This document shows positions 1-64,000 of a stretch of 64,000 nucleotides of DNA, piece after piece. The stretch is from Blasia pusilla (taxonomy: Eukaryota). The notes under the pieces are model-generated. The model was not told the origin of the DNA and made no database searches. It worked only from the letters and a program-made list of their open reading frames with translations. Where the stretch lies: positions 43,772,001 to 43,836,000 of the forward strand of contig CM114271.1 of NCBI GenBank assembly GCA_050084515.1, read 5' to 3'. Each line of letters opens with the position of its first letter. Positions within the stretch are counted from its first letter, which is position 1. Position numbers and translations under genes: made by a program.

Positions 1-154
1 AGACGAATAGACAGTGCCATAGCGGAATTCGGTAAACAGTCATTCAGAAGCACGCTTTGTGCGTGTGCGATCAAGCGTACTTTACTTCCCCTGTTCTTGA
101 GCTCACTCTCGATCGCATCCCTCTTGACAATTCCCAGCAGACACTCTCTGTTCC

Positions 155-879
155 TGTCGTATCCCTACGACCCTAGACCCCTAGGTGAACGATGGTACTG
201 TAAGAGAGAGAGAGAGAAGAAAGAATCTATGAACTAGTACCCGGCGTCTCTTTGCGACCATAGACCCGTGCCCTGGTTGGACGAGGAGATCTGCAGGAGT
301 AAGAATCGATGTTAGTACCGCATGAGAGGGAAGGGATTCCCTCGTATGATGTTCCGGAGTGCCTACCATGTGTACTGTTAGTGCGGAGCCTGTAGTTGTC
401 ATCCAAGAAATTCTCGACTAGCACAATTTCTTACAGGAGTTTTCAGCCCAAAGATCATAATGACTGACCAGAGAATGTAGGCTATACTAAATGTGACAAA
501 AAGCCCTGGTGATCCCAGATTGGTAATTTCAGCATAGTTTGTTGCTTAATTTTGCACAAGTGACCAGACAGTTTCATCCCCAGCATCGCACAATGTGCAA
601 GACTTTCATTGTGCTCCCATTCTGTTCTTTCCGCCATTCAAGGGAATAGCCCCTGTCCCGCACTTGAGCCAAGTTCAGAATCAGGGATTCCCCCGGACAC
701 AGTTATTGAGCTGTGGTTTTTCAGGACACACACTCAGCTGGGAGAGATGTGATTATTTTGCTGATTCATCGCTGCCGTGTCCTGTGAGAGTACCTCCATC
801 CTTGATCTCTGCTAGTTCAGGGTGTTCAGTAGAGAGAGGTTTCATTCTTGAAAAAATATTCTTTTTTGAGCTTCCTCAC

Positions 880-922
<43 letters not shown>

Positions 923-1120
923 CACTCATTAAGCAGTGCCTGTCGTAGCCTTCGGACCATCGGCTCCGTGCCCTGGTTGGACGGTGCTTGAGACTGGGAT
1001 GGGTGTAGAGAGAGGAAGAAGTGAAGAAGGTACCATATGAGGTATGAGAGACTGTACTCATTAAGTAGTACCTGTCGTTGCCTTGCGACCATAAACCCAG
1101 CGCCCTGGTTGGACGGTGCC
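155..1120 (-). repeat. Four copies of a ~48-nt exon-like module (about 155-199, 241-290, 940-988, 1071-1119)
   Basis: The minus-strand core CGTCCAACCAGGGC...TGGTC is present in three copies; the 155-199 copy is degenerate. Copies are preceded by a pyrimidine tract plus AG, and two are followed by GTACT. Confidence 0.6.
883..920. repeat. (GA)n microsatellite
   Basis: Direct read of the sequence. Confidence 0.95.
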
Positions 1121-2611
1121 TGAAGAACACATACAGAGTAAGAGAAAGAGAGAGAGGGTAGTTCGGGTGCAGTCGACGAATAAAAGTGCAGGACAGGGTT
1201 ACTATTTGTCGTTTCCTTCTGTACACCCAGCTCGAAATAGTGAGATAGAAAGCAAATCGAGAGAATAGACACGGCTCATTTGCTTTTCTTCCGTTGGAGT
1301 GTGCGTGAGTGACAATCGTTGTCCTTCATCTTGTTGGATGAGGGCTCCGTCGCATTGCGTCCGTGCGAGAGAAAGAAGAAGTGATTTCTAGTCCACGGAA
1401 AGCCAACTTGGCATATTGGACCCCTTCCACATATGTGGCATTTACATCGCATCCGAGAGAGAGAGCAGTACACATTATCCAGCTAGAGGTCAAGGCAGTG
1501 TTTTCAATTTCTTCTATTCACCAGACGAGCTTGGACAACTACGTGGAGGGCTGGGCAGGAATGTGTTCCTGGGTCCATTTTGCCGGTCTCTCGTCGGCAG
1601 TTAATTCAGCTTATCTGTCGTGTCCACATTTTAGCTCATCCTGTCCTTCTCTGAGCGTCGATGCCTCAACAAACTGAGCTGATTAATCCCCTCGCTTTCT
1701 AAGTTTTTTTCCCTCCTCCTCTTTCTTATTCTCAGCGACGGAGCTCGGAAATTGGTTACGTGGTCAAAGATCCCGTGTCATTCTTTGCGGGGAAAACCCC
1801 GAGAAATCACCACACTCAATGCTAGCGTGATCACATAGTTCCCTCGGCGCTACGAGCTTTCGTTGCTTGTGCTTTTCTTCGTCCATTATAGGCTCACGAG
1901 AGCTCGATCCGCTTCCAACGACCTCAATGAGGAGCTTGCTAGTAGATGGTCTAGAGTCGTCACTACAGCAAAATGGAGCTGGTCTCAGCTACGAGTTTGC
2001 GGGGTAGAGGAGATGAGGAATCATTCTATCGATCTAATGATTCTCTCGAAGACTGCGTCCAGTAAATTTCCTGTCCTTGTTGGTCGTTGGCTGTCAAGCT
2101 CCACTAGGGCAGCGACGTGACGAATCGAGTCTGATTATTTGGTTTTCCTTTGCTACGTTTCTTTCTTCCTGTTAAACCATGGCAGATGGATCAGTTCTCT
2201 CTTAGCTTGCAGGATTGAACTCAGCGGTGGGAAGCTTCCCGAGCTGCTGGCTCACTCCTCTTATACGTTTTTTCAGTTGTTTTGATTCACAGATTCCCTT
2301 GGTCCTCCTGGACACAAACGAGCCTACCTATATATGAGCCTGTACATTTGCTACGCAATTGCCCTCTGAGAAATGCGACATTTATGCTCCTCCCTTTGCT
2401 CCGTTTGTGATCGTGATAACTCAGAAGTTGCAATTGCCTAAATTAAATGGCTTTCCGTGAGGGTCCATGCCTATTTATCTCTCTGGTCGCCGCCCTCTGT
2501 TCATGATGGGTTATTTTGTCCCGGAGATGTCACCCATGATGCTCTACATACGCATTCTTTGCTGACAAGTTTGGGCAATTAGGCTAGACTCAGAACGTAG
2601 TCACCTACAGT

Positions 2612-5600
2612 ATGGGACCATATCTTCGATCTGCATCGATATGTCTTCGATCTGGGAAGCGGAAGGCCGTGATGCCAGATTACAGGCATTCCAAGGTTTG
2701 CCGGAAGGACCTTCTATTTAGACAGACACTTTCCATGGTTTTTATTTCACCTCACACAATTGCGAGTGACCTTGTAGGGATTCCCCACTGGTGTCGTAAC
2801 CATGGATTGTTCCTGATGTATGTGTTGTTCTCTTTGCAGATGAGGTTTCCAAAACGTCAAACTAAGGAGAGAAGTGGTATCCTTGATAATCCTCATGACC
2901 AAAAAGTTACAGGGAAAGCTCAGAGATGTCGAGATGGAGTTGTAGGTGAGTCAGCCGTGCTTTATTCTATCCCTCCTCGCGAGTGAATGTGGCTCTGCTC
3001 AAAGGCATGTATGTGACTTCGAAATCTTGTGCCGATTTTAAGAACCCCAGATCCCATGGGTAACTTGGACAGGCAGATTTCGCGCTTAGTAGAAGGCATT
3101 GAAATGTCGTTTGAAGCAATCGTGAAAGTTTTGTGTTACTTTCATGAAGTAAAGTTAATTTTAGTTTCTAAGCACATTGTCTGCTGCAAGGAGTCGTCGC
3201 TCAAGCAGGTTTTCACAGAGTCTTCTGGATCTGCAGACAAAGCTCAGTCTGGAGCAAACAGAGACAACGAGGTCCCGGGAGAAAGCCAGTGGCTAAATCC
3301 CCGGGACAAGCAGCAAAGGGTGCTGAAAGAGGTTGATAAAGTCATGATCAAGAATTTCGAGGAATTGAGTCTTTCAGAACGGCGCCAGATGATACTTCAG
3401 TACATAGACGACCTCTCAAAGGTCGTGCAAGATCTTGAAGCTGTGTTCGGGCGATGTTTGGGACTGACTACCTCCCAGCGCCTGCACGTACCAGAGAAGC
3501 ATGAGACAACGACGGAATCTACAACACAGAAGCCTTCCTCCAGTGAGCATGACCCTAGCGATCATGGTACTCGGGCTCCCATGATAACAGATGAAGGAGA
3601 CCCAGGCGATCCCAGCGCAGGAGTGGCATCTAGAGGGAAATTATTGCATCCTAAAAGTGGGGCTCAGTGCCCGGCAGAGAGTTACATTGATGCGGCAGAT
3701 CGATCGCAAGGGGGTGACCACGTAAGTGTTGACAACGATACTTCGGTACCAGAAGGAGCCATGCAAGCACACCAGGACATCCTATCTTCCTCTCGAAGGG
3801 ACGTCATGGATGTTCATAAAGCTAATGCACCACTCGATTGTGACTCCATGGATCAAGTGTACCGTGAGGATGACGATCAAATAGGTGCGCTTTCCACACA
3901 AGCAGCGGGAGCAAGTGTTCTGCACAATGAGCAAGTCAGCCGAGTCGACGATGATCAAAGTTTTGCACCCACAAAGCAACGCATAGGCCAAAACCTGGAG
4001 GCAGATGTCTTCCAGAAAAGGAGGCGAAGGAAGAAAAGGAGAAAATTGTTTACGCATATCAAGAAACACCACGTGCAGTTCATCCCCAAACGACGTGCAG
4101 TTCGGGATGGCAAAGTACGAACTCCTCGAAGTGACGAAGTTGAAATGAAAGACAGAGAACCCAAAGTCACGAAGAAGCCGCATGTCTTAGTTAATGAGCA
4201 TGACGAGGAGAAAACGGTTTATGAGCCCTACGATAGGACTTCAGACGCAAAGAAGCAACGAATTGTGGACACAGATCCAGACGAGGATGAGCTTGCCGGA
4301 TACTTTCAGGAACTTGCCTTCTTCTCGGATGATGGATGGGTAAATTCTACTCTGTTCCACTGTCTGCTCCGAGGGTTGTAATCTTTCCCTGTAGATTGCG
4401 AAGTTTAGGGACTCTGAGAGATTGGGCAAATCTTTTGTATGGTTTAAATCCTCAATGCTATGGACATCTCCATGAGGTTTAATCTCCACTGCTGATCTCC
4501 TATCAACGTATTGCCAACATGGAGTCTTCTCTAGGTTTCACCACTTTTATTACCTTAATGGAAATACCACTTCGTGATTGCAGGGAAAACCAAAACCCAT
4601 GATGGAGGAAAAAATGAACTCCAGGGATAAAGAGGGGTGCTCACACAAGTATCAGCTGGAAGATGATGTAGGTTGGGTATGCGAGCAGTGTGGGTTAGTC
4701 ATTCAAGATATACAATCTGTTTTCCTGCCTGAGGTAAGAACTGATTTTGCCGCAAGAAAAAATAGACTTGGTTGTTGGGGATGACTCAAACTAAAGGTCT
4801 TCTAGGATTTTCTCGCTTAGCGAATGCCTTTTTCCCTTGAAGTTATTAGTGTTCGTTCAATGGGTGTTGATCCTAATCCTTTCGGTTTTTTGTATTCTTT
4901 ACTCTGCCTAAAATTCGAGTTTCTGTGTAGATTCTCATGTCGTCTAAGAAACAAGCTCCAACGCAGCGCGCACAGGAAGATATTGCGGAAAGCAGTTCCT
5001 TGGAGCATTCTAGGAAATTCCTCCCCTTGCCGACGTCAGGGGAGAAATTTCCTAGACTGAATTTAAGCTTACACCCATTTTATGATGAGCATCTCCACCC
5101 GCATCAGAAGGAAGGTTTCAAGTTCCTAGCAAAAAATCTTGTAGGTGAATCCAGTAGCAAGCTAGAACCAGGAGGCTGCATCCTTGCCCATGCCCCAGGA
5201 ACTGGAAAGTCCTTGTTGACAGTCAGTTTCATCCAGTGTTTCCTGACTGCGTTTCCAGAAGGAAGACCCGTGATTGTGGCCCCAAAGATCATGCTGAAGC
5301 CCTGGGAGAAGGAGTTCGAGAATTGGAATGTTGAAGACATTCCTACATACAACTTGAACGAGTGTGGCAAAAAGGGAGGACGTGGTACGAAGGACGCTAT
5401 GGATACCAGGCTCTGTGGAAACCTTCAGAGCAGGAGGTTGAAGCTCATCAAGAAGTGGCTCCAAACAAGGAGTGTTCTGCTCGTGAGTTACAACTTGTTT
5501 CACATCTTGATTCTCAAGGGTCTGGAGGATGAGTCCTTTGGATCTATAAAGCAGCAGATATGTCAGGCATTACTGGAAGGGCCGGAATTGCTCGTTCTTG

Positions 5601-6871
5601 ATGAAGGGCACTTTCCACGAACTAAGCGCACAAAAATCTCTCAAGCACTCATGCGGGTGCATACAAAACGCAGAGTGCTTCTAACAGGTACACTGTTCCA
5701 GAACAACTTCAAGGAGATCTTCAACCTCCTGAGGCTCTCCAGGCACAATTTCATGTCTTTCCTTCCTGAGTTTGCAGCTGAGTTGAAAGCTCGAGAGTTA
5801 GGCAAGAAGAATGACGATAACCTCACAGTGGAGGAGATCGACATGAGTACACGGGAGTGTGAAGAACAGATGTTTATGGAAGGTATTGGATGCAAATTGG
5901 AGGATTTTGTGCAAGGAGCTAGTTACTCTGAAGATATGAATAGGGTCTTGCACAAGTTACGGGCACTCACTTCTCCGATTGTTCACTGGTATGCTGGACA
6001 AATCCTCGAGAATCTTCCGGGTCTTAGCGAGTTTGTAGTCTACTTGAATCTCACAGAAGATCAGCAGGAATTGTACTCGCATCTGAAATGCAAAAGAGGC
6101 CTGGAAGAGAGGACAAGAATTGCCGAAGTATGCATCCATCCAGCACTCCTGAAGAACGATGACAGTCTTGCTATATCAGGTCCCCAACTTCATAGTGAGC
6201 AGGAACCCCTCAAAGGAGTGAAGACGGCTTTTGTCTTCCATCTCTTGCGCCGCTGCATGGTCTGTAACGAAAAGCTGCTCATTTTCTGTCAGACTCTGGG
6301 GCCCCTTGCTCTCATCGGGTCTATGCTCACCAAGATGATGGGCTGGTCAAGAAGTATCGAGTTCGTCTGTCTAGACGGAACAATGCAATCTGAAGACAGG
6401 CAGCAGGTGATCGATCAGTTCAACGAGGGAAGCAGTAAAACCCGTGTCATGCTGGCCTCGATCACAGCTTGTAAGGAGGGTATCTCCCTTGTGGGAGCTT
6501 CACGAGTGGTAATTTTGGATGTCCTTTGGAATCCATCTGTGGTTCGTCAAGCCGTCAGTCGAGCGTTCAGGTTAGGCCAGACGAGGAAAGTCTATGTTTA
6601 CAGGCTGGTCGCAGCCAACACCAAAGAGGAGAAAATCTTCCAGGGGGCAATTCAGAAGGATTGGCTCTCAAGGATATTGATGGATCAATCCTTCAGGATG
6701 ACTAGCAGGGGTTTCAATCCCGCGAACATCTTACGCATCGATAAAACTCCCTGTGATAAAATGCTGCAGAATCTAGTGGAAACCGATAAATGCAACAGGA
6801 TTGATCGTATCTGTCGATACCAAACACTCTCGTCCAGCGCCGCTGACAGATCAAAGTGGGACTACGAATGA
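2612..6871 (+). CDS. CLASSY/DRD1-subfamily SNF2 chromatin remodeller (RdDM-associated), multi-exon
   Basis: The last exon 4931-6871 has SNF2 motifs GGCILAHAPGTGKS, LVLDEGHFPR, LLTGTLFQNN and WNPSVVRQAVSRAFRLGQ. Exon 4584-4733 has the CLSY/DRD1-type CxH...GxxCxxCG motif (CSHKYQLEDDVGWVCEQCGLV). Phase-0 GT-AG junctions at 4339/4584 and 4733/4931 join the exons in frame. Upstream exons at about 2612-2695, 2840-2945 and 3165(or 3219)-4339 are phase-compatible, but the start codon is uncertain. Confidence 0.9.
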
Positions 6872-8009
6872 GAGGAAAATCCAGACGAGGCGTGAAGATT
6901 ATCGGGGTGAGACCGACTAATGTCCACGTTTGGCTTGCGCCATAGCTCATGAGGATAAGTGACACGAATTTATCTGAGTCAGCGCAGAAATGAAGCACAT
7001 GCACAGCGAAGGACTACTGTGCATTCTGATTCTAATAGGACAGGTTTCAAGTATCCGTATGCAAATATGTAGGAAACTTCGATTCCTGGACTTGGTCTTC
7101 TTTGGTTGAAAACTGCCGCAGGGACGTCGAATTGTACAGTAATGTATCGCAATGACACACTGACAGAGCTTTCCTCTGAAAGACGCACTTCCACACACAA
7201 CTGAATTTATAGAAACCTTACCCACGTTTGATTTTCAACTTCGCATATCCGCGTGCATGTCTTCTTTCACTTTTGAATTGAAAGGCCTACTGCTCTTACA
7301 CAACGATTCCTTACCGGGAAATGAGAAGTCCTCGCTTGACTCGGAACCCAACGGAAGTACGATGGCCCTCTCTTTTAGCCTCAACGGCCCTCAAAAAGAA
7401 AAGGGGCACCTCGCATAAGTCAAACTCATCAATAGCATATAGCACAGAAATATTAGCTTCGTCTAGAATGACAACCGTTAAGAACACTTTTTACGGGGAT
7501 CTTTCATGGCCTAAGCCCGTTGGAAAAGCCAACTAGTTTAGGCATGCTCGAAATTTAGGGTTTATGGAGATTTGTTGTCTACGCTAAAGAATCGTAGTAG
7601 TTAAAGTTGACTCATTCATCGATTGAAGATGAAAGTGCAATTCGTGAGGAACGAGTCCCGCCTCTTCCCCATAACTTCATATATTTATGTGGTTAGGAGG
7701 ACGAATCGATGTCCGCCATGAAGTTGATTATAGAGATGGGTCTTCTTCACTGCTGCAATTTTTGCCGACATTTCTTGTAGCAATCTTCCTTGTGCTATCA
7801 CCTGAGTTCGCATAGACTCCCACGTAGGATCCCTCACTACAACATCTACCATCACCACCATAACCTCTTGTGTCATGTCAATTTAATTTCCAAAAAGAGG
7901 AAATTAAATTGTGATCATGAATGTTTAATCATAATATGGAGTGGTATTTTTGTTCCCATGCGATGCATTGAGTAGGAAGGACCTTCTTGGCATTCAAAAG
8001 GGTACCTTG

Positions 8010-8897
8010 TGTTTGTGTTATCGTGCGCATACACATCGCTGTTCACTTCCACACAACAGACATCGTTGAGCTTCTTAACACATGCAAAAAATTACAATCA
8101 CAAATGTATACCAAGACCACATGTACGACCGATCCACAAGGCAACTTGGTCTCTTAACTTTATGTAGCACACATTGTATCCACTAGATACAATCTACAAC
8201 TTGATACACATTTGGCACATGCCTATAGTCTTATGAGAATCACATCAAGAAGAAGAGGGGAAGGGTAGAAAGGGGCGGGAGGATGATAAATCACAATAAA
8301 TGCCACCCTCTAAAACAACCATCACAAACCAATATGGTGGTTGCACCTCACAACTTCATACAACATACGCCTAAAGCCCATAGGTACAAGTGCCAAGCTT
8401 GGATCTATTCTCCCAACTAGAAGATGACATGGCACTCAATTGCGTATATGATCCTTCCAAACCACATCATCATGTCCTTCTAGCATGAGGACTTTGATAG
8501 ACAACATCTCATGCACACGGAAAATTTTCTCCCAGAGTTAACATCTAGCATTATTAGTGTTACATACACATATTCTTCATGATGAAATATTATGATCCCT
8601 AGACAATAGCCTCCTCCACAAATGGTTGCATATCTCAATGTATCCATATCTAGGTCATGAAGGTCCAATATCTCTGCCATGTTACATTGAATAACTAAAA
8701 GTAAGTTGTGCTCTTTCCTACATAGCAAAAATTATGGTGAAAATAACACTAAGAATGCCTACGAGTTGAAATGACACCCCGTTGCTAACTATGGAAAGTG
8801 TAGTTCTCACTCCCTTAAATGTTCACATAGCAAGCCATATTTGTATAGTACTCTCTTCACCGAATGACTACTTTCTCCGCCAATTTATTCGCCCCAA
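8010..8897 (-). mobile_element. Ty3/Gypsy remnant: integrase C-terminal half, PHD finger and 3' UTR/LTR piece (decayed)
   Basis: Minus-strand translation through stops and frameshifts gives ANKLAEKVV..KRVLYKYGL, DTLRYATICGGGY, LEGHDDVVWKDHIRN*VPCHL, then ATTILVCDGCFRGWHLL*..PPL (PHD-like). 8022-8053 GTGCGCATACACATCGCTGTTCACTTCCACA matches 12716-12745 GTGCGCATTCACATCGCTATACAATCCACA. Confidence 0.75.
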
Positions 8898-9044
8898 TTT
8901 TTTGGAACTATGGAATAGTCATCTTTCTAGGATTTGGTTGGAGCTTGTGTGCTAGAGTCTCAAATTTCCGCATGGCGGAAAATGGATATGGCTTGATGAC
9001 TATACGTAGATTTAAGAGTAGAGTTGGTCGTGACCTATTTCTAC

Positions 9045-9156
9045 TTCGAGCAAAGGTGTTGGCTGAACAAGGTACTGAGTTTAGAGGAGAGCTCCAAGCC
9101 TTGTATAATCAAGCGTTGATAGATCACCACACTATGTTTAGGGATCATCTTGGGGC
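9045..9156 (+). mobile_element. Inverted fragment of the Gypsy integrase core
   Basis: AKVLAEQGTEFRGELQALYNQALIDHHTMFRDHL resembles the rve segment EVLTDQGTEF...IDH..TS..HP. Confidence 0.7.
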
Positions 9157-9699
9157 TCCTAGAAAGATCACTATTAATTCCATAGGCTCAACATGAGAAA
9201 AGATGGCTAGTGAGAGCCATCTCCTCATCTTTTACACACTCCGGAAGAGGCAAAATAGCTTTTCCCCAAAAACAATAGAAAATGGCAATCTACGGGCATA
9301 CATATTATCGAATGCATGTTGACTTCATCAATATGTCACTTGGCTTAAAATAGCAAAAAAAAGATTTGTTGGAAATATAATACCCTCCCATATTGATGTT
9401 GAGAATTGAACACTCTTCTATAAATTCGTCTTAAAATCCTATGACATGTGGCATAAAATGAGAGTTTAAGGGGAATTGCTTAGACAAATAATGGTATAGA
9501 TATGTGGAATCATGGTCTTAAAATCCTTTTTTGAGAGGAAAATTTTCTCATTTCCTCCAAAATTAGAGGAGGAATGTAAAATGGATGAGTAATCATCCAT
9601 GCGTATGTAATACTACTATTTGGGTGTACTTTTTGGGTAGTTTTTTTTAGAGAATGAGTAGTTTTTTTGTGTTCATAACGGATGTCCAAAATCCTCAAA

Positions 9700-10490
9700 G
9701 TTTTCTTAATTGTGGTTGGCTATTTGATACAAAATACAAAGGGACCCTATATTTTTAGTTTGTTTCTAGCAAGCAATTCACTAATGGAAACAAATATTCG
9801 TGATTTCAACCAGCAAGTTCAATTTGTATTTTGGGTTCTCCTTGGACATTGGTTGGGGCCGTGCTATGCACTTGGGCATATGGACGTAAACATGTACTGA
9901 TAGTGGCATTTGCATGGAGAGATTGACCCAAATAGGGATAATGGGAAAAAAAACACGATGAAAAGTTTGAGATGCGAAAATTCTTATGAGGGCAAATGTA
10001 AAAGAAGATTTTGGGGAGATTATTGTAAATATTTTTTAAAGAGATTTCTGGCCTACTATTTTTTGACAGATATTTATGGCTAATTTTTTTGACTCAAATT
10101 CTAGTCAATGTACAATTTCAAAAAATCTTCATGAATACACTTTTTGAAGAGAGTTCCAATAGATATGTCTAAAACTAGATCACATAACCTTTTTGGTTGG
10201 ATATATTTGATGATCCAATCCAACAAAAAATTGCGTGTGAGATTAATTGGGATTTTAATAAGGAGAAGCTAATACAAATGGCAACATAGATTTTACGGGC
10301 TAGCATGCACTTGGATAGATTAATTGGTTGGAGACCATTCATTTGGTCATCTATTTATCATTTACTAGTAAAATGGATGTCTATGTGGTTATCGATGGCA
10401 AAAATACTCAACAAAGGTCTTTTATTAACACGCCTTGTTTCAATTAGGTTTGGTCAAATCTATTTGTCGAGTGACCTATTAACTCATTAA
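9700..10490 (+). mobile_element. Possible highly decayed LINE (ORF1/endonuclease) remnant
   Basis: Only weak traces, such as a GDFN-like TGGGATTTTAAT at about 10248; no long ORF. Confidence 0.25.
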
Positions 10491-11859
10491 AATAAGATAC
10501 GTGTATGAGGAAGCTTACTTGTTTCGAGAAGGCTTCAATAAAAAGTAAAGTATTAGTATTCCCATGCCTGAACGTATCTCTTGCCTCAACAACATATTTT
10601 GGTATTCTTCTCTTGTATCAATTAGCATTGTTCTCATTTGATTAATAGTATAACATTTATTTATTTCAAAAGTTTTTTTTATTCTCAATTTAATATTCAC
10701 TTCCATTTTTAATCTCTATTCCGTATCAAATAATTTTTAATCTTCGTATGACATTATTGTATGGTATTATATTTGATTAAATATTTTTAAATTTAAATAC
10801 ATCAAAAAGTTTTTACAAAAATAAATTTCATTTCAAGTTTTGATCTTTGAAAACTGTTGATTCCCATAAATGGAAATGCTTCTTTTACGAATATTTTTAC
10901 TTTACAACATACATTTTTAGATTTTTGAAAGTTATTGAGAATTTCATCATGCATTCCAAGGTGATGTGTATGACGGTGCTTATCAACATGGAATCATAAT
11001 TCGTAATATGTTTTAAAGCACATACATTCATTCATATGCCCATAAAATCCAGGCAATATGTTGAAAATTATTATTTACCCCGAGGATGGTTGTGGATTGT
11101 CCATTGCCTCAAGTTTTAGCGCATTTTCCCCCAGATTTTCCCATGGAAATGCATCCGTAACATGTTTTTGCCTTTGTAACATGTTTTTGGTTGTTTTCTG
11201 CCATGATTTCTCACATTCCTAATTCATTTTCAATGTGTTTCCACCTTCATAACCAAAAGGTCTAGTGGAGGGATAGTTCTTGGATGCACACACGATGATG
11301 TACATGTTTTGGTTAGAAGACAATCCTTGGTCCTTGATTGACAATTTGATAAGGATACCTACTTCTTTGCTATACCATTTTCATTTATGTCGGAAAGCTT
11401 TGATTAACTTTGCATGGTATTCACATAAATAATATTCATTAAAACGAATTAAATTTTCATTATTATATGTGTAAGAATAGTTATGAGAAGGAGTTAATTT
11501 ATCAGGTAAAATACCAAATGTGAAGTTTGAAAGGAGAGATGAAGAAATGAATTTCTCAAAGAAATACATGAATCAAAGAAGATGGGGAACCCACAAACAA
11601 TAGAAGGAGAGGAGTTTAAAGAGTTGGGGACTCCAATTAGGTAGGAAGGTTTTTTTTAAGGGATGAGGGAAATTTTTTTATTAATATGGAAGAAGGAGAT
11701 TTCTTCATAAAGAAAAACGAAAATGATTTTTTTGAAAAAAGAGAGCATAAGATTGGCTTTCAAAATCTGAAAAAACTAATGGATTCCCAATGCTAATTAC
11801 CTATTGTTAATTTGAATCATCATGTGATAGGTAATTACCTCATGACTTATAATTTAACA

Positions 11860-12180
11860 AATCCAGAAAATTCTTAATTGACCTCTTAAATCAAATTTGA
11901 ATGATCTTGTTGACTGATAGATCAAAAAATCCTATTTGCTTAGAGAGCGAGGTGTCACGAGGAGAGATGTTTGAAAGTCAAAGGAGCACTTTCAAATAGT
12001 AATATGAATTAAAAAAAAGCACTCTCAAATAATAATATAAATTATAAAAAGAATTAATATAAACTTGTGCAATGCACGGATTTATATTACCTCACATAAT
12101 TCCCTCTCAAAATTCTCAAGTGCCATTTAAAATCTATTTCGAGTGATTCTATTGATTCAAAAGACGAGCGATCCCATTGG
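11860..12180 (+). mobile_element. Non-autonomous repeat with a Helitron-like 3' hairpin; an inverted homolog lies at 30295-30440
   Basis: 11925-12010 and 12105-12175 align to the reverse complement of 30295-30375 and 30370-30440. 12065-12079 TTGTGCAATGCACGG resembles the subterminal Helitron hairpin, although no intact CTAG terminus is seen. Confidence 0.5.
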
Positions 12181-12658
12181 TGGAAAATGTCAAGTATCAT
12201 GAGCAGAGGTGTTTTTAAGATGAAGGGGCTATAGTACGCATAGATATCGCTACACAATCCAAATTATTGGTCACATCCTCACCATACAACATCGATCTTC
12301 CCAACACACGGGTAGATCCATACACTTGTATGCAAAAATTAACTATTGCATGTACATGAGGAGGGAGATATGGCTTGAGAAAGCTATCACTCCCTCTCTT
12401 GTCGCCTTAGGAAGAGCCACGAGACTCTTCCCTCCAAGCAATCCCACCGGTAACATGCGTGCACACGTTATCGGGTGATGCTTGTTGTGGTCAACAACTC
12501 ACTTGGATGACAAAGACCAAAGTAGTGAAGTTGTTAGAAATGACGTTCCTGACACAATAGACTTGTCGTCAACCTCATCCGACACCTCACGACAAAGTTA
12601 CACCCAAACAATATGAGGATCTTCTATGTCATCGACGTGGTAGAACTCTACCTATCGG

Positions 12659-12712
<54 letters not shown>
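12659..12712. repeat. (CTAA)n tetranucleotide microsatellite, about 13 units
   Basis: Direct read; it lies within the LTR-like region. Confidence 0.95.
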
Positions 12713-13976
12713 TTTGTGCGCATTCACATCGCTATACAATCCACATTATGGGTTACATCTACATCACACAACACCAATCTTCCCAACACATGGATAGATC
12801 CACACACATACATACAAAAATGAACTCATGCATATACATCGAGATCACACAATCGCCCCTCTAGTTGACGATTGGGGGGGGGGGGGGGGCAATTGTCCCT
12901 AACTCTAGATACATCACATCTACCTAACATGATCTACTACTTTATATACATATAGCACTGTCAGTGTTTGTCATACACGTAATATCTCCCAACACATGCT
13001 CGCCCTCGGATCCATCTCATCTATCTCCACCTAGAGATTTCAATGCATGTGTATGTCATCTTGCAATACTACAGCTAACCCCCGTTTTGATCAATATCCC
13101 TCCAAAGAGATCTAATACTCTTGCATCCTCCTTTCGATGCTACCAACAACTCTCTTGGCTAACTAACACCACATATGAATGCTGCCAACGTGGTTATTGT
13201 ATCATTGTCTGGTCAACCACCTCATCCTACAAATGGCACGGGTAACTGACTCGGCTGGCCATCGCTTAATTGCCACCCTCACCGTAAGGCCACGGTCTCC
13301 TCCCAAAAATCAAGCATGAATCCTAGCGGATGTAGCACTATACTCCCCATCAATACATTTTACGACTCTATTGGTGTCATAATCGTACAAGTGCGCACCA
13401 AAGCATTATCTGTCGCATGCTCTGACTGGACTCTAATAACAACCTCATGTCGAGTCATGTATTGCGTAGGAGCCACATCCCCAACAGAGGTGTGTATCTC
13501 AAAGGGAGAAGGCTCAATATTGCCTTTCCGTAACCCCGACACCAAACATGACGCCTTCCCTAATATCAAGGGATGCACTCCCAAATCAAGTAGGACATGC
13601 TGTAGATAATACATTGTACCTATGGGACAAACCAAAAAATACACTCAAGCTTGGTTCTCCAATAACTCCACACGTGGTGTCACCATGGCTTGCTCTATCG
13701 CTGGCCTAGTTGACATATCTACCAACTTCACCATCCCAACTTGCCATGAGTGGATGGGGGATGTCTCCAGCATTTGGTGAGAGGGTAGGTCCACCACATC
13801 CTCACCAACCACCTCCGAATGAGAGGAAGTCATGTCTCCACGCTCAAATAACGTGGCAGCAATACGGAACACCTCCGTTCGTCTAACTCCCGATATCGCC
13901 AAATCCATCGTAGAAAAAAATGGAGCTTGGCTCACCCTACTAGCCTTCTTCATCAAGGAGGTTGAAATTTGCTCAC

Positions 13977-14060
13977 TCAATCCAACATAGAAGTCACCTC
14001 TCCAACTTCTCATGATCGACATCATGAGAAGTTGGAGAGGTGACTTCTATGTTTGATTGA
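13977..14060. repeat. Near-perfect inverted repeat (33-bp perfect stem, 4-nt loop, extends to about 40 bp)
   Basis: 13984-14016 AACATAGAAGTCACCTCTCCAACTTCTCATGAT, loop CGAC, and 14021-14053 is the exact reverse complement. Confidence 0.95.
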
Positions 14061-14725
14061 TGATTGGTGTAGATGAGGTCCGGTTGAGATTGATCATGGG
14101 CACCCTTGATTGTCTAGGCCCTATTGATGGGGTGTGAAGTGCCTCCGACAATGTAAAAGATTGTGGACCCCTGTCCTATCGCCCATCGGTCCCCTCCTAT
14201 AGGTCAATCTCAACCTGACCTCTCTATGGCTTGGTCACTCTCATAACACTCCGAGTCACCACCGCAACAATCTCTACCTGAGTCGCACTACACATAAATC
14301 TCAACCGAGTGTAATCCTCCCGTGTATCCTGATCCAACGTGGACGTTGGAGCTAAAGTAGCTACTGCCAGATCCTAATCTGTCATTGGCTGTATCATTGA
14401 CATGAGATCAATCCTCTGCTCCAATTGATCAATGCAAGTGAGGAGAGTTGCATCATGCACGTTCTCCACCTCCTCTGATTGATAGTGGAAGGCTAAAACC
14501 ATGATCTTCAACTCCATGACCTTGATCCTCTCTTGCCTCTTTGGCCTACCTGTGGATTTAGCTCGTGGCAAAGATTAAATCACCTATCTGTAGTGTGACC
14601 ATATTGGTGACAATGGTCACACTACAACTGTGGTGGGGCTATCCTAAGTGGCTCTTGAACAATCAAAGGCGCTCTCCGCCCTCTATCATATGGGAAGTCC
14701 CTCTACCTATGGGACCCACCATATA

Positions 14726-15732
14726 TATAGCGATCCTCATAACCAAACGAGTGCCAAGCGGAACATCAGAACTCTAGTGGGCTAACGCTAGGATAGTTTA
14801 CGCATTGCAGAGGTCTCTTGAAGGAGACACAAGATATGAGACGCGAACAAGGTTGAGTGTTTCATGCATTTATGGTTGTGAACAAGAAACCTAAACCAAA
14901 AATAAACTAAGACTTGAGAGACGTTGAGTCTAGGAAGAGTGGTTGCCAAAGAGGTGAGAATCGGATTTGGAACGTGACTAGCGTTTGAGATTTTGACTGT
15001 ATTTTGGACCATAACTTTTAGTCTCAAGATGTATTTGGCACAAGTAAGATGGCATTGGAAAGCTTATGCAAAGCCACTTCTAACGCACTAAAGATCTTAA
15101 TAAAAGCACTTGCATAAGAGTTGGGTTGAGGGCCAAAACAAGGGGCCTGAGAGTCTTTTCTCAAAATGTAGGGGGAGAGCGGAGAACCCCAAAAGTACTA
15201 GTAAGGGCGGAGGTCTTTAAGAATTCTTGGGACTCAAACCCCTCTTTGGGGCGCCGCGGGGAAAATCAAAGGTACAGAATGGATTGGGAGTTTGGCATTG
15301 GAAATTTAAATATAAACCAAGTCCAATAAAGTGGATTTCAAAGGTCCCTCTAGGATTCCAACCCAAAACTCATTTAAGTGGATCTCAAGTAGGGGCTCAT
15401 GCAAGGTCCATTGAACAGTTGGGACCGCCAAGCATATGATCGTTGTTTTAGGTGCGTGGACTATCCAAAAGGTCTATCCCAACTCTCGGAAGACTTGCTC
15501 GTGTTGAGAAGTGAGGAACTAGGAAGGTTGAGCTTGATGAAGTTTGCGAGTTCAGAACTCGGTTAGTTGGAAGGATGATTGACCTAGACCAAGCTAATGT
15601 GAGTGTGTTTGAGTGCAGATCAGCAACAAGAGCATGTCCTATTGAACGTACACTTCCGCAACACTAAAGATCGATGTTCAAGAGATCGATGCGCATGACA
15701 ATAGATCCAAAAACGTCGGTCCCGGCTCGCCA
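14726..15732. mobile_element. Solo LTR (~1 kb) nested in the zinc knuckle of Gypsy copy 2, with 5-bp TSD ATATA
   Basis: ATATA occurs at 14721-14725 and 15733-15737. The termini are TATAGCGA...TCGCCA (decayed TG...CA). Removing the insert restores a CxxCGGSH-like knuckle remnant. It is homologous to 41750-42640. Confidence 0.75.
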
Positions 15733-17664
15733 ATATATGTCAGTATCGGTCGTTGCCTATTGAGCTTACGCTAATCTTTGGGTACAATGCCCCGCTCTCA
15801 AGACAATGATGCATGGTTGGCACCTATAGGGCTCTTGCCAGTGGTTGTGAATCTTTTGACTCTCGGGGAAATCCTGTGGTCACAACCTGATCCTCACTCA
15901 TGTTGAACTTAATTCGCTTAGACAACTCGAAGACCACCTTCAATATGGGCTTCACCGTGTGAAGCAAGATCACATATTGGACTATCCTTTGCGGCTCTCG
16001 GTCCAAATCCTCGTATCCATACTGTATTGACTATGCCTCAATCACCCAATGTGTGGCAATGATCAATCGTCGCATCGGCGTGAATACCACTCTCAGACTC
16101 TCGCCCGATCTCCACTCAAAATCCTGTAGTCTCTTTAGTTTCTGGTCTGTACGCCCTTGTAGCTCCTCCGAAATTGTCGGAAGAACTCCAATGTAGGACT
16201 AAAACTCGATGGTGCTCTAGCACCAAAGGTCTTTACCACCTCACCGCCTTCATTGCCATCATCTCCATCTAGTCCGTGGTCTGATGATGTTGGCCTATCC
16301 CCTCTTATTACCCCATCATACACCTCGTAGCCACTAGTGGACACATACCGAGGAGCCCAATGCATACTCCAAGCACTAATCTCTATTACGTGTAGAGATT
16401 GAAATTCTCGATAGTCATTCATCCGAGGACCCTCTAATTGGTGGAACAAACCCTTCCACGCGATGAAAGGATCAAACCGCGTAGGGGCTCGCATCTCCCG
16501 GAAGTCACATCATGTGTGGAAATCTTGGGTGAAGTCGTTGAGATCAATGGTACCTACCGCACCCGAGAAATGACGCATGCCGGGGTGGCTTACGTCATCT
16601 ATCTTCCTCCATGTGACATTGTCTTTGTGTGCGATCTCATCACAAGACCCAATGTCTAGTGATGATGATCCAGCCATGGATGGGAGTCGGGGTGATTCCT
16701 CACTTGAAACCCCTCCACTCCATGTAACTTCACTACCACTACTCGGGCACTCCCCAACATTCTACTTCTGTCCTAAGTTAGTTTGCCCCAACAAAACTTG
16801 AGAAAAACAAACAACGGATCGATGCACAACTTTCCACACGAAAAATTGAGAAAGTGACATAAACATTGTGTCACTCCTCAGAAAGACAACTTGTCCGCCG
16901 ACCTACATATAACGAAGCCTTTAATAATAATGAGCAGTTCCCTCCCTCCTATTGCCACGTATTCTTCTAGTGGCATTTGGGTGCGAAGTCAATTTGGAGG
17001 GCAAAATGCTAGTTATTTTGGCGTACCTTCTCTTATTTGTCGGATGTAATGGAGATGTGAGACTATTCTCACTCCGCGTGAATGGAAACATGAGCGTACT
17101 CACTCCTCGTCTCCCCTCTCAATTCCATTCTATTCTCTCCATGCCTAGTGTTAGTGTTTCCTCCATGCCGTGTTGGTGTTTCCTCCACTTTCTTAGTGCT
17201 CTCTATGTTATTACCTCCACACCTAAATTGCTCCATACCGTGTTAATTTCTTTTTTGATTTTGGTTTAAAAAAACCCAAAAACCGTTGGTTGCAATTTTG
17301 CATGTTCGTTTTAGGGTCTTAAAATAAGTAAGTACGTCCGTGTGAAAGCGAAAGCCCCTCGTGGTTTAATTTCGGGTGGATGACGTTGTGCTGCGGGGCT
17401 CCGTTCTTTTGTTGTTGGACCTTATCCTTTCGCTTCCTTTCTACCGTCGGGCTCCATCTATCGCTGTGTGATTGTAAGCGTCGAGAATTCTCAACACGTG
17501 AGGCACTGCGAGGAGGGCACAGTTAGCAGCTATGGCAGCGTTGCACGCGACAACGAGGAGCGTTGCGGCCGCAACATCGTGCTTTGTGGCTTCAAATTCT
17601 TCACGACAGCTGCTGGATTCACCTGCGTCCGTATGCGTGGCCAGTCCTAGCGGGCTTTACACTT

Positions 17665-18400
17665 CAGGTAGAAGGCTGTAGAATGCTGCCGCGTTGGGAT
17701 TTGGAGAAGACCGTGAATTCGGTTTGCGTTTGCAAGAAGTGGCGAGTCCGTGGAATTTGTATGCTGATTTGTTGACAGTTTCGTAGGAGATTCTGGTTCC
17801 TGTGCCCCCGGCTTTCTCTTCTTCATGTTCTTTGGTGCTCCGTCAGTGTGGTTAGCTCGGGTTTCTAGTAGGCTCGGTTGCAGCTTTGAAGAGTTTATTG
17901 ATAGGTTCCAATTTTGAGATTGGATCTCGTTACCAATCTCACATGTTACCGAAGAAGTCCCGAGAGATATTTGAAAGAAGGCGTCATCCCAACAACTATC
18001 TGCTCTTTTTGGAAATATTTTGGCCAGGGACATCCCGAAACCCAAGTACAAGAGTTTGTGAATTGTGGGACTCTGACCTCCGGTGGGCATGCATTCTGGC
18101 AGTGAGATGTGGAAGGGGCGATTCCCGAACAGCGAAAGGCAAAAGGTTTAAAGGCTCATTCGGAAATGTAAGTATGCCGCGTCGACACTCTTGAAGCGTA
18201 CTGCCCGTTCCAAGTGTCTGATTATGTTGTTTGTCACGAGTTGGAGAAAAATTTGAGAAGCAATTGCCACCGTGGGTGTATTGTGAGACAATGTGAATCG
18301 GTATACGTCCTAGTTGTCAGCAGGACTGCCAGACTTCTGAAATCTGCATATTTCTCATGAATTGCGAACATGCAGGCACGACCCAAGGACTCAACGAAGG
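17665..18400 (+). pseudogene. Probable F-box (LRR-type) pseudogene
   Basis: LPRWDLEKTVNSVCVCKKW is F-box-like and is followed by a stop. Downstream segments have splice-like sites but no continuous frame. Confidence 0.35.
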
Positions 18401-19767
18401 GTAGGGGTTTGGGTACTACTCCTATGCCTCCAAGGCCTCCAAAGAAGGACGAGTTTGACGATGGAGAATACATTCAAATCGATCTCGATGAGACACTTTT
18501 TGTAAACTAGGATTTAGATAGGAGGCACGTATCTCTAATTGGTTTCCGAAAGACGGCAGAAATTTAGGGTTTAAACTTATGTAGATTGACTGGAATGACT
18601 GTGTTCTGAAACAATACTGCGATGATCTATCTACCTCCATGCGGGGCAGCTGAGCACAGCCAGGGGCCCATACTTGAGCTGGACTTGTGAAGGAGCCATT
18701 CGCTCAGTCATTTAAGGCATCATCTGTTTAAAGGAAGCGCGATAATATTTGTTTCATGATTCATCCAGACGTTTTCTCCCTGTACCTGAGGTAGTAGCTT
18801 TCCACGTAAGCTAATTGTGATAGTTGCTACTACCATGGGAATTTTGGTCTTTCATTATTTGCATCGATGCCTTGGTCTGTGAGCATCATTGATCCGGATC
18901 AAACTGAAGATGTCACACGTTGCCCGTAAACCTGGCTATATGTCGTGACGAAATCCCTTTCATACATCGCCAGCAACTGCAATACGGAAGGTGCGACTAT
19001 CCATCACTACATCAACTATCACTAACAGCTCATCACTACACCTTCGTCTGCTTTTGGCTGTTAGGATTTCAACCTGCAAAGATTCTCAGTTGTGCAGCAA
19101 GAAAGAGTGCGGCTTTCTCGTGTGTGTTTGAACGACAGAAAAGAGTTGATTTAGTTTGTGAAGTTCCAAACAAAAGTTTCCAGCTTCTCTGCTTAGGATT
19201 AAGGTCCTGAGGACAAGTAGCCAATCTGTGCCGCGGCACAGATTTGAATTCGTCGTGGAAAACTATTGTCCGAAGGTGACCGTGGGGTTAAAATTGATCA
19301 GGGGCAGGCGTATAGTGAGAATACATACAGGAACTGGTCGTCAGACAAACTGGGCACTAGTCCTTGAGAACTAGCAGGATTTGAAGCTTTGAGCACCTAA
19401 GAGTTTCTGGATAACAGATTGTCTAGTGTGTTTTTGTCATTTTGGTAGTGCTTGCACACTATATCAATTAAGGATTTGAACCACAAGTCACAGGCCATCG
19501 ATTGTAAACTGATCTTAGTACTCATGCTCACAGACGGATTTCGACTCTTGTCGAGGGATCAGCCAGTGTGGTTCTAGTAATTGCTCGCATGAACGAGTCG
19601 GTCCCACCCAAAGATATTCATGAAAATTCGTTTGACGGCAATGCCATATTTGCAGAGGGTCCATGCCAGTTCACCATAGAGACGATGCCCTACCAGAACT
19701 TCTGCAGATAGTCGAGAACCGTCTTCCTTCCTCAGGAAACCGGATCAACTCCTCCTTAAAAGAAGCT

Positions 19768-19860
19768 CATTAAACATGCATGATGGAAACCATCTGACTC
19801 GAAGAGTCAAGTATTCATTAAACATGCATGATGGAAACCACCGACTCGGAGTCAAGTATC
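19768..19860. repeat. Tandem duplication of about 48 bp
   Basis: CATTAAACATGCATGATGGAAACCA..GACTCG..GAGTCAAGTAT occurs twice. Confidence 0.9.
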
Positions 19861-20517
19861 CCAAAACCACAATCGGCCCTCACAAGGAAGGGGAGGGCAT
19901 CCCCCTATTCCTGCTTAAAGGCAACCGGAAGAATCGTCCATTCACATCATACTACTAAGCTCATTAGGTCCTTCTCATGTCCAGGTCCCAAATATTGACA
20001 CGTGGCCAAAGGCTCCACACATATCCGCTTCACACATGTCTACACGTCATTCGTGGAGACAATTTCTTGTATATACTTGCGTTTACTTCGGCAAGTTTAA
20101 ATTCCTGTGAAGAATTTTGAAAGTTTTAAAAAAATTTCAACATAGAGCCATTTTCACTCTCGAAATGCAGGAATATTCGATGGCACCCATTTACATTTAT
20201 GTGTTCACTCTATATTTTGTTATTGAAGGCGCAGTATTTTACCCAAACGCCATATATCCATTGCAAAACGCGTTTTCAATATTCACTTCACGCAGGGTTG
20301 TTCCAACTGAAAATTAGATGATTTGTAATTATTAACAAATTTTTCCCAAATCTATCTCAAAAACTTCCCGCGTTTTCTCAGGTCTTATTCAAACATATGG
20401 GTCACCTCTCTAATTTCTACTATAAAAGGCCACACATTCTTTCGAGCTTCACTTTCTGTTCTACCTCTTATATATCCAGAGTTTTATCCATCGAGTCTAT
20501 TGGGTTCCCAAATTTTG

Positions 20518-21425
20518 ATGTTGGGAGAGAACATCTACCATAACAGTGGACATGCTACAGTTACATTCATATGTAAGACCATACAACAGTTCAATTGCTT
20601 CCAAAACCAACATTCTACCAAAGACAAGGATCCACAAGTAAGTTTCCAATCTTTTACATCCATCTTCAATTTACAAACTTTATTTCTTTTCAGTTGTTTC
20701 TAATCCAAAATGTAATAAAATGCAAGACGACTATCATCTGCAACCTACTTCATGTAAGTGCACTTATTTCGAATCATGACTACCCGCTTCACTGCTCGAA
20801 AATCTATTGTTACGGAAGGAAAGAGCATCTCCAGGGTGCAAGCATCACCAATGTTGAAGCGGACCCAAGAGCGGCACATAGAAGGACCCTCTCGACGGCT
20901 TGGCCAAGAACAACTCTTCAATCTGCAGAAGGACTCTTCATATGCAAAGTATCACTCTCCAATACTTGAAGTCCCCCAGTTCCACGAAGATCACCTATGA
21001 AGGAGATTCATCACTTTAGTAGTACTACTGATGGAGAGTGTGCTTACTCAACGGACTTCGTCTCCAATCTAGCCGATGCAACATCGTCCTTTGAAGATGA
21101 CGATGAATACTATCCAACTCCCGTGCTTCTCAATGCAGAAGACTTGGAATTGTTGCACGGAGGTTCCTTCAGGTACACACATTACAACAAAGGAATGAAA
21201 TCCTACCGAGTAAAACAAGAGCCTTCTGAGATATCTACAAAGACCACTTTCACTCATCCGTCCCCAGATCCAAATGTAGGCACTTTCGGGCCCGACACTT
21301 GTAAGGTTGATCCTTTCCACATGAGCTCCTTTGCGAGTTCAGATGATTTTGGCTCAGATGATTACTTGGTCGATCAGAACGACATCGAAGTTGATGGATG
21401 CTCATCAACCTGCACTCTTGCGTGA
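20518..21425 (+). pseudogene. Disrupted gene of unknown function with an acidic C-terminal ORF
   Basis: TATAAAAG at about 20421, a GT-AG intron at about 20573-20693, and broken frames followed by the acidic ORF 20997-21425. Confidence 0.3.
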
Positions 21426-21921
21426 AGAGTTCTACCAGCATAGATGTCTACTCTAATGTACCGTACATTGGAGTGGACGAGTCCTACTATTCTAGCTTCA
21501 AATATATAAGGAGTCTTACCTGCTGTAATTTTTCATCTGCATTGAAAATACTCTCAGTTGTGTAGTTCAACAATTGTGATTCTCTACTATGGGGAAACTA
21601 TTGTATGACACATTCTACTTGAGGATTTCACTTCCATGTGTACACATTCATTTGGGTACATACAGAAGTGTGTTTATACACACATTGAATTCTGTGTGTG
21701 CATAAACACACTCCCCATGAGACGGTCTACTGCATATCCTGCTACTGATAAAATCTTGAATAAATTCGGAGCTCGAATCCTTCTACTTCTGTTCGAAATA
21801 ATAAGAAATTGAAGGACTAGACTTGGTAGAAGTTAGAAGAAGTATGCAGGATAGGCCCTCTGGAATCCTCAAGTAGCCTTTCAAAATCTGCTGCGCTTGA
21901 AGAATTCCGCCCTCTGAAGTT

Positions 21922-21923
<2 letters not shown>

Positions 21924-21987
<64 letters not shown>
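21924..21987. repeat. (CT)n microsatellite
   Basis: Direct read of the sequence. Confidence 0.95.
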
Positions 21988-21990
<3 letters not shown>

Positions 21991-22199
21991 CATGATTTGA
22001 ATCCATCAATTTTCAATCCAAATCGATCCACATCCATGAAAATTAGCATGCACAATGGCCTGGCCTGTCACAAACAAGTTATCCCGGATTTTGCAAGCCT
22101 CAATCTCTCTCTCACCATCTCTTATCTCTACCTATCTCCACCCATAGCTAGTAGAGCTAGAATAGTACAGTGACATTGACGTCACTTGGTTACTTAATG

Positions 22200-25100
22200 G
22201 TGGTGGTGCGGCATCGGCGTTGGTCATCACGGAGCTGTCTGGTGGTATGGTTGGGGACCGTGGTGTGGACAGTGGTGGTTTTACACGGAGTGGATTGAGG
22301 TATCGACTACCTTTTCCAGTTTGGACGGTTGATGAAGAAGAGGACGAGGGTGTTCCAAACACCGAGTCTTCTACGTTGTTATCGAGAGTTGCAGCTCCAT
22401 TGATTTGGGATATGGACGGGTTATATGGGGCCATGAAGGGCCCACGACCATACTCGAGTGCAGTGAACACCATTGAGTTGGAGGACTTCATTCAGGAGTT
22501 TGATACATGGTGTGATATGCAGATGTTGCGAAATGCCACGTTGTTTACACCCTTCTTGGCTTGAAAGGGGTTGTTTCATCACTTGGAGGGACCACCCATG
22601 GATGATTACCATGAGTTTAGGAAGGACCATGTTGTTGAGATTGAGGCGTGGAGACAATATTGGTCTCCAGGCTATGTGTCTATCACCCATGGTGGTATTG
22701 GTAGTAGTGCTCCTACTATGCCAGCCAGCCCGACGTTGAGTGGTATAAGTACGAGCCAAAGTGGGGATACCAGTGGAGGTACCAGTGGGGGTACTAGTGC
22801 CCCACCATCGTTCATCCCGGTTGCAGAGTTCTTTAAGAGGTTGAAGAAGAACTATCATGGAGTGAAGACACAGAAGTTGAGGAGTCTTCAGGAATTTGAG
22901 CGAAAGACTGGTGAGAGTCTTCGTGAGGCATACACTCGTACGCCACGCTTGATTTCACTTACCCAGGGTGTGACTGAGGCTCAGGCAGTCTAGTTTTAGT
23001 ATGGGATCTTGGACAGAGAGTTGCGCCGCAGGGTACGTGATGTTACTCTTATGAGTGATGATTTATCCACATTGACCCATGTGTTTGCTCTATCTGAGAA
23101 GATTAAGCTTAACATGGTGGAGGAGAGAGTGGTGACATCCGCATTCACTAGGGATACAACTACTACTTCTCGTGTTCAGCAGTCCACCTCACAGTCTCGT
23201 AGTAGTGGTGGTGGTAGTAGTAGTGGGAGTTGTGGAGGGTACACACGACCTCAGTCACGTCCTAGTGGGACACTTGCGCAGAGACCATTGCCTTCATTTG
23301 CTGCCCCGCAGCAAGGACAGTCATGTTGGACATATGGAGATGATCATGTTAGGAGGTTTTGTCCCCAAGAGGATGGGAGACGGACTTTGGAGGATGGGCC
23401 TCAGTCGGCCTCAACTCAGTGTGATCATTGCGGGAGACCATGTCATCCTCAAGAGCGTTGCTTTGATCTTCATCCAGAGTTGAGATCAAGCCGCGGCCGT
23501 GGTGGAGTAGCTCCGAGAGGCCAAGGTGGTAGAGGTGGTAGGGGTGGTAGAGGTGGACCAGTGGTTGGAGAGCCTACGGTGGCTACCCCTACCACTACGA
23601 CAGAGTGAGCTATGGTTGCCAGGATTGAGCAGTTGGAGCATAATTTGGCTACTATGGCTGGTATCCAACATAGAGTAGGTTCGGGAGCAAGGGCTTCCAC
23701 CTCTTATGGAGGGGATAATCTCTCTTATATGGAAAGTGCAACACAAATTGAGGCATCAGCTGCAGTTACGAGAGGAGCCACTCGAGCGTCAGAGCCACGT
23801 GGTGCTACTGTGCAGTTGGACCCACATAAGGGTGAGGCTGGGAGGCCGGCTAGGCTTCCCCAGTCATTCTTGTTGTCTAAGGTGGTTAGGACCCCATCCA
23901 TGGTTCCTACGCAGCCTATTGAGCCTACAGTGGGGACTTAGGCATCTACATCGCGTGCAGTAGACATGGATGCAGCATCCAGTGCAATATTGCGGATGGC
24001 AACTTCAGTGTTGGGATCCCCATTGTTTTCGTCCATGGAGCTGATGCCTTTAGGAGTTGACTTAGCTCATGTATTTCAGCTAGCAGCCACGTTGTGTGAA
24101 CGTGGGGGTGTTATTGCTACATGTGCTGAGGTGGATGAGGGTGTTGCGGTGGAGCGACCCTCTATGTCAGATGTAGCATTGAGTACCAGTGCTACTTGGC
24201 AGGCAGTAGCGGCGAAGATGGATGCATTACCAGCCCGGCCAGCCATTGATCGAGAGAGGCTTACACATGGTGTATATATGTTGGACAACCGGAGTGGGAT
24301 ATTCCGATTGGTGAGTCCTACAAGACAGGTGTATAGACCAGATAGAGTCTTGTTAGACTCTGGTGCCCAACCTTTGATGTTGGGAAAGGCGGCATGTATT
24401 GGTTTGGGTATTCGGAGGTCAGAGCTTGAGCCTTGCCCATTCCAGATTCAAACACCACTTGGAGGAGCCAATGATAGGTCTCAATTTATGGCATAGGAGA
24501 AGTTGTCTGTACAGTTGAGACCAGATCATGCAACTGATAGCTCACGGTTGGGAGTACCTGCAGTGGTCACATCAGCCGAGTCGTATGATGTACTAGTTGG
24601 AGGAGCAGTATTGTACCCGATGGGTTTTCAGATGGACTATTGGACTGAGACAAAGTCTTATAGACCTGGTTGGCAGTCCAGGGATGGAGTTATGAGGCAG
24701 GTTCCTGTGAGATTTATTTATGGGGCTCAACCATGAGGATCTTCCCCAACAGTGTTAGCATCTGTGGCTGGTTTTAGTGGAGTAGTCACTTGGCCAGAGA
24801 TTTTTTGGAGGGTTATCTTTCTGCTATGGATTCTCCTGTGCATGAGGAGGTAGAGGAGGTCCCTAGTTTTGCAGCAGTGGCATCCTCATCGTTGGATGTG
24901 CCACTTTGGAGTTCAGGCGGTGCACTACGGTAGGAGGTGATAAATGCAGTGCGGGGGGGCTTGGTGTGAGGCTGTTATACCTCACGAGGAAGAGGAGGCC
25001 CCACGGCGGACTCCTACTTTTGGTCCAGTTGGGTTATCCCCTTTGGATACTACACCCATTGTATGGCAGTATCCGCCGGAGGGCATTTGTGTGTTAGATC

Positions 25101-27730
25101 TATTTGGTGGGATTAGCAGTGGTTTGGCTCCAATGTTGCACGCCGGTATTCCTGTGCGGAGATACGTGTATGTGGAGCAAGATGAGACGGCCGAGAGAGT
25201 CTCATTCCGACATATCGATCAGTTGATGCGGAGATATCCTGAGTTGTTGCCCCCATCAGCTATTTGTGGGTGCCAGCATGCTTTGCCGTCACACATTGCA
25301 TTCTTGGGGGCGCAGGATCTTGAGAGGGTTGGTCGTGTGGATTTGGTGATTTTTGGATGGCCATGTCAGGGTCATACACGTGCTGGTCGTTGTGAGGGAT
25401 TACAAGACCCTAGGTTTCGATGGTTTTGGGAGATGTTACGGGTGTTACAACATCTTCAGGTTCATCAGGCACGTGCTCCAGCTTACATTCTGGAGAATGT
25501 TCCATTGTTGGATGACACTCGGACCCGGATGATGGCGAGTGTTCATGAGGTGCGGTCTTGGATTGGACCAACCGTGTTGTTGGATGCAGCGCGAGTTGGC
25601 TTGTGTGCACATCGTCCACGCTTGTGATGGATAAACTTATTGCCTAGGGAGGTTCTTCGTCGAGCATATGATGCAGTGCAGCGGGATGCTTGCCTTACAA
25701 TGGATAGTATCTTGGATACTGGGCGACTTTCTCAAGTGGTGAGGGTTATTGATCGGTCACCAATGGGAGTGGTGAACCGTGTGGGCCAGCCTAGGATGGC
25801 ACTACCCACATTTGTGAGTTTTTCCTCATCACATGCCTACAGGGAAGGTGGTGCCGTGCTTGTATGGGATTCTCATGTGCGACAGTTGGTGTAGCCTAAC
25901 GCTGATGAGAGAGAGCGTGCGATGGGATTTGCTACTAGTGTGACAGTGGTTGCTTCCATTTCTGAGGCTTCACGACGTCATGTGTTGGGTCAGGCCATGG
26001 ACCTAAATTGTTTGACCTGGATTTTGAGTCTTGGGATGGCCGAGCAGCGTCAACTTTGGACTATGTCTATGGGTCTTCCACCCCTTGTGATGAGCTCGAT
26101 GGCTACAGGGACGGTAGAGACATCGGCTGGGGGCGAGGAGAATAGTATTTTGCATCCTTGGAGTAAATGGGATGTAATGGCTGGGCATGTGGAGTTGGTT
26201 GCTCAAGCTGGTGGAGGAGTTATTTGCTCAGATGATGGTGTAGCTAAGGGTGTACCATCTTGTGAGGGGGTTGCCTAGCAGCCAATAGCGTCGTCCTCTC
26301 CCTCTAGTGTGCCAGTGGAGGAGACTTGGGAGCCATTACTTGGGCCCAAGCTTAGGGGAGGTGAGAAGCGACGCTTGACACAATTCCTACCTGCTTATAG
26401 GAGTTGTTTTGCCTTTAGCATGAAGGAGTTGGGTGCTTTGGTTGGACCCGATATACGGATTGATTTGGCTAGTGATTCGCCAATCTCCCGTCGTCCCTAC
26501 CGATATAGTGATATGGAGAGGGACCTGATTCAGAGTAGGACGTTGGACCTTTTGGAAGTTGGATTAGTGGAGTTGTCGCATGGAGAGTATGCATCAGCCA
26601 CTGTCATGCATGCTAAAAAGGATGTGCATGGCAACTACACGGATAGGTGGATGTGTGGAGATTACCGTCCTATCAATCGACAGACCAAGGCTGATAGGTA
26701 TGCCATGCCTACACCTGAGGAGATCTTTGATGTGGTGGGACAGGCAAAGATTTCCAGTACTTTGGATCTTCGGGCATGATACCATGAGTTTCCAATTCAA
26801 GAGAGTGACAAGGCCAAGACAACATTTTGGGGTGTCAACTCTCATGGCAAGGATTGTTTGTACCAGTGGAAATTCTTACCCTTTGGGTTGAAGAATGCAC
26901 CTGCCGAGTTTCAGAGAGTGATGGACAGGATTCTAGCAGTGTTGGATTTTGTTCGGTGTTACATTGATGATATCTTGGTGTTCACTAACACGGTGGAGGA
27001 GCATCAGATACATTTGTAGATTGTGTTTGAGCGGTTGAAAGCTCATGGTCTATGTTTGCATCCAGGAAAGTGTAAGTTCTTCCATGAGGATGTTGAGTCC
27101 TTGGGTCATGTGATCTATCTAGGTGGTTTGGGAGTTCAGCAAGCAAAGGTGGAGGCTATTGCATTTATTCCTCGTCCGGTAGATGTGAGAAGAGTTCGGG
27201 CATTCATGGGATTGGCGAACTACTATCGGAGGTATGTGAAGGGATTTAGTGCTATGGCAAAGCCTTTGAAGCAATTGCTGAAATCAGATCAGGAGTGGCA
27301 CTGGGAAGATGATCAGGAGAGAGCTTTTGTGGAGCTCAAGGCCCAGTTGGTGACGGCGCCTATCTTGAGGAGACCTATCAGAGGGCGCCTATTTCAGTTA
27401 CACACTGATTGGATTCGGTTGGGACTTCGAGCGGTGTTGACACAACATGATGATGAGCACATGGAGTTTGTGGTGGCCTATGCAAGTCGTTCGAATAATG
27501 CAGCGGAGTCGCGCTATAGTTCATATGAGGGAGAGTGCTTGGTAGTAGTATGGGCTGTGGCACACTTTAGGTGTTACTTATTTGGCACACACTTTACCCT
27601 TGTTACTGATCACCAGCCGCTCAAGTGGTTGATGGAGTCTGACAAGCTTACAGGGAAGCTTGCAGGGTGGGCTCTTATCTTACAGGAGTATGACTTCAAG
27701 GTGGTACATAGACTTCTAGGCGTGTTCTAG
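22200..27730 (+). mobile_element. Ty3/Gypsy retrotransposon polyprotein remnant: Gag-ZnK-protease-C5 DNA methyltransferase-RT-RNase H, truncated before integrase
   Basis: Eleven ORF pieces (22220, 22571, 23009, 23612, 23966, 24503, 24944, 25640, 25922, 26309, 27023) are all in the same frame. Motifs: CCHC-like knuckles at about 23320-23480; LLDSGA protease at about 24350; RT CGDYRPIN, PFGLKNAP and YIDDILV at about 26960; RNase H LHTDW..YASRS..VTDHQPL. No LTR was recognised. Confidence 0.95.
25082..26030 (+). pseudogene. C5-cytosine DNA methyltransferase domain inside the retrotransposon pol
   Basis: Motifs in canonical order: I VLDLFGGISSG, II YVEQD, IV DLVIFGWPCQG, VI YILENV, VIII AHRPRL*W, IX PNADERERAMGF, X RRHVLGQAMD. 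There are two in-frame stops (25625, 25892). Confidence 0.92.
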
Positions 27731-28124
27731 TTTCAGTGTTCTCCAACCTTGGGAGTCCTTTCTTGGTACTTCCAATGTGTTACCCCAACTTATGTTCATG
27801 AATTATATGTTCATCTCCTTGTGGAGAAACTCATTAGAAAAAAGGTTATTGACACATTTTGAAACCCTACTTAAGCTAAGTACATATGAACTCCCAACAC
27901 TACTATCAAAATGGTCACTTGTTAGAGACTTGATGCAGAGAGATTAATGGAGTACAAATGCCACTAGAAAAATGCGTCAATGTTATGTCGCTCTTACATA
28001 TTTGATTGAACCACAATGAAGCAAGGAGAAAACTAGTGGGTGCTAGAGACAAGATGCATACAAAAAGAATCCATGATCCAAATGTGCATGGCATTTTAAC
28101 GTGTTAAGGAATTTTTGATAAGAA

Positions 28125-28400
28125 GTGAAGAATGTTAAAAAGACTTATGGAACTTTCATGAAATCCACCATGGGCTATCTATACCAAAGAGCAAGTTTTT
28201 TTAAACTAATAAGACTTTTAGAATGCTAAAATTATTCATTGATTGTAGTGGAATCTACCATGGGCTATCTATACCTAAAGGAGGCTTTTAGTTATGAAGT
28301 GTAGAATGTTGAAAAAGACTTACGGACCTTGTGTGGACTCCACCAAATGTTATCTACACTAAAGAGAAGCTTTTAACCAAAAAGTAGTCTTAGAGTGACT
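28125..28400. repeat. Degenerate tandem repeat, about 3 units of ~85 bp
   Basis: Recurring AGAATG..AAAA..CTTA..GA..TT..TGGAATCCACCATGGGCTATCTATAC.AAAG. Confidence 0.7.
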
Positions 28401-30294
28401 GAACTCCTTCTACCTCCACACGGACCTTCTTTCTCACAATACACATTTAGCATTAGATGGAGACACATAATTTATTTGCTTGGAGGAGGACCAAATTTAT
28501 TTCAAACATGGGATAAGTGGTCAGGTTAAATCCTTATTGTTATTATTTTCTTAAACTTGGAACTTGAGTGAAGATTTCCAACAAGTGGGGTTGCTCCTAA
28601 TTATTAAATCTCCAAAAATATTTCATTCCTCAAATTAACTACAAATGGACCCAAACCAAGGGTAAAACTATGTTTGTAAGTTACCCAACTCTTCCATCGG
28701 TAATCTATGACCAATTGGGCTCAACTTGCCATTTCTCGCAAAGTTTCTCACGAGAGAATCTTCCTTCCACTACAAAAGATATGACATTGTTAAGAGAACC
28801 ATGTTGTCTAGTATGACCAATTTTGGAAAGTTCCCTATTTGGAGATATTTAGAATTATATTTATAGATTTTGATCCTTAACCTACTATGATAGGTTAGGA
28901 ATCAAGGAGTTAACCCTTGTGCGTAGGTCAAGTTACGCACCAGGGAGAGGGATGGGGAGAAAAAGGGTAATATGGTAGACCTCAAGGAGAGAGAACTTGG
29001 GAGCTCATTCTCTCTTTGGTAACCTCCTTGCATGAGGCGAAAAAACTATTTATGGTGCTCCTTGCCTAGTGAGTAGTCCCATCCTCTCTTCATGATATAT
29101 ATATATATTGGAGGCTAAATACCACTTGATACATAAACCATATTTGAGATTCAAGGTTATGTTGAGTAAATAAGGGTAAAATTTTTAATGTTAAATAATT
29201 TTTTTATGTTGATTTCATTAAGTATTATAAATTAATGAAATGAATTCTATGTCTAATTTAGGCCTACTACTTTTCGAGTCTTGATTTTCCAATGAACAAT
29301 TTTTTGCTCGTTTTGCAAGATGATGCTACTGAGTACTTTGTAAGTAATCTAGATTTTACGGATCCATTGTGACTATTGTGGAATTACGAGTTCTAAGGCT
29401 TGTAAAAGATTTGTATTGTGGTTTGCAAGTGGAGTATGCAAACAACCGATACTTTGTGAATGTTGTTTATGTGTGGAGAATATTTTCTCAACTATTAACA
29501 ACCCCTGCAAGTAGTACTCCAAGACTCACTCACTATCATTGCTTCCACTTCTCAAGTGAGTGTAGTGCTTATAGAAGAATTCTAGCAAGGCAAGAATCCT
29601 GCTTCCCTCTCCATCAATCATTAGATCTCACTTACTACACATAGGTACCTTCATGATAGTGAAGGTTTAGAAAATAACTATGAATCATTTAATTAGTTTT
29701 TTTCTTGATTTGCCCATTTTCTTCCCTCCTTCCCCTTTGTAGGCTTCTCTCAAACTCTTCTATGAAAAAAGGTTGGAAGGAGGCAAATAAGAATATGCAT
29801 AAGAGAAGGAATGAAACATGGATGGAAGGAAGGAATACAAAGAAAGTTGGAGGAAAGAAGGAAGGAAAAAAAGTTGGAGGAAAGAAAGAAGGAAATCTAG
29901 TTGATGCAAGAGATATAAGCTATCAATCCAACAAGACTTGACATGTGCGTATCACAAGCATACCCCTAATTAGACTAATTATTAGAAGGAAATCTAAATT
30001 GTTTGGATTAGTTTTGAGTAAGACTTTAAGTAATCAAAAGAACTACATGCTTTTGAGATATTTTAGAAACTTTAAGAGTCTTTGGCAACGTATGAAGGGA
30101 TATTCCTTCCTATTATGAGGTAATTTTTATATGCTCCCATTAAGGACACTAATATTGAACGATCCTACCTACTTGAGGAAAAATCCCAATGTTCATAAAG
30201 AAAGAGTAAGAATTTTTTTTAAATTTATTGTTTTGAAGTGCACAAGTAGTTACATTTAAAAATAACGAACACTTAGATTTCTCTTAAAATCTAA

Positions 30295-30440
30295 ATTTAT
30301 ATTATTATTGGAAAGTGTCCTTTCGTTTTTCAAACTCCTCTCCTCTTGACACTTGGCGCTCTTAGCCAAAAGGATTGCTCGTCTTATGAGCCCATAGGAG
30401 GGTCGAAATTGATTTCAAATGGTACTTGATAATTTTAAAA
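30295..30440 (-). mobile_element. Inverted homolog of the 11.9-12.2 kb repeat
   Basis: Its reverse complement aligns by eye to 11925-12010 and 12105-12175. Confidence 0.6.
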
Positions 30441-32312
30441 ATTAACTATTATTGCGGAAGGTAATTTAACTATGACATTTAATTTGGACATGGACTTACA
30501 CTAGTTTGTAATAGCGTTACATGTCAAAAGAAGAATAAAGAAAGAAGGAGACATGACGGGATGAATTTATTTGTGTGGGGAATAAGGGAAAGTGGAATTT
30601 TATTTTTTTCAAATGAAGAGGTGGAAATCTAACACATAATTCTCCCAATTTTAAAAAAAGGGAAATTTTCTGAAACTGAAAAGAAATTTTTTCTTATCCC
30701 GAAAGAAGTAATTGCATTAAAAATAATCCCCAAAGGAAAACAAGGATTGTGAAATGGAATTTTGAATGAAAAGAGGAGTAGTAAGGAACTATAAGAGATG
30801 CAACTATCATTTTTCCAAAATGAAAAGTTATTTCTTGCGCTCATCACATGTGCGTATACACACTCTTATTGCGATAATCATAGCCGTGGTGGGTGTGCTT
30901 TGGAGATTCTATCGTGCCGTGAGATGCCTCTAGAGGTCGAGGGACTTTGACATCGAGGTGGATGCTTCGTAACATCGATGAAAGCGTCGTAACTTTGCCC
31001 ACAATTCTCGTGATCATTTTCCATGTTCTCTTTTCGCCAGAGGGAAGTTTTATCTTGGAGCATAGTGTGCAGAGGCCGCAAAAAGAGTTAGGAGAGATTT
31101 CGCTCCACACTAATGGCGTGGAACTTGAGCTTCCTCTCGATATCATGGGGCGGACAGCCCGATTCCTGTCATTCCCTTCCCCTCATATTGCAGAAAGAGA
31201 GGTGCTGCATCCACATCTTGCTCTGTCCACCTGCCATATCATATCTGCGGCTACGCACCTCAAGGAGTGGAGAATGATGTGTGCTCATATGGAGTGCGCA
31301 AAGCGCAGGAAAGTGGGCGGGGAATCCGAAAGAATATGATCCGAAAGATGCGGGCTCTTAATGAATGCGGAAGGGGAAGCGGAAGCTTAAGCTGAAGAAT
31401 CCCGGACGCAATAATGATAATATGACACGGCAGAAATGTAGCGAGGCGGAGGCGCGCCGGGCTCCGGAATGTCGTATTGCGAGCCGGATTGTTTAGTAAT
31501 AGATGGATAGGGCCAGGATCAGGACTGGCAGCAGCAGCAGACGGAGGGGGAGGAGGAGGAAATCCATGGTGGGTGGGTCGCTCAAATTCGGAGCCAATCG
31601 ATGACGAGGACTTGATTTCCCACAGCCGCGAAAGATGATAATCGTGACCTCGTGGTGCGACGGGTTTGTCGGCATTGTCCTGCTGCTGAGCGGGTCCGAC
31701 TAGTCTGTCGGCTTCCGTGGGCCCCTTTGACTCCGGTGGCCCGATGGAAGGGGGATCAGTGCTTTGTTTGATCGGAGATGGAAAGCGAGGAAGGAGAAGA
31801 GGGAGATGCGGCGGGAGCAGGATGGGAAGAGAGGAAACCTGTGAATCGGTCGGGAGATCGTCTGCGGAGAGCATCGGTGCGTGCTCGCCACTCCCAGTCG
31901 CGACGCGTTTCTTACGCGACCTGCATTCTGTTGCGGATTCTTCTTCTGATTCTTTGTGCTAGCTTCGAGTGCGCTGAGAAACTGCTGGCTACTGCGGTGG
32001 GACTTCAGCGTTGGGCTTCCACAACGAAGCCAGTTTCTTTTTGTGGTGCTTCGGATCGTCGTGTAGCTGCTGGAGTGGCGGATCGTCTGTTTTCGCAAAT
32101 TTTGAAACCGAAACGATTGCGTGCAATCCGCTCTCAGGAGCAGTGGAATTTCCCGGTGTGATTGGATTGCGCCATTCCTGCCGATTTTTGTTCACATTTT
32201 ATCCGTACGCTGCTGTGTTCCGTGCGCCAGAGGTGTGTTAGGAGTACGAGGGCGAAGGGTGTACGAAGATTGTTATGGTAAGAGAAGACTAGGTGCGCAA
32301 GCAGGAACGGAG

Positions 32313-34768
32313 ATGGCTTCCATCAGAGCAGTAGCTATGGGTGTAGCACCTGCCTCGTTGACTTCTCTACACGAAGAGCACAGGCCTCATAGATTCGGGA
32401 GATATTGTCTGAGGAGCTCGTCTCTGTTCGGAGCTGGGTTAGATCTGCCAGTCTTGAGCCAAAATTTTCATTCTGTAGAAGCCGTGACACATCAGGGGGG
32501 CACGGCGCGCGCGCAAGGATCAGAGGATGGTGTTCCGCAGGTTCCTGCGAGCCACAAAATCAAGGTTGCCAGTCTCGCTGCCTTCGAGCAGCTGCGGAGC
32601 GCCAGCAACAACCGTAAGTTTTTTTCCGCACCTCGTCTCACACAGTACTTCCATCTGCACGTAGAATGAATGCACCATCGCACACCTGTTCTCTGGCTTT
32701 CTGTGGAAATCGTAGAGCTTTTCCTCGATCAATTCGCTTCGACCTCCACGTCTAGGATCGCATTCTCAGTGATGGCTTGTGTCACTGCGTCAAGTAGTCC
32801 AACATACGCAATTATCAAGAAATTGAGCCCTTCCAACCAATGTTGAGTCTGTCACCGCTCTGTTTCTTAAAAACCGCAGAAAGTTTCCATCCTCCGAATG
32901 GCCGCTTCTTACACTCAGACATACGATAAGTCTTTCCTTGCTCTTAACCCCTTGTACTATCGATGATGGGACGACATCCCGCCCTTCTCTATGGATTCAA
33001 CTGCCGTTACAGAGAATGATCGTATCCGTATCCTCGCTTTAGTTACTGTTAGACAAGCACTTGATATCCGTGAAATCACGCAGGAGGGATTGTGATTGCA
33101 GCGGTGGATTTGAGAAGATTTTCGTGCTTGTTAAACAGGGTACACAAGTGCGAAGAGCAGTATTTTGGTTTTGGGACTGAGTGTGCACACCGCTCCAGTT
33201 GAAATGCGTGAAAAGTTGGCTATACCAGAAGCAGAGTGGCCACGAGCGATCGGTGAACTTTGCGCTCAGAACCACATCGAGGAGGCTGCCGTGCTGAGCA
33301 CCTGTAACCGTATGGAGATCTACGTCGTGGCTCTTTCCTGGAACAGAGGGGTGCAAGAAGTCACTGAATGGATGTCCAAGGTAGCATTTCGTTTCCATCT
33401 CGAACAGTTCTGTTGGGTTGAGCATTGGCTTTATCCTTGTTTACTCCTGAGTTCTTCGTGAACAATTGGACGTACGAAGCCCTCGGAAGCAATGCAGTTC
33501 TATTTTTCCTTTCCATAATTGAGACGTTGGAGTTTTTTTTTCTCACATCTCCAAGTTATGAACGTCGAGCGGCAACAATTTGTGGGCCTGATCTTGCGAA
33601 ACATGAAATAAACTTTCCGTGATTGCAATTTGTGCAGACGAGCGGTATTCCGGTGGAGGAGCTGAGGGAGCATCTTTTTATTCTACGGGACCGTGATGCA
33701 ACACAACACTTGTTCAGGGTTTCCTCTGGCCTCGATTCTCTCGTGTTGGGGGAAGGCCAAATTCTTGCTCAGGTGAAGCAAGTCTACCAAGTCGGACAGT
33801 CGGCACCCGGATTTGGTCGGAATTTGAATGGCCTTTTCAAGCAAGCGATCACAGCTGGAAAGCGAGTGCGCTGTGAAACAAACATCTCCGCAGGAGCCGT
33901 GTCTGTGAGCTCTGCTGCTGTCGAGCTTGCTGTGATGAAGTTACCGGAGCAGGGAATCGCAAATTCCCGTGTTCTCATTGTGGGCGCAGGAAAAATGTCG
34001 AAGTTGCTGGTCAAGCATTTGATATCCAAAGGTTGCACCAAAATGGTGATTGTGAACAGGTCAGAGCAGCGCGTTCTCGATTTACAGGCAGAATTCTCTG
34101 GGGCTGAACTTGCTTACGAGCCCCTCACAGAAATGATCAGGTGTGCGGAGCACGCCAATGTCGTTTTCACCAGTACTGCATCTGATACCTGCTTATTCCT
34201 GAAGGAGCATGTGGAGAAGCTTTCTGCACCTCCTCAGTCACTAGGTGGCGTTCGGCATTTCATAGACATATCAGTCCCTAGAAATGTCGGTGCATGTGTA
34301 GCAGAGGTGCCCTCGGCCAAAGTCTACAACGTCGATGACTTGAAAGAGGTGGTCGCGGCCAACAAAGAGGACCGGAGGCGAAAGGCGTTGGATGCGCAGG
34401 TCATAATTGAAGATGAACTGAAAAGTTTCGATTCGTGGAGGGATTCACTAGAGACAGTCCCCACTATCAAGAAGCTCAGAGCCTATGCTGAAGCCATCAG
34501 GGCCTCGGAGCTGGAAAAGTGCGTGGGGAAAATGGGGGATGACGTGACGAGGAAAAACCGGAAGCTCATTGAAGAGCTGAGCCGGGGCATCGTGAACAAG
34601 TTGCTCCATGGGCCCATGCAACATCTGAGAAGTGACGGTTCTGATGCTCGGACTGTAAGCGAGACTTTAGAGAACATGTACGCACTAGAAAGAATGTTCG
34701 ATTTGAAAAATGATGTCAGCGCCTTGGAGCAGCAATTCCGGGCTGCTGCAGAGAAAGTATCTCAATAG
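32313..34768 (+). CDS. HEMA: Glutamyl-tRNA reductase, plastid-targeted (copy A); exons 32313-32613, 33139-33380, 33638-34768
   Basis: [16 protein letters not shown], catalytic [23 protein letters not shown]-binding GAGKM and DISVPRN are present. GT-AG junctions are phase-consistent. Exon 1 resembles a transit peptide. Confidence 0.97.
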
Positions 34769-37700
34769 TTCCTGAAAGTCCGAATCGGCGCAACAAATCG
34801 TCTTGTAGATTACTCTCACTCACCTGTTGTACATTTAGGAAAGTGCGATCTATGCCCTGGACCTGGGCAACTGTGCAATTATAGCATGTTAGGACAATCT
34901 TCTGCTGTCAGGAAGACAATTTCGTTTTCTACCCCAGCACTGACAACGCCCCGTTGCCTTGTGCGGAGAATGCATAAATCACATCCTCAACCCCAAGTTG
35001 GTCTTCAACACTAGAGCCATGGGATATTCTTGCGTGAGGGGCTCAAAGAAATCATGGATTAAGAATGTCTCGAGTGCGCCTTTGTATGCGCACTGCATTT
35101 TCAACCACAAATAACTTCAAATTTGGTAAACTCGTCTCTCTGGAGGTGTACTGTCGTCTCAGCTATTAGTGCTGTCTCTGGATTTTCGCGAATGTTAAGC
35201 ATGCTTTCTTATTTACGTGCTCTGTTTCCAAGTTCGCCGCATGAAACCACAAGCGTCGCTTGCTTGATATCAGAAGGCCCACCCTCTTCGTCTCGACTCG
35301 GGTTGGAAGGCATCCTGAAACTTAGTCGGAAGAACCTAAAACTATATCGACCTTTGCCGTCACCACAGCAAGGGAAGAAGGGTTGTCGTGTGCCTCTAAG
35401 GTTTGTGTCTATTTCACTATGGTTGGATGACAGGTTTCCTCGAAAAAAAAGAGGCCTGACTCAATAGAAAGGGGGTGATGGCAAACGGGTGAGAGGAAAC
35501 CCATCCAGAATTCGTAGAGTAGAGAACGTGAAGGTCATAATCAACTATTGCACTCATTTGTGGTTATATGTCACATACTTAAATCTTTTTGTTGTTGAAT
35601 TGCAAGGCCTTCCATCCTACTCCGCTTGCAAGCCTCTAGAGATGCCTCAATGTTCATACGATCCATTTCAAATCTTCACCATGTGCTTTTGCAAAGAATC
35701 AAGCCTCTGTCCGTTGTCCCATAGTGGCTTTGGCACTTCACCATTTTGCTGCTTTTGCATCAGTTCTAACTAATTTTCAGCCACACTAGTCATATCTTTG
35801 CGAATGAGATGAATTTTAATCTTACGTGTCCAAAAAAAATTTCCATCTCTATCCATTCTATGAGACTTGCTATAGGATGGTGCCAATAATTTTTACCTCA
35901 ATTATACTCTGTAAGCAACTCTTTTGTCAATACTCTTGTATATAATTCATTCTTCTCTACATGCTCAAATTTTATTCTCCAACATTATTACTATGCATTT
36001 CTCACTCTATCCAAGGCTTTGAGGTTAAAGTTGCCTTCAAACCGAATTCATTTTTGGAGTATTGTAGTGACATGCTCCGATTATATTCTTTTAAAAATAA
36101 GTACCAATGTTTGCCCACTAGAATTGTATCAACATGAGAAGGTTTCTGTGCAGAGAAAGTATTATAAGAAGTTAACAATGTCACAACTTAAGCAAATGCG
36201 TCAAAGCAACCCTCCTCCACTTACTTCACGTGCAAAATTAGCTTTATGGTGATGCTATGTTCTACAAAATAAGTTATTAGATTTGCTCACTACATGGTAG
36301 AGGGCATTCATTTGCATCCTTGCCAGCAGGATTTTATTATCACTTCTACATTGCAGATTAGGGTTCATCGGACCACATTCCCCCACTCAATAGTCTTATT
36401 AGTTTATGTTTGATTATGAGGAAAGTTCTATATCTCATATTTTTCCTTCTTTGATCATATATTCAGTTCAACACATTTTCCCCCTAGGAAGTAGGGTTGA
36501 AGATAATCCAACACAACTCACATATGAGTTTCTATTTTTTATTCCATATGTGATTGCTCAATGGGGTTCAAACCAGAAATTTTATTCATCATTGTTTGCA
36601 CTTGTTCAACGTACATTTTCTATTTGAAGATACTATTTTGCCACAATGCATGACCCTATGAGTTTCTCCTCAAGTTAATTTTGTAGTGAGCAGCAAGAGA
36701 TTATCATGCTTACAATTTCATTCACATAGTTATTTAGTATCAGCAAACACTACTACAATTTTATGCCATGCACTTTTATTCAACCTACTACCGTACATGG
36801 TAAATAAAGTTCATGCATTCAACCAAAACATACCACTAGTTTTCGTTAAAAGTGTTCATCATGTAATGGCTCAAAAAGAAACATCACTTTATACTTCTGC
36901 CAACCTTTTACTACATTCCTATTAAGTGGAGTCTTGCTTGCTTCCCTTCCAAAGTAACATCGCCTACTATCCTTTCGAGTCCCATTACCCATATTTCCAC
37001 TTGGGAAAATACTACTCAATTGGAGCAATATTGGAAGGCTCCATTCTACATTGCAATCATGTCTATCGCTTCCCAATGGGCAACTTTTCAGCTCATCAAA
37101 TCCCATTTTCTACATGCCCTAATCTTAACTTTCCAAAATTGGTTGCACCACTCTCACTACTTGTGCACAAGCAATTACTCTCAAAACCCCAAATTTATTC
37201 TAGGCCACAAACTTGTTTAAAATTTTGAGACAAAAAAATTTGAACTTAGTAACTAAACCTGGTTTTTCATTTTCCATGGCATGTATGCATAACTTATCCA
37301 AAAGGAAAGAGACTATGACATATGATAATACCACGTGGTACATGAATGTATAATTTCCAATTACCCATCCTAAGTGTGGGATCCTATTGACTTAGACATC
37401 AAACGATGGTGTTAACTAAAAGGGACATGTGTTAAAAAGAGAAGTGACCTCAAAATACAGATGCTTCTCGGTGTAAGATAATTTTGTAAGAAAAAATGTG
37501 AAAGGTTTCAGACTTCAAGAACGGATGACGCTTTTGATAAGATGATATTCAAAATGAAGTAAGTTTTTAATGTTCATGAAAAGTAGTCCTTGGGATCGAT
37601 TTGAGATGGAACGATTGAGCTCGAGCTGCAATCTCGGAGATCGTCCCATTGCGTCACGACAGATGAGATCACGTTTTTATGGGATCACTCGAGCTCTTGC

Positions 37701-37781
37701 TCAACTTACATGCTAACCTCCCAAATCTTCTGAAGTTGTTCCTCAGGAGAAACGGTAATCAATGGACGAGAAATAGTTGGT

Positions 37782-38963
37782 CTACGTCAGCAGTGGTCTC
37801 TGCGTTGCACGGTTCATGGGGTTGAGCGGTGGTCTCTGCGTAGGGTTTTCGATTTGCTGTGGCTTTCTTGCGTACTGGTGCTTAGTCGGAAATCTTCTGA
37901 CGTAACCTCCGACGATACACCAACTCTTTGGCCGAGGCGGAAGCACCGATTCCCTGGAGCGTCCAGCATTCTGCTGCTTGGGCGCAGTGCCTTGTTTTCT
38001 TGTCTCTTGCTCAAATCCAATGGCAGGCACTGCACGTGGTGTACCCGGCCCAGACGACGTGCTTTCGAGAGACGCGGAGGGGCTTCGGTCGTGTTGATCC
38101 ACGGATGAATGGCAGTGATCTTGAAGAAGCGGTTGTGTGACTTGTTCTGCGGCTATGGCTTCACTTTCTTCAGAGTCTCGGTGCTCAACATAGGGGATTG
38201 TGGAGCTGGGATGCACAGCTTCCTCCCCGTCAGCTTCACCTCTTGGGGGGGATGTGTCGGCCGTATCCATAGTATTGCTATCATCAGATGCTTGTCCTTC
38301 GGAGCTGGTTACATCCATAAACTTACAGGGAACCTCCCATTTCTCAGCTGCACTAGCAGCTACTCTGGCAAATGTGGCTCTGGTCTCCGAGTCAAGAATG
38401 GTGGATCGTCGATGACCCTGAGCGTCCTTGCATTCTTGCCGATCCGAGTTTGGCGCCTGATTGACAACAGGAACAATTTGCCTCCACAGCCATTTTCGGA
38501 GCTCTGATATCCTGAGGACCTGTTGTTTTGATGCAAGGCCAAGAGAGTTTCTCGATGCTCCTCCCGCCTCATGGCAAAGGACTGGTGCCGCCTTACTAGA
38601 AGTAGAATTTTCCGTGGGGCTTTGGATAAATATCTTGGGGAAATTATTCGTCACTCCTGCCCCAGCAACTTGCCAAGCAGGTGAGATCTCATCGTTTGTA
38701 ATCTCCTTCATTCCCACAATGAGTGTTCTCAACACATTGGAGGTGAGCTTGTAGTAGTCCTTACACACGTTGTTGTTCTTTACAAGCCCAAGATTCCACC
38801 CGATGGACGGTGACAGGAGCTCCTCCACATCTTCATCGCGCAATTTTCTGCAGTCGTCGTCCATGCTCATGCTCGGGACGAAAGGTCGAGAACTGTTGTA
38901 GGACTGGAGCCTGAAGCTGGTGCGTTCTTTCTTTGCTCCATCGTCATCCGCGGAGGAGGCATC
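37782..38963 (-). CDS. Terminal exon of an unknown, largely low-complexity protein; upstream exons probably lie within 39.0-40.5 kb
   Basis: The 362-aa ORF extends in frame to a CTAAAAACAG acceptor at 38964. No domain was recognised. Confidence 0.55.
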   Translation of the reverse strand, partial: DASSADDDGAKKERTSFRLQSYNSSRPFVPSMSMDDDCRKLRDEDVEELLSPSIGWNLGLVKNNNVCKDYYKLTSNVLRTLIVGMKEITNDEISPAWQVAGAGVTNNFPKIFIQSPTENSTSSKAAPVLCHEAGGASRNSLGLASKQQVLRISELRKWLWRQIVPVVNQAPNSDRQECKDAQGHRRSTILDSETRATFARVAASAAEKWEVPCKFMDVTSSEGQASDDSNTMDTADTSPPRGEADGEEAVHPSSTIPYVEHRDSEESEAIAAEQVTQPLLQDHCHSSVDQHDRSPSASLESTSSGPGTPRAVPAIGFEQETRKQGTAPKQQNAGRSRESVLPPRPKSWCIVGGYVRRFPTKHQYARKPQQIENPTQRPPLNPMNRATQRPLLT

Positions 38964-40534
38964 CTGTTTTTAGTAGGATAGTGCGAGATTACAAAGCCTG
39001 CACGCACCTTGAGGTGCTCGCACGAGACGCACTCACTCTCACTCTCCAGATATGTACCAAACTGACAAGCGTCCGTGGTTAGGCCACGCGGCACTGCAGT
39101 CTGGAATATAACGGACTCTCGAGAAAACAATTCATCCAATACAATAGAAGTGCATTAGCATCACATAAATCCTCACAGAACAACATCTTCGACTACCCTT
39201 TTAATTAGAAATTTCTCTCTGCATGTGCACAGTGTAGCTATCCAAACTTCAAGTGTCCGCTTCTGGAGCAACTCGGACGATTCGAGGGTTCACGGCACAA
39301 CACAAGGGTGCAGAAGAAAACTCGAAGGGAACGGTAGTCTGCACTCACTCACTAACTCTCAGAGGAAAACTGGTGAGTCCAACCCATGGCAATTGCAGAG
39401 CCTGACAATGGGAGAAAAGAGCGATATGTAATGCTCCCTCAAGAAAGATCAATTTGAACCACTCTGCTATGGTGGTACCCATAAATTGGAAGAATGGACT
39501 GTCGGGATCGGAGATGTTCAATTGGAACATGTTCGGCGATTTTAATTAGCTGCATCCTTTTGTGCGGGCGGCACGTACTGATTTTATTTCACTCTACAGC
39601 GATTTCATAACTGTATTTTAGCGCGATTACGGTTCACCACAAAGGCTGCTATCCACCGGTCGCATGTCAACAAACTCAACAGATGCATGATCAGTACTAC
39701 GATGAAACAGAACGAGAGATAGATTCCACACCGGCGATGTATCCAACGAGATTTCAGGATAAGTCCAGGAGGTGCCATCCTGGTTGTGCAAGCAAGCATG
39801 CTCATCAGATGGCTGCGGCCCCATGGCCCCCATTTCGCGGTACCGCGCGAATAGGTCTTGGAAAGACATAATGTTAAGTGGATGTCTTCGTTGTCACCAG
39901 TGGATTGCCATCACGATCTCCACCAACCAAAGTCCAATCGCAGCGCCATTTGGCAACATGTAAACTCCCCTTTTGTGAGCAAAATCACCAAATGTCAACA
40001 GAAACCTATCCGCCGCAATGTTGAAAGCGAACATGAAATCTTCGCTTTGATCTACAAAGGCAGCATAGGAAGAAACTGTTGCCATCTGAGAGAGAGAGAG
40101 AGAGAGATGCGGTCCTGTGGTCCACAACAGTACAGCCGAAGCAGACGATCCAGGGATCGCTCTACTCCTGACTCTCCGCGGCCCATTTCACCAAGAGGAA
40201 CATCACTCGACCTACCAATTTGTTCCGGCATTTCGCAAGGTGAAATCTCTAGGTACCGGTCTGTCGATTATCAGATACTGAACCGTATGTGCCAAGCTGG
40301 ATTGCGGGGCTGGCTGGCCGCACCGTATGTATCCATGTGTGATCCACTGCGTCAACAGGATTTCCCGCTGCCACGATATGTATGGACGGCGCGGCTTTCG
40401 ACGATCCTTCAACCATAGACCCTACTGGGTCATCAGGATCCGCGATCGTGGAGCACGTCTTCGCTGCACCGCTTCCCAACGGCTCACAGCTGACTGAGTA
40501 AAGACGGCTGCGTGTTGAGCTAACCGGGAGAATT

Positions 40535-41135
40535 TGAGAATTGCCGATTCAGTTTCTCATTTACCGGCTAAATACCGACGGTTCAGGCAGAGTTTCCTTC
40601 TTATTTATATCTATCTGTTTAGCCGGCCGGAATCCAGAGAAGTTCAAAAATTGCCGCTCGGTTTTATACAGACCGGAAATGCACCGGTTGTCACGAAAAA
40701 CTCCCCGGACCCTGGATTGAAGAGTTCTCAGTCACGACGGCTTGGACGGCTCGAGTCCTAAATACCACTGGGTATATGGGAACGGCCAGCGAAGGAGAAG
40801 GCCTCATGATACTAGTTTTCACACGGCCTGCCACTCGCGCCGCCCTGGTCTTTTGTCCTCGAGACGACTTTCCGGCAGGGTTCGGGGAGTTTTCCCGCGA
40901 GAACAAAGTTTTCCCGGTGCGCCGCCCTCGTCTTTTGTCCTCGAGACGACTTCCCGGCAAGGTCCGTGGAGTTTCTTCGCGAGAACAAAGTTCTCCCGGT
41001 TTGTTCAAAGTTGGACGGTAAATCTAGAAGTTTTTCTAATCCCGGTCGGCTATTTCAATACGAATATAAAGGAGTCCCCTATAAATCCCATCGGTTTTTG
41101 GCCGGTGATTCAAAATCTGAATCATTGGCCAAGTC
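40535..41135. mobile_element. Fold-back/MITE-like element with an internal ~81-bp tandem duplication
   Basis: 40540-40740 is an imperfect reverse complement of about 40920-41130. 40839-40919 and 40920-41000 are direct repeats. Confidence 0.6.
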
Positions 41136-41749
41136 CGAGTCGATAATTTTGAATTTCATCCGGCGAACTCAACACGTAATCCCGGTCCTCCTTGGACATT
41201 GCTTTCCGGCAAGGGGATAAACGGGGGTTGTTAGGTTAAGGGTCTCCCGGCACGGTACTTGTTTGAGAAGGTCATGGGAAAAAAGAGGAAAAAAAGAAAG
41301 CCCGCATGAAAGGGTGACGGGGAAATCTATACTATTAAAAGAGTATGGGGTTTCAGGCAGGAACTTCCACTGCATGACACGTATGCATTGTAGGCCCTTT
41401 CCCATGCTTACATGTGGCGGGTTTAACAGGAGCTAACAGTTAAGTTAAGGGGGACGGGGTTGGTTTCACCTGGGCAACCCACTTACACACTAAATGCACC
41501 AACAGGAGAAATAATATTAGTTAGAGAAACACGATTTCCAATAGGAGGGCTTGTAACACAGGCATCTCCTACAATTTAAGCCCACCTCAAAAGTCCATTA
41601 GCTAGGAAACGCTCCAAGGCTATGTAAACCAAATGCCTACAAGAAAGAATTGTAGTAGTTAAAGACAATCCATTTCCTTATTGGAGATGATGAGCGTAGT
41701 CCGGAAGAGATGAGTCAAACCTCTTCCCCTAACCCCATACATTTCTATT

Positions 41750-42640
41750 ATTATGACCCTTATAGCCAAACGTACGCCGATGCGGAACATCAAAACTCTA
41801 ATAGGCTCACACTAGGATGGATACGCGTCGAGGAAGTCGCTTGAATGAGACAAGAGATGTGAGACACCAGCAAGGTTAGGCGTTGCAAGTGATAATGGTC
41901 GTGACCCAGTAAACCTGAACCAAATGTGAAGCAAGACTTGAGAGGAGCTCAATTCCTATGAGAATTGGGCACTAATGGGACTTAGAACTTGGTTAGCATT
42001 TGAGATTTTTGCGGTGTATAAAGTCATAACGACCAAAACCAAGATGCATTTGGGATGAATAAGATGGCATTAGAAAGCTTATGCAAAGACAGTTCCAACA
42101 CACCAAAGATCGACAAAAATGCATGAATAGAGATTGAGAAACTATCCCAAAACTATCATATTGGTAGTGGGGTTAAGGGCCGAAAGGAGCGACCCAAGAG
42201 GACTTTCCCAAAGGTGGGGAGGGGTTGGAGATCTCTTGAACTATACATAAGGGGAGGGTCTCCAAGGGGTGCTTGGAACCTGAAGTCTACTTTGGGGAGC
42301 CGTAGGGCAAACCAACGACATGGAATGGATTGGTAGGTCAGCTTCAAAGTGTGGACATCAAGCCAAGTCCAAGTGAACGAATTATGGATCTCAACTTTGG
42401 ACCTCGACTCGTGACCCATATCTTGGGTCTCGGTTAGAGTTTCATTCGAGATTGATTAGACAATTGAAACCGCCACATGCGCAAGGGCCGTTTCAGATGT
42501 TTAGATTATTTAGGAAATTTGACTCAAGTCTAGAAAGATTTACTTGTGTTAGAAGTGAAAGGTTAGGAATTGTTAAGCTTGACGGAGAGCCAGAGTTAGG
42601 AACTTGGAAAGAGGGAGCTCAAATCAGGGGTGATAAGTAT
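41750..42640. mobile_element. Solo-LTR-like repeat of the same family as 14726-15732
   Basis: Colinear blocks such as GCGGAACATCA.AACTCTA, AAGATGGCATT.GAAAGCTTATGCAAAG and TGTGTT.GAAGTGA..TAGGAA..GTT.AGCTTGA. Confidence 0.75.
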
Positions 42641-43505
42641 TTTCCATCACCCAATGGTTCAATCATCCCAACAAGCCTAGAACACCAATATCACTAATCC
42701 ATGATGTGTTAATAGTCCATATGTGTATTACCAATAGATACCCTGTCTCGTGAATATGCAAAAAAGTTTTTAAAGACTCTTATGTCGCATAATGCAACAT
42801 CAGGGATTCACATTACATGTCCAATTCACCATCCACATGTGTTAAAATACTTCTTTCTCTCTTGCCTTAGATATGTAATTCTTGCTTTTACGCCTCATTT
42901 GATGTAGAAGAAACTAAGACTCAAAATTTGCCAACATTCTAACACTCTCAAAATTTGAGAACCTTCTAATCGCCTCTTTTAAAGGATACTTCTAACTTTC
43001 CACTCCACCCAAAGTTCCTTTACTAATCATCTCAATATCTTGGACAAAGGAAGCTTGACATCAAGTTGATTTCTGATGATCTAACCTCTATATTGACAAG
43101 TTCCAATCACTTGTGAAGAGAGAAACAATAAGCAAAACACTGACACAGAAATCAGTTCTTATGCAGTAGAGTACTTGCTCAGCTTTTAATACTCAAAATA
43201 AAAAATCGGCTCTCATTTAAGGATGCAATTTCCAAACTTCTAAAAGGTCTTGTAATCGACCAACAAAAAGTCGACTGATTATTTCAGGGAATTCTCTCAA
43301 ATGCAAGTATGATTTCTTGAAAATCTCACCGAGGGAAATGCCTTTTCATCTCCCAGGTGGGAGCCGAATTTTGAGTGTAAAAATGCAGAAAGTCTTTCTA
43401 ATAACATGCTACAAATGTACTGTCACCTGAGTCTCGTTACCCCCAGAACAAAGTGAATCTACACAAGGTGGAACAATAATCTACAAGAAAATTTGACGGG
43501 CTGCA

Positions 43506-45991
43506 TCAATCTATTGACACTTTTTCTGCAGCAGCCCTGAATTGCTTCTCTAAGACATTAACTTCATTTTTCAAATCAAACATTCTTTCTAATGCGTGCA
43601 TGTTGTCTATGGTCTCGCTCACAGTCCGAGAATCAGTGCCATCACTTCTCAGGTGTTGCATGGGTCCATGGAGCAACTTATTCACGATGCCTCTGCTAAG
43701 CTCTTCCACCAACTTCTTATTTTTCTTCGTCAAGTCGTCTCCCATCTTCCCCATGCACTTCTCCAACTCTGAAGCTCGAATAGATTCGGCATAGGCTCTA
43801 AGCTTCTTAATTGTGGGGACTGTCTCCAATGAATCTCTCCATGAATCAAAACTTCTTAGTTCCTCCTCAATTATGACCTGGGCGTCTAAGGCCTTCCGTC
43901 GCCTATCTTCTTTATTGGCAGCAACCACCTCCTTCAAGTCATCAACGTTGTATACCCTGGCAGAGGGCACTTCCGCCACACAAGCACCAACATTTCTAGG
44001 AACTGAAATGTCTATGAAATGCCTAATACCACCTACAGACTGAGGAGGTACAGGAAGTTGCTCAGCATGCTCCTTAAAGAACAGAGGAGTCTCTGCCGCC
44101 GTACTGGTGAAGATGACATTCGCTTCTTCAGCACATCTCATCATCTCTGATAGGGGCTGGTAGACAAGTTCAGCCCCACCAAACTCCACTTGCAAATCAA
44201 AAACTCTTTGCTCTGACCTGTTCACAATCACCATCCTGGTGCAACCTTTGGATATCAGATGTTTTACTAGCAACTTCGACATTTTTCCTGCACCCACAAT
44301 GAGGACTTTGGCATTTGCAATTCCCTGCTCTGGCAGCTTCATTACAGCAAGCTCAACAGCTGCAGAGCTAACGGAAACAGCTCCAGCAGATATGTTAGTC
44401 TCACAGCGCACACGCTTTCCAGCGGTGATGGCCTGCTTAAAAAGCCCGTTCAAATTGCGACCAAATCCAGTCGCCACCTGTCCCACTGCGTGAACTTGCT
44501 TCACCTGAGCAAGAATCTGTCCTTCGCCGAGCACAAGAGAGTCAAGGCCTGAGGAAACCCGGAACAAGTGTTGGGTTGCATCGCGGTCGCGTAGAATGAA
44601 AAGGTGTTCCCTCAACTCCTCAACTGGAATACCACTAGTCTGCAGAAATCACGTGTACAGAAGGCTCAATAAAGCTATTGCCAAAGTAAGCCATTTAGAA
44701 ATTGTTGTCTAACAAAAGCACAACGAGACATTCTTTGCTTTGCCTTAGTAGTAGAGATTGGCATGGATGCAGACAAACTCTTCAACTCACTCATCTCAAT
44801 TGGAATACGGGACTTGATACTAAGCGCTCAGAAACTCCTCCACATTGAGACCGAATCTGACCAAATCCAAGCTACTTCTTATCAGTACAACCACAGGCGC
44901 CCCAGAACTAGTACCTTTGACATCCATTCAGTCACTTCCTGTACTCCTCTATTCCATGAGAGAGCTACAACGTAAATTTCCATTCGGTTACAGGTGCTCA
45001 GCACGGCTGCTTCTTCAATGTGGTTCTGGGCACAAAGTTCACCGATTGCCCGGGGCCACTCTGCTTCTGGTACTGCCAGCTTCTCACGCATTTCCACCGG
45101 AGCTGTATGCACGCTGAGCCCCACAACCAAAATACTGCTCTTGGCACTTGTGTATCCTGTTCGACAACAAGGAGAATTTGAATGATCTAATGCGTCATGC
45201 ATACAACTCTGTAACCACTTTCAGATGGGTTACTTGCAGACTTAATATGTAACCAAAAATTTGTAAAGACTCCTGGCAGGAAGAGTCTACTCTGTAGACT
45301 CTTCCTGCACATAACTACCATACAATTGAACTCCACAACACACGCATAATCCAAAAGCATGCATATCACATATCACATCCCTACAATTGGCAATAAAGAG
45401 TTCACAGGAGAAGAAATGCTAGGGTTGGGAACAAAAAAATAGACATGGTCTATTTTTTTGTTCCCAACCCTTTCAATTAGCAGAAGCTGTTAATTGAAAG
45501 GTGTCAACCTCGACGTACTTGGTGCATCCAAACCATTTTGCGATTATCGTGAGGGCCAGAAGTTCTTCTCAGAGTCGGAAAACAAGAGGTGTACTATGAA
45601 ACCCACCAGACAGCAATATCGTCTAACATATGCAGACTGATACACGGGCTCAAGCTGTGCGGAAATAAAGTCCAGATGTAAACTCACGATTATTGCTGGC
45701 ATTTCGCAACTGCTGGTAGGCCGCAAGACTTGCAGACTTAATTTTATGGTTTGCAGGAAGCTGAGGGACGCCATCTCCTGATATCTGCCCACGCGCAATG
45801 CCTCTCTGGTAGGTCACCACTTCCGCAGGTTGGTGTGTCTTACTCAGGACTGGCAGATCCAAGCTGGCTCCAAACAAAGACGAGGTCTTCAGGCTACATC
45901 GTTCGGTACAAGAGAACCTGTGGTCTCCAAGCCCGGGCTTCAATGATGCCGGCGTCACTCCTGCAGCTGTTGATCTAATGGAAGTCATCAT
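43506..45991 (-). CDS. HEMA: Glutamyl-tRNA reductase (copy B); exons 45991-45688, 45156-44915, 44639-43506
   Basis: Same motifs and the same two intron positions and phases as copy A; the frame is intact. Confidence 0.97.
45421..45501. repeat. Two abutting hairpins in HEMA-B intron 1
   Basis: 45421-45444 and 45448-45471 form a perfect 24-bp stem with loop ATG. 45470-45500 forms a 14-bp stem with one mismatch and loop AAG. Confidence 0.95.
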
Positions 45992-48146
45992 CTGCTCTTG
46001 CCTCGAGAATCCGCTGCAAAACTACAGGTTTGCAACCATACCAGTCCCTGAATGGCCTTCCCCCACGGTATCTTACAAATCAAACACCACCTGTAGCCGA
46101 GGTATAACGAGAAAATATGTACGACTAGCAAAGCTTTCACTATACGGGTCCAAATCGATCCAAGTCGCCCGTTGCAAAAAATCTGGAAAGGTCGCTTCCT
46201 CAGAAGGCCAGATTCTCCTACGACCTCAAGCCACCACGTTCCCCTCCTATGGAAGAAAGATGAAACCGAACACTACAGATCTGGCCAACGCCAAATGCCG
46301 CTCGCTGCAGACAGCTGGGCCTGAAAGTCGCACCACTGCAGTCTGTAAGAGAAATGCAGTGGCGACGGATAATGAGCAGGACCCTCAATGCTGCAGGCCG
46401 AGGCAGAAAGCGCGTGTAGAGAGAGAGGAAGAGGAGACCACGCGCCCACGTTCAACGCCCGCAGAGACGCCGCCGCGATCACCACCACAGTCCAGTTTCC
46501 CCTTGAATTCGCACCTCTCCTCTCTTCTCCTGTGGCCCCCCTTCTCATCAGTGATCTTCTTCTCTCTCTCTCTCTCTGTCTGTGCGTTCGTTCTCGTGGG
46601 GGCGCCACGAGAGGCCCTTCGTCCTGCGACGACGAGGACCCACTTGCGAGGCCCTCCGAGCCTCTGACCCGCAGCCCATTGGCTACTCTTGTCTCTGACC
46701 CTCTCCTCATTGGCCGTCTTTCTCCTCCGCATCATCGGCTTATTCCGATTTCCCGAGCGGATAAATGGCAGTCTAACCCCGGTTACTTTTACCACCCCGG
46801 TTGCCATCGGTCAGTCCCCGAGACCCCGCTACGGCGTGCCATTTACTACCGTACGTGTCAACTAACTCATCTCACATGTCCTTCCAACCCCTTCCTTGGA
46901 CTATGTCCATCGGGAACTGCGGAGCTTCTCGCACGTGCATTGGAGACAAAATAGGAAATACTTTTATTCAAGTAATTCTTTTAAAATACTCATGTTTCTA
47001 TTTATTTAAATTTTATTAGGGGAATTTTTTCATAATTTATCGGCCCTCGCCATCTAACCTGTCCATATGTCTTATACACGAGTTCGATGATTATTTTCTC
47101 AGCGTCGCTCTCAAAAGGTCGCACAATAGTTTGCTTTCAAGAAAATAAAAAAAATGACATTTTAATGACAAAAATTCAGGTAACCAAGTTTCGCATTTAA
47201 AAAAATGACACATGGCATCTAGAAAGTGTTTTGCGTTTCTTAAACCAAAATGTTTATAATAGTATGCATTCTACAAAGGGGTATGATGGAAAAGATGCAC
47301 TTGTAATTAAAGATTGGTTGCTTTCCATATACTCAAAGTAAGGTCTCTCCATTTTAGTCAAAGTATTCCATGGACATAAACAATGCAAAATTTGTAGGAG
47401 ACTTTAAAAACTATGAAGAACCAAGGCTCAAGGTGTCATGGAACTTGCTCATTTCCATTATTGTCATGATGTCAACTTCCCCTCCTTCATATATGCAACA
47501 AAACACTCCACGGAATTTCTTTAGGTAGCACAACCAATATCTTCTTCATCTTTATATTTGTTATGATTAAGGCCTCCTCAACAATGAGAGGTTATGGCTA
47601 TGGTCATAGATTTATTTCGCCTATTTTTATCATGGATGCCCACGTCGTCTAAGGATCTCCCATATTCATACATTTCTTATTTATGTGATTTTTTCCTAAA
47701 ATAATTAAGTTTCCAAAGAAAAATTTTGAACTTATAAAGAAAGAATCTGACAAAATTTTCTCCATAAATTTTTGAAGTCAATTTGGTTTAAAAGAAAAAA
47801 ATTAAGAATTTTTCAAATCACTCATTCTTGTTTTTAAATTTTATTATTAATGATAATTTATTTGAGAGACAAAATTATGAATAAATAAGAAAATTGAATG
47901 AAATCATCTACAGTGTATATATGCAGCTTCATCAATCATTTGGCATTGATTAAGGGAGTATGCCCCTAAGTAATAGACATGAGAAGAAGTGGAAATAATG
48001 GAAAATCATTTGAAAAAAAAGTGGAGTATACCTCCTAATTAATGAGTAAATCAACTCGTACGTCTTAGACTAAGTTGTAGCAAAGATGTAGGATGATCAT
48101 TGGATCATCTTAGATAATACATCTACTTTACGATATTAATTTGATT

Positions 48147-48172
48147 TATTATTATTATTATTATTATTATTA
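48147..48172. repeat. (ATT)n microsatellite
   Basis: Direct read of the sequence. Confidence 0.9.
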
Positions 48173-49419
48173 TATCGTCTTGATTTCTTTGATATCTCCA
48201 ATGCTTAACAAGTGTCATGTGAGTGAATGATAAATTTTTCTTGGGCACAAAAAATATAATCATATAAGAAAATACAATAAGAACTAATGGAATCAAAGGA
48301 AAACTAAATTCTTTTAATGTAAGTGAGAATAAATCACTTCTTGTATCCCATTGGTTGAATAGTGATAGAACTCATCTTTGACTTTTTTCCTAAATTATGG
48401 AATGCATAAATTAGTGTCAATTTTAGATAGTATTAATCATTCTTATTATAACATTACATATGGGAAACGTAATATCAATATAATCCATTGGTAAGGAAAA
48501 TTTATACATATCTCAAAACTAGTAAATTAAATTATCCAATCACTAGGAAATCAACCAATCCTCAGTCATAATTAGCTTCTTCTTTTTTATGAAATTTCTT
48601 TGAACGAGTGAAAAATCAACCTATATTTCAATTTTCTTTTAAAAATGAAGTGATTCTAGAGTTCCTTCTACATATATGCTTCGATTTCATAAGGCTTGAT
48701 AATATTGCAAAATCTGATACTATGTCTTCTTTCAAAACCCAACCTGATGCAATTAGTAATTAGAAAGTTATATTCATGTTTTCTCACTTCATGTTCTTAT
48801 CCTTGTCATATTTCTTATGTTGAGAATAAGCCTTAATAGGAAATTTCCATATAAGACTACTTTGATGAGATGGACTTAATTTAGTCACTCATCTTTAAAC
48901 TCATACCCTACCCCAAAACAAAACCTAAAAAAAACCTCAAAAGGAAATTTCTCTTCAATAAATTTCTTACTCTTATCCTCTTAAAATGTTCTTAAGTTTA
49001 GAATAAGCATCAATGTGAAATTTCCATATAAGATTATTTTAATGAGAGACCAAATGAATTTCATCACTCATCTTTAACCATTCTCCCCCCTTGCCTTCCC
49101 GGCTCCCTTTCCCTCGTTCCATCTTCTACTATGAGCCTCAAATGAATTTAGGAATCCCATCTTGCTCCATCTTCTAGCATAACAAATCTATGTCTTAAAG
49201 TGTTGTAGTTAAGCTTGAACATAAAAATCCAATAAGTTATAAAAACCGGAAATTGTAATCTCTCCATAAAAGATACTATTCAAGTTAATGTAAGACATAA
49301 TACATTTTGAATATTTCATGTTGACGTGATTTTCAAGAATGTAACAGAAAAATTTAGTTAAAATCTGTTTTAAGTTGTATAAGTGATTCTTATACGCTTT
49401 GGTTTGTGTAAGAGGTATC

Positions 49420-51250
49420 CTATTTTTGGCATGCACTAGATTGGGAGTGTGACAAGGTAAAGACGATAAATATATCATGGTTATTTTTTGGCATGTGTCA
49501 TGAGCATGGGAAGGTGCAATTATCTTTTTCGGAGGCCTCCCTATATACTTGGCATAATTGATCTCAAGTGAATGCAAAAAGTCTTCACTTTCTTAGCAAT
49601 GCTTATGTTTTTAATTCTACATTTCAATTCGCATTGACTATAATGCACATGAAAGAGCAATTGGGTGGCATGGGACACTTTAATATTCAAGGTAGAATAT
49701 AGAATTATATCGGGCCTCTTCATCTAAAATGGGGATCCCCTCCAACTTATGCAAATCGATATTCATCATATTGATCATGAGATAGAAAATCCAAGCAAGG
49801 TGATATCTTATGGTCTTCAACTTGAGATCTTCAAAGGATCACTAGCTAAATTGCATAAATATAATCTTCACATGACAATATCTTCACAAATTGTAGAAGA
49901 GGCAAGTCGACCTTATATGCACATCATTCTCTAGGCAAGTAAAATATAGCTTACCTATTGCTTCAAAGATTGCAACTAGTTTTCTAGGTAATGGAAGTAA
50001 AATAGTTATCACTCGTGATATTATTATACATTTATTTGGGTAAGATCTTTGTCTCATATTGTATCCAAATGAGGCATTTCTTCCTCTACATTTTTTAAAA
50101 TTATTTACAATAAAGTATATTGACATCATAATATATCATTATATCTCATGGCATGATAAGACATGGCAAGATGATGCATTGGATGGATTTTCTTCAAGAC
50201 ATATAGCAACTCATGAGACGAAGAAAAATTGTTAAATGAGATCGTTGTAGGTTGAGATAAGAGATGATGAGCATGATTAGAATTTACATATAAAGCAAGA
50301 GCACATTATAATGACCATAGAATTTATTTCCTTTTGTTATCAAATGTATGTTAGAATGGAAGATGGCAACTCATAGCTTTCATTTGGTTGATTAACTCAA
50401 TGGTTAATACTGGAAGCTTATGCTACTGTAGAGATGCGATGATTATTATGGATGAGTCTAGACGATAAGAAGTTATAGGTCGAGTGATATCAAGGTGTGA
50501 AAGATATTATATAAAAGATTGATACAAATGGTGGGACCTTTGGAAAACTTGTTATATTACTTTCTTCTTTTATTTTGGATCCACATCATATGCATCAATT
50601 ATATCAAAACTCAAAAGTCATTTTTTAACATTTTGGAAATCCAAAATACGTCTTGATTAAAACATATAATCTCAAATATGAGAAGATTATATCACCTTTG
50701 TTACCAAATCAAATTGCTCAAGATTGATCAAAATTGATAATGGAATTTTTTGAAAGAGTTCTTGTTCTTCATATATAGATGCATTTCTACTTGTGAAGCA
50801 AGTTGGCAAATTTTCAACTTTACCTTGTATTTGGATCAATGAAGTATTGTTAGATTAGCAATCCATCTTCCAAATGGAAAAATGTGTACTTTAAGGATCA
50901 AGAGATATATGGGGAAATTTCATTAAAAAAGGCAAGAATAACTTTTTACACTAAGCTTATCGTTCACACTTGTAAGTCATAAAAATTTCTTTAATATTGA
51001 AAATTTTGTATTTGAATGAATATAATCCTTAAGGAGGTAGAAAATAGATTAGAGTTTCTAGAGGATGATAGAGTAATATTCTCTTGCACGCAAGCAACTT
51101 CATAGATTCCTATGGATCATCATCTTCATCATTATTTTAGCCAATAATACACTTGTTTGGTCAACTATATTATAGGCTCAATTTTAAGTATCACTCACTA
51201 AAGATCTCCTACATAAAAGATACGAGGTAAAATATCAAAATAAGGATTTT
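49420..51250 (+). mobile_element. Decayed canonical plant Helitron RepHel (N-terminal zinc finger and Rep region)
   Basis: Translation through stops gives GMCHEHGKVQL, NSTFQFA, FNIQGRI*NYIGPL, LEAYATVEMR*LLWM...YQGVKD, GKLVILLSSF..HMHQLYQN..HFGNP and RCISTCEASWQIFNF..SIVRLAIHLPNG. These match plant Helitron RepHel motifs in order. Confidence 0.85.
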
Positions 51251-52479
51251 ACCATTTATTTATACATTCATATACTTTGATTCATTTCACTATATTCTAA
51301 TCAACTTTTCATATTTGTTTGAAATGGGGTTTTTTCTCTTCCCGTGGATGCTAGAATTATCAATGTTGCATTGCTGGAGGTTCATTATCATGTGCAAAGT
51401 CAAGGAAAATGTCCCACTATCTTACTATACAAAAATGCCCTAATCTATCTTCCAACAATAAATTTTTGATATTCACATCTCAAGGAAGAAGAGCTTCTAC
51501 GTACTTGCGAGGAGTTGCTAGAACAAGCTAGATATGAGGAGGCATCTTTCAATGACAAACATCATGCCATATCTGATGAATTTGAAAATATAATAAATAA
51601 GAATCCACCATGGATAAGATTTTGAATCTAAAAGTAGAGAATTATAATATATTCTGATTTATCATATTTTCTTCATTTATTTTTATCTTTAGGAAAAACT
51701 ATTTTTAACCAATGATCCTGATGGAAGGGATGAAGAAATGAGCCATATTTGTCCCATGGAATTTTTGAATGGATGTTTAACTTTAGGAATTTCTTCACAT
51801 CATTTGACTTTGTAGATTGGTCTATTCATCATGCTTTTGGTATGACTATTAATAAATTTCAAAATCAAATTTTACAAAAAGTTAGCATATGCACGTTGAC
51901 TATTCTACTTTCTTATGCGCAACTATTTGTAAGTCTATCAAGAAGAGGAATGAGAAATTCAATGCATATCATGGTTGGTATCGGAAAATTTATACCAAAA
52001 AATGAGATTTATGCGAAACATGCACATGAAAGTTCTTTAGTGAAAATTTCCCAAAATTTTTTACGATCCTATCTCCAAGACATAGAAAGACTGAAAATGT
52101 GCGTGACATACAAGAGAAATGTTTTGAGGCTACTATGCACAAGCAATCCAACTTGATGATGATTGATAAAAGGACTATTTTGATAGTCTCCAACAAGGGT
52201 CCTAATGACTACGTCTTCATCATCTATCTTCTCAGCACTCCTAAATTTCTCGAAGTTTGATTTTCAAATGTGCGAGTAAGACTCTTCACAAAGTCTTTTC
52301 CGAGCTTCTAGGCCATCATATTCTTGGCCATGTGCCCCCTTTCCATGGGATGAGGTCAAGGCAGCATTTGGTAGTCTTCATTCCAATACTAAAAATACTA
52401 CCTTCCAATGTGTGTTATGCACAATACCAATAATCATGCCGTCTTACTTCCATAAATCATAAGACAAGTGTTTGGAGAC

Positions 52480-53000
52480 GGACAACTTCTTGATTCAAAT
52501 CATTCTCCTTAGGGCTAGATACCATGCACCTCGAACTGGCAACCATAGAAGGAAGGCCAATTTTTTGTGCCCAAAAATTTTGAGCACAAACATGATCATG
52601 CGTCCTGACGACCTCGACCCGACTATAATCAGGAGTATGTTTTATCACTTTATCCAACGGAAAACTAGTTTGAACGCAGAAACAATGGCCCGTGCGCCTT
52701 TTGGGTGTGTCCGCAGATCAAGATCAAGATCAAAGATGATCGGCAATGACAATGCAGGGACATCCTAAATCTATGATGGGGTCCCACAAGAAGCTCCCAA
52801 ACGAATCCAAAATGTTGCAAGGAATTCCATATCGAAACCATATGGACCGGTCATAAAACCCTCATCCGTCCAGTGTATACATAACGCTCGGAGCTTACAA
52901 ACTTAGGCGAGGACGGTTTTAAACTGGAAGGGAATATTTAATTGGTGAAGATGCTGGAAGACAAGCCCATTGGAGCAAGGAGACCCTAAGTTCTCATAAT
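52480..53000 (-). mobile_element. Possible decayed LINE ORF1 (DUF4283/zinc-knuckle-like) remnant
   Basis: Weak fragments FWIRL, ARAIV and SFPLDKVIK lie in different frames. Confidence 0.25.
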
Positions 53001-55431
53001 CTCTTCAGAAGTCCCTGTGACCATTCAGGTGATGGCTCCGATCCGGTGTAGAGTGTCCAAAACAAATCCGCTCTCAAGGGGAATGTCTATCGAGAGTTCA
53101 GAAGACAAAACCAAAAGCCCCAGTTCGCATGGAAGTAAAGTTGGAATCTGGTATAGAATGTCCAAAGATATTTGCAGCCCCAAAAGAGACTGACTGACTA
53201 CTCATAACACTAACCTGCCACTGCCAATCTGTGAATCGCCAACACCGATTGGCTCCGAATAGAATATGGAGCACGTGAAACTAAATGAAGAGTAAATTGG
53301 ACAAATTTGCAAACTGGTGACCCCGTACGGTCTCCTTCATCCAAAGCGTGTTCTGATTAATCTGTAGTCCAACACATCGATCATGAAATGGAACCTTCCA
53401 AGAGTGAATTGGAAAATGACGTTGCTCCGTCCAAAACGAAATCGGTTTCTGGATCTGGTGTGAACCCTCCTTAGATTATGGTTAGAGGCGTCTGCACTGC
53501 CAGGGATGGTAGTGCAGACGCGAGGGAATTCCCACAGTGGGTGTAGAAGAGTAGGAGATGGAGCACAACTTGATTGTGGGACCTAGCTGGGCAGTCCGAG
53601 CCGCACCTCCTTCGAAGCGACTTTGATGGTGATCAGTCAATCTGGTTGCCATTGTGCGCAGTCGACACGCGCAGAACTAACTTCTCGACCCTCGGACTGG
53701 ATCCAGTTTGGTCGAGGGTGTTCAAGACTGCACAGGTGAAGTCTCTGCTATATTCACAAACGATCATACTTGGATCAGAGTGTGATTGAGTGGCATAGAC
53801 TTTGACAGAACTGTCTCCCTTCTATACGACCCAGGCTGGTACCTATCAGCTCCTAATTCCAGGGAAACTCCATGCCTTCCATCGTAACTATACCCAAAAA
53901 TACTCGTTTCCGCTTTCAGGTCGCAGATTTCGGTCGACCCGGCCATGGTAACCTCCATCTGGAACACAGAAACTCTCCACCTCCAGTCGAATTGACGATA
54001 TGGAACTGCGAATTGGAAGCTTAGATCCTCAAATGTCTGGATTGCAAGTTTCATTGACCACAGGAATTTACAAACTCTAGACGGAGTGTCTCTCAACACT
54101 GCTCTGAGAGCTCCATTACGGGAAGTCGTTACTCTTATAACTGGGTTCGCTCTCGCGACTGCTTGTTGTTAATATTCCTTGCAGACGATCCGGGTGAGGC
54201 AAAGACTAACTGCTTTGACAAGCACTCCTCATCGGTTAACCTTCTTCCCATACCATTCATACACACAAGGTCATCTTGATGCGCTACCAAGTCTCCTGTT
54301 CTTCACAACTACTTGAAACTAAACGCTTGTTTACGTCGTTCGTAGCAGCTCCCATAACATACGTGAAGTAGCAGAGTCATGGATTTCAACACTTGTTTGG
54401 GGACGAAAAGCAATTGTAATCATGGTTAACTTAGGTAGCCGACAATCGTTTCGTGACTCCGAAGGTACAGAGCGCATTTCGGATTTCCACAAAAATTCCA
54501 AACGATAAATCTTTTCGTTTCTCTGCAATCCCAAATTTTCTCTTGACCATCGTGTTCTAGACGCGTGTTTCGGGACGAAAACCAGATCGCCTGATTCCTC
54601 AGAACTCCACCTAAGTTCTGATGGTGAGGTCTGATGAACCTTAATCAGACCTTACCACAGAGATCGGGAGCACGAGAATGAACTGATGAATAGCAACTCT
54701 GAACCCGGAACACAGGCATAGAGACAAGCCCCCATGAATTGCTATGTTCAACAAAAGACTCGTTGGCGCAAAGACTTCGTCAGGCGGGAGAAGTTGAATA
54801 AACAATCGAGGACCGCACGAGCCGCTCACGTAACAAGCCAATTTTTCCAACGGCAGATGGAGCTTGAGAAGTCATTTGGACCGACAAATTTCTCTTCCGA
54901 CAGCGAATTGTTAGATGCCATGAAATTGTTAGATGCCATCATTCTTTGGAATCATGTCCGATGCAGATTTTTACCTGGATTAGAAGCTACCTACGGACCA
55001 TTTGCATACCGATGACCACAAGTATTTAGTCTTGCAGTTCCATTTCTCGAGCATGCTGCAAACAAATTCTAGAGACGCTTCTATTCCAATTATGGAACAT
55101 GAAAACGAGAGATAAACCCCCCAAGTCTTCTTTTTACATCTTTTAGTTTTAGTGGCTGCTTCAACCGCCCCATGCCACGGAAAACTGAAATAGAGGAGAC
55201 AAAGTTAGCAAAATAGGACTATACAATCTCCATTGTGATTATCCACATATTCAAGAATATACAACCCCAAAGTAAGGTAAGCAGATTATTACTGACCGCT
55301 TAGAAAGAGAAGTACCACGGCAAGAGCAGGATATCTCCATCGCCTCTCCACTTTGTACTTGACAATAATGGAAAATGGAGCCTTCACTAGCAGCGACTTA
55401 GAGAAATCCTCTTGACATCGGTATCTTCACG

Positions 55432-55981
55432 CTAACCTCGTCTCGGAATACTGGAAACTTTCTCGTTCGCGTCTTTAAAGATACGAACTCTCTGCGGATT
55501 GTAGTCCATGGTCATCATACCATCCTTGGGAACAACCACCACATGCAGGTGTGGATGATCTTCCTGGATCTTCTTCTTCGCCTCCTCAGCGCTCTTTCCC
55601 ACCAAATCTGCCCACCTGTTCGCTGCGAAACGCCAAACCTTTGTTCTCGTCAACACCAGTACGGATTTGTGAATCTTCCAGACACACAGTAGGAGGGCAG
55701 CAAAAGTAGTTAATCTTCCAGTATTCGCCTCAGAAAAACTCAAGCTCCGGACAGATGCATCAAAGATTGTCCGTCCTCATAGATATCGCGATACTACATC
55801 AAGCAGCAGTAGTTTACTTTCGCTGAATGTCGAAGTCGCAAGAAAACCTACACTATCAGCATACAAAAGTCCAGCCTATCCAATTCCGTGGTATCTAGTA
55901 TGCAATAACTCCTAAAGCCAATTGTAGACACACCAACCTCAAAGATCCAGCGTTACCTGGCTGGTCGTTTGCTGCAGCCAT
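55432..55981 (-). CDS. Potato inhibitor I family (I13) serine protease inhibitor, 71 aa; exons 55981-55957 and 55622-55432
   Basis: MAAANDQP + ANRWADLVGKSAEEAKKKI...MTMDYNPQRVRIF...PRRG shows the W..LVG, T.DY...RVRI and P..G signatures. The phase-1 GT-AG intron is consistent. Confidence 0.9.
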
Positions 55982-58900
55982 ACTGTTAGTCTGCTCCTGT
56001 CCTAACCCTCCTCTGAATACGACACTGACCGCGTGGAGTATTCCAATCCCTGCCCTCGTAGTTGCGCTCTTCACCACGGATTCCGAAGTTCCCCAAGCTT
56101 TACTATGAACCGCGAAGGGCCCCGTGAACGCCCTCTTTCTTCACCTGACCCCTGCACTGAGGAAGAATGTGTCGATACCTTCTCGCTACTGGGTGACTCG
56201 GTGAGTTATGCAAGAAGGTCTGGATTGCAACTACAGATGCCCACGAATGTGTGAAACTGTCATGAGCGTTTGGAAGGCTTTTGTTACCTTTCATTGGAAT
56301 TTTCACCTCTTGATCGGTGTCACATTTATTATGGCCTCGTATTAATGAGTTCTCTCTTGTGCTGCCACGTATTGTCACTTGTCGCAAGTGATTACATCCC
56401 CTACTTATAGGCTCTAATAATTTCTCAGTTTCTCCTTAGTCAGGTATATTTTGGTGTAGGTTTGGGGAGTGGATTTGGAGTGCACGTTGGAGAATGAAAG
56501 TTCTTATTTAATGGATGTGTTCTCCTTTAATAAACGATTAAAAATCTAATAAAAATATACTCACTCCTCCGTGTTACTCTCGTGGTTATGTGTTACTCCC
56601 TTTGTGAATGTCGTGACCCCTCTTGTGTTACACTTGTGCTTCTCCTTACTCCTTATTCTCTTTACTCCTCATATTTCCAAACCCTAAATTTGAAACCGGG
56701 CCGCATATTGGTTTCTCAACCTATGTGAGCCAAATTAGTATGCGGCCGCTATTGAATCATGAAGGTAGGGTAGGTTTTCTGAAAAGCTTTAAAAGGTGGG
56801 AATGTATGAAATACATGGTGCAAGTTAGCGGGAAGGTTCACGAATCATTGAAAATATGAATGTCATGTTCAAATTGGTGGATGAAGTAATCTATTGAAGT
56901 GCGACTAAATATGTAAAGGTAGATGCTAGGGTAGATGTGATGTATGTAATTAGATTTGGCTTTATGGGTATTGAAGACATAGGAATGTAAATCCGATAGC
57001 AATATAGTTTAGTAGTAAGATATCATTGGCAATGAAAAGTGCTACATTGTAGCAGTTGATCACATGTAAATTGAGAATGGCAGAATAATGGACATCGGTG
57101 CAGGGTGCTAAGAGAACAGAATAGCAATCCATAAATGAGTGATTGGCAAGCACGATAATGGAGAAAGAAGAAAAAACAAATAGAATAGTTGTATAGAAAT
57201 ATGACGATTGTAGAGCATACATGGGACAAAACTTATTGAGCAATGATAAAGAAACTACAAATTGAGTAAATGAGAGTGAAATTATGATAAATACTGAAAA
57301 TACTTGTTGCTACAAAGTAGTAAATAACTACTTGCCGAGCATAGACAAAATAACCTCAACTTGGAGTTGGAGCTGTGGGTTGTTGTGTATCATTAGCTCA
57401 ATGGCGTTCATGAGGATTTTGTATTCTGATTTTACTTTAGCCAACTTAGTTTTGAAATTGGAGACAAGGCCCATATGGATATTCTTTTCTTCATAAATAG
57501 CAAATAGCTCATCATTAATGTTATTAATGAGTCTCTCCAACCTATTAATCTCTTCATGAGTAGTATCTAACTCAATAATAACTTCCTCGTGAACATGGAG
57601 AGGTATTGTTTGACGTCGAGCAGATTGATGAGTGCTTGACTTATCTTGTAGATTTTCCTAAGTAGTTGAGAATGTATTTTGATCACCAGCAATGGAATAG
57701 TGACATTGGGAATCCGAACTTCAATCAATCTGATCAAACATAGCAATATCATAGTGTTAAAAAGAAGAGTATGTAGTGTAAAATATAATACATTGTATGA
57801 TCCTTGTTAAAATATAGCATGCAGATAGAAAGAAGGATATGTGATGTGAAGTAGAAAAGAATGAAATTGTAGTAGAAATCAGCATTTGAAGTAAATAGAT
57901 GAGTGAGTACCAAACATGACATAAAAACAATGGGAGTTATAAATTCATAATTGAAGCTAGAGCATGTAGAGCCCTTGAAGTGAGAATCATTGAAAGGATG
58001 TTATTAATATATGGTAAAAAATATGTTTCAAACGTCTTAAAGCATATTTGTTTGTGTGATGTAAAAAGAGAACTTGAGGAATACACTAAGGAAGACATAA
58101 TTGCAAGAGTACAAGCATGTAGTATGGTAGAGGTTATTGTGTATAGATATATGAATAATGTATCATAAGAGCAATTGGGTTTCAAGAGAAATATGATGAT
58201 CAAGTAGAAAAAGTAGAAGAGGAATATCGCAACTATATATGGTAGCTCATATTATCATGGATTGCAGCATGTATGAGAATAAGTAACAAGAGATGATGAC
58301 ATAAAGTATAAAATTTTTTCCATTAAGATACATATGCATTGCATGTGGGTTGGTAAAATTTGTACAAAAGATCCAATGGAATCATGGTATAAAAAGTTGA
58401 ATCATGCAGAGAATTGTTGGTAAGCTCTAGTGAGGATAGGCAACCAGTAACAAAGAAAAATACTTGTGAAGTGTACCTAATGAAAAGCAAAATTCAAAAG
58501 AAATTTAGTGTTGAGCATGATGAAGTATTTTATGAAAATAGAAATACTTAAAGAAGCCAGAATTCTGAGAGTAGAATGATATATTTACCTCTGGATTATG
58601 CACATTTTCGTTTTCCAGGGGATGTAACAAGAGTGGCGGGATTGAATGGAGGGCGATCTGAAAACTGATCACTTGCAGTAGTTGCAATATGAATATTTTC
58701 AAAATAAAAAACAATGGGGATAATGTGAAGGTTGTTGTCCCGTATTGGAGATGGAGTGAACTCAATAAGCTCACCATTTGAATGGGCCAACTTCATTCTA
58801 GTAAGCAATTGTGAAGCCTTTGGAGTTGTTCAAATCAATAACCATATGGAGAGCTAGGTGGAATTCATGGAAAGGGCTCTAAGCTGATCAAGGCGAATGC

Positions 58901-60249
58901 CACCATAGGCCATTGCAAATAGCCTATTGCCTTGAGACCTTGCTAGTCATGTCTCTTTGAAATCAATTTTCTTGTAGGTCAAAGCCTCCTTCTGGATTCC
59001 TGTAAGGACATCAAAATAGAAAATATTAAATATTGAGGAAATTTTAGAACAATTTCTAAGTTGCACTAGAATGAATTTTTTAAAGGACATAGTTGAGTAT
59101 ATTGACATGTGGCAGAAGCCTCTTTGTTGATGCTTTTGAATTTCTCATCCTAAGCTTTTCCTTGGATTATGATTGCATGAATTTGTTGTTTGGTAATACC
59201 ATTCTCGTAGAAGGCAGGAACAAGGCCAAGGTTTTCATAGAATGTCATGTGATTCTCAGTTGGTTGAAGAGAGCGTGGAGTAAATGGCTCACGAATGCTC
59301 TGAATATCATTTAGTATCATATTGGCAAAGTCCATGTAACCTACAGTAACCTGTCCAATATTTAGATAGAGAACAAGGGATGATACATAGAAAAATTTCA
59401 TATTATTGTAAGAAAATTACCTGAGGCCGAGAGGATGGTATTGCAGGGTGTTGTTGTTGGTGAGAATCTGGTTGGTGATCAAAGATTGCATGTGGTGTAG
59501 ATGATGATTGCTAGAGCTAGTGTGTATTCCACATTGGTTTCTTACTTCTAGTACGTGAAATATTTTCACAAGTAGACATCTACACAATGTAGAAGCAGTA
59601 GAAAAGTTGCAAGAGGACTAGTTTTTCTAGCCAATTATCACAAAATTGTTTGGAGATAGATAAAAATTATTTCCAAGAAAATAAATTCCTACAAGCGCGG
59701 TGATTTTTTTCTTAGAAGTTCATATATAGAATTTTGGAAATAATTTTTATTCCACATCCATAATCATCATGTTCACAAAGTTCAACCCCTTACATTAGTG
59801 GAATGAGTTCTTCTATAGCTTGCTTTTAAGCACATTCCATTTAGATCTGAGCAATCTCTTCTTTCTTCCACTTTCCCTAAGTGGAAATTTCTTCATGAAT
59901 GTTTACATTGAGGCATAGTGAAGGATATGGATTCTATTACAACATTGATACACAATCATGTTGTTTAGAACTTGTGGAGTACAGTCCATACTGCTTGAAA
60001 GATCATTTTATCAATGAATCACAAGCTATAGACTTTATTACATATTATTCAATGGTAGTTTGTTCACATCGCAGCAATGTCCAAGTATTTAACACAATAT
60101 GTCTCAAGAGGTTCTTTGGTGCAACATCAACTATTCCTATTGGAATAGCTATTGATGCACCTTAATTCTATATTTAGCATCTTGGTTACTAGATGACGAT
60201 TTTCATCAATTACCATGTATTGTCATTGGATGTACTCTAATGCTAACTT

Positions 60250-62700
60250 CTAACATCAATCTGGAAATCCAACCTACAAGTAGCTCTCATGCCACTTTCT
60301 CAAAAGTGTAGAGTAATGATCACGATGTACAATCCAAAATAGTTAGAATTACATATATATAAAACTCATAACTTGTTCAATACTGCGTGAAAGTCAAGTC
60401 CTCCAAAGACGATGGTCTGTTAGAGTAGAGTTCAACCTGGTGGATGCAAGGTATTGAAGCATTCTTGCATAACAAAGTTTAGCGTTAGGGAGGATTTGAG
60501 TCAATATATTTGACAAACTGCGCTCTGAATATTATAGGTATATGCATGGATGTCAAAGTTTCTTCTGTTGCGGAAACTGAACGATTGAGGACAACTCTTG
60601 ATATAAGCTTCAGTCTGACTTTGTCTAAGCCATCTAGTCCAAGGCACCTAGCAATTTCTGTATCAATATTGAGAGAACATGTGGGTTTTGACTTTAATGC
60701 ATATTTGATAAGATAAAAGGACTAATTTATGTTTGTTACACTTTGAATGTTCATGGGTGCTCCCCAAAGTAGCAGAACTAAAGGATGGTATGGTATAACA
60801 TTGCGATGAATGTGCGATGGTCTATAGTATATCCAACGCTTAATTAGTTTGTGGGTGGATGAATGGAACTGTAACTAGATTTGTGTCAAAAGGGAAACCT
60901 AGCCTACATTAAGGTTTATGATGTTTTTTCCTTACTATGCATGCATCTTCTTTACAATGGTGCACTTTTTTAGAGGTCACATAATCAAGAAGGACTGAAT
61001 TTGCATCGCTGGAACTATTATTTGAGTAAATGCTAGGAGGAGCAGAAGATGTAGAGCTAGGAATATAAGCACAAATTTCAGAGGTGACTATCAATATCGC
61101 TTGAACAAATCCATAAAATTATGTAACAATCTAGGCTACCTTTGGCTTGTAATTCATATCTGAGAACATAATCTACAATATGACCATGGATCTGTGGACC
61201 CGAGAGTATGCATTAGGAGAGAGATGTGTGCAATCTGGTGTGGAAAAGTTGTGCACACTCTACGGATGCATCTCTCCATATAAATGAATTATTGAACTTT
61301 TGTACTATGTTCTCTATGTGTCCTATCTCTATCCATCTTGTAGGTGAGACTTCATCATATCTAAGGGTGAGGAAGAAGTGGGGCATTCCCCATCTACCCA
61401 CCATTGCTTTGAGATCTTCCAAGTGTCTACGATGCCAAGTTGGAGTTCCAGGAAATTGAGGGCTTAATGAATGTTTGGATAAATTGTAGTATAAGTTTTC
61501 CTATGGAAGGTGCAATTTATATGTGCTTAATTTGTCTAGATCTCTATTAAGAATGAAAGAACGAGATGCAAAACAGAGAGCTATGGATTGTCTCAGTTGG
61601 TGCACAACCAGTGGATATGGTTTGTAAAATGAAAAAGGGCTAAATAGCTACTTTGACCTTAACTTCATGTAATCATAGAAAGAACCAATACTTGGAAAGA
61701 ATCCCCAAAGATACCAAAATAGAAAGGGAAATATTCATGTTTCTATGGTTAGCCTCTTAACATTGGAAGAACCTAATGAGTCTATTAGGAAAGGTTGTCT
61801 ATAATTGGCCTCATTTCTGAAAAATAGGCAACCATTATCAAATACATCATAAGCATTGCTCCTGCAAAGAGGCAAGAAATAAGTCACATCTTATAACACA
61901 TTAAGTTTTGGTTTGTAGGGATCATAGGACATGCTATGTGTTACTTGAGTCTTGACCTTAATTTTGTGATGATTTAAGAAAATTATTGACTGTAGTAGAA
62001 GGTAGAACAACAAGGCCATCACATGGATTTGGGAGCTCAAGTAAGCATTTATAATCCATGTAAAGGTCATTTATCTCCAAATTTATTGCCATGATCTGTG
62101 TCAAACCTGTGATGGTGGTTTTTAGATTACTCATACTAGCAGAGTCCAAGTTCCATACTATTAGAGAGGAGTCTATAAGTGATGTTGCATCAAAAAATCC
62201 CTTGTGGAAGTTGTTCTACTTTTGAATAATGCTAATACGGGAGTCAACTATCGACAGTAGTTGAAGATGAAGGGGATTAATGACTAGAATTTGCCTAATA
62301 TAAGAGGGTGTCATGTAGACATTATGTGATGTTCTCGGTTCTATAGTGGTACAAAGATCATAGGCATAAAACTCACTAGCTCTAGGTATAATATACTTAG
62401 TGAGAAAATCGTACATAAGGCATATTATGGCTACTAAGATGCAGAGATTGTGGACATCTGGGCTTTGAGAGTGGAGTACTTTATAGTTCCACAATAACCA
62501 CAACACTGCATCTGTGAAACGATGGATGAACATGTCAATTTCCACTTGGAGAGTAATTGGCCAGCAAATGGCCAATGATAGGCAATAGGTTTGCAGGCTA
62601 ACCGACCTATTAGTCAAGGTGGGCCTATTTCAAGCTCTTTGCCTACAAATATGCAGGCAAGATTTTCTAAGGGTCAAGAAAGTTATGCTTCTCTTTGCAA
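60250..62700 (-). mobile_element. Decayed Helitron-like Rep of a second, divergent type
   Basis: FPGTPTWHRRHLEDLKAMVGRWGMPHFFLTLRYDEVSPTRW (61460-61330) is a Rep motif. NVIPYHPLVLLLWGAPMNIQ lies at about 60805-60745. A YFPFLFWYLWG-like segment lies at about 61735. Boundaries are unknown. Confidence 0.75.
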
Positions 62701-64000
62701 TTGTGCGAGTAGAAGAAAAAGTATTGCGTGCATGCAAAAATAGTTAAACTCTCATGTGTGCATGCATGGAACGAGCATGTTGGTCATCCATTGAATGGCT
62801 CTCACTAAGGTGTTGATAAGATACAGTGTCAAATTTACCGGCTTGGAGACAAGTTGAATAAGAAATGAGATTTACATTGTATAACGTGAATGTGCATATG
62901 TGTATAGCAAGCATGAAGAGTACAATATGTAGATATAAAAAGAGCAATAGTAAACAGTGAAAAGTGCAAACATCAATCAGATATGTATGGAAAGTACTTG
63001 CCTTAGTTGTGGGTGTGATTAGTGATCAAGAGATGCTTGGACACCTAAAGGGAAGACAACACATAAATTAATGTGTAGCATGCACGCACTGACCTATTGC
63101 TCTAGCAAGGAGTAGCAGTGAACATTCACAGCCTGAAAATAATAACAAGTGAAAAGTAAATTCTCGTGCTTGATGTGTGGCCGACAATAAGATAACAAGA
63201 AGACAATTGCAGGGAGAGGATACTGTACATCAAAAGCACTCAATGATTGAAAAGTGTTGGAATAAATGGTAAATCCGAAGGTAACCCTCTAATAATTTTG
63301 TCTTCATGATTAAAAAGAAGTGATAGTTAATGCACGTGAATAGTGGCGAATGTCCTCCAAAGAGTACCAAAGGGTGATTACTTTCAGGTGGATTGAATTG
63401 ACGTGAAAGTTATTACCTTTGGTCAAACTTTGGAAGAACAAATCAACTGTATCTGTTGGATTCTAGAAACTAAATAGCTAAAACAAAGAGAAGATTGGAG
63501 CCTATAATTTTTAGATATAGAATTATGTGTCTCTATCTCCTAGCATATGTATCTTGGATAGGCTGATTTCACTCCAGCTTGTTTTATCAATCCATGGGAC
63601 TAGTATCTACTTGTTGCAGTATTGGGATTCTTGAAACGTTGAGTTTCATGCATTCCATTCCATTTATTCTATACGAACTCTCGTTTAGATTTCTCTATCA
63701 CACAATTAGCAAACGTGAAGCCTTCATAAGAAGACGGTCTAATACACTCTTGCAAAAGTGCGGACTCCCTATGTCTCTCATTACTACCGATCTAAAATTG
63801 TCTCATGGGCAACGCAATTTGGAATATATGAGAACTGATGGTGGCTAGATTGAACTTTCTTATCATGCACGCTTTAAACATAATCAACAATCAAATGTGC
63901 CAGATGGCAAAAATTTTAGGCAAGACAGAATTCCAGGAAATCCCAAATGGAGCGTTTTACTACTCATTAGCGTCCACATGGCAAAAAAAAGGCCAAGGTG

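Follow-up and report, generated by a model that had tools for sequence, protein, structure and literature searches.

The decayed coding remnant at positions 8010-8897 of the window, by which we mean the entire 64,000-nucleotide stretch of Blasia pusilla DNA that was analysed, was confirmed as the dead integrase-PHD end of an abundant Ty3/Gypsy family. The full element of this family, about 9-10 kb long, carries in order Gag, zinc knuckles (ZnK), protease (PR), a DNA methyltransferase (DNMT), reverse transcriptase (RT), RNase H (RH), integrase (INT) and a PHD finger. This architecture, which the first-pass annotation had proposed, is secure. Of the 40 INT-PHD places and the 40 DNMT places scored in the genome (390 Mb in 26 contigs, nine of them 14-69 Mb long), 20 each were examined, the former with 10 kb of surrounding sequence, and 20 upstream extensions were added. 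Both termini could be placed in 16 of these 40 copies, with L027, L048 and L054 excluded for doubtful ends. A DNMT match on the same strand was found upstream in 19 of the 20 PHD-anchored loci, the exception being L040, which has no Gag-PR-DNMT part, and a PHD was found downstream in 14 of the 20 DNMT-anchored loci, the remaining six being truncated or interrupted. The expectation that both domains would lie between one pair of LTRs held as far as their co-occurrence is concerned, since 15 of the 16 copies with both ends located contain DNMT and PHD together, which also answers the objection that DNMT-bearing copies might lack the PHD; it failed for the LTR pair, the place of which is taken by split repeats. 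The complete order was likewise present in a single environmental protein of 2811 aa (P0200), and the order DNMT-RT-RH-INT-PHD in 21 of 80 metagenome loci (80 retained out of 350).

The family in this genome and its relics in the window

The domain order PR-RT-RH-INT is that of Ty3/Gypsy elements, and the integrase is of the DDE type, with the Pfam domains rve and Integrase_H2C2 (the HHCC domain). No chromodomain was matched behind the integrase, where the frame ends at the PHD, so that the element does not qualify as a chromovirus; nor was a tyrosine recombinase found, as would be expected of a DIRS element, the DDE integrase being located behind RNase H. Exact three-motif patterns counted 213 and 233 element 3' ends in the genome, read depth (at a likeness of at least 88%) indicated about 200-650 copies over the bins from DNMT to PHD, and the family comprises several hundred copies. 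The longest frame among the 40 copies does not exceed 539 codons. Relative to the majority base, C was replaced by T at 9.3% of CG, 10.3% of CHG and 2.2% of CHH sites, compared to 0.9% for changes from A/T to G/C, and this excess at CG and CHG sites indicates that the copies were methylated. Element reads amounted to 110-121 per million in three RNA runs, mostly from one strand, versus 17,222 in DNA. In three copies (L025, L031 and L039; oriented positions 3300-8570) the terminal repeats are 97-99% identical, yet the coding part differs from that of L058 by 58-103 small indels, copies with more diverged repeats having 23-47. These indels are patchy and mostly private, which rules out a young non-autonomous subfamily whose members share frameshifts and leaves three alternatives, namely trans-mobilisation of decayed templates, an error-prone copying process or faulty assembly. 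In a scan with PF00145, 123 of 5348 first-look candidates in this genome yielded scored matches, and the four best of them (L164-L167) are located on two other contigs (C20:83149-83655, C20:29599-29892, C23:4769-5122 and C23:47659-48012); the translations of L164 and L165 look like bacterial or phage methyltransferases, and their contigs are possibly contaminant.

The relic in the window reads on the minus strand and is broken up by stops, frameshifts and one deletion between 8897 and 8258. It begins with the end of the integrase core (8897-8644; 69-72% nucleotide identity to relatives, and tblastn), which the deletion sets off from the adjoining piece, and goes on with the C-terminal integrase extension running into the PHD (8657-8346; 74% nucleotide identity to the full-length copy L022). 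In tblastn against a relative whose INT-PHD frame is free of stops, 8866-8258 aligned with 37% amino acid identity (E 1e-30), and a second alignment to that frame, 8525-8346, reached 60% (E 2e-17). The PHD itself (8365-8258), with the motif LVCDGCFRGWHL at 8332-8297 and PPL at 8278-8270, was recognised by a profile of 33 natural homologous PHDs (E 3.9e-6), so that the claim of a decayed PHD-like motif behind the integrase C-terminus is borne out. The Pfam search that had been suggested for it failed: none of the three minus-strand frames of the relic PHD, translated with X, matched PF00628, and Pfam as a whole gave nothing relevant in nine such frames of the PHD and integrase relics in the window. 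The PHDs of natural copies do match PF00628 (E 1e-10 to 2e-11), and relatives with 70-75% DNA identity to the relic carry PHDs scoring about 1e-10. Two further pieces belong to the same relic, an inverted integrase-core piece at 9038-9157 on the plus strand (60% amino acid identity, E 2e-11, tblastn) and, at 9179-9272 on the minus strand, a piece of terminal repeat A around the predicted transcript start (75-77% nucleotide identity to A1 and A2 of L022 and L052).

Downstream, the relic ends in the last part of terminal repeat B (8020-8071, minus strand), with no A2-B2 behind it. The first-pass annotation had noticed a similarity between 8020-8160 and 12715-12910, the 3' end of a second copy. 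A pairwise comparison of 8000-8300 with 12700-12950 scored 35 where 500 shuffles reached a maximum of 36 and a mean of 20.8, and is not significant alone. However, an nhmmer profile of 32 natural 3' regions matched 8071-8020 (E 1.9e-5), 12940-12714 (8e-43) and 12361-12234 (5e-25), and these are one terminal repeat B rather than a separate small repeat; 8072-8160 was not recognised by this profile. The 3' end of copy 2 (12234-12940, minus strand) consists of B1 (about 12714-12852), a microsatellite at the B1/A2 junction, A2 (about 12370-12660) and B2 (12234-12361), and its internal part (13015-16745, minus strand; blastn to L022 and L052) retains Gag, protease and a short DNMT stub, RT to PHD being deleted. 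A different dispersed repeat lies within copy 2 at 14732-15360 and again at 41755-42139. Copy 1 (22453-27714, plus strand; Pfam PF00145 and RT_RNaseH), which belongs to a different subfamily, carries Gag, zinc knuckles, protease, DNMT (about 25070-26050), RT and RNase H and is truncated after RNase H; it shares 67-74% nucleotide identity with L022 and 90.6% with the first element of L035, which runs on into INT and a PHD. An intact 646-aa frame of the SNF2 helicase family (Pfam SNF2-rel_dom 7e-28, Helicase_C 3e-17) occupies 4931-6871 on the plus strand, roughly 1.1 kb away from the relic. We take it to resemble the CLASSY/DRD1 remodellers of RNA-directed methylation, but its proximity to the relic is probably due to chance, since the genome contains hundreds of element copies. 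Two genes, presumably for glutamyl-tRNA reductase-like proteins, lie at 33623-34768 (plus strand) and 43506-44648 (minus strand), in inverted orientation and 82% identical; no tRNA genes were found within the 64-kb window.

Terminal repeats and a proposed route of integration

Copies of the element consist of A1 (about 480 bp), the internal part, B1 (about 138 bp), two bases, A2 and B2, so that two complete direct LTRs flanking the internal part were not found and a complete A-B unit is present at the 3' end only. Among the 16 copies with both ends located, the termini are TGTC...GACA in 14, one begins with TATC and the start of L026 is uncertain. The flanking 4-bp target duplication is exact in ten and has one mismatch in six; L040 has an exact one despite the absence of Gag-PR-DNMT, and the centre is CC or GG in four of the ten exact cases, too few for a preference. 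Four of the 16 (L021, L033, L046 and L053) have the form A-internal-B, which may stem from a one-LTR circle or from recombination between B1 and B2. An extra 3' A-B unit (B-A-B-A-B) and one lone A-B-A-B were seen among L176, L177 and L178, and full A...B-A-B ends in four of the 80 metagenome loci. Troyka elements were ruled out as a match, as they have ordinary LTRs, CG...CG ends and a 3-bp duplication and occur in animals only.

Two signals of reverse transcription lie inside these ends. A purine tract directly precedes B1, and the 14 nt that follow A1 are complementary to part of A at 14 of 20 sites, 12 of them exactly (three of the six misses have no upstream DNA); the pairing partner is located 30-31 nt behind TATATAA in 12 of the 14 matching sites. 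Both signals are conserved in distant relatives, in which L118, L123 and L140 have self-priming matches of 15, 15 and 11 nt with different letters, the match in L143 being only 8 nt long. A tRNA primer was ruled out, because the site after A1 does not start with TGG. Together, the purine tract and the self-priming site point to B-nn-A as the LTR of reverse transcription, with the ends of the inserted copies falling within its U3.

On this basis we propose that the RNA starts inside A1 and would prime itself as in elements of the Tf1/Sushi group, that reverse transcription would yield linear DNA with B-nn-A at either end, that the two cDNA ends would be joined (A|B), and that integrase would then cut the left CA-nn-TG junction and insert A-internal-B-A-B. 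Joining of the cDNA ends is favoured by three aberrant copies that hold primer-site and leader DNA between A2 and B2. The mirror product A-B-A-internal-B was not found in either of two counts (three candidates against 213 3' ends and three against 233), which suggests that the left junction alone is used and rules out a two-LTR circle cut equally at either junction; since a simple two-LTR circle has two equal junctions, the asymmetry between left and right counts against the proposal. Also against it, no read pile-up was seen at the predicted transcript start in the three RNA runs, which have low depth.

As an alternative for the ends, copying might proceed as proposed for split-repeat elements of the DIRS type, with the RNA reaching B2 and the internal B-A junction templating both ends, so that no end-joining would be needed. 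The repeat layout is indeed the same as that described for DIRS-type elements (PMC5890265), the A|B junctions are mostly uniform, and the single product form would be accounted for. RNA reads spanning A|B (7-9 per run) are also in line with it, as a templated junction would give the same. However, the conserved purine tract and self-priming site define B-nn-A as the LTR, the leader DNA between A2 and B2 in the three aberrant copies speaks for joining, and the DDE integrase, TG/CA ends, target duplications and lack of a tyrosine recombinase are not those of DIRS elements. We therefore regard templated ends as rather unlikely and retain the joining of cDNA ends followed by a cut inside U3.

The methyltransferase, the PHD finger and the stop codon between DNMT and RT

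The closest solved relatives of the DNMT are DNMT3A, 3B and 3C (from E 1e-7), with DRM at 0.24 and HhaI at 0.3. Its motifs I, IV, VI, VIII, IX and X are conserved in the normal order without rearrangement, GWPCQG is present in 32 and ENV in 38 of 40 relatives with this layout, and the domain is intronless and situated in the polyprotein region, as in KnitGypsy-Dnmt3. The SAM-binding, catalytic Cys and ENV motifs are retained across bryophytes and algae, and the enzyme is DNMT3-like with intact motifs. Variants found in a quarter of the copies comprised five nonsynonymous and ten synonymous changes (ratio 0.17, compared to 0.75 for singletons), a purifying signal on the DNMT of this genome's family, although the counts are small; the PHD had zero shared variants among copies.

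The solved fingers closest to the PHD are those of PHF12, CHD4, KDM5A/B, DPF, PHF21A, BAZ2, AIRE and UHRF1. The PHDs of PHF12, CHD4, KDM5, DPF, PHF21A, BAZ2, AIRE and UHRF1 read unmodified histone H3 without K4 methylation, while PHDs that read K4me3 are marked by a Trp two residues before the zinc-binding His, a position occupied by Gly in 109 of 110 homologues of the element PHD. An acidic patch ahead of the first Cys is typical of several K4me0 readers and is missing from the element PHD. With its zinc-ligand motifs in place, the finger resembles readers of unmethylated H3K4, which would be its putative function.

In this genome's family the two domains, about 1100 codons apart, flank a conserved in-frame stop. 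TAG-CAA-CCA is located between DNMT and RT in 35 of 39 copies, and copy 1 of the window has an in-frame TAG followed by CAG CCA (26276-26284, plus strand), again in the context CAR-YYA. In the environmental locus L100, TAG-CAG-TTA alone separates a frame of 1369 codons from one of 1047, and Gag-PR-DNMT proteins from Calypogeia and Marchantia in the database terminate at the position matching the TAG. UAG-CAR-YYA is described as the read-through motif of tobamoviruses (PMC3542737). The exact TAG motif was found only twice in 59 metagenome loci, no more often than in control windows. One large metagenome family has TAG CAA CCC in the RT frame (six of six loci translated), while a second family, as well as the L118-type family, P0058 and P0200, has no stop between DNMT and RT; in such relatives DNMT and RT/RNase H share the same frame that the conserved TAG splits in this genome's family. 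In 11 of 20 decayed copies, however, a common 1-bp indel leaves the TAG and the DNMT in different frames. We consider TAG-CAR-YYA a putative read-through stop that splits Gag-PR-DNMT from RT-RH-INT-PHD, and the conserved stop implies that the DNMT would belong to the Gag-containing product, while the PHD would be joined to the integrase. The loose parallel that the first-pass annotation had drawn to DNMT3, in which an ADD reader is paired with the catalytic domain, is therefore weak.

Gag-PR-DNMT would accordingly be made in bulk and RT-RH-INT-PHD by read-through only. Because of this bulk synthesis the particle would be rich in DNMT, which most likely methylates the new cDNA, whereas the PHD would remain on the integrase, bind H3 tails without K4 trimethylation and steer insertion away from active promoters, so that reader and writer would serve one element as separate proteins at separate steps. 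For the mechanism as a whole, from self-priming, end-joining and the cut inside U3 to the bulk DNMT marking cDNA and the PHD steering integrase, we see an even chance.

Either within the read-through protein or as part of an integration complex, the PHD could instead tether the DNMT to chromatin unmethylated at H3K4, where methylation would be written at the insertion site as by ADD-DNMT3. Both domains have been kept together in streptophyte and chlorophyte relatives (of the 120 INT-PHD homologues listed, 71 match the DNMT profile), the chlorophyte layout places the DNMT immediately before the integrase, some streptophyte relatives have no stop, and the PHD class would fit K4me0 reading. Yet in this genome's family the stop, RT and RNase H separate the domains, the DNMT occupies different positions in different lineages with the PHD following the integrase in each, and Ty3 polyproteins are normally cleaved by their own protease, all of which makes a single reader-writer unit unlikely.

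We consider it equally improbable that the DNMT does not methylate element DNA at all, being instead a binding or decoy domain, acting on RNA or being dispensable in many lineages, with the PHD an ordinary integrase accessory. The isolated DNMT of the algal KnitGypsy element gave no methylation in yeast, a result that its authors call inconclusive (PMC5890265). Moreover, several chlorophyte DNMTs are short or degenerate (P0074, P0081 and P0122), the decay at CG and CHG sites would be expected from host silencing alone, and L040 shows an exact target duplication without Gag-PR-DNMT, although the loss may postdate insertion. The catalytic motifs kept across bryophytes and algae, together with the purifying signal in this genome's family, argue against this reading.

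Distribution and comparison with known systems

The DNMT search returned 48 proteins, the names of which include Marchantia, Calypogeia, Sphagnum and Closterium. The INT-PHD search returned 280, and 119 of the 120 matches listed carry PF00628, a count that is biased by the PHD-containing query; PF00145 is on record for 14 of them. Relatives occur in Marchantia, Calypogeia, Sphagnum and Coleochaete. No protein named as Klebsormidium was among the matches listed in either search, and a query of K. nitens proteins with the DNMT of P0058 gave four matches, none with a species name. Two layouts were found. In this genome, Marchantia, P0058 and P0200 the DNMT precedes RT, while in the chlorophytes Tetradesmus deserticola, Pleodorina, Volvox and Tetrabaena it lies between RNase H and integrase, its motifs being intact in T. 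deserticola and partly degenerate in the other three; the PHD is behind the integrase in both layouts. Several proteins of the chlorophyte layout also have a G-patch, and in some, including P0074, P0077, P0081 and P0090, the PHD is followed by a further 300-400 aa or so that gave no Pfam match in the proteins scanned.

In FastTree phylogenies, the DNMT of this element falls into a clade (support 1.0) with sequences from Calypogeia, Sphagnum and Marchantia, and its RT is sister to Marchantia sequences (0.995, midpoint root); both trees divide by layout. Since no host DNMT3 was picked out of the PF00145 scan, two bacterial-like enzymes served as the root of the DNMT tree, which without a cellular DNMT3 does not distinguish one capture from two, although a single capture with a move is likely. 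Our wider picture is tentative and, taken whole, somewhat doubtful: an old Gypsy lineage throughout the green lineage may have possessed both an active DNMT3-like enzyme and a PHD that reads H3 from a time before the split of chlorophytes and streptophytes, with the DNMT moved between two positions; in bryophytes the DNMT would be made at the level of Gag through a leaky stop, new copies would arrive methylated, and the joined cDNA ends would be cut by integrase inside U3. If true, the DNMT would not be a one-off capture in Klebsormidium, and the integration route would be one undescribed for LTR retrotransposons in the open-access literature found.

The reason for which retrotransposons carry cytosine methyltransferases has so far been studied in dinoflagellates and one alga. 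The presence of relatives in gene models of Marchantia polymorpha, for which genetics and methylomes exist, makes the role of the DNMT testable, and hundreds of dated copies per genome allow insertion sites and methylation to be analysed. The read-through stop predicts the amount of DNMT and the timing of its action, and the permuted ends suggest an integration route and would be missed by LTR-finding programs. Because of such copies, annotations of bryophytes and algae moreover count too many DNMT3 genes; some annotated Marchantia genes are pieces of this element, and one of them, P0042 (Mp_7g09570), joins a DNMT fragment to INT-PHD. In the open-access literature no DNMT3-bearing Gypsy element in bryophytes or chlorophytes, no DNMT-PHD pair, no such read-through stop and no permuted ends were found, and the sole DNMT3-like Gypsy element found described individually in print is algal. 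The ESM Atlas gave a family name only.

Among Gypsy elements of the green lineage, REM1 of Chlamydomonas reportedly bears a PHD finger. PHD fingers are known in algal retrotransposons (PMC6673714, PMC8557442, PMC9940879), and Gypsy-7a_cRei of Chlamydomonas, which inserts between genes 2.6-fold above chance, shares the PHD with the element described here but has an ordinary LTR pair and no DNMT named in its description (PMC9940879). Self-priming instead of a tRNA primer is shared with Tcn1 and the Tf1-Sushi chromoviruses, of which Tcn1 is present in mosses and clubmosses; however, those elements end in a chromodomain, while the polyprotein found here ends at a PHD and is combined with DNMT and split repeats (PMC6317226). 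The text of the REXdb paper names no PHD, methyltransferase or Marchantia (PMC6317226), and nothing on Gypsy elements with DNMT or PHD was found in PMC11244446 and PMC11982613. Cleavage of a palindromic LTR-LTR junction by a retroviral-type integrase has been described for foamy virus, where the cut falls on the joint of the cDNA ends (PMC1180852), whereas here it would fall inside the LTR and the joint would be retained in the insert. EpiLTRs likewise are LTR elements with a cytosine methyltransferase and a histone-reading domain, but they have a chromodomain and an adenine methyltransferase, their DNMT is sister to DNMT4, their hosts are Cymbomonas and Euglena, and their authors separate them from streptophyte Gypsy-DNMT3 (bioRxiv 10.64898/2026.05.21.726589).

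The closest described element is KnitGypsy-Dnmt3 of Klebsormidium nitens, compared here by its description (PMC5890265), in which the capture is ascribed to the K. nitens lineage with no replication model given. The term PHD is absent from the text and three supplementary files of that paper, though a figure may show the domain. Both elements are of the Gypsy type with a DNMT3-like domain, combine DIRS-like split repeats with Gypsy domains, show purifying selection on the DNMT and have copies methylated in non-CG contexts (PMC5890265). Unlike KnitGypsy-Dnmt3, the DNMT of which is described inside the Pol ORF, the element reported here resides in a land plant in hundreds of copies and has a putative read-through stop ahead of RT (PMC5890265).

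Follow-up and report, generated by a model that had tools for sequence, protein, structure and literature searches.

Retrotransposons that carry a cytosine methyltransferase have been described from algae. De Mendoza et al. (2018; PMC5890265) have reported DNMT-bearing retrotransposons both from dinoflagellates and from the charophyte Klebsormidium nitens, as the initial annotation of the locus studied here had noted. Of the known elements, KnitGypsy-Dnmt3 of K. nitens comes closest. As described in that paper, its copies in K. nitens are silent and methylated, and it is the only streptophyte retrotransposon DNMT tested; no methylation was obtained in yeast, a result that the authors considered inconclusive. 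The domains of the dinoflagellate element SymbioDIRS-Dnmt3 carried out de novo CG methylation in yeast (PMC5890265). No report of DNMT-bearing retrotransposons in land plants was found in the literature, the published cases found being only algal. The window analyzed here is a stretch of 64,000 nucleotides from Blasia pusilla. Positions 22222–27713 (+ strand) are a dead copy of a bryophyte Ty3/gypsy-type LTR retrotransposon family whose first open reading frame (ORF1) comprises Gag, protease, and a DNMT3-like methyltransferase.

Structure of the copy in Blasia pusilla

Blastn similarity to 61 related metagenome loci extends from 22222 to 27713–27715. Protein-level similarity to the family begins at ~22166, and family proteins cover 22412–27712 in one frame (tblastn). 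Past 27713, RNA reads of other copies continue into sequence that is absent from the window. Every stop-to-stop ORF on the + strand from 22565 to 27730 starts at 2 mod 3, and this single reading phase of 22222–27713 holds, in order, Gag, aspartic protease, C5 DNA methyltransferase, reverse transcriptase (RT), and RNase H (RH). Read straight through, the phase meets 16 stops; the premature stops of the copy number 11 in phase and one in a shifted stretch. The Gag region (22412–23941), delimited by alignment to relatives, contains two zinc-knuckle-like Cys/His clusters (23324–23362 and 23420–23461) and stops at 22562, 22991, 22997, 23606, and 23939. Its Met at 22412 is the aligned start of Marchantia and Sphagnum proteins, whose N-terminal parts the gag matches. 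The Pfam family zf-CCHC was matched in two relatives (L030 ORF1 and P0029) and had no match in the gag piece of the window. The aspartic protease region (23942–24736), with D-S-G at 24350–24370 and stops at 24494 and 24734, was placed by alignment to homologues; Asp_protease_2 and gag-asp_proteas were matched at the corresponding place in P0016, P0024, and P0029, and no Pfam family matched the window piece itself.

The linker that follows (24797–24950) is read out of the main phase, at 1 mod 3, and contains one extra stop. From ~24797 to 24935 the homologues match phase 1 mod 3 and not 2 mod 3, and in reads of other copies 24796 is followed by one additional letter and 24937–24957 holds small indels, confirming that this frameshift pair is real and private to the window copy. 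The methyltransferase domain (24958–26275) was identified by PF00145, motifs, a family profile, and the fold of relative L030; two stops, at 25625 and 25892, interrupt it. It is followed by the conserved in-frame stop that ends ORF1, TAG, and then CAG CCA (26276–26284; placed by the aligned stop in related loci and by codon contexts). The RT (26279–27019; YIDD at 26960–26977; RVT_1 matched at E 1e-26 when stops were read through) has stops at 26777 and 27017; the RT-RH ORF of L030, which is intact, is 73% identical to it. The copy ends in RNase H (27020–27713; RT_RNaseH, E 2.4e-32), without integrase, PHD finger, or 3' LTR. Scanned as separate ORF pieces, PF00145 (DNA_methylase) was matched on 24944–25627 (E 9.4e-8; score 32.3 bits, cut-off 22), RVT_1 on 26780–27019, and RT_RNaseH on 27020–27730; a Pfam family was absent in 7 of the 10 pieces, all gag and protease pieces among them. 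The read-through translation (X at stops) gave four Pfam families, RT_RNaseH, RVT_1, RT_RNaseH_2, and DNA_methylase.

These results bear out the initial annotation where it had placed a C5 methyltransferase (25082–26030) between the protease and RT of a Ty3/gypsy-type element, all in one frame apart from a frameshift pair, with Pfam matches expected for DNA_methylase, RVT_1, and RT_RNaseH. Its description of the enzyme as lying within Gag-Pol is imprecise, since the enzyme ends ORF1 at a conserved stop, beyond which RT continues in the same frame. The complete element that it implied is not there: no direct repeat of at least 80 bp was found within 14000–40000 of the window, integrase and PHD finger queries had no match downstream of 27713, and similarity is confined to 22222 to 27713–27715. 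With its premature stops, without LTRs or integrase, and cut on its 3' side at ~27713 inside RNase H, with no identifiable 5' LTR, the window copy is dead. As a whole, the earlier interpretation is partly supported.

Another fragment of a related element, more divergent and further decayed, lies at 12974–16581 (- strand; tblastn). It comprises gag (16581–15857), protease (14454–13132), and what is left of the methyltransferase start, with motif I (13175–12974; E 2.9e-4, search space 6.4 kb), is 33–43% identical in gag and protease (tblastn), and has no Pfam match. The window region is rich in transposable elements, other fragments being present. A neighboring glutamyl-tRNA reductase gene is most like liverwort genes (85% to Riccia fluitans, 81% to Calypogeia fissa), in agreement with the land-plant host proposed earlier.

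The family and its complete element

Protein searches gave 42 long relatives at E <= 1e-3, the best from Marchantia polymorpha (66% identity), together with Sphagnum fallax. A further 546 shorter relatives were found among the 8000 candidates scored, with named sources in Marchantia polymorpha, M. paleacea, Riccia sorocarpa, Calypogeia fissa, and four Sphagnum species. The gag-PR-DNMT-RT-RH order recurs in the 61 metagenome loci. LTR pairs (~340 bp, TG..CA; 90.8–94.5% identical) bound the copies in L040, L010, and L051; L040 has integrase and PHD finger, and L030 has three in-phase ORFs. The complete element in related loci measures ~9.1 kb and reads LTR, Gag(CCHC)-PR-DNMT, in-frame stop, RT-RNase H-integrase-PHD finger, LTR.

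The family is highly repeated in Blasia pusilla, where 103,742 and 2,451 contig pieces from two DNA runs match the window copy at >=90% likeness. RNA reads matching the copy numbered 2,337 and 2,001 in two runs; since nearly all are only 90–99% alike, and only 7 and 6 reach >=99%, their source is other copies. First mates fall almost only on the minus strand, and the family is transcribed in sense, a strand call that assumes the usual library type. The initial annotation had called the family once active, which is too weak a statement in view of this transcription. Between reads and window, 40 differences were listed and 481 more lie beyond them; among those listed, the first base of three window stops is another letter in all RNA reads, and the ORF1-stop site is not among the 40.

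The conserved stop after the methyltransferase

A stop stands at the aligned ORF1 end in 41 of the 43 loci whose match spans the site, and the 42 boundary sites found carry TAG (32) or TAA (10). The predicted proteins P0002, P0003, and P0047, two of them from Marchantia, terminate exactly there. The leaky-stop motif of type I, known from tobamovirus-type plant viruses, is UAG-CARYYA (PMC5382211). The hexanucleotide directly 3' of the stop reads CAGCCA in the window and CAACCA in L030, while L055 and L056 share CAACTA; these three sequences fit CARYYA. The exact fit is limited to the window and 3 of the 42 loci; CAACCC, with 5 of 6 CARYYA positions, follows the stop in 37. The fit is largely forced because Gln-Pro after the stop is conserved. 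The context resembles that of a leaky stop, and readthrough is, by a narrow preference, how we would read it. Between subfamilies, the RT and RNase H that follow the shared stop have a dN/dS of 0.07–0.20, and therefore the stop-carrying lineages have kept both domains under selection.

Alternatively, the shared stop may not be programmed: RT-RH-INT may be translated after reinitiation or from a different RNA, or non-autonomous copies mobilized in trans may have inherited the stop as a defect. This is a serious competitor, though we give it the lesser chance. In its favor are the ATG found two codons 3' of the stop in 37 of 42 loci and the scarcity of exact CARYYA; TAA in place of TAG at 10 of 42 sites also speaks against the leaky-stop motif. 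RNAalifold on 10 sequences found no covariation support for a structure 3' of the stop (term -0.2 kcal/mol), and distant relatives have no stop: P0029 is an uninterrupted protein of 2072 residues that holds enzyme, RT, and integrase, and in P0024 the enzyme runs into RT before the sequence ends at a contig end within RT. However, subfamilies with only half of their residues in common retain the stop, with RT and RNase H in phase beyond it and under strong purifying selection; L030, L055, L056, and the window lack the ATG; and no splice joint removing the stop is supported by RNA reads matching the window copy in Blasia pusilla.

With a leaky stop, the majority of ribosomes would terminate after the methyltransferase, so that the enzyme would be made in Gag-like amounts as Gag-PR-DNMT, from which the protease probably frees it. 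A minority, as we lean toward believing, would pass the UAG and yield an RT-RH-INT-PHD fusion for copying and insertion. The enzyme itself would act as a de novo DNA methyltransferase on new element cDNA or on the neighborhood of the insertion, an activity that we hold to be reasonably likely. Taken together, the dead copy, the family architecture, and this proposed working form the best explanation as a whole, in which we have considerable confidence.

The methyltransferase and its likely function

Motifs I (LDLFGG, 25094–25129), IV (GWPCQG, 25355–25372), VI (ENV, 25487–25504), VIII (25607–25639), IX (25790–25819), and X (25985–26008), mapped on the + strand, follow in canonical order. The methyltransferase part matches its relatives at E 1e-171 to 1e-185, so the match is not due to chance. 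Searched against PDB sequences, the family profile gave DNMT3A at 8.7e-19, DNMT3B/3C at ~5e-16, DRM at 7.7e-11, and M.HhaI at 5e-5. The intact domain of L030, modeled with AlphaFold (pLDDT 85.4), retrieved DNMT3A/3B/3C as all Foldseek matches listed, down to rank 45 (best match E 1.4e-20, TM 0.84 on target, rmsd 3.3 A). By profile search and predicted fold, therefore, the enzyme classifies as DNMT3-like, as the initial annotation had suggested from its motifs.

A doubt of another kind is whether the domain, while a genuine part of the family, methylates DNA at all; it could be a pseudo-enzyme for DNA or chromatin binding, or act on RNA. The inconclusive yeast result for K. nitens would fit this, and RNA methylation is discussed by the authors for the LINE-borne enzyme (PMC5890265). 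Most examined copies are decayed: of the 27 loci whose core is complete in a single frame, only 3 have it free of stops; across these 27, ENV is retained in 27, F(G/S)G in 26, and PCQ in 20. Against a non-methylating domain, the catalytic motifs (Cys of PCQ, ENV, R-x-R of motif VIII, IX, X) are common to members only 30–45% identical, and the L030 model superposes on DNA-bound DNMT3A/3B structures. Moreover, methyltransferase dN/dS is 0.155–0.31 between subfamilies (gag, 0.30–0.38), which shows evolution under purifying selection, as in the rest of the element; dN/dS within groups, at 0.5–1.0, tells against an active enzyme. We regard a domain that does not methylate DNA as unlikely, and prefer an active enzyme.

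Origin of the locus

Several Marchantia and Sphagnum relatives are annotated as genes, some intact over >1200 residues, and such 'hypothetical proteins' might be domesticated host genes of which the window holds a pseudogene. This is very improbable given the many paralogous, mostly decayed copies per genome, the LTR pairs in related loci, the very high copy number in Blasia pusilla, and gene models that terminate at the ORF1 stop of the element. A one-off capture or nested insertion of a host methyltransferase fragment into a single Gypsy copy, or a chimeric assembly, might be suggested by the heavily damaged, LTR-less copy and its surroundings of other transposon fragments, and is refuted to near certainty because the enzyme occurs in many copies and many species, with identical junctions and phase in dozens of loci as well as in proteins annotated from several genera of bryophytes, inside LTR-bounded copies, and with PR-DNMT and DNMT-RT junctions covered by many Blasia pusilla contigs and RNA reads without RNA-supported joints. 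The DNMT-bearing architecture thus recurs across many copies and several liverwort and moss genera, and the single-copy insertion weighed in the initial annotation does not apply. With the family in model land plants (liverworts, mosses), the role of an element-borne DNA methylase is now testable there.

Comparison with known systems

KnitGypsy-Dnmt3 shares with the bryophyte family a streptophyte host, a Gypsy-type domain set, a DNMT3-like domain, intronless and not rearranged, within the polyprotein, and purifying selection on that domain across copies, as described in PMC5890265. Its host is an alga, whereas the present family inhabits land plants, and the legend of Fig. 4c in that paper gives the K. 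nitens elements a DIRS-like repeat structure, in contrast to the true LTRs of our related loci. The enzyme's position between protease and RT, ending ORF1 at a conserved stop, may also set the family apart from KnitGypsy-Dnmt3. SymbioDIRS-Dnmt3 and SymbioLINE-Dnmt of dinoflagellates and the 'EpiLTR' elements (DAM plus DNMT) are likewise retrotransposons with a cytosine methyltransferase; the former two are reported as DIRS and LINE elements of other hosts, and the EpiLTR enzymes as a clade sister to DNMT4, again in other hosts (bioRxiv 10.64898/2026.05.21.726589).

A second layout, RT-RNase H-DNMT-integrase-PHD, was found in metagenome and run assemblies (e.g., P0026, P0036). Its methyltransferase is related (32–39% identity, E 1e-30 to 1e-53), and it shares Gypsy-type RT, RNase H, integrase, and C-terminal PHD finger with the window family, but it carries the enzyme 3' of RNase H and not ahead of RT. 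A FastTree phylogeny of 97 domains separated the two layouts by one branch (SH-like support 93); among the best 150 representatives, 65 had RT-RNase H-DNMT, 5 had the window order, and 80 were undecidable. Mammalian host DNMT3A/3B/3C, the best profile and fold matches, are collinear through motifs I–X at ~21% identity, whereas the match to plant DRM, a rearranged relative, is restricted to the part that is permuted in DRM. Unlike host DNMT3, the enzyme of the bryophyte family is embedded in a retrotransposon ORF, and Pfam found no PWWP or ADD domains in the family sequences scanned.

Gammaretroviruses produce Gag-Pol by readthrough of an in-frame UAG. The tobamovirus-type leaky UAG similarly stands between an abundant upstream product and the polymerase, with CARYYA fitted by the window and 3 loci; most family copies differ in ending the motif in C, and their readthrough is inferred. 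In contrast to these leaky-UAG systems, the upstream product of the family holds protease and methyltransferase besides Gag. What appears to be new here is a methyltransferase placed in ORF1 (Gag-PR-DNMT), closed by an in-frame stop, with RT-RH-INT next in the same frame.

Coding Organization of the Window Copy

The Ty3/gypsy element at 22222–27713 on the forward strand is coded in a single reading phase, and every plus-strand stop-to-stop open reading frame in 22565–27730 starts at 2 mod 3. When this phase is translated straight through, with X at stops, it contains 16 stops and four Pfam families (RT_RNaseH, RVT_1, RT_RNaseH_2, and DNA_methylase). PF00145 (DNA_methylase) matches at 24944–25627 (+) with an E-value of 9.4e-8 and 32.3 bits against a curated cut-off of 22, RVT_1 at 26780–27019 (+) and RT_RNaseH at 27020–27730 (+). 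The initial annotation had described a C5 methyltransferase in frame within Gag-Pol, and the profile matches that it named as a check (PF00145, RVT_1, and RT_RNaseH) were all obtained in the window phase. The methyltransferase motifs lie where it had located them, at 25094–26008 (+), in the canonical order I (FxGxG), IV (PC), VI (ENV), VIII, IX, and X. The D-S-G of the protease is found at 24350–24370 (+) and the YIDD of the reverse transcriptase (RT) at 26960–26977 (+). Two Cys/His clusters of Gag at 23324–23362 and 23420–23461 (+) are visible in the sequence with no Pfam match in the window; when ten pieces of the window were scanned with Pfam, seven returned no family, the gag and protease pieces among them. 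Protease, RT, and RNase H are present in the window copy and integrase is absent.

The 5' end of the element shows two further features. Upstream of the methionine at which the Marchantia gene models begin, about 80 codons (22166–22411) show protein-level conservation with other subfamilies (e.g., the metagenome loci L030 and L040), and L030 has no in-frame ATG in the matching stretch. Possible reasons are a Gag start farther upstream, a non-AUG start of Gag, or some other constraint on the leader. The approximately 65 bp at 21925–21990, just ahead of the element, are a (CT)n microsatellite.

The copy in the window is incomplete and dead. The initial annotation had also proposed a compensating frameshift pair before the methyltransferase. 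This pair is real and private to the window copy, because homologs in alignment A1 of family proteins, compared with a three-frame translation, fit phase 1 mod 3 rather than 2 mod 3 at about 24797–24935, and reads of other copies carry one additional letter after 24796 and small indels at 24937–24957. Of the 16 stops, those at 24851, 24938, and 24941 are located where the phase is shifted, that at 26276 marks the conserved end of ORF1, which encodes Gag, protease, and methyltransferase, and that at 27728 lies past the element end, so that the premature stops number 11 in phase and one in the shifted stretch. Two stops break the methyltransferase domain. Likeness to related loci is confined to 22222 through 27713–27715. 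No integrase or PHD finger was found downstream of the copy and no direct repeat of at least 80 bp in 14000–40000. The sequence upstream of 22222 has no similarity to leaders or LTRs of the related loci, a comparison that leaves the absence of a 5' LTR unproven because these loci come from other species and the sequence is non-coding.

Distribution of the Family and the Whole Element

The initial annotation had considered that the enzyme might be a lone copy clustering with a host gene. It was found instead in many proteins and in 61 metagenome loci, and the finding of an enzyme-bearing family therefore stands. The methyltransferase part of the whole read-through protein was matched by 42 long proteins, the top matches being hypothetical proteins of Marchantia polymorpha (66% identity over 95% of the part), together with one of Sphagnum fallax. 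Of 8000 shorter candidate proteins that were scored, 546 matched, and those named come from M. polymorpha, M. paleacea, Riccia sorocarpa, Calypogeia fissa, and four Sphagnum species. Pfam places protease and methylase on a single protein in P0013, P0016, and P0024, and in P0029 a CCHC knuckle as well. The methylase precedes RT and RNase H in P0007, P0024, and P0029, and integrase comes next in P0029. A search of the ESM Atlas returned generic methylase clusters only, commonest in Streptophyta or Chlorophyta.

The 61 loci came from a scan of metagenome contigs, and tblastn with the window protein revealed an identical domain order in them, with an unbroken frame from protease through methyltransferase and RT to RNase H in many. 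PF00145 scores reach 49 bits in L030 and 35–49 bits in relatives, and the catalytic motifs are preserved across the three alignments of family proteins (A1, A2, and A3). Most copies are decayed; among the 27 loci in which one frame matches 95% or more of the enzyme core, three are free of stops. L001, L050, L051, and L052, as well as L037 and L038, have a common premature methyltransferase stop at the Gln before a conserved VEPNADE; these loci are either descendants of an already damaged copy or one locus sampled repeatedly.

The best-preserved locus, L030, has three open frames in one phase: Gag-protease (957 residues; zf-CCHC, 1.2e-7), methyltransferase (438 residues; PF00145, 7.6e-13), and RT-RNase H-integrase (766 residues, reaching the contig end). 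The zf-CCHC matches in its first frame and in P0029 represent the CCHC zinc knuckle of Gag, and the Ty3/gypsy Pol order of protease, RT, RNase H, and integrase is seen in the frames of L030, the integrase of L040, and P0029. Direct LTR pairs of about 340 bp, beginning with TG and ending with CA, 90.8–94.5% identical and about 9.1 kb apart, bound the elements in L040, L010, and L051; in these LTR-bounded loci no matching target-site duplication was found and no primer-binding site was recognized. In L040, RNase H is followed by an integrase core and then by a PHD finger (13487–14608 of that locus; PF00628, E 2.7e-8), an ending that also occurs in P0026 and P0036. Chromoviruses have a chromodomain at the position where the integrase of this family has its PHD finger. 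It is possible that the PHD finger serves as a chromatin reader for the targeting of insertions.

A wider clade was recovered by a profile search of 1.84 billion representatives, with 9,311 proteins at E ≤ 1e-3, of which 431 reached E ≤ 1e-30. Among the best 150 listed, the enzyme follows RT-RNase H and precedes integrase in 65, precedes RT in five, and has an indeterminable layout in 80, a count biased against the order seen in the window because proteins with ORF1 only fall among the 80. A tree was begun with 98 proteins of known layout, from which seven near-duplicates and those with fewer than 280 matched residues were dropped; the addition of ten ORF1-type rows and the window gave 97 domains. 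In the FastTree result (unrooted, a quick method) the two layouts are split by one branch with SH-like support of 93, and the window falls within a 14-row clade of bryophyte and metagenome sequences (support of 100).

Type of Methyltransferase and Selection

A profile built from 12 family domains was searched against all PDB sequences. DNMT3A ranked first (8.7e-19), followed by DNMT3B/3C (about 5e-16), plant DRM (7.7e-11), M.HhaI (5e-5), and then DNMT2. The DNMT3A match is collinear, and the DRM match is limited to motifs I–IV, which are C-terminal in DRM, as expected for a non-rearranged enzyme. An AlphaFold model of the intact L030 domain, made with 64 sequences, has a pLDDT of 85.4 and a pTM of 0.81, and all Foldseek matches listed, through rank 45, are DNMT3A, 3B, or 3C. 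The top match has an E-value of 1.4e-20, a TM-score of 0.84 on the target, and an rmsd of 3.3 Å over 326 columns at 21% identity. A model made with 12 sequences was poor (pLDDT 54.4) and was set aside. By profile and fold ranks rather than phylogeny, the enzyme is predicted to be DNMT3-like. Pfam found none of the PWWP or ADD reader domains of animal DNMT3 in the window or its relatives. The family enzyme is probably active as a methyltransferase.

Selection was estimated by the Nei–Gojobori method from the window and six of the 61 loci picked for a continuous frame, with stop and gap codons skipped. Between subfamilies, dN/dS is 0.155–0.31 for the methyltransferase, 0.30–0.38 for Gag (0.12 in the sole computable L030 pair), 0.19–0.43 for the protease, 0.16–0.20 for RT, and 0.07–0.17 for RNase H, silent sites being saturated in some of the deep comparisons. 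Within the closest group the values are 0.5–1.0, as expected for decay after insertion. Based on the between-subfamily values, selection has maintained the enzyme about as strongly as Gag and protease.

The Stop Codon After the Enzyme

Two Marchantia proteins and one unnamed protein in alignment A1 terminate exactly at the TAG of the window at 26276–26278, and two other gene models skip past this point. Of the 43 loci whose match covers this position, 41 show a stop there, and one of the remaining two, displaced by an alignment gap, also has the stop. The 42 located sites comprise 32 TAG and 10 TAA codons, and RT follows in the same phase everywhere. Readthrough of this stop, yielding RT-RNase H-integrase, ranks first among the readings and is somewhat favored because subfamilies differing in half of their residues have the stop in common, because RT and RNase H behind it are under strong purifying selection, and because RNA reads support no joint that would remove it. 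In a review of plant virus translation, UAG followed by CARYYA is given as the type I leaky stop (PMC5382211). The window, with CAGCCA after its stop, and three of the 42 loci have the exact motif, and 37 have it at five of six positions; the six bases in these loci are CAACCC (37), CAACTA (2), CAACCA (1), CAACTC (1), and TAACCC (1). Against readthrough, the Gln-Pro encoded after the stop forces most of the CARYYA motif by itself, and RNAalifold with 10 sequences gave no support for a conserved structure downstream of the stop (a covariation term of −0.2 kcal/mol, with a double change in 3 of 26 pairs). A possible alternative is reinitiation at an ATG two codons past the stop, which is present in most copies.

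Copies and Transcripts in Blasia pusilla

Two DNA runs and two RNA runs (the latter of 2026) of the same species were searched for reads at least 90% alike to a 5.6-kb stretch of the element. The DNA runs contain 103,742 and 2,451 matching contig pieces. The RNA runs gave 2,337 and 2,001 matching reads, from about 6 and about 12 in 100 of each run, with unbroken coverage over gag, enzyme, RT, and RNase H. Only 7 and 6 RNA reads are at least 99% alike, which indicates that the RNA derives from other copies. All RNA reads differ from the window at the first base of the stops at 23939, 25892, and 27017, and 81 and 70 reads extend beyond 27713 into sequence missing from the window. First mates lie nearly all on the minus strand in 30 of 30 bins, which, given the usual stranded library type, means that the family RNA is sense. 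A comparison with the bulk of the other copies found in one DNA run showed A/T in the window against G/C in those copies at 124 places, and the opposite at 62, an excess in the direction expected from the decay of methylated cytosines.

Neighboring Sequences in the Window

A second related fragment, more divergent and more decayed, occupies 12974–16581 (−), its gag and protease being 33–43% identical to those of the first copy. Immediately after its protease comes what is left of the methyltransferase start (motif I), and two enzyme-bearing lineages thus lie 6 kb apart in opposite orientation. Short integrase/PHD-like fragments at 8255–8866 (−) and 9050–9157 (+), 32 and 56% identical to the integrase-PHD frame of L040, are further debris of related elements; Pfam found no family in the three minus-strand frames of 8200–13200. 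The stretch at 10001–12000 is AT-rich (GC about 0.30).

A long open exon of an SNF2-type helicase lies at 4931–6871 (+; SNF2-rel_dom 6.8e-28, Helicase_C 3.5e-17). Glutamyl-tRNA reductase is encoded at 33623–34768 (+) and at 43506–44648 (−), each stretch with GlutR_N, Shikimate_DH, and GlutR_dimer. A glutamyl-tRNA reductase gene of the window has its highest similarity to liverworts (85% to Riccia fluitans and 81% to Calypogeia fissa), followed by lycophytes, ferns, and mosses at 74–77%, which marks the host as a land plant and most likely a liverwort. The two stretches are closely alike and inverted, with about 9 kb between them, and look like a local inverted duplication of this gene of the chlorophyll/heme pathway.

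Significance and Comparison with Known Systems

The bryophyte family is widespread and transcribed. The initial annotation had interpreted the element as a member of a once active land-plant family with a methyltransferase that could act on its own cDNA or target sites; this was right in kind. A stronger reading, which we regard as possible but rather doubtful, is that a liverwort/moss LTR lineage is still active, with a working DNMT3-like de novo enzyme made at Gag-like levels and replication enzymes obtained solely by readthrough of a leaky UAG. A Gag-protease-methyltransferase product would deliver the enzyme in Gag-like amounts, a leaky UAG of the plant-virus type would give the replication enzymes, and the element would methylate cytosines of its own cDNA or around its own insertions. 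Three features of the family shape hypotheses, namely that the enzyme is part of the abundant Gag-side product and not of Pol, that the conserved in-frame stop would set the ratio of enzyme to replication proteins, and that the PHD finger on the integrase may read chromatin. If the stronger reading is true, bryophyte genomes would receive de novo methylation from a so far unrecognized source, a proposal open to genetic testing in Marchantia. For M. polymorpha, transformation and knock-outs are routine, as are methylomes and ribosome profiling. Annotation counts of "DNA methyltransferase genes" in bryophytes include such transposon ORFs.

Retrotransposons that bear such an enzyme are described from dinoflagellates and one charophyte alga (de Mendoza et al. 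2018, PMC5890265). They carry the class of enzyme that hosts use to silence them. In the Gypsy-type element of Klebsormidium nitens the DNMT3-like domains are described as intronless, non-rearranged, and under purifying selection, and the retrotransposon DNMT produced no methylation in yeast, a result that the authors term inconclusive (PMC5890265). The words "Marchantia," "Physcomitrella," "Sphagnum," and "moss" are absent from the text of that paper, and a 2025 paper and a 2026 preprint (bioRxiv 10.64898/2026.05.21.726589), in the parts available, cite the earlier elements as streptophyte with land plants unnamed. The literature searched, in which few subscription journals were covered, contained no account of a land-plant retrotransposon with a methyltransferase. 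No K. nitens sequences are among the named matches listed.

The K. nitens element, KnitGypsy-Dnmt3, resembles the present family in having a DNMT3-like domain within a streptophyte Gypsy-type polyprotein. Its terminal repeat structure is DIRS-like (legend of Fig. 4c, PMC5890265), whereas the present family has plain direct LTRs (L040, L010, and L051) and no DIRS-like arrangement. A retrotransposon-borne DNMT3-like enzyme in streptophytes is already known. The family extends the phenomenon to land plants, M. polymorpha included, and what is new is the land-plant hosts, the plain LTRs, the PHD-tailed integrase, and the location of the enzyme on the Gag side, where a conserved stop terminates it.
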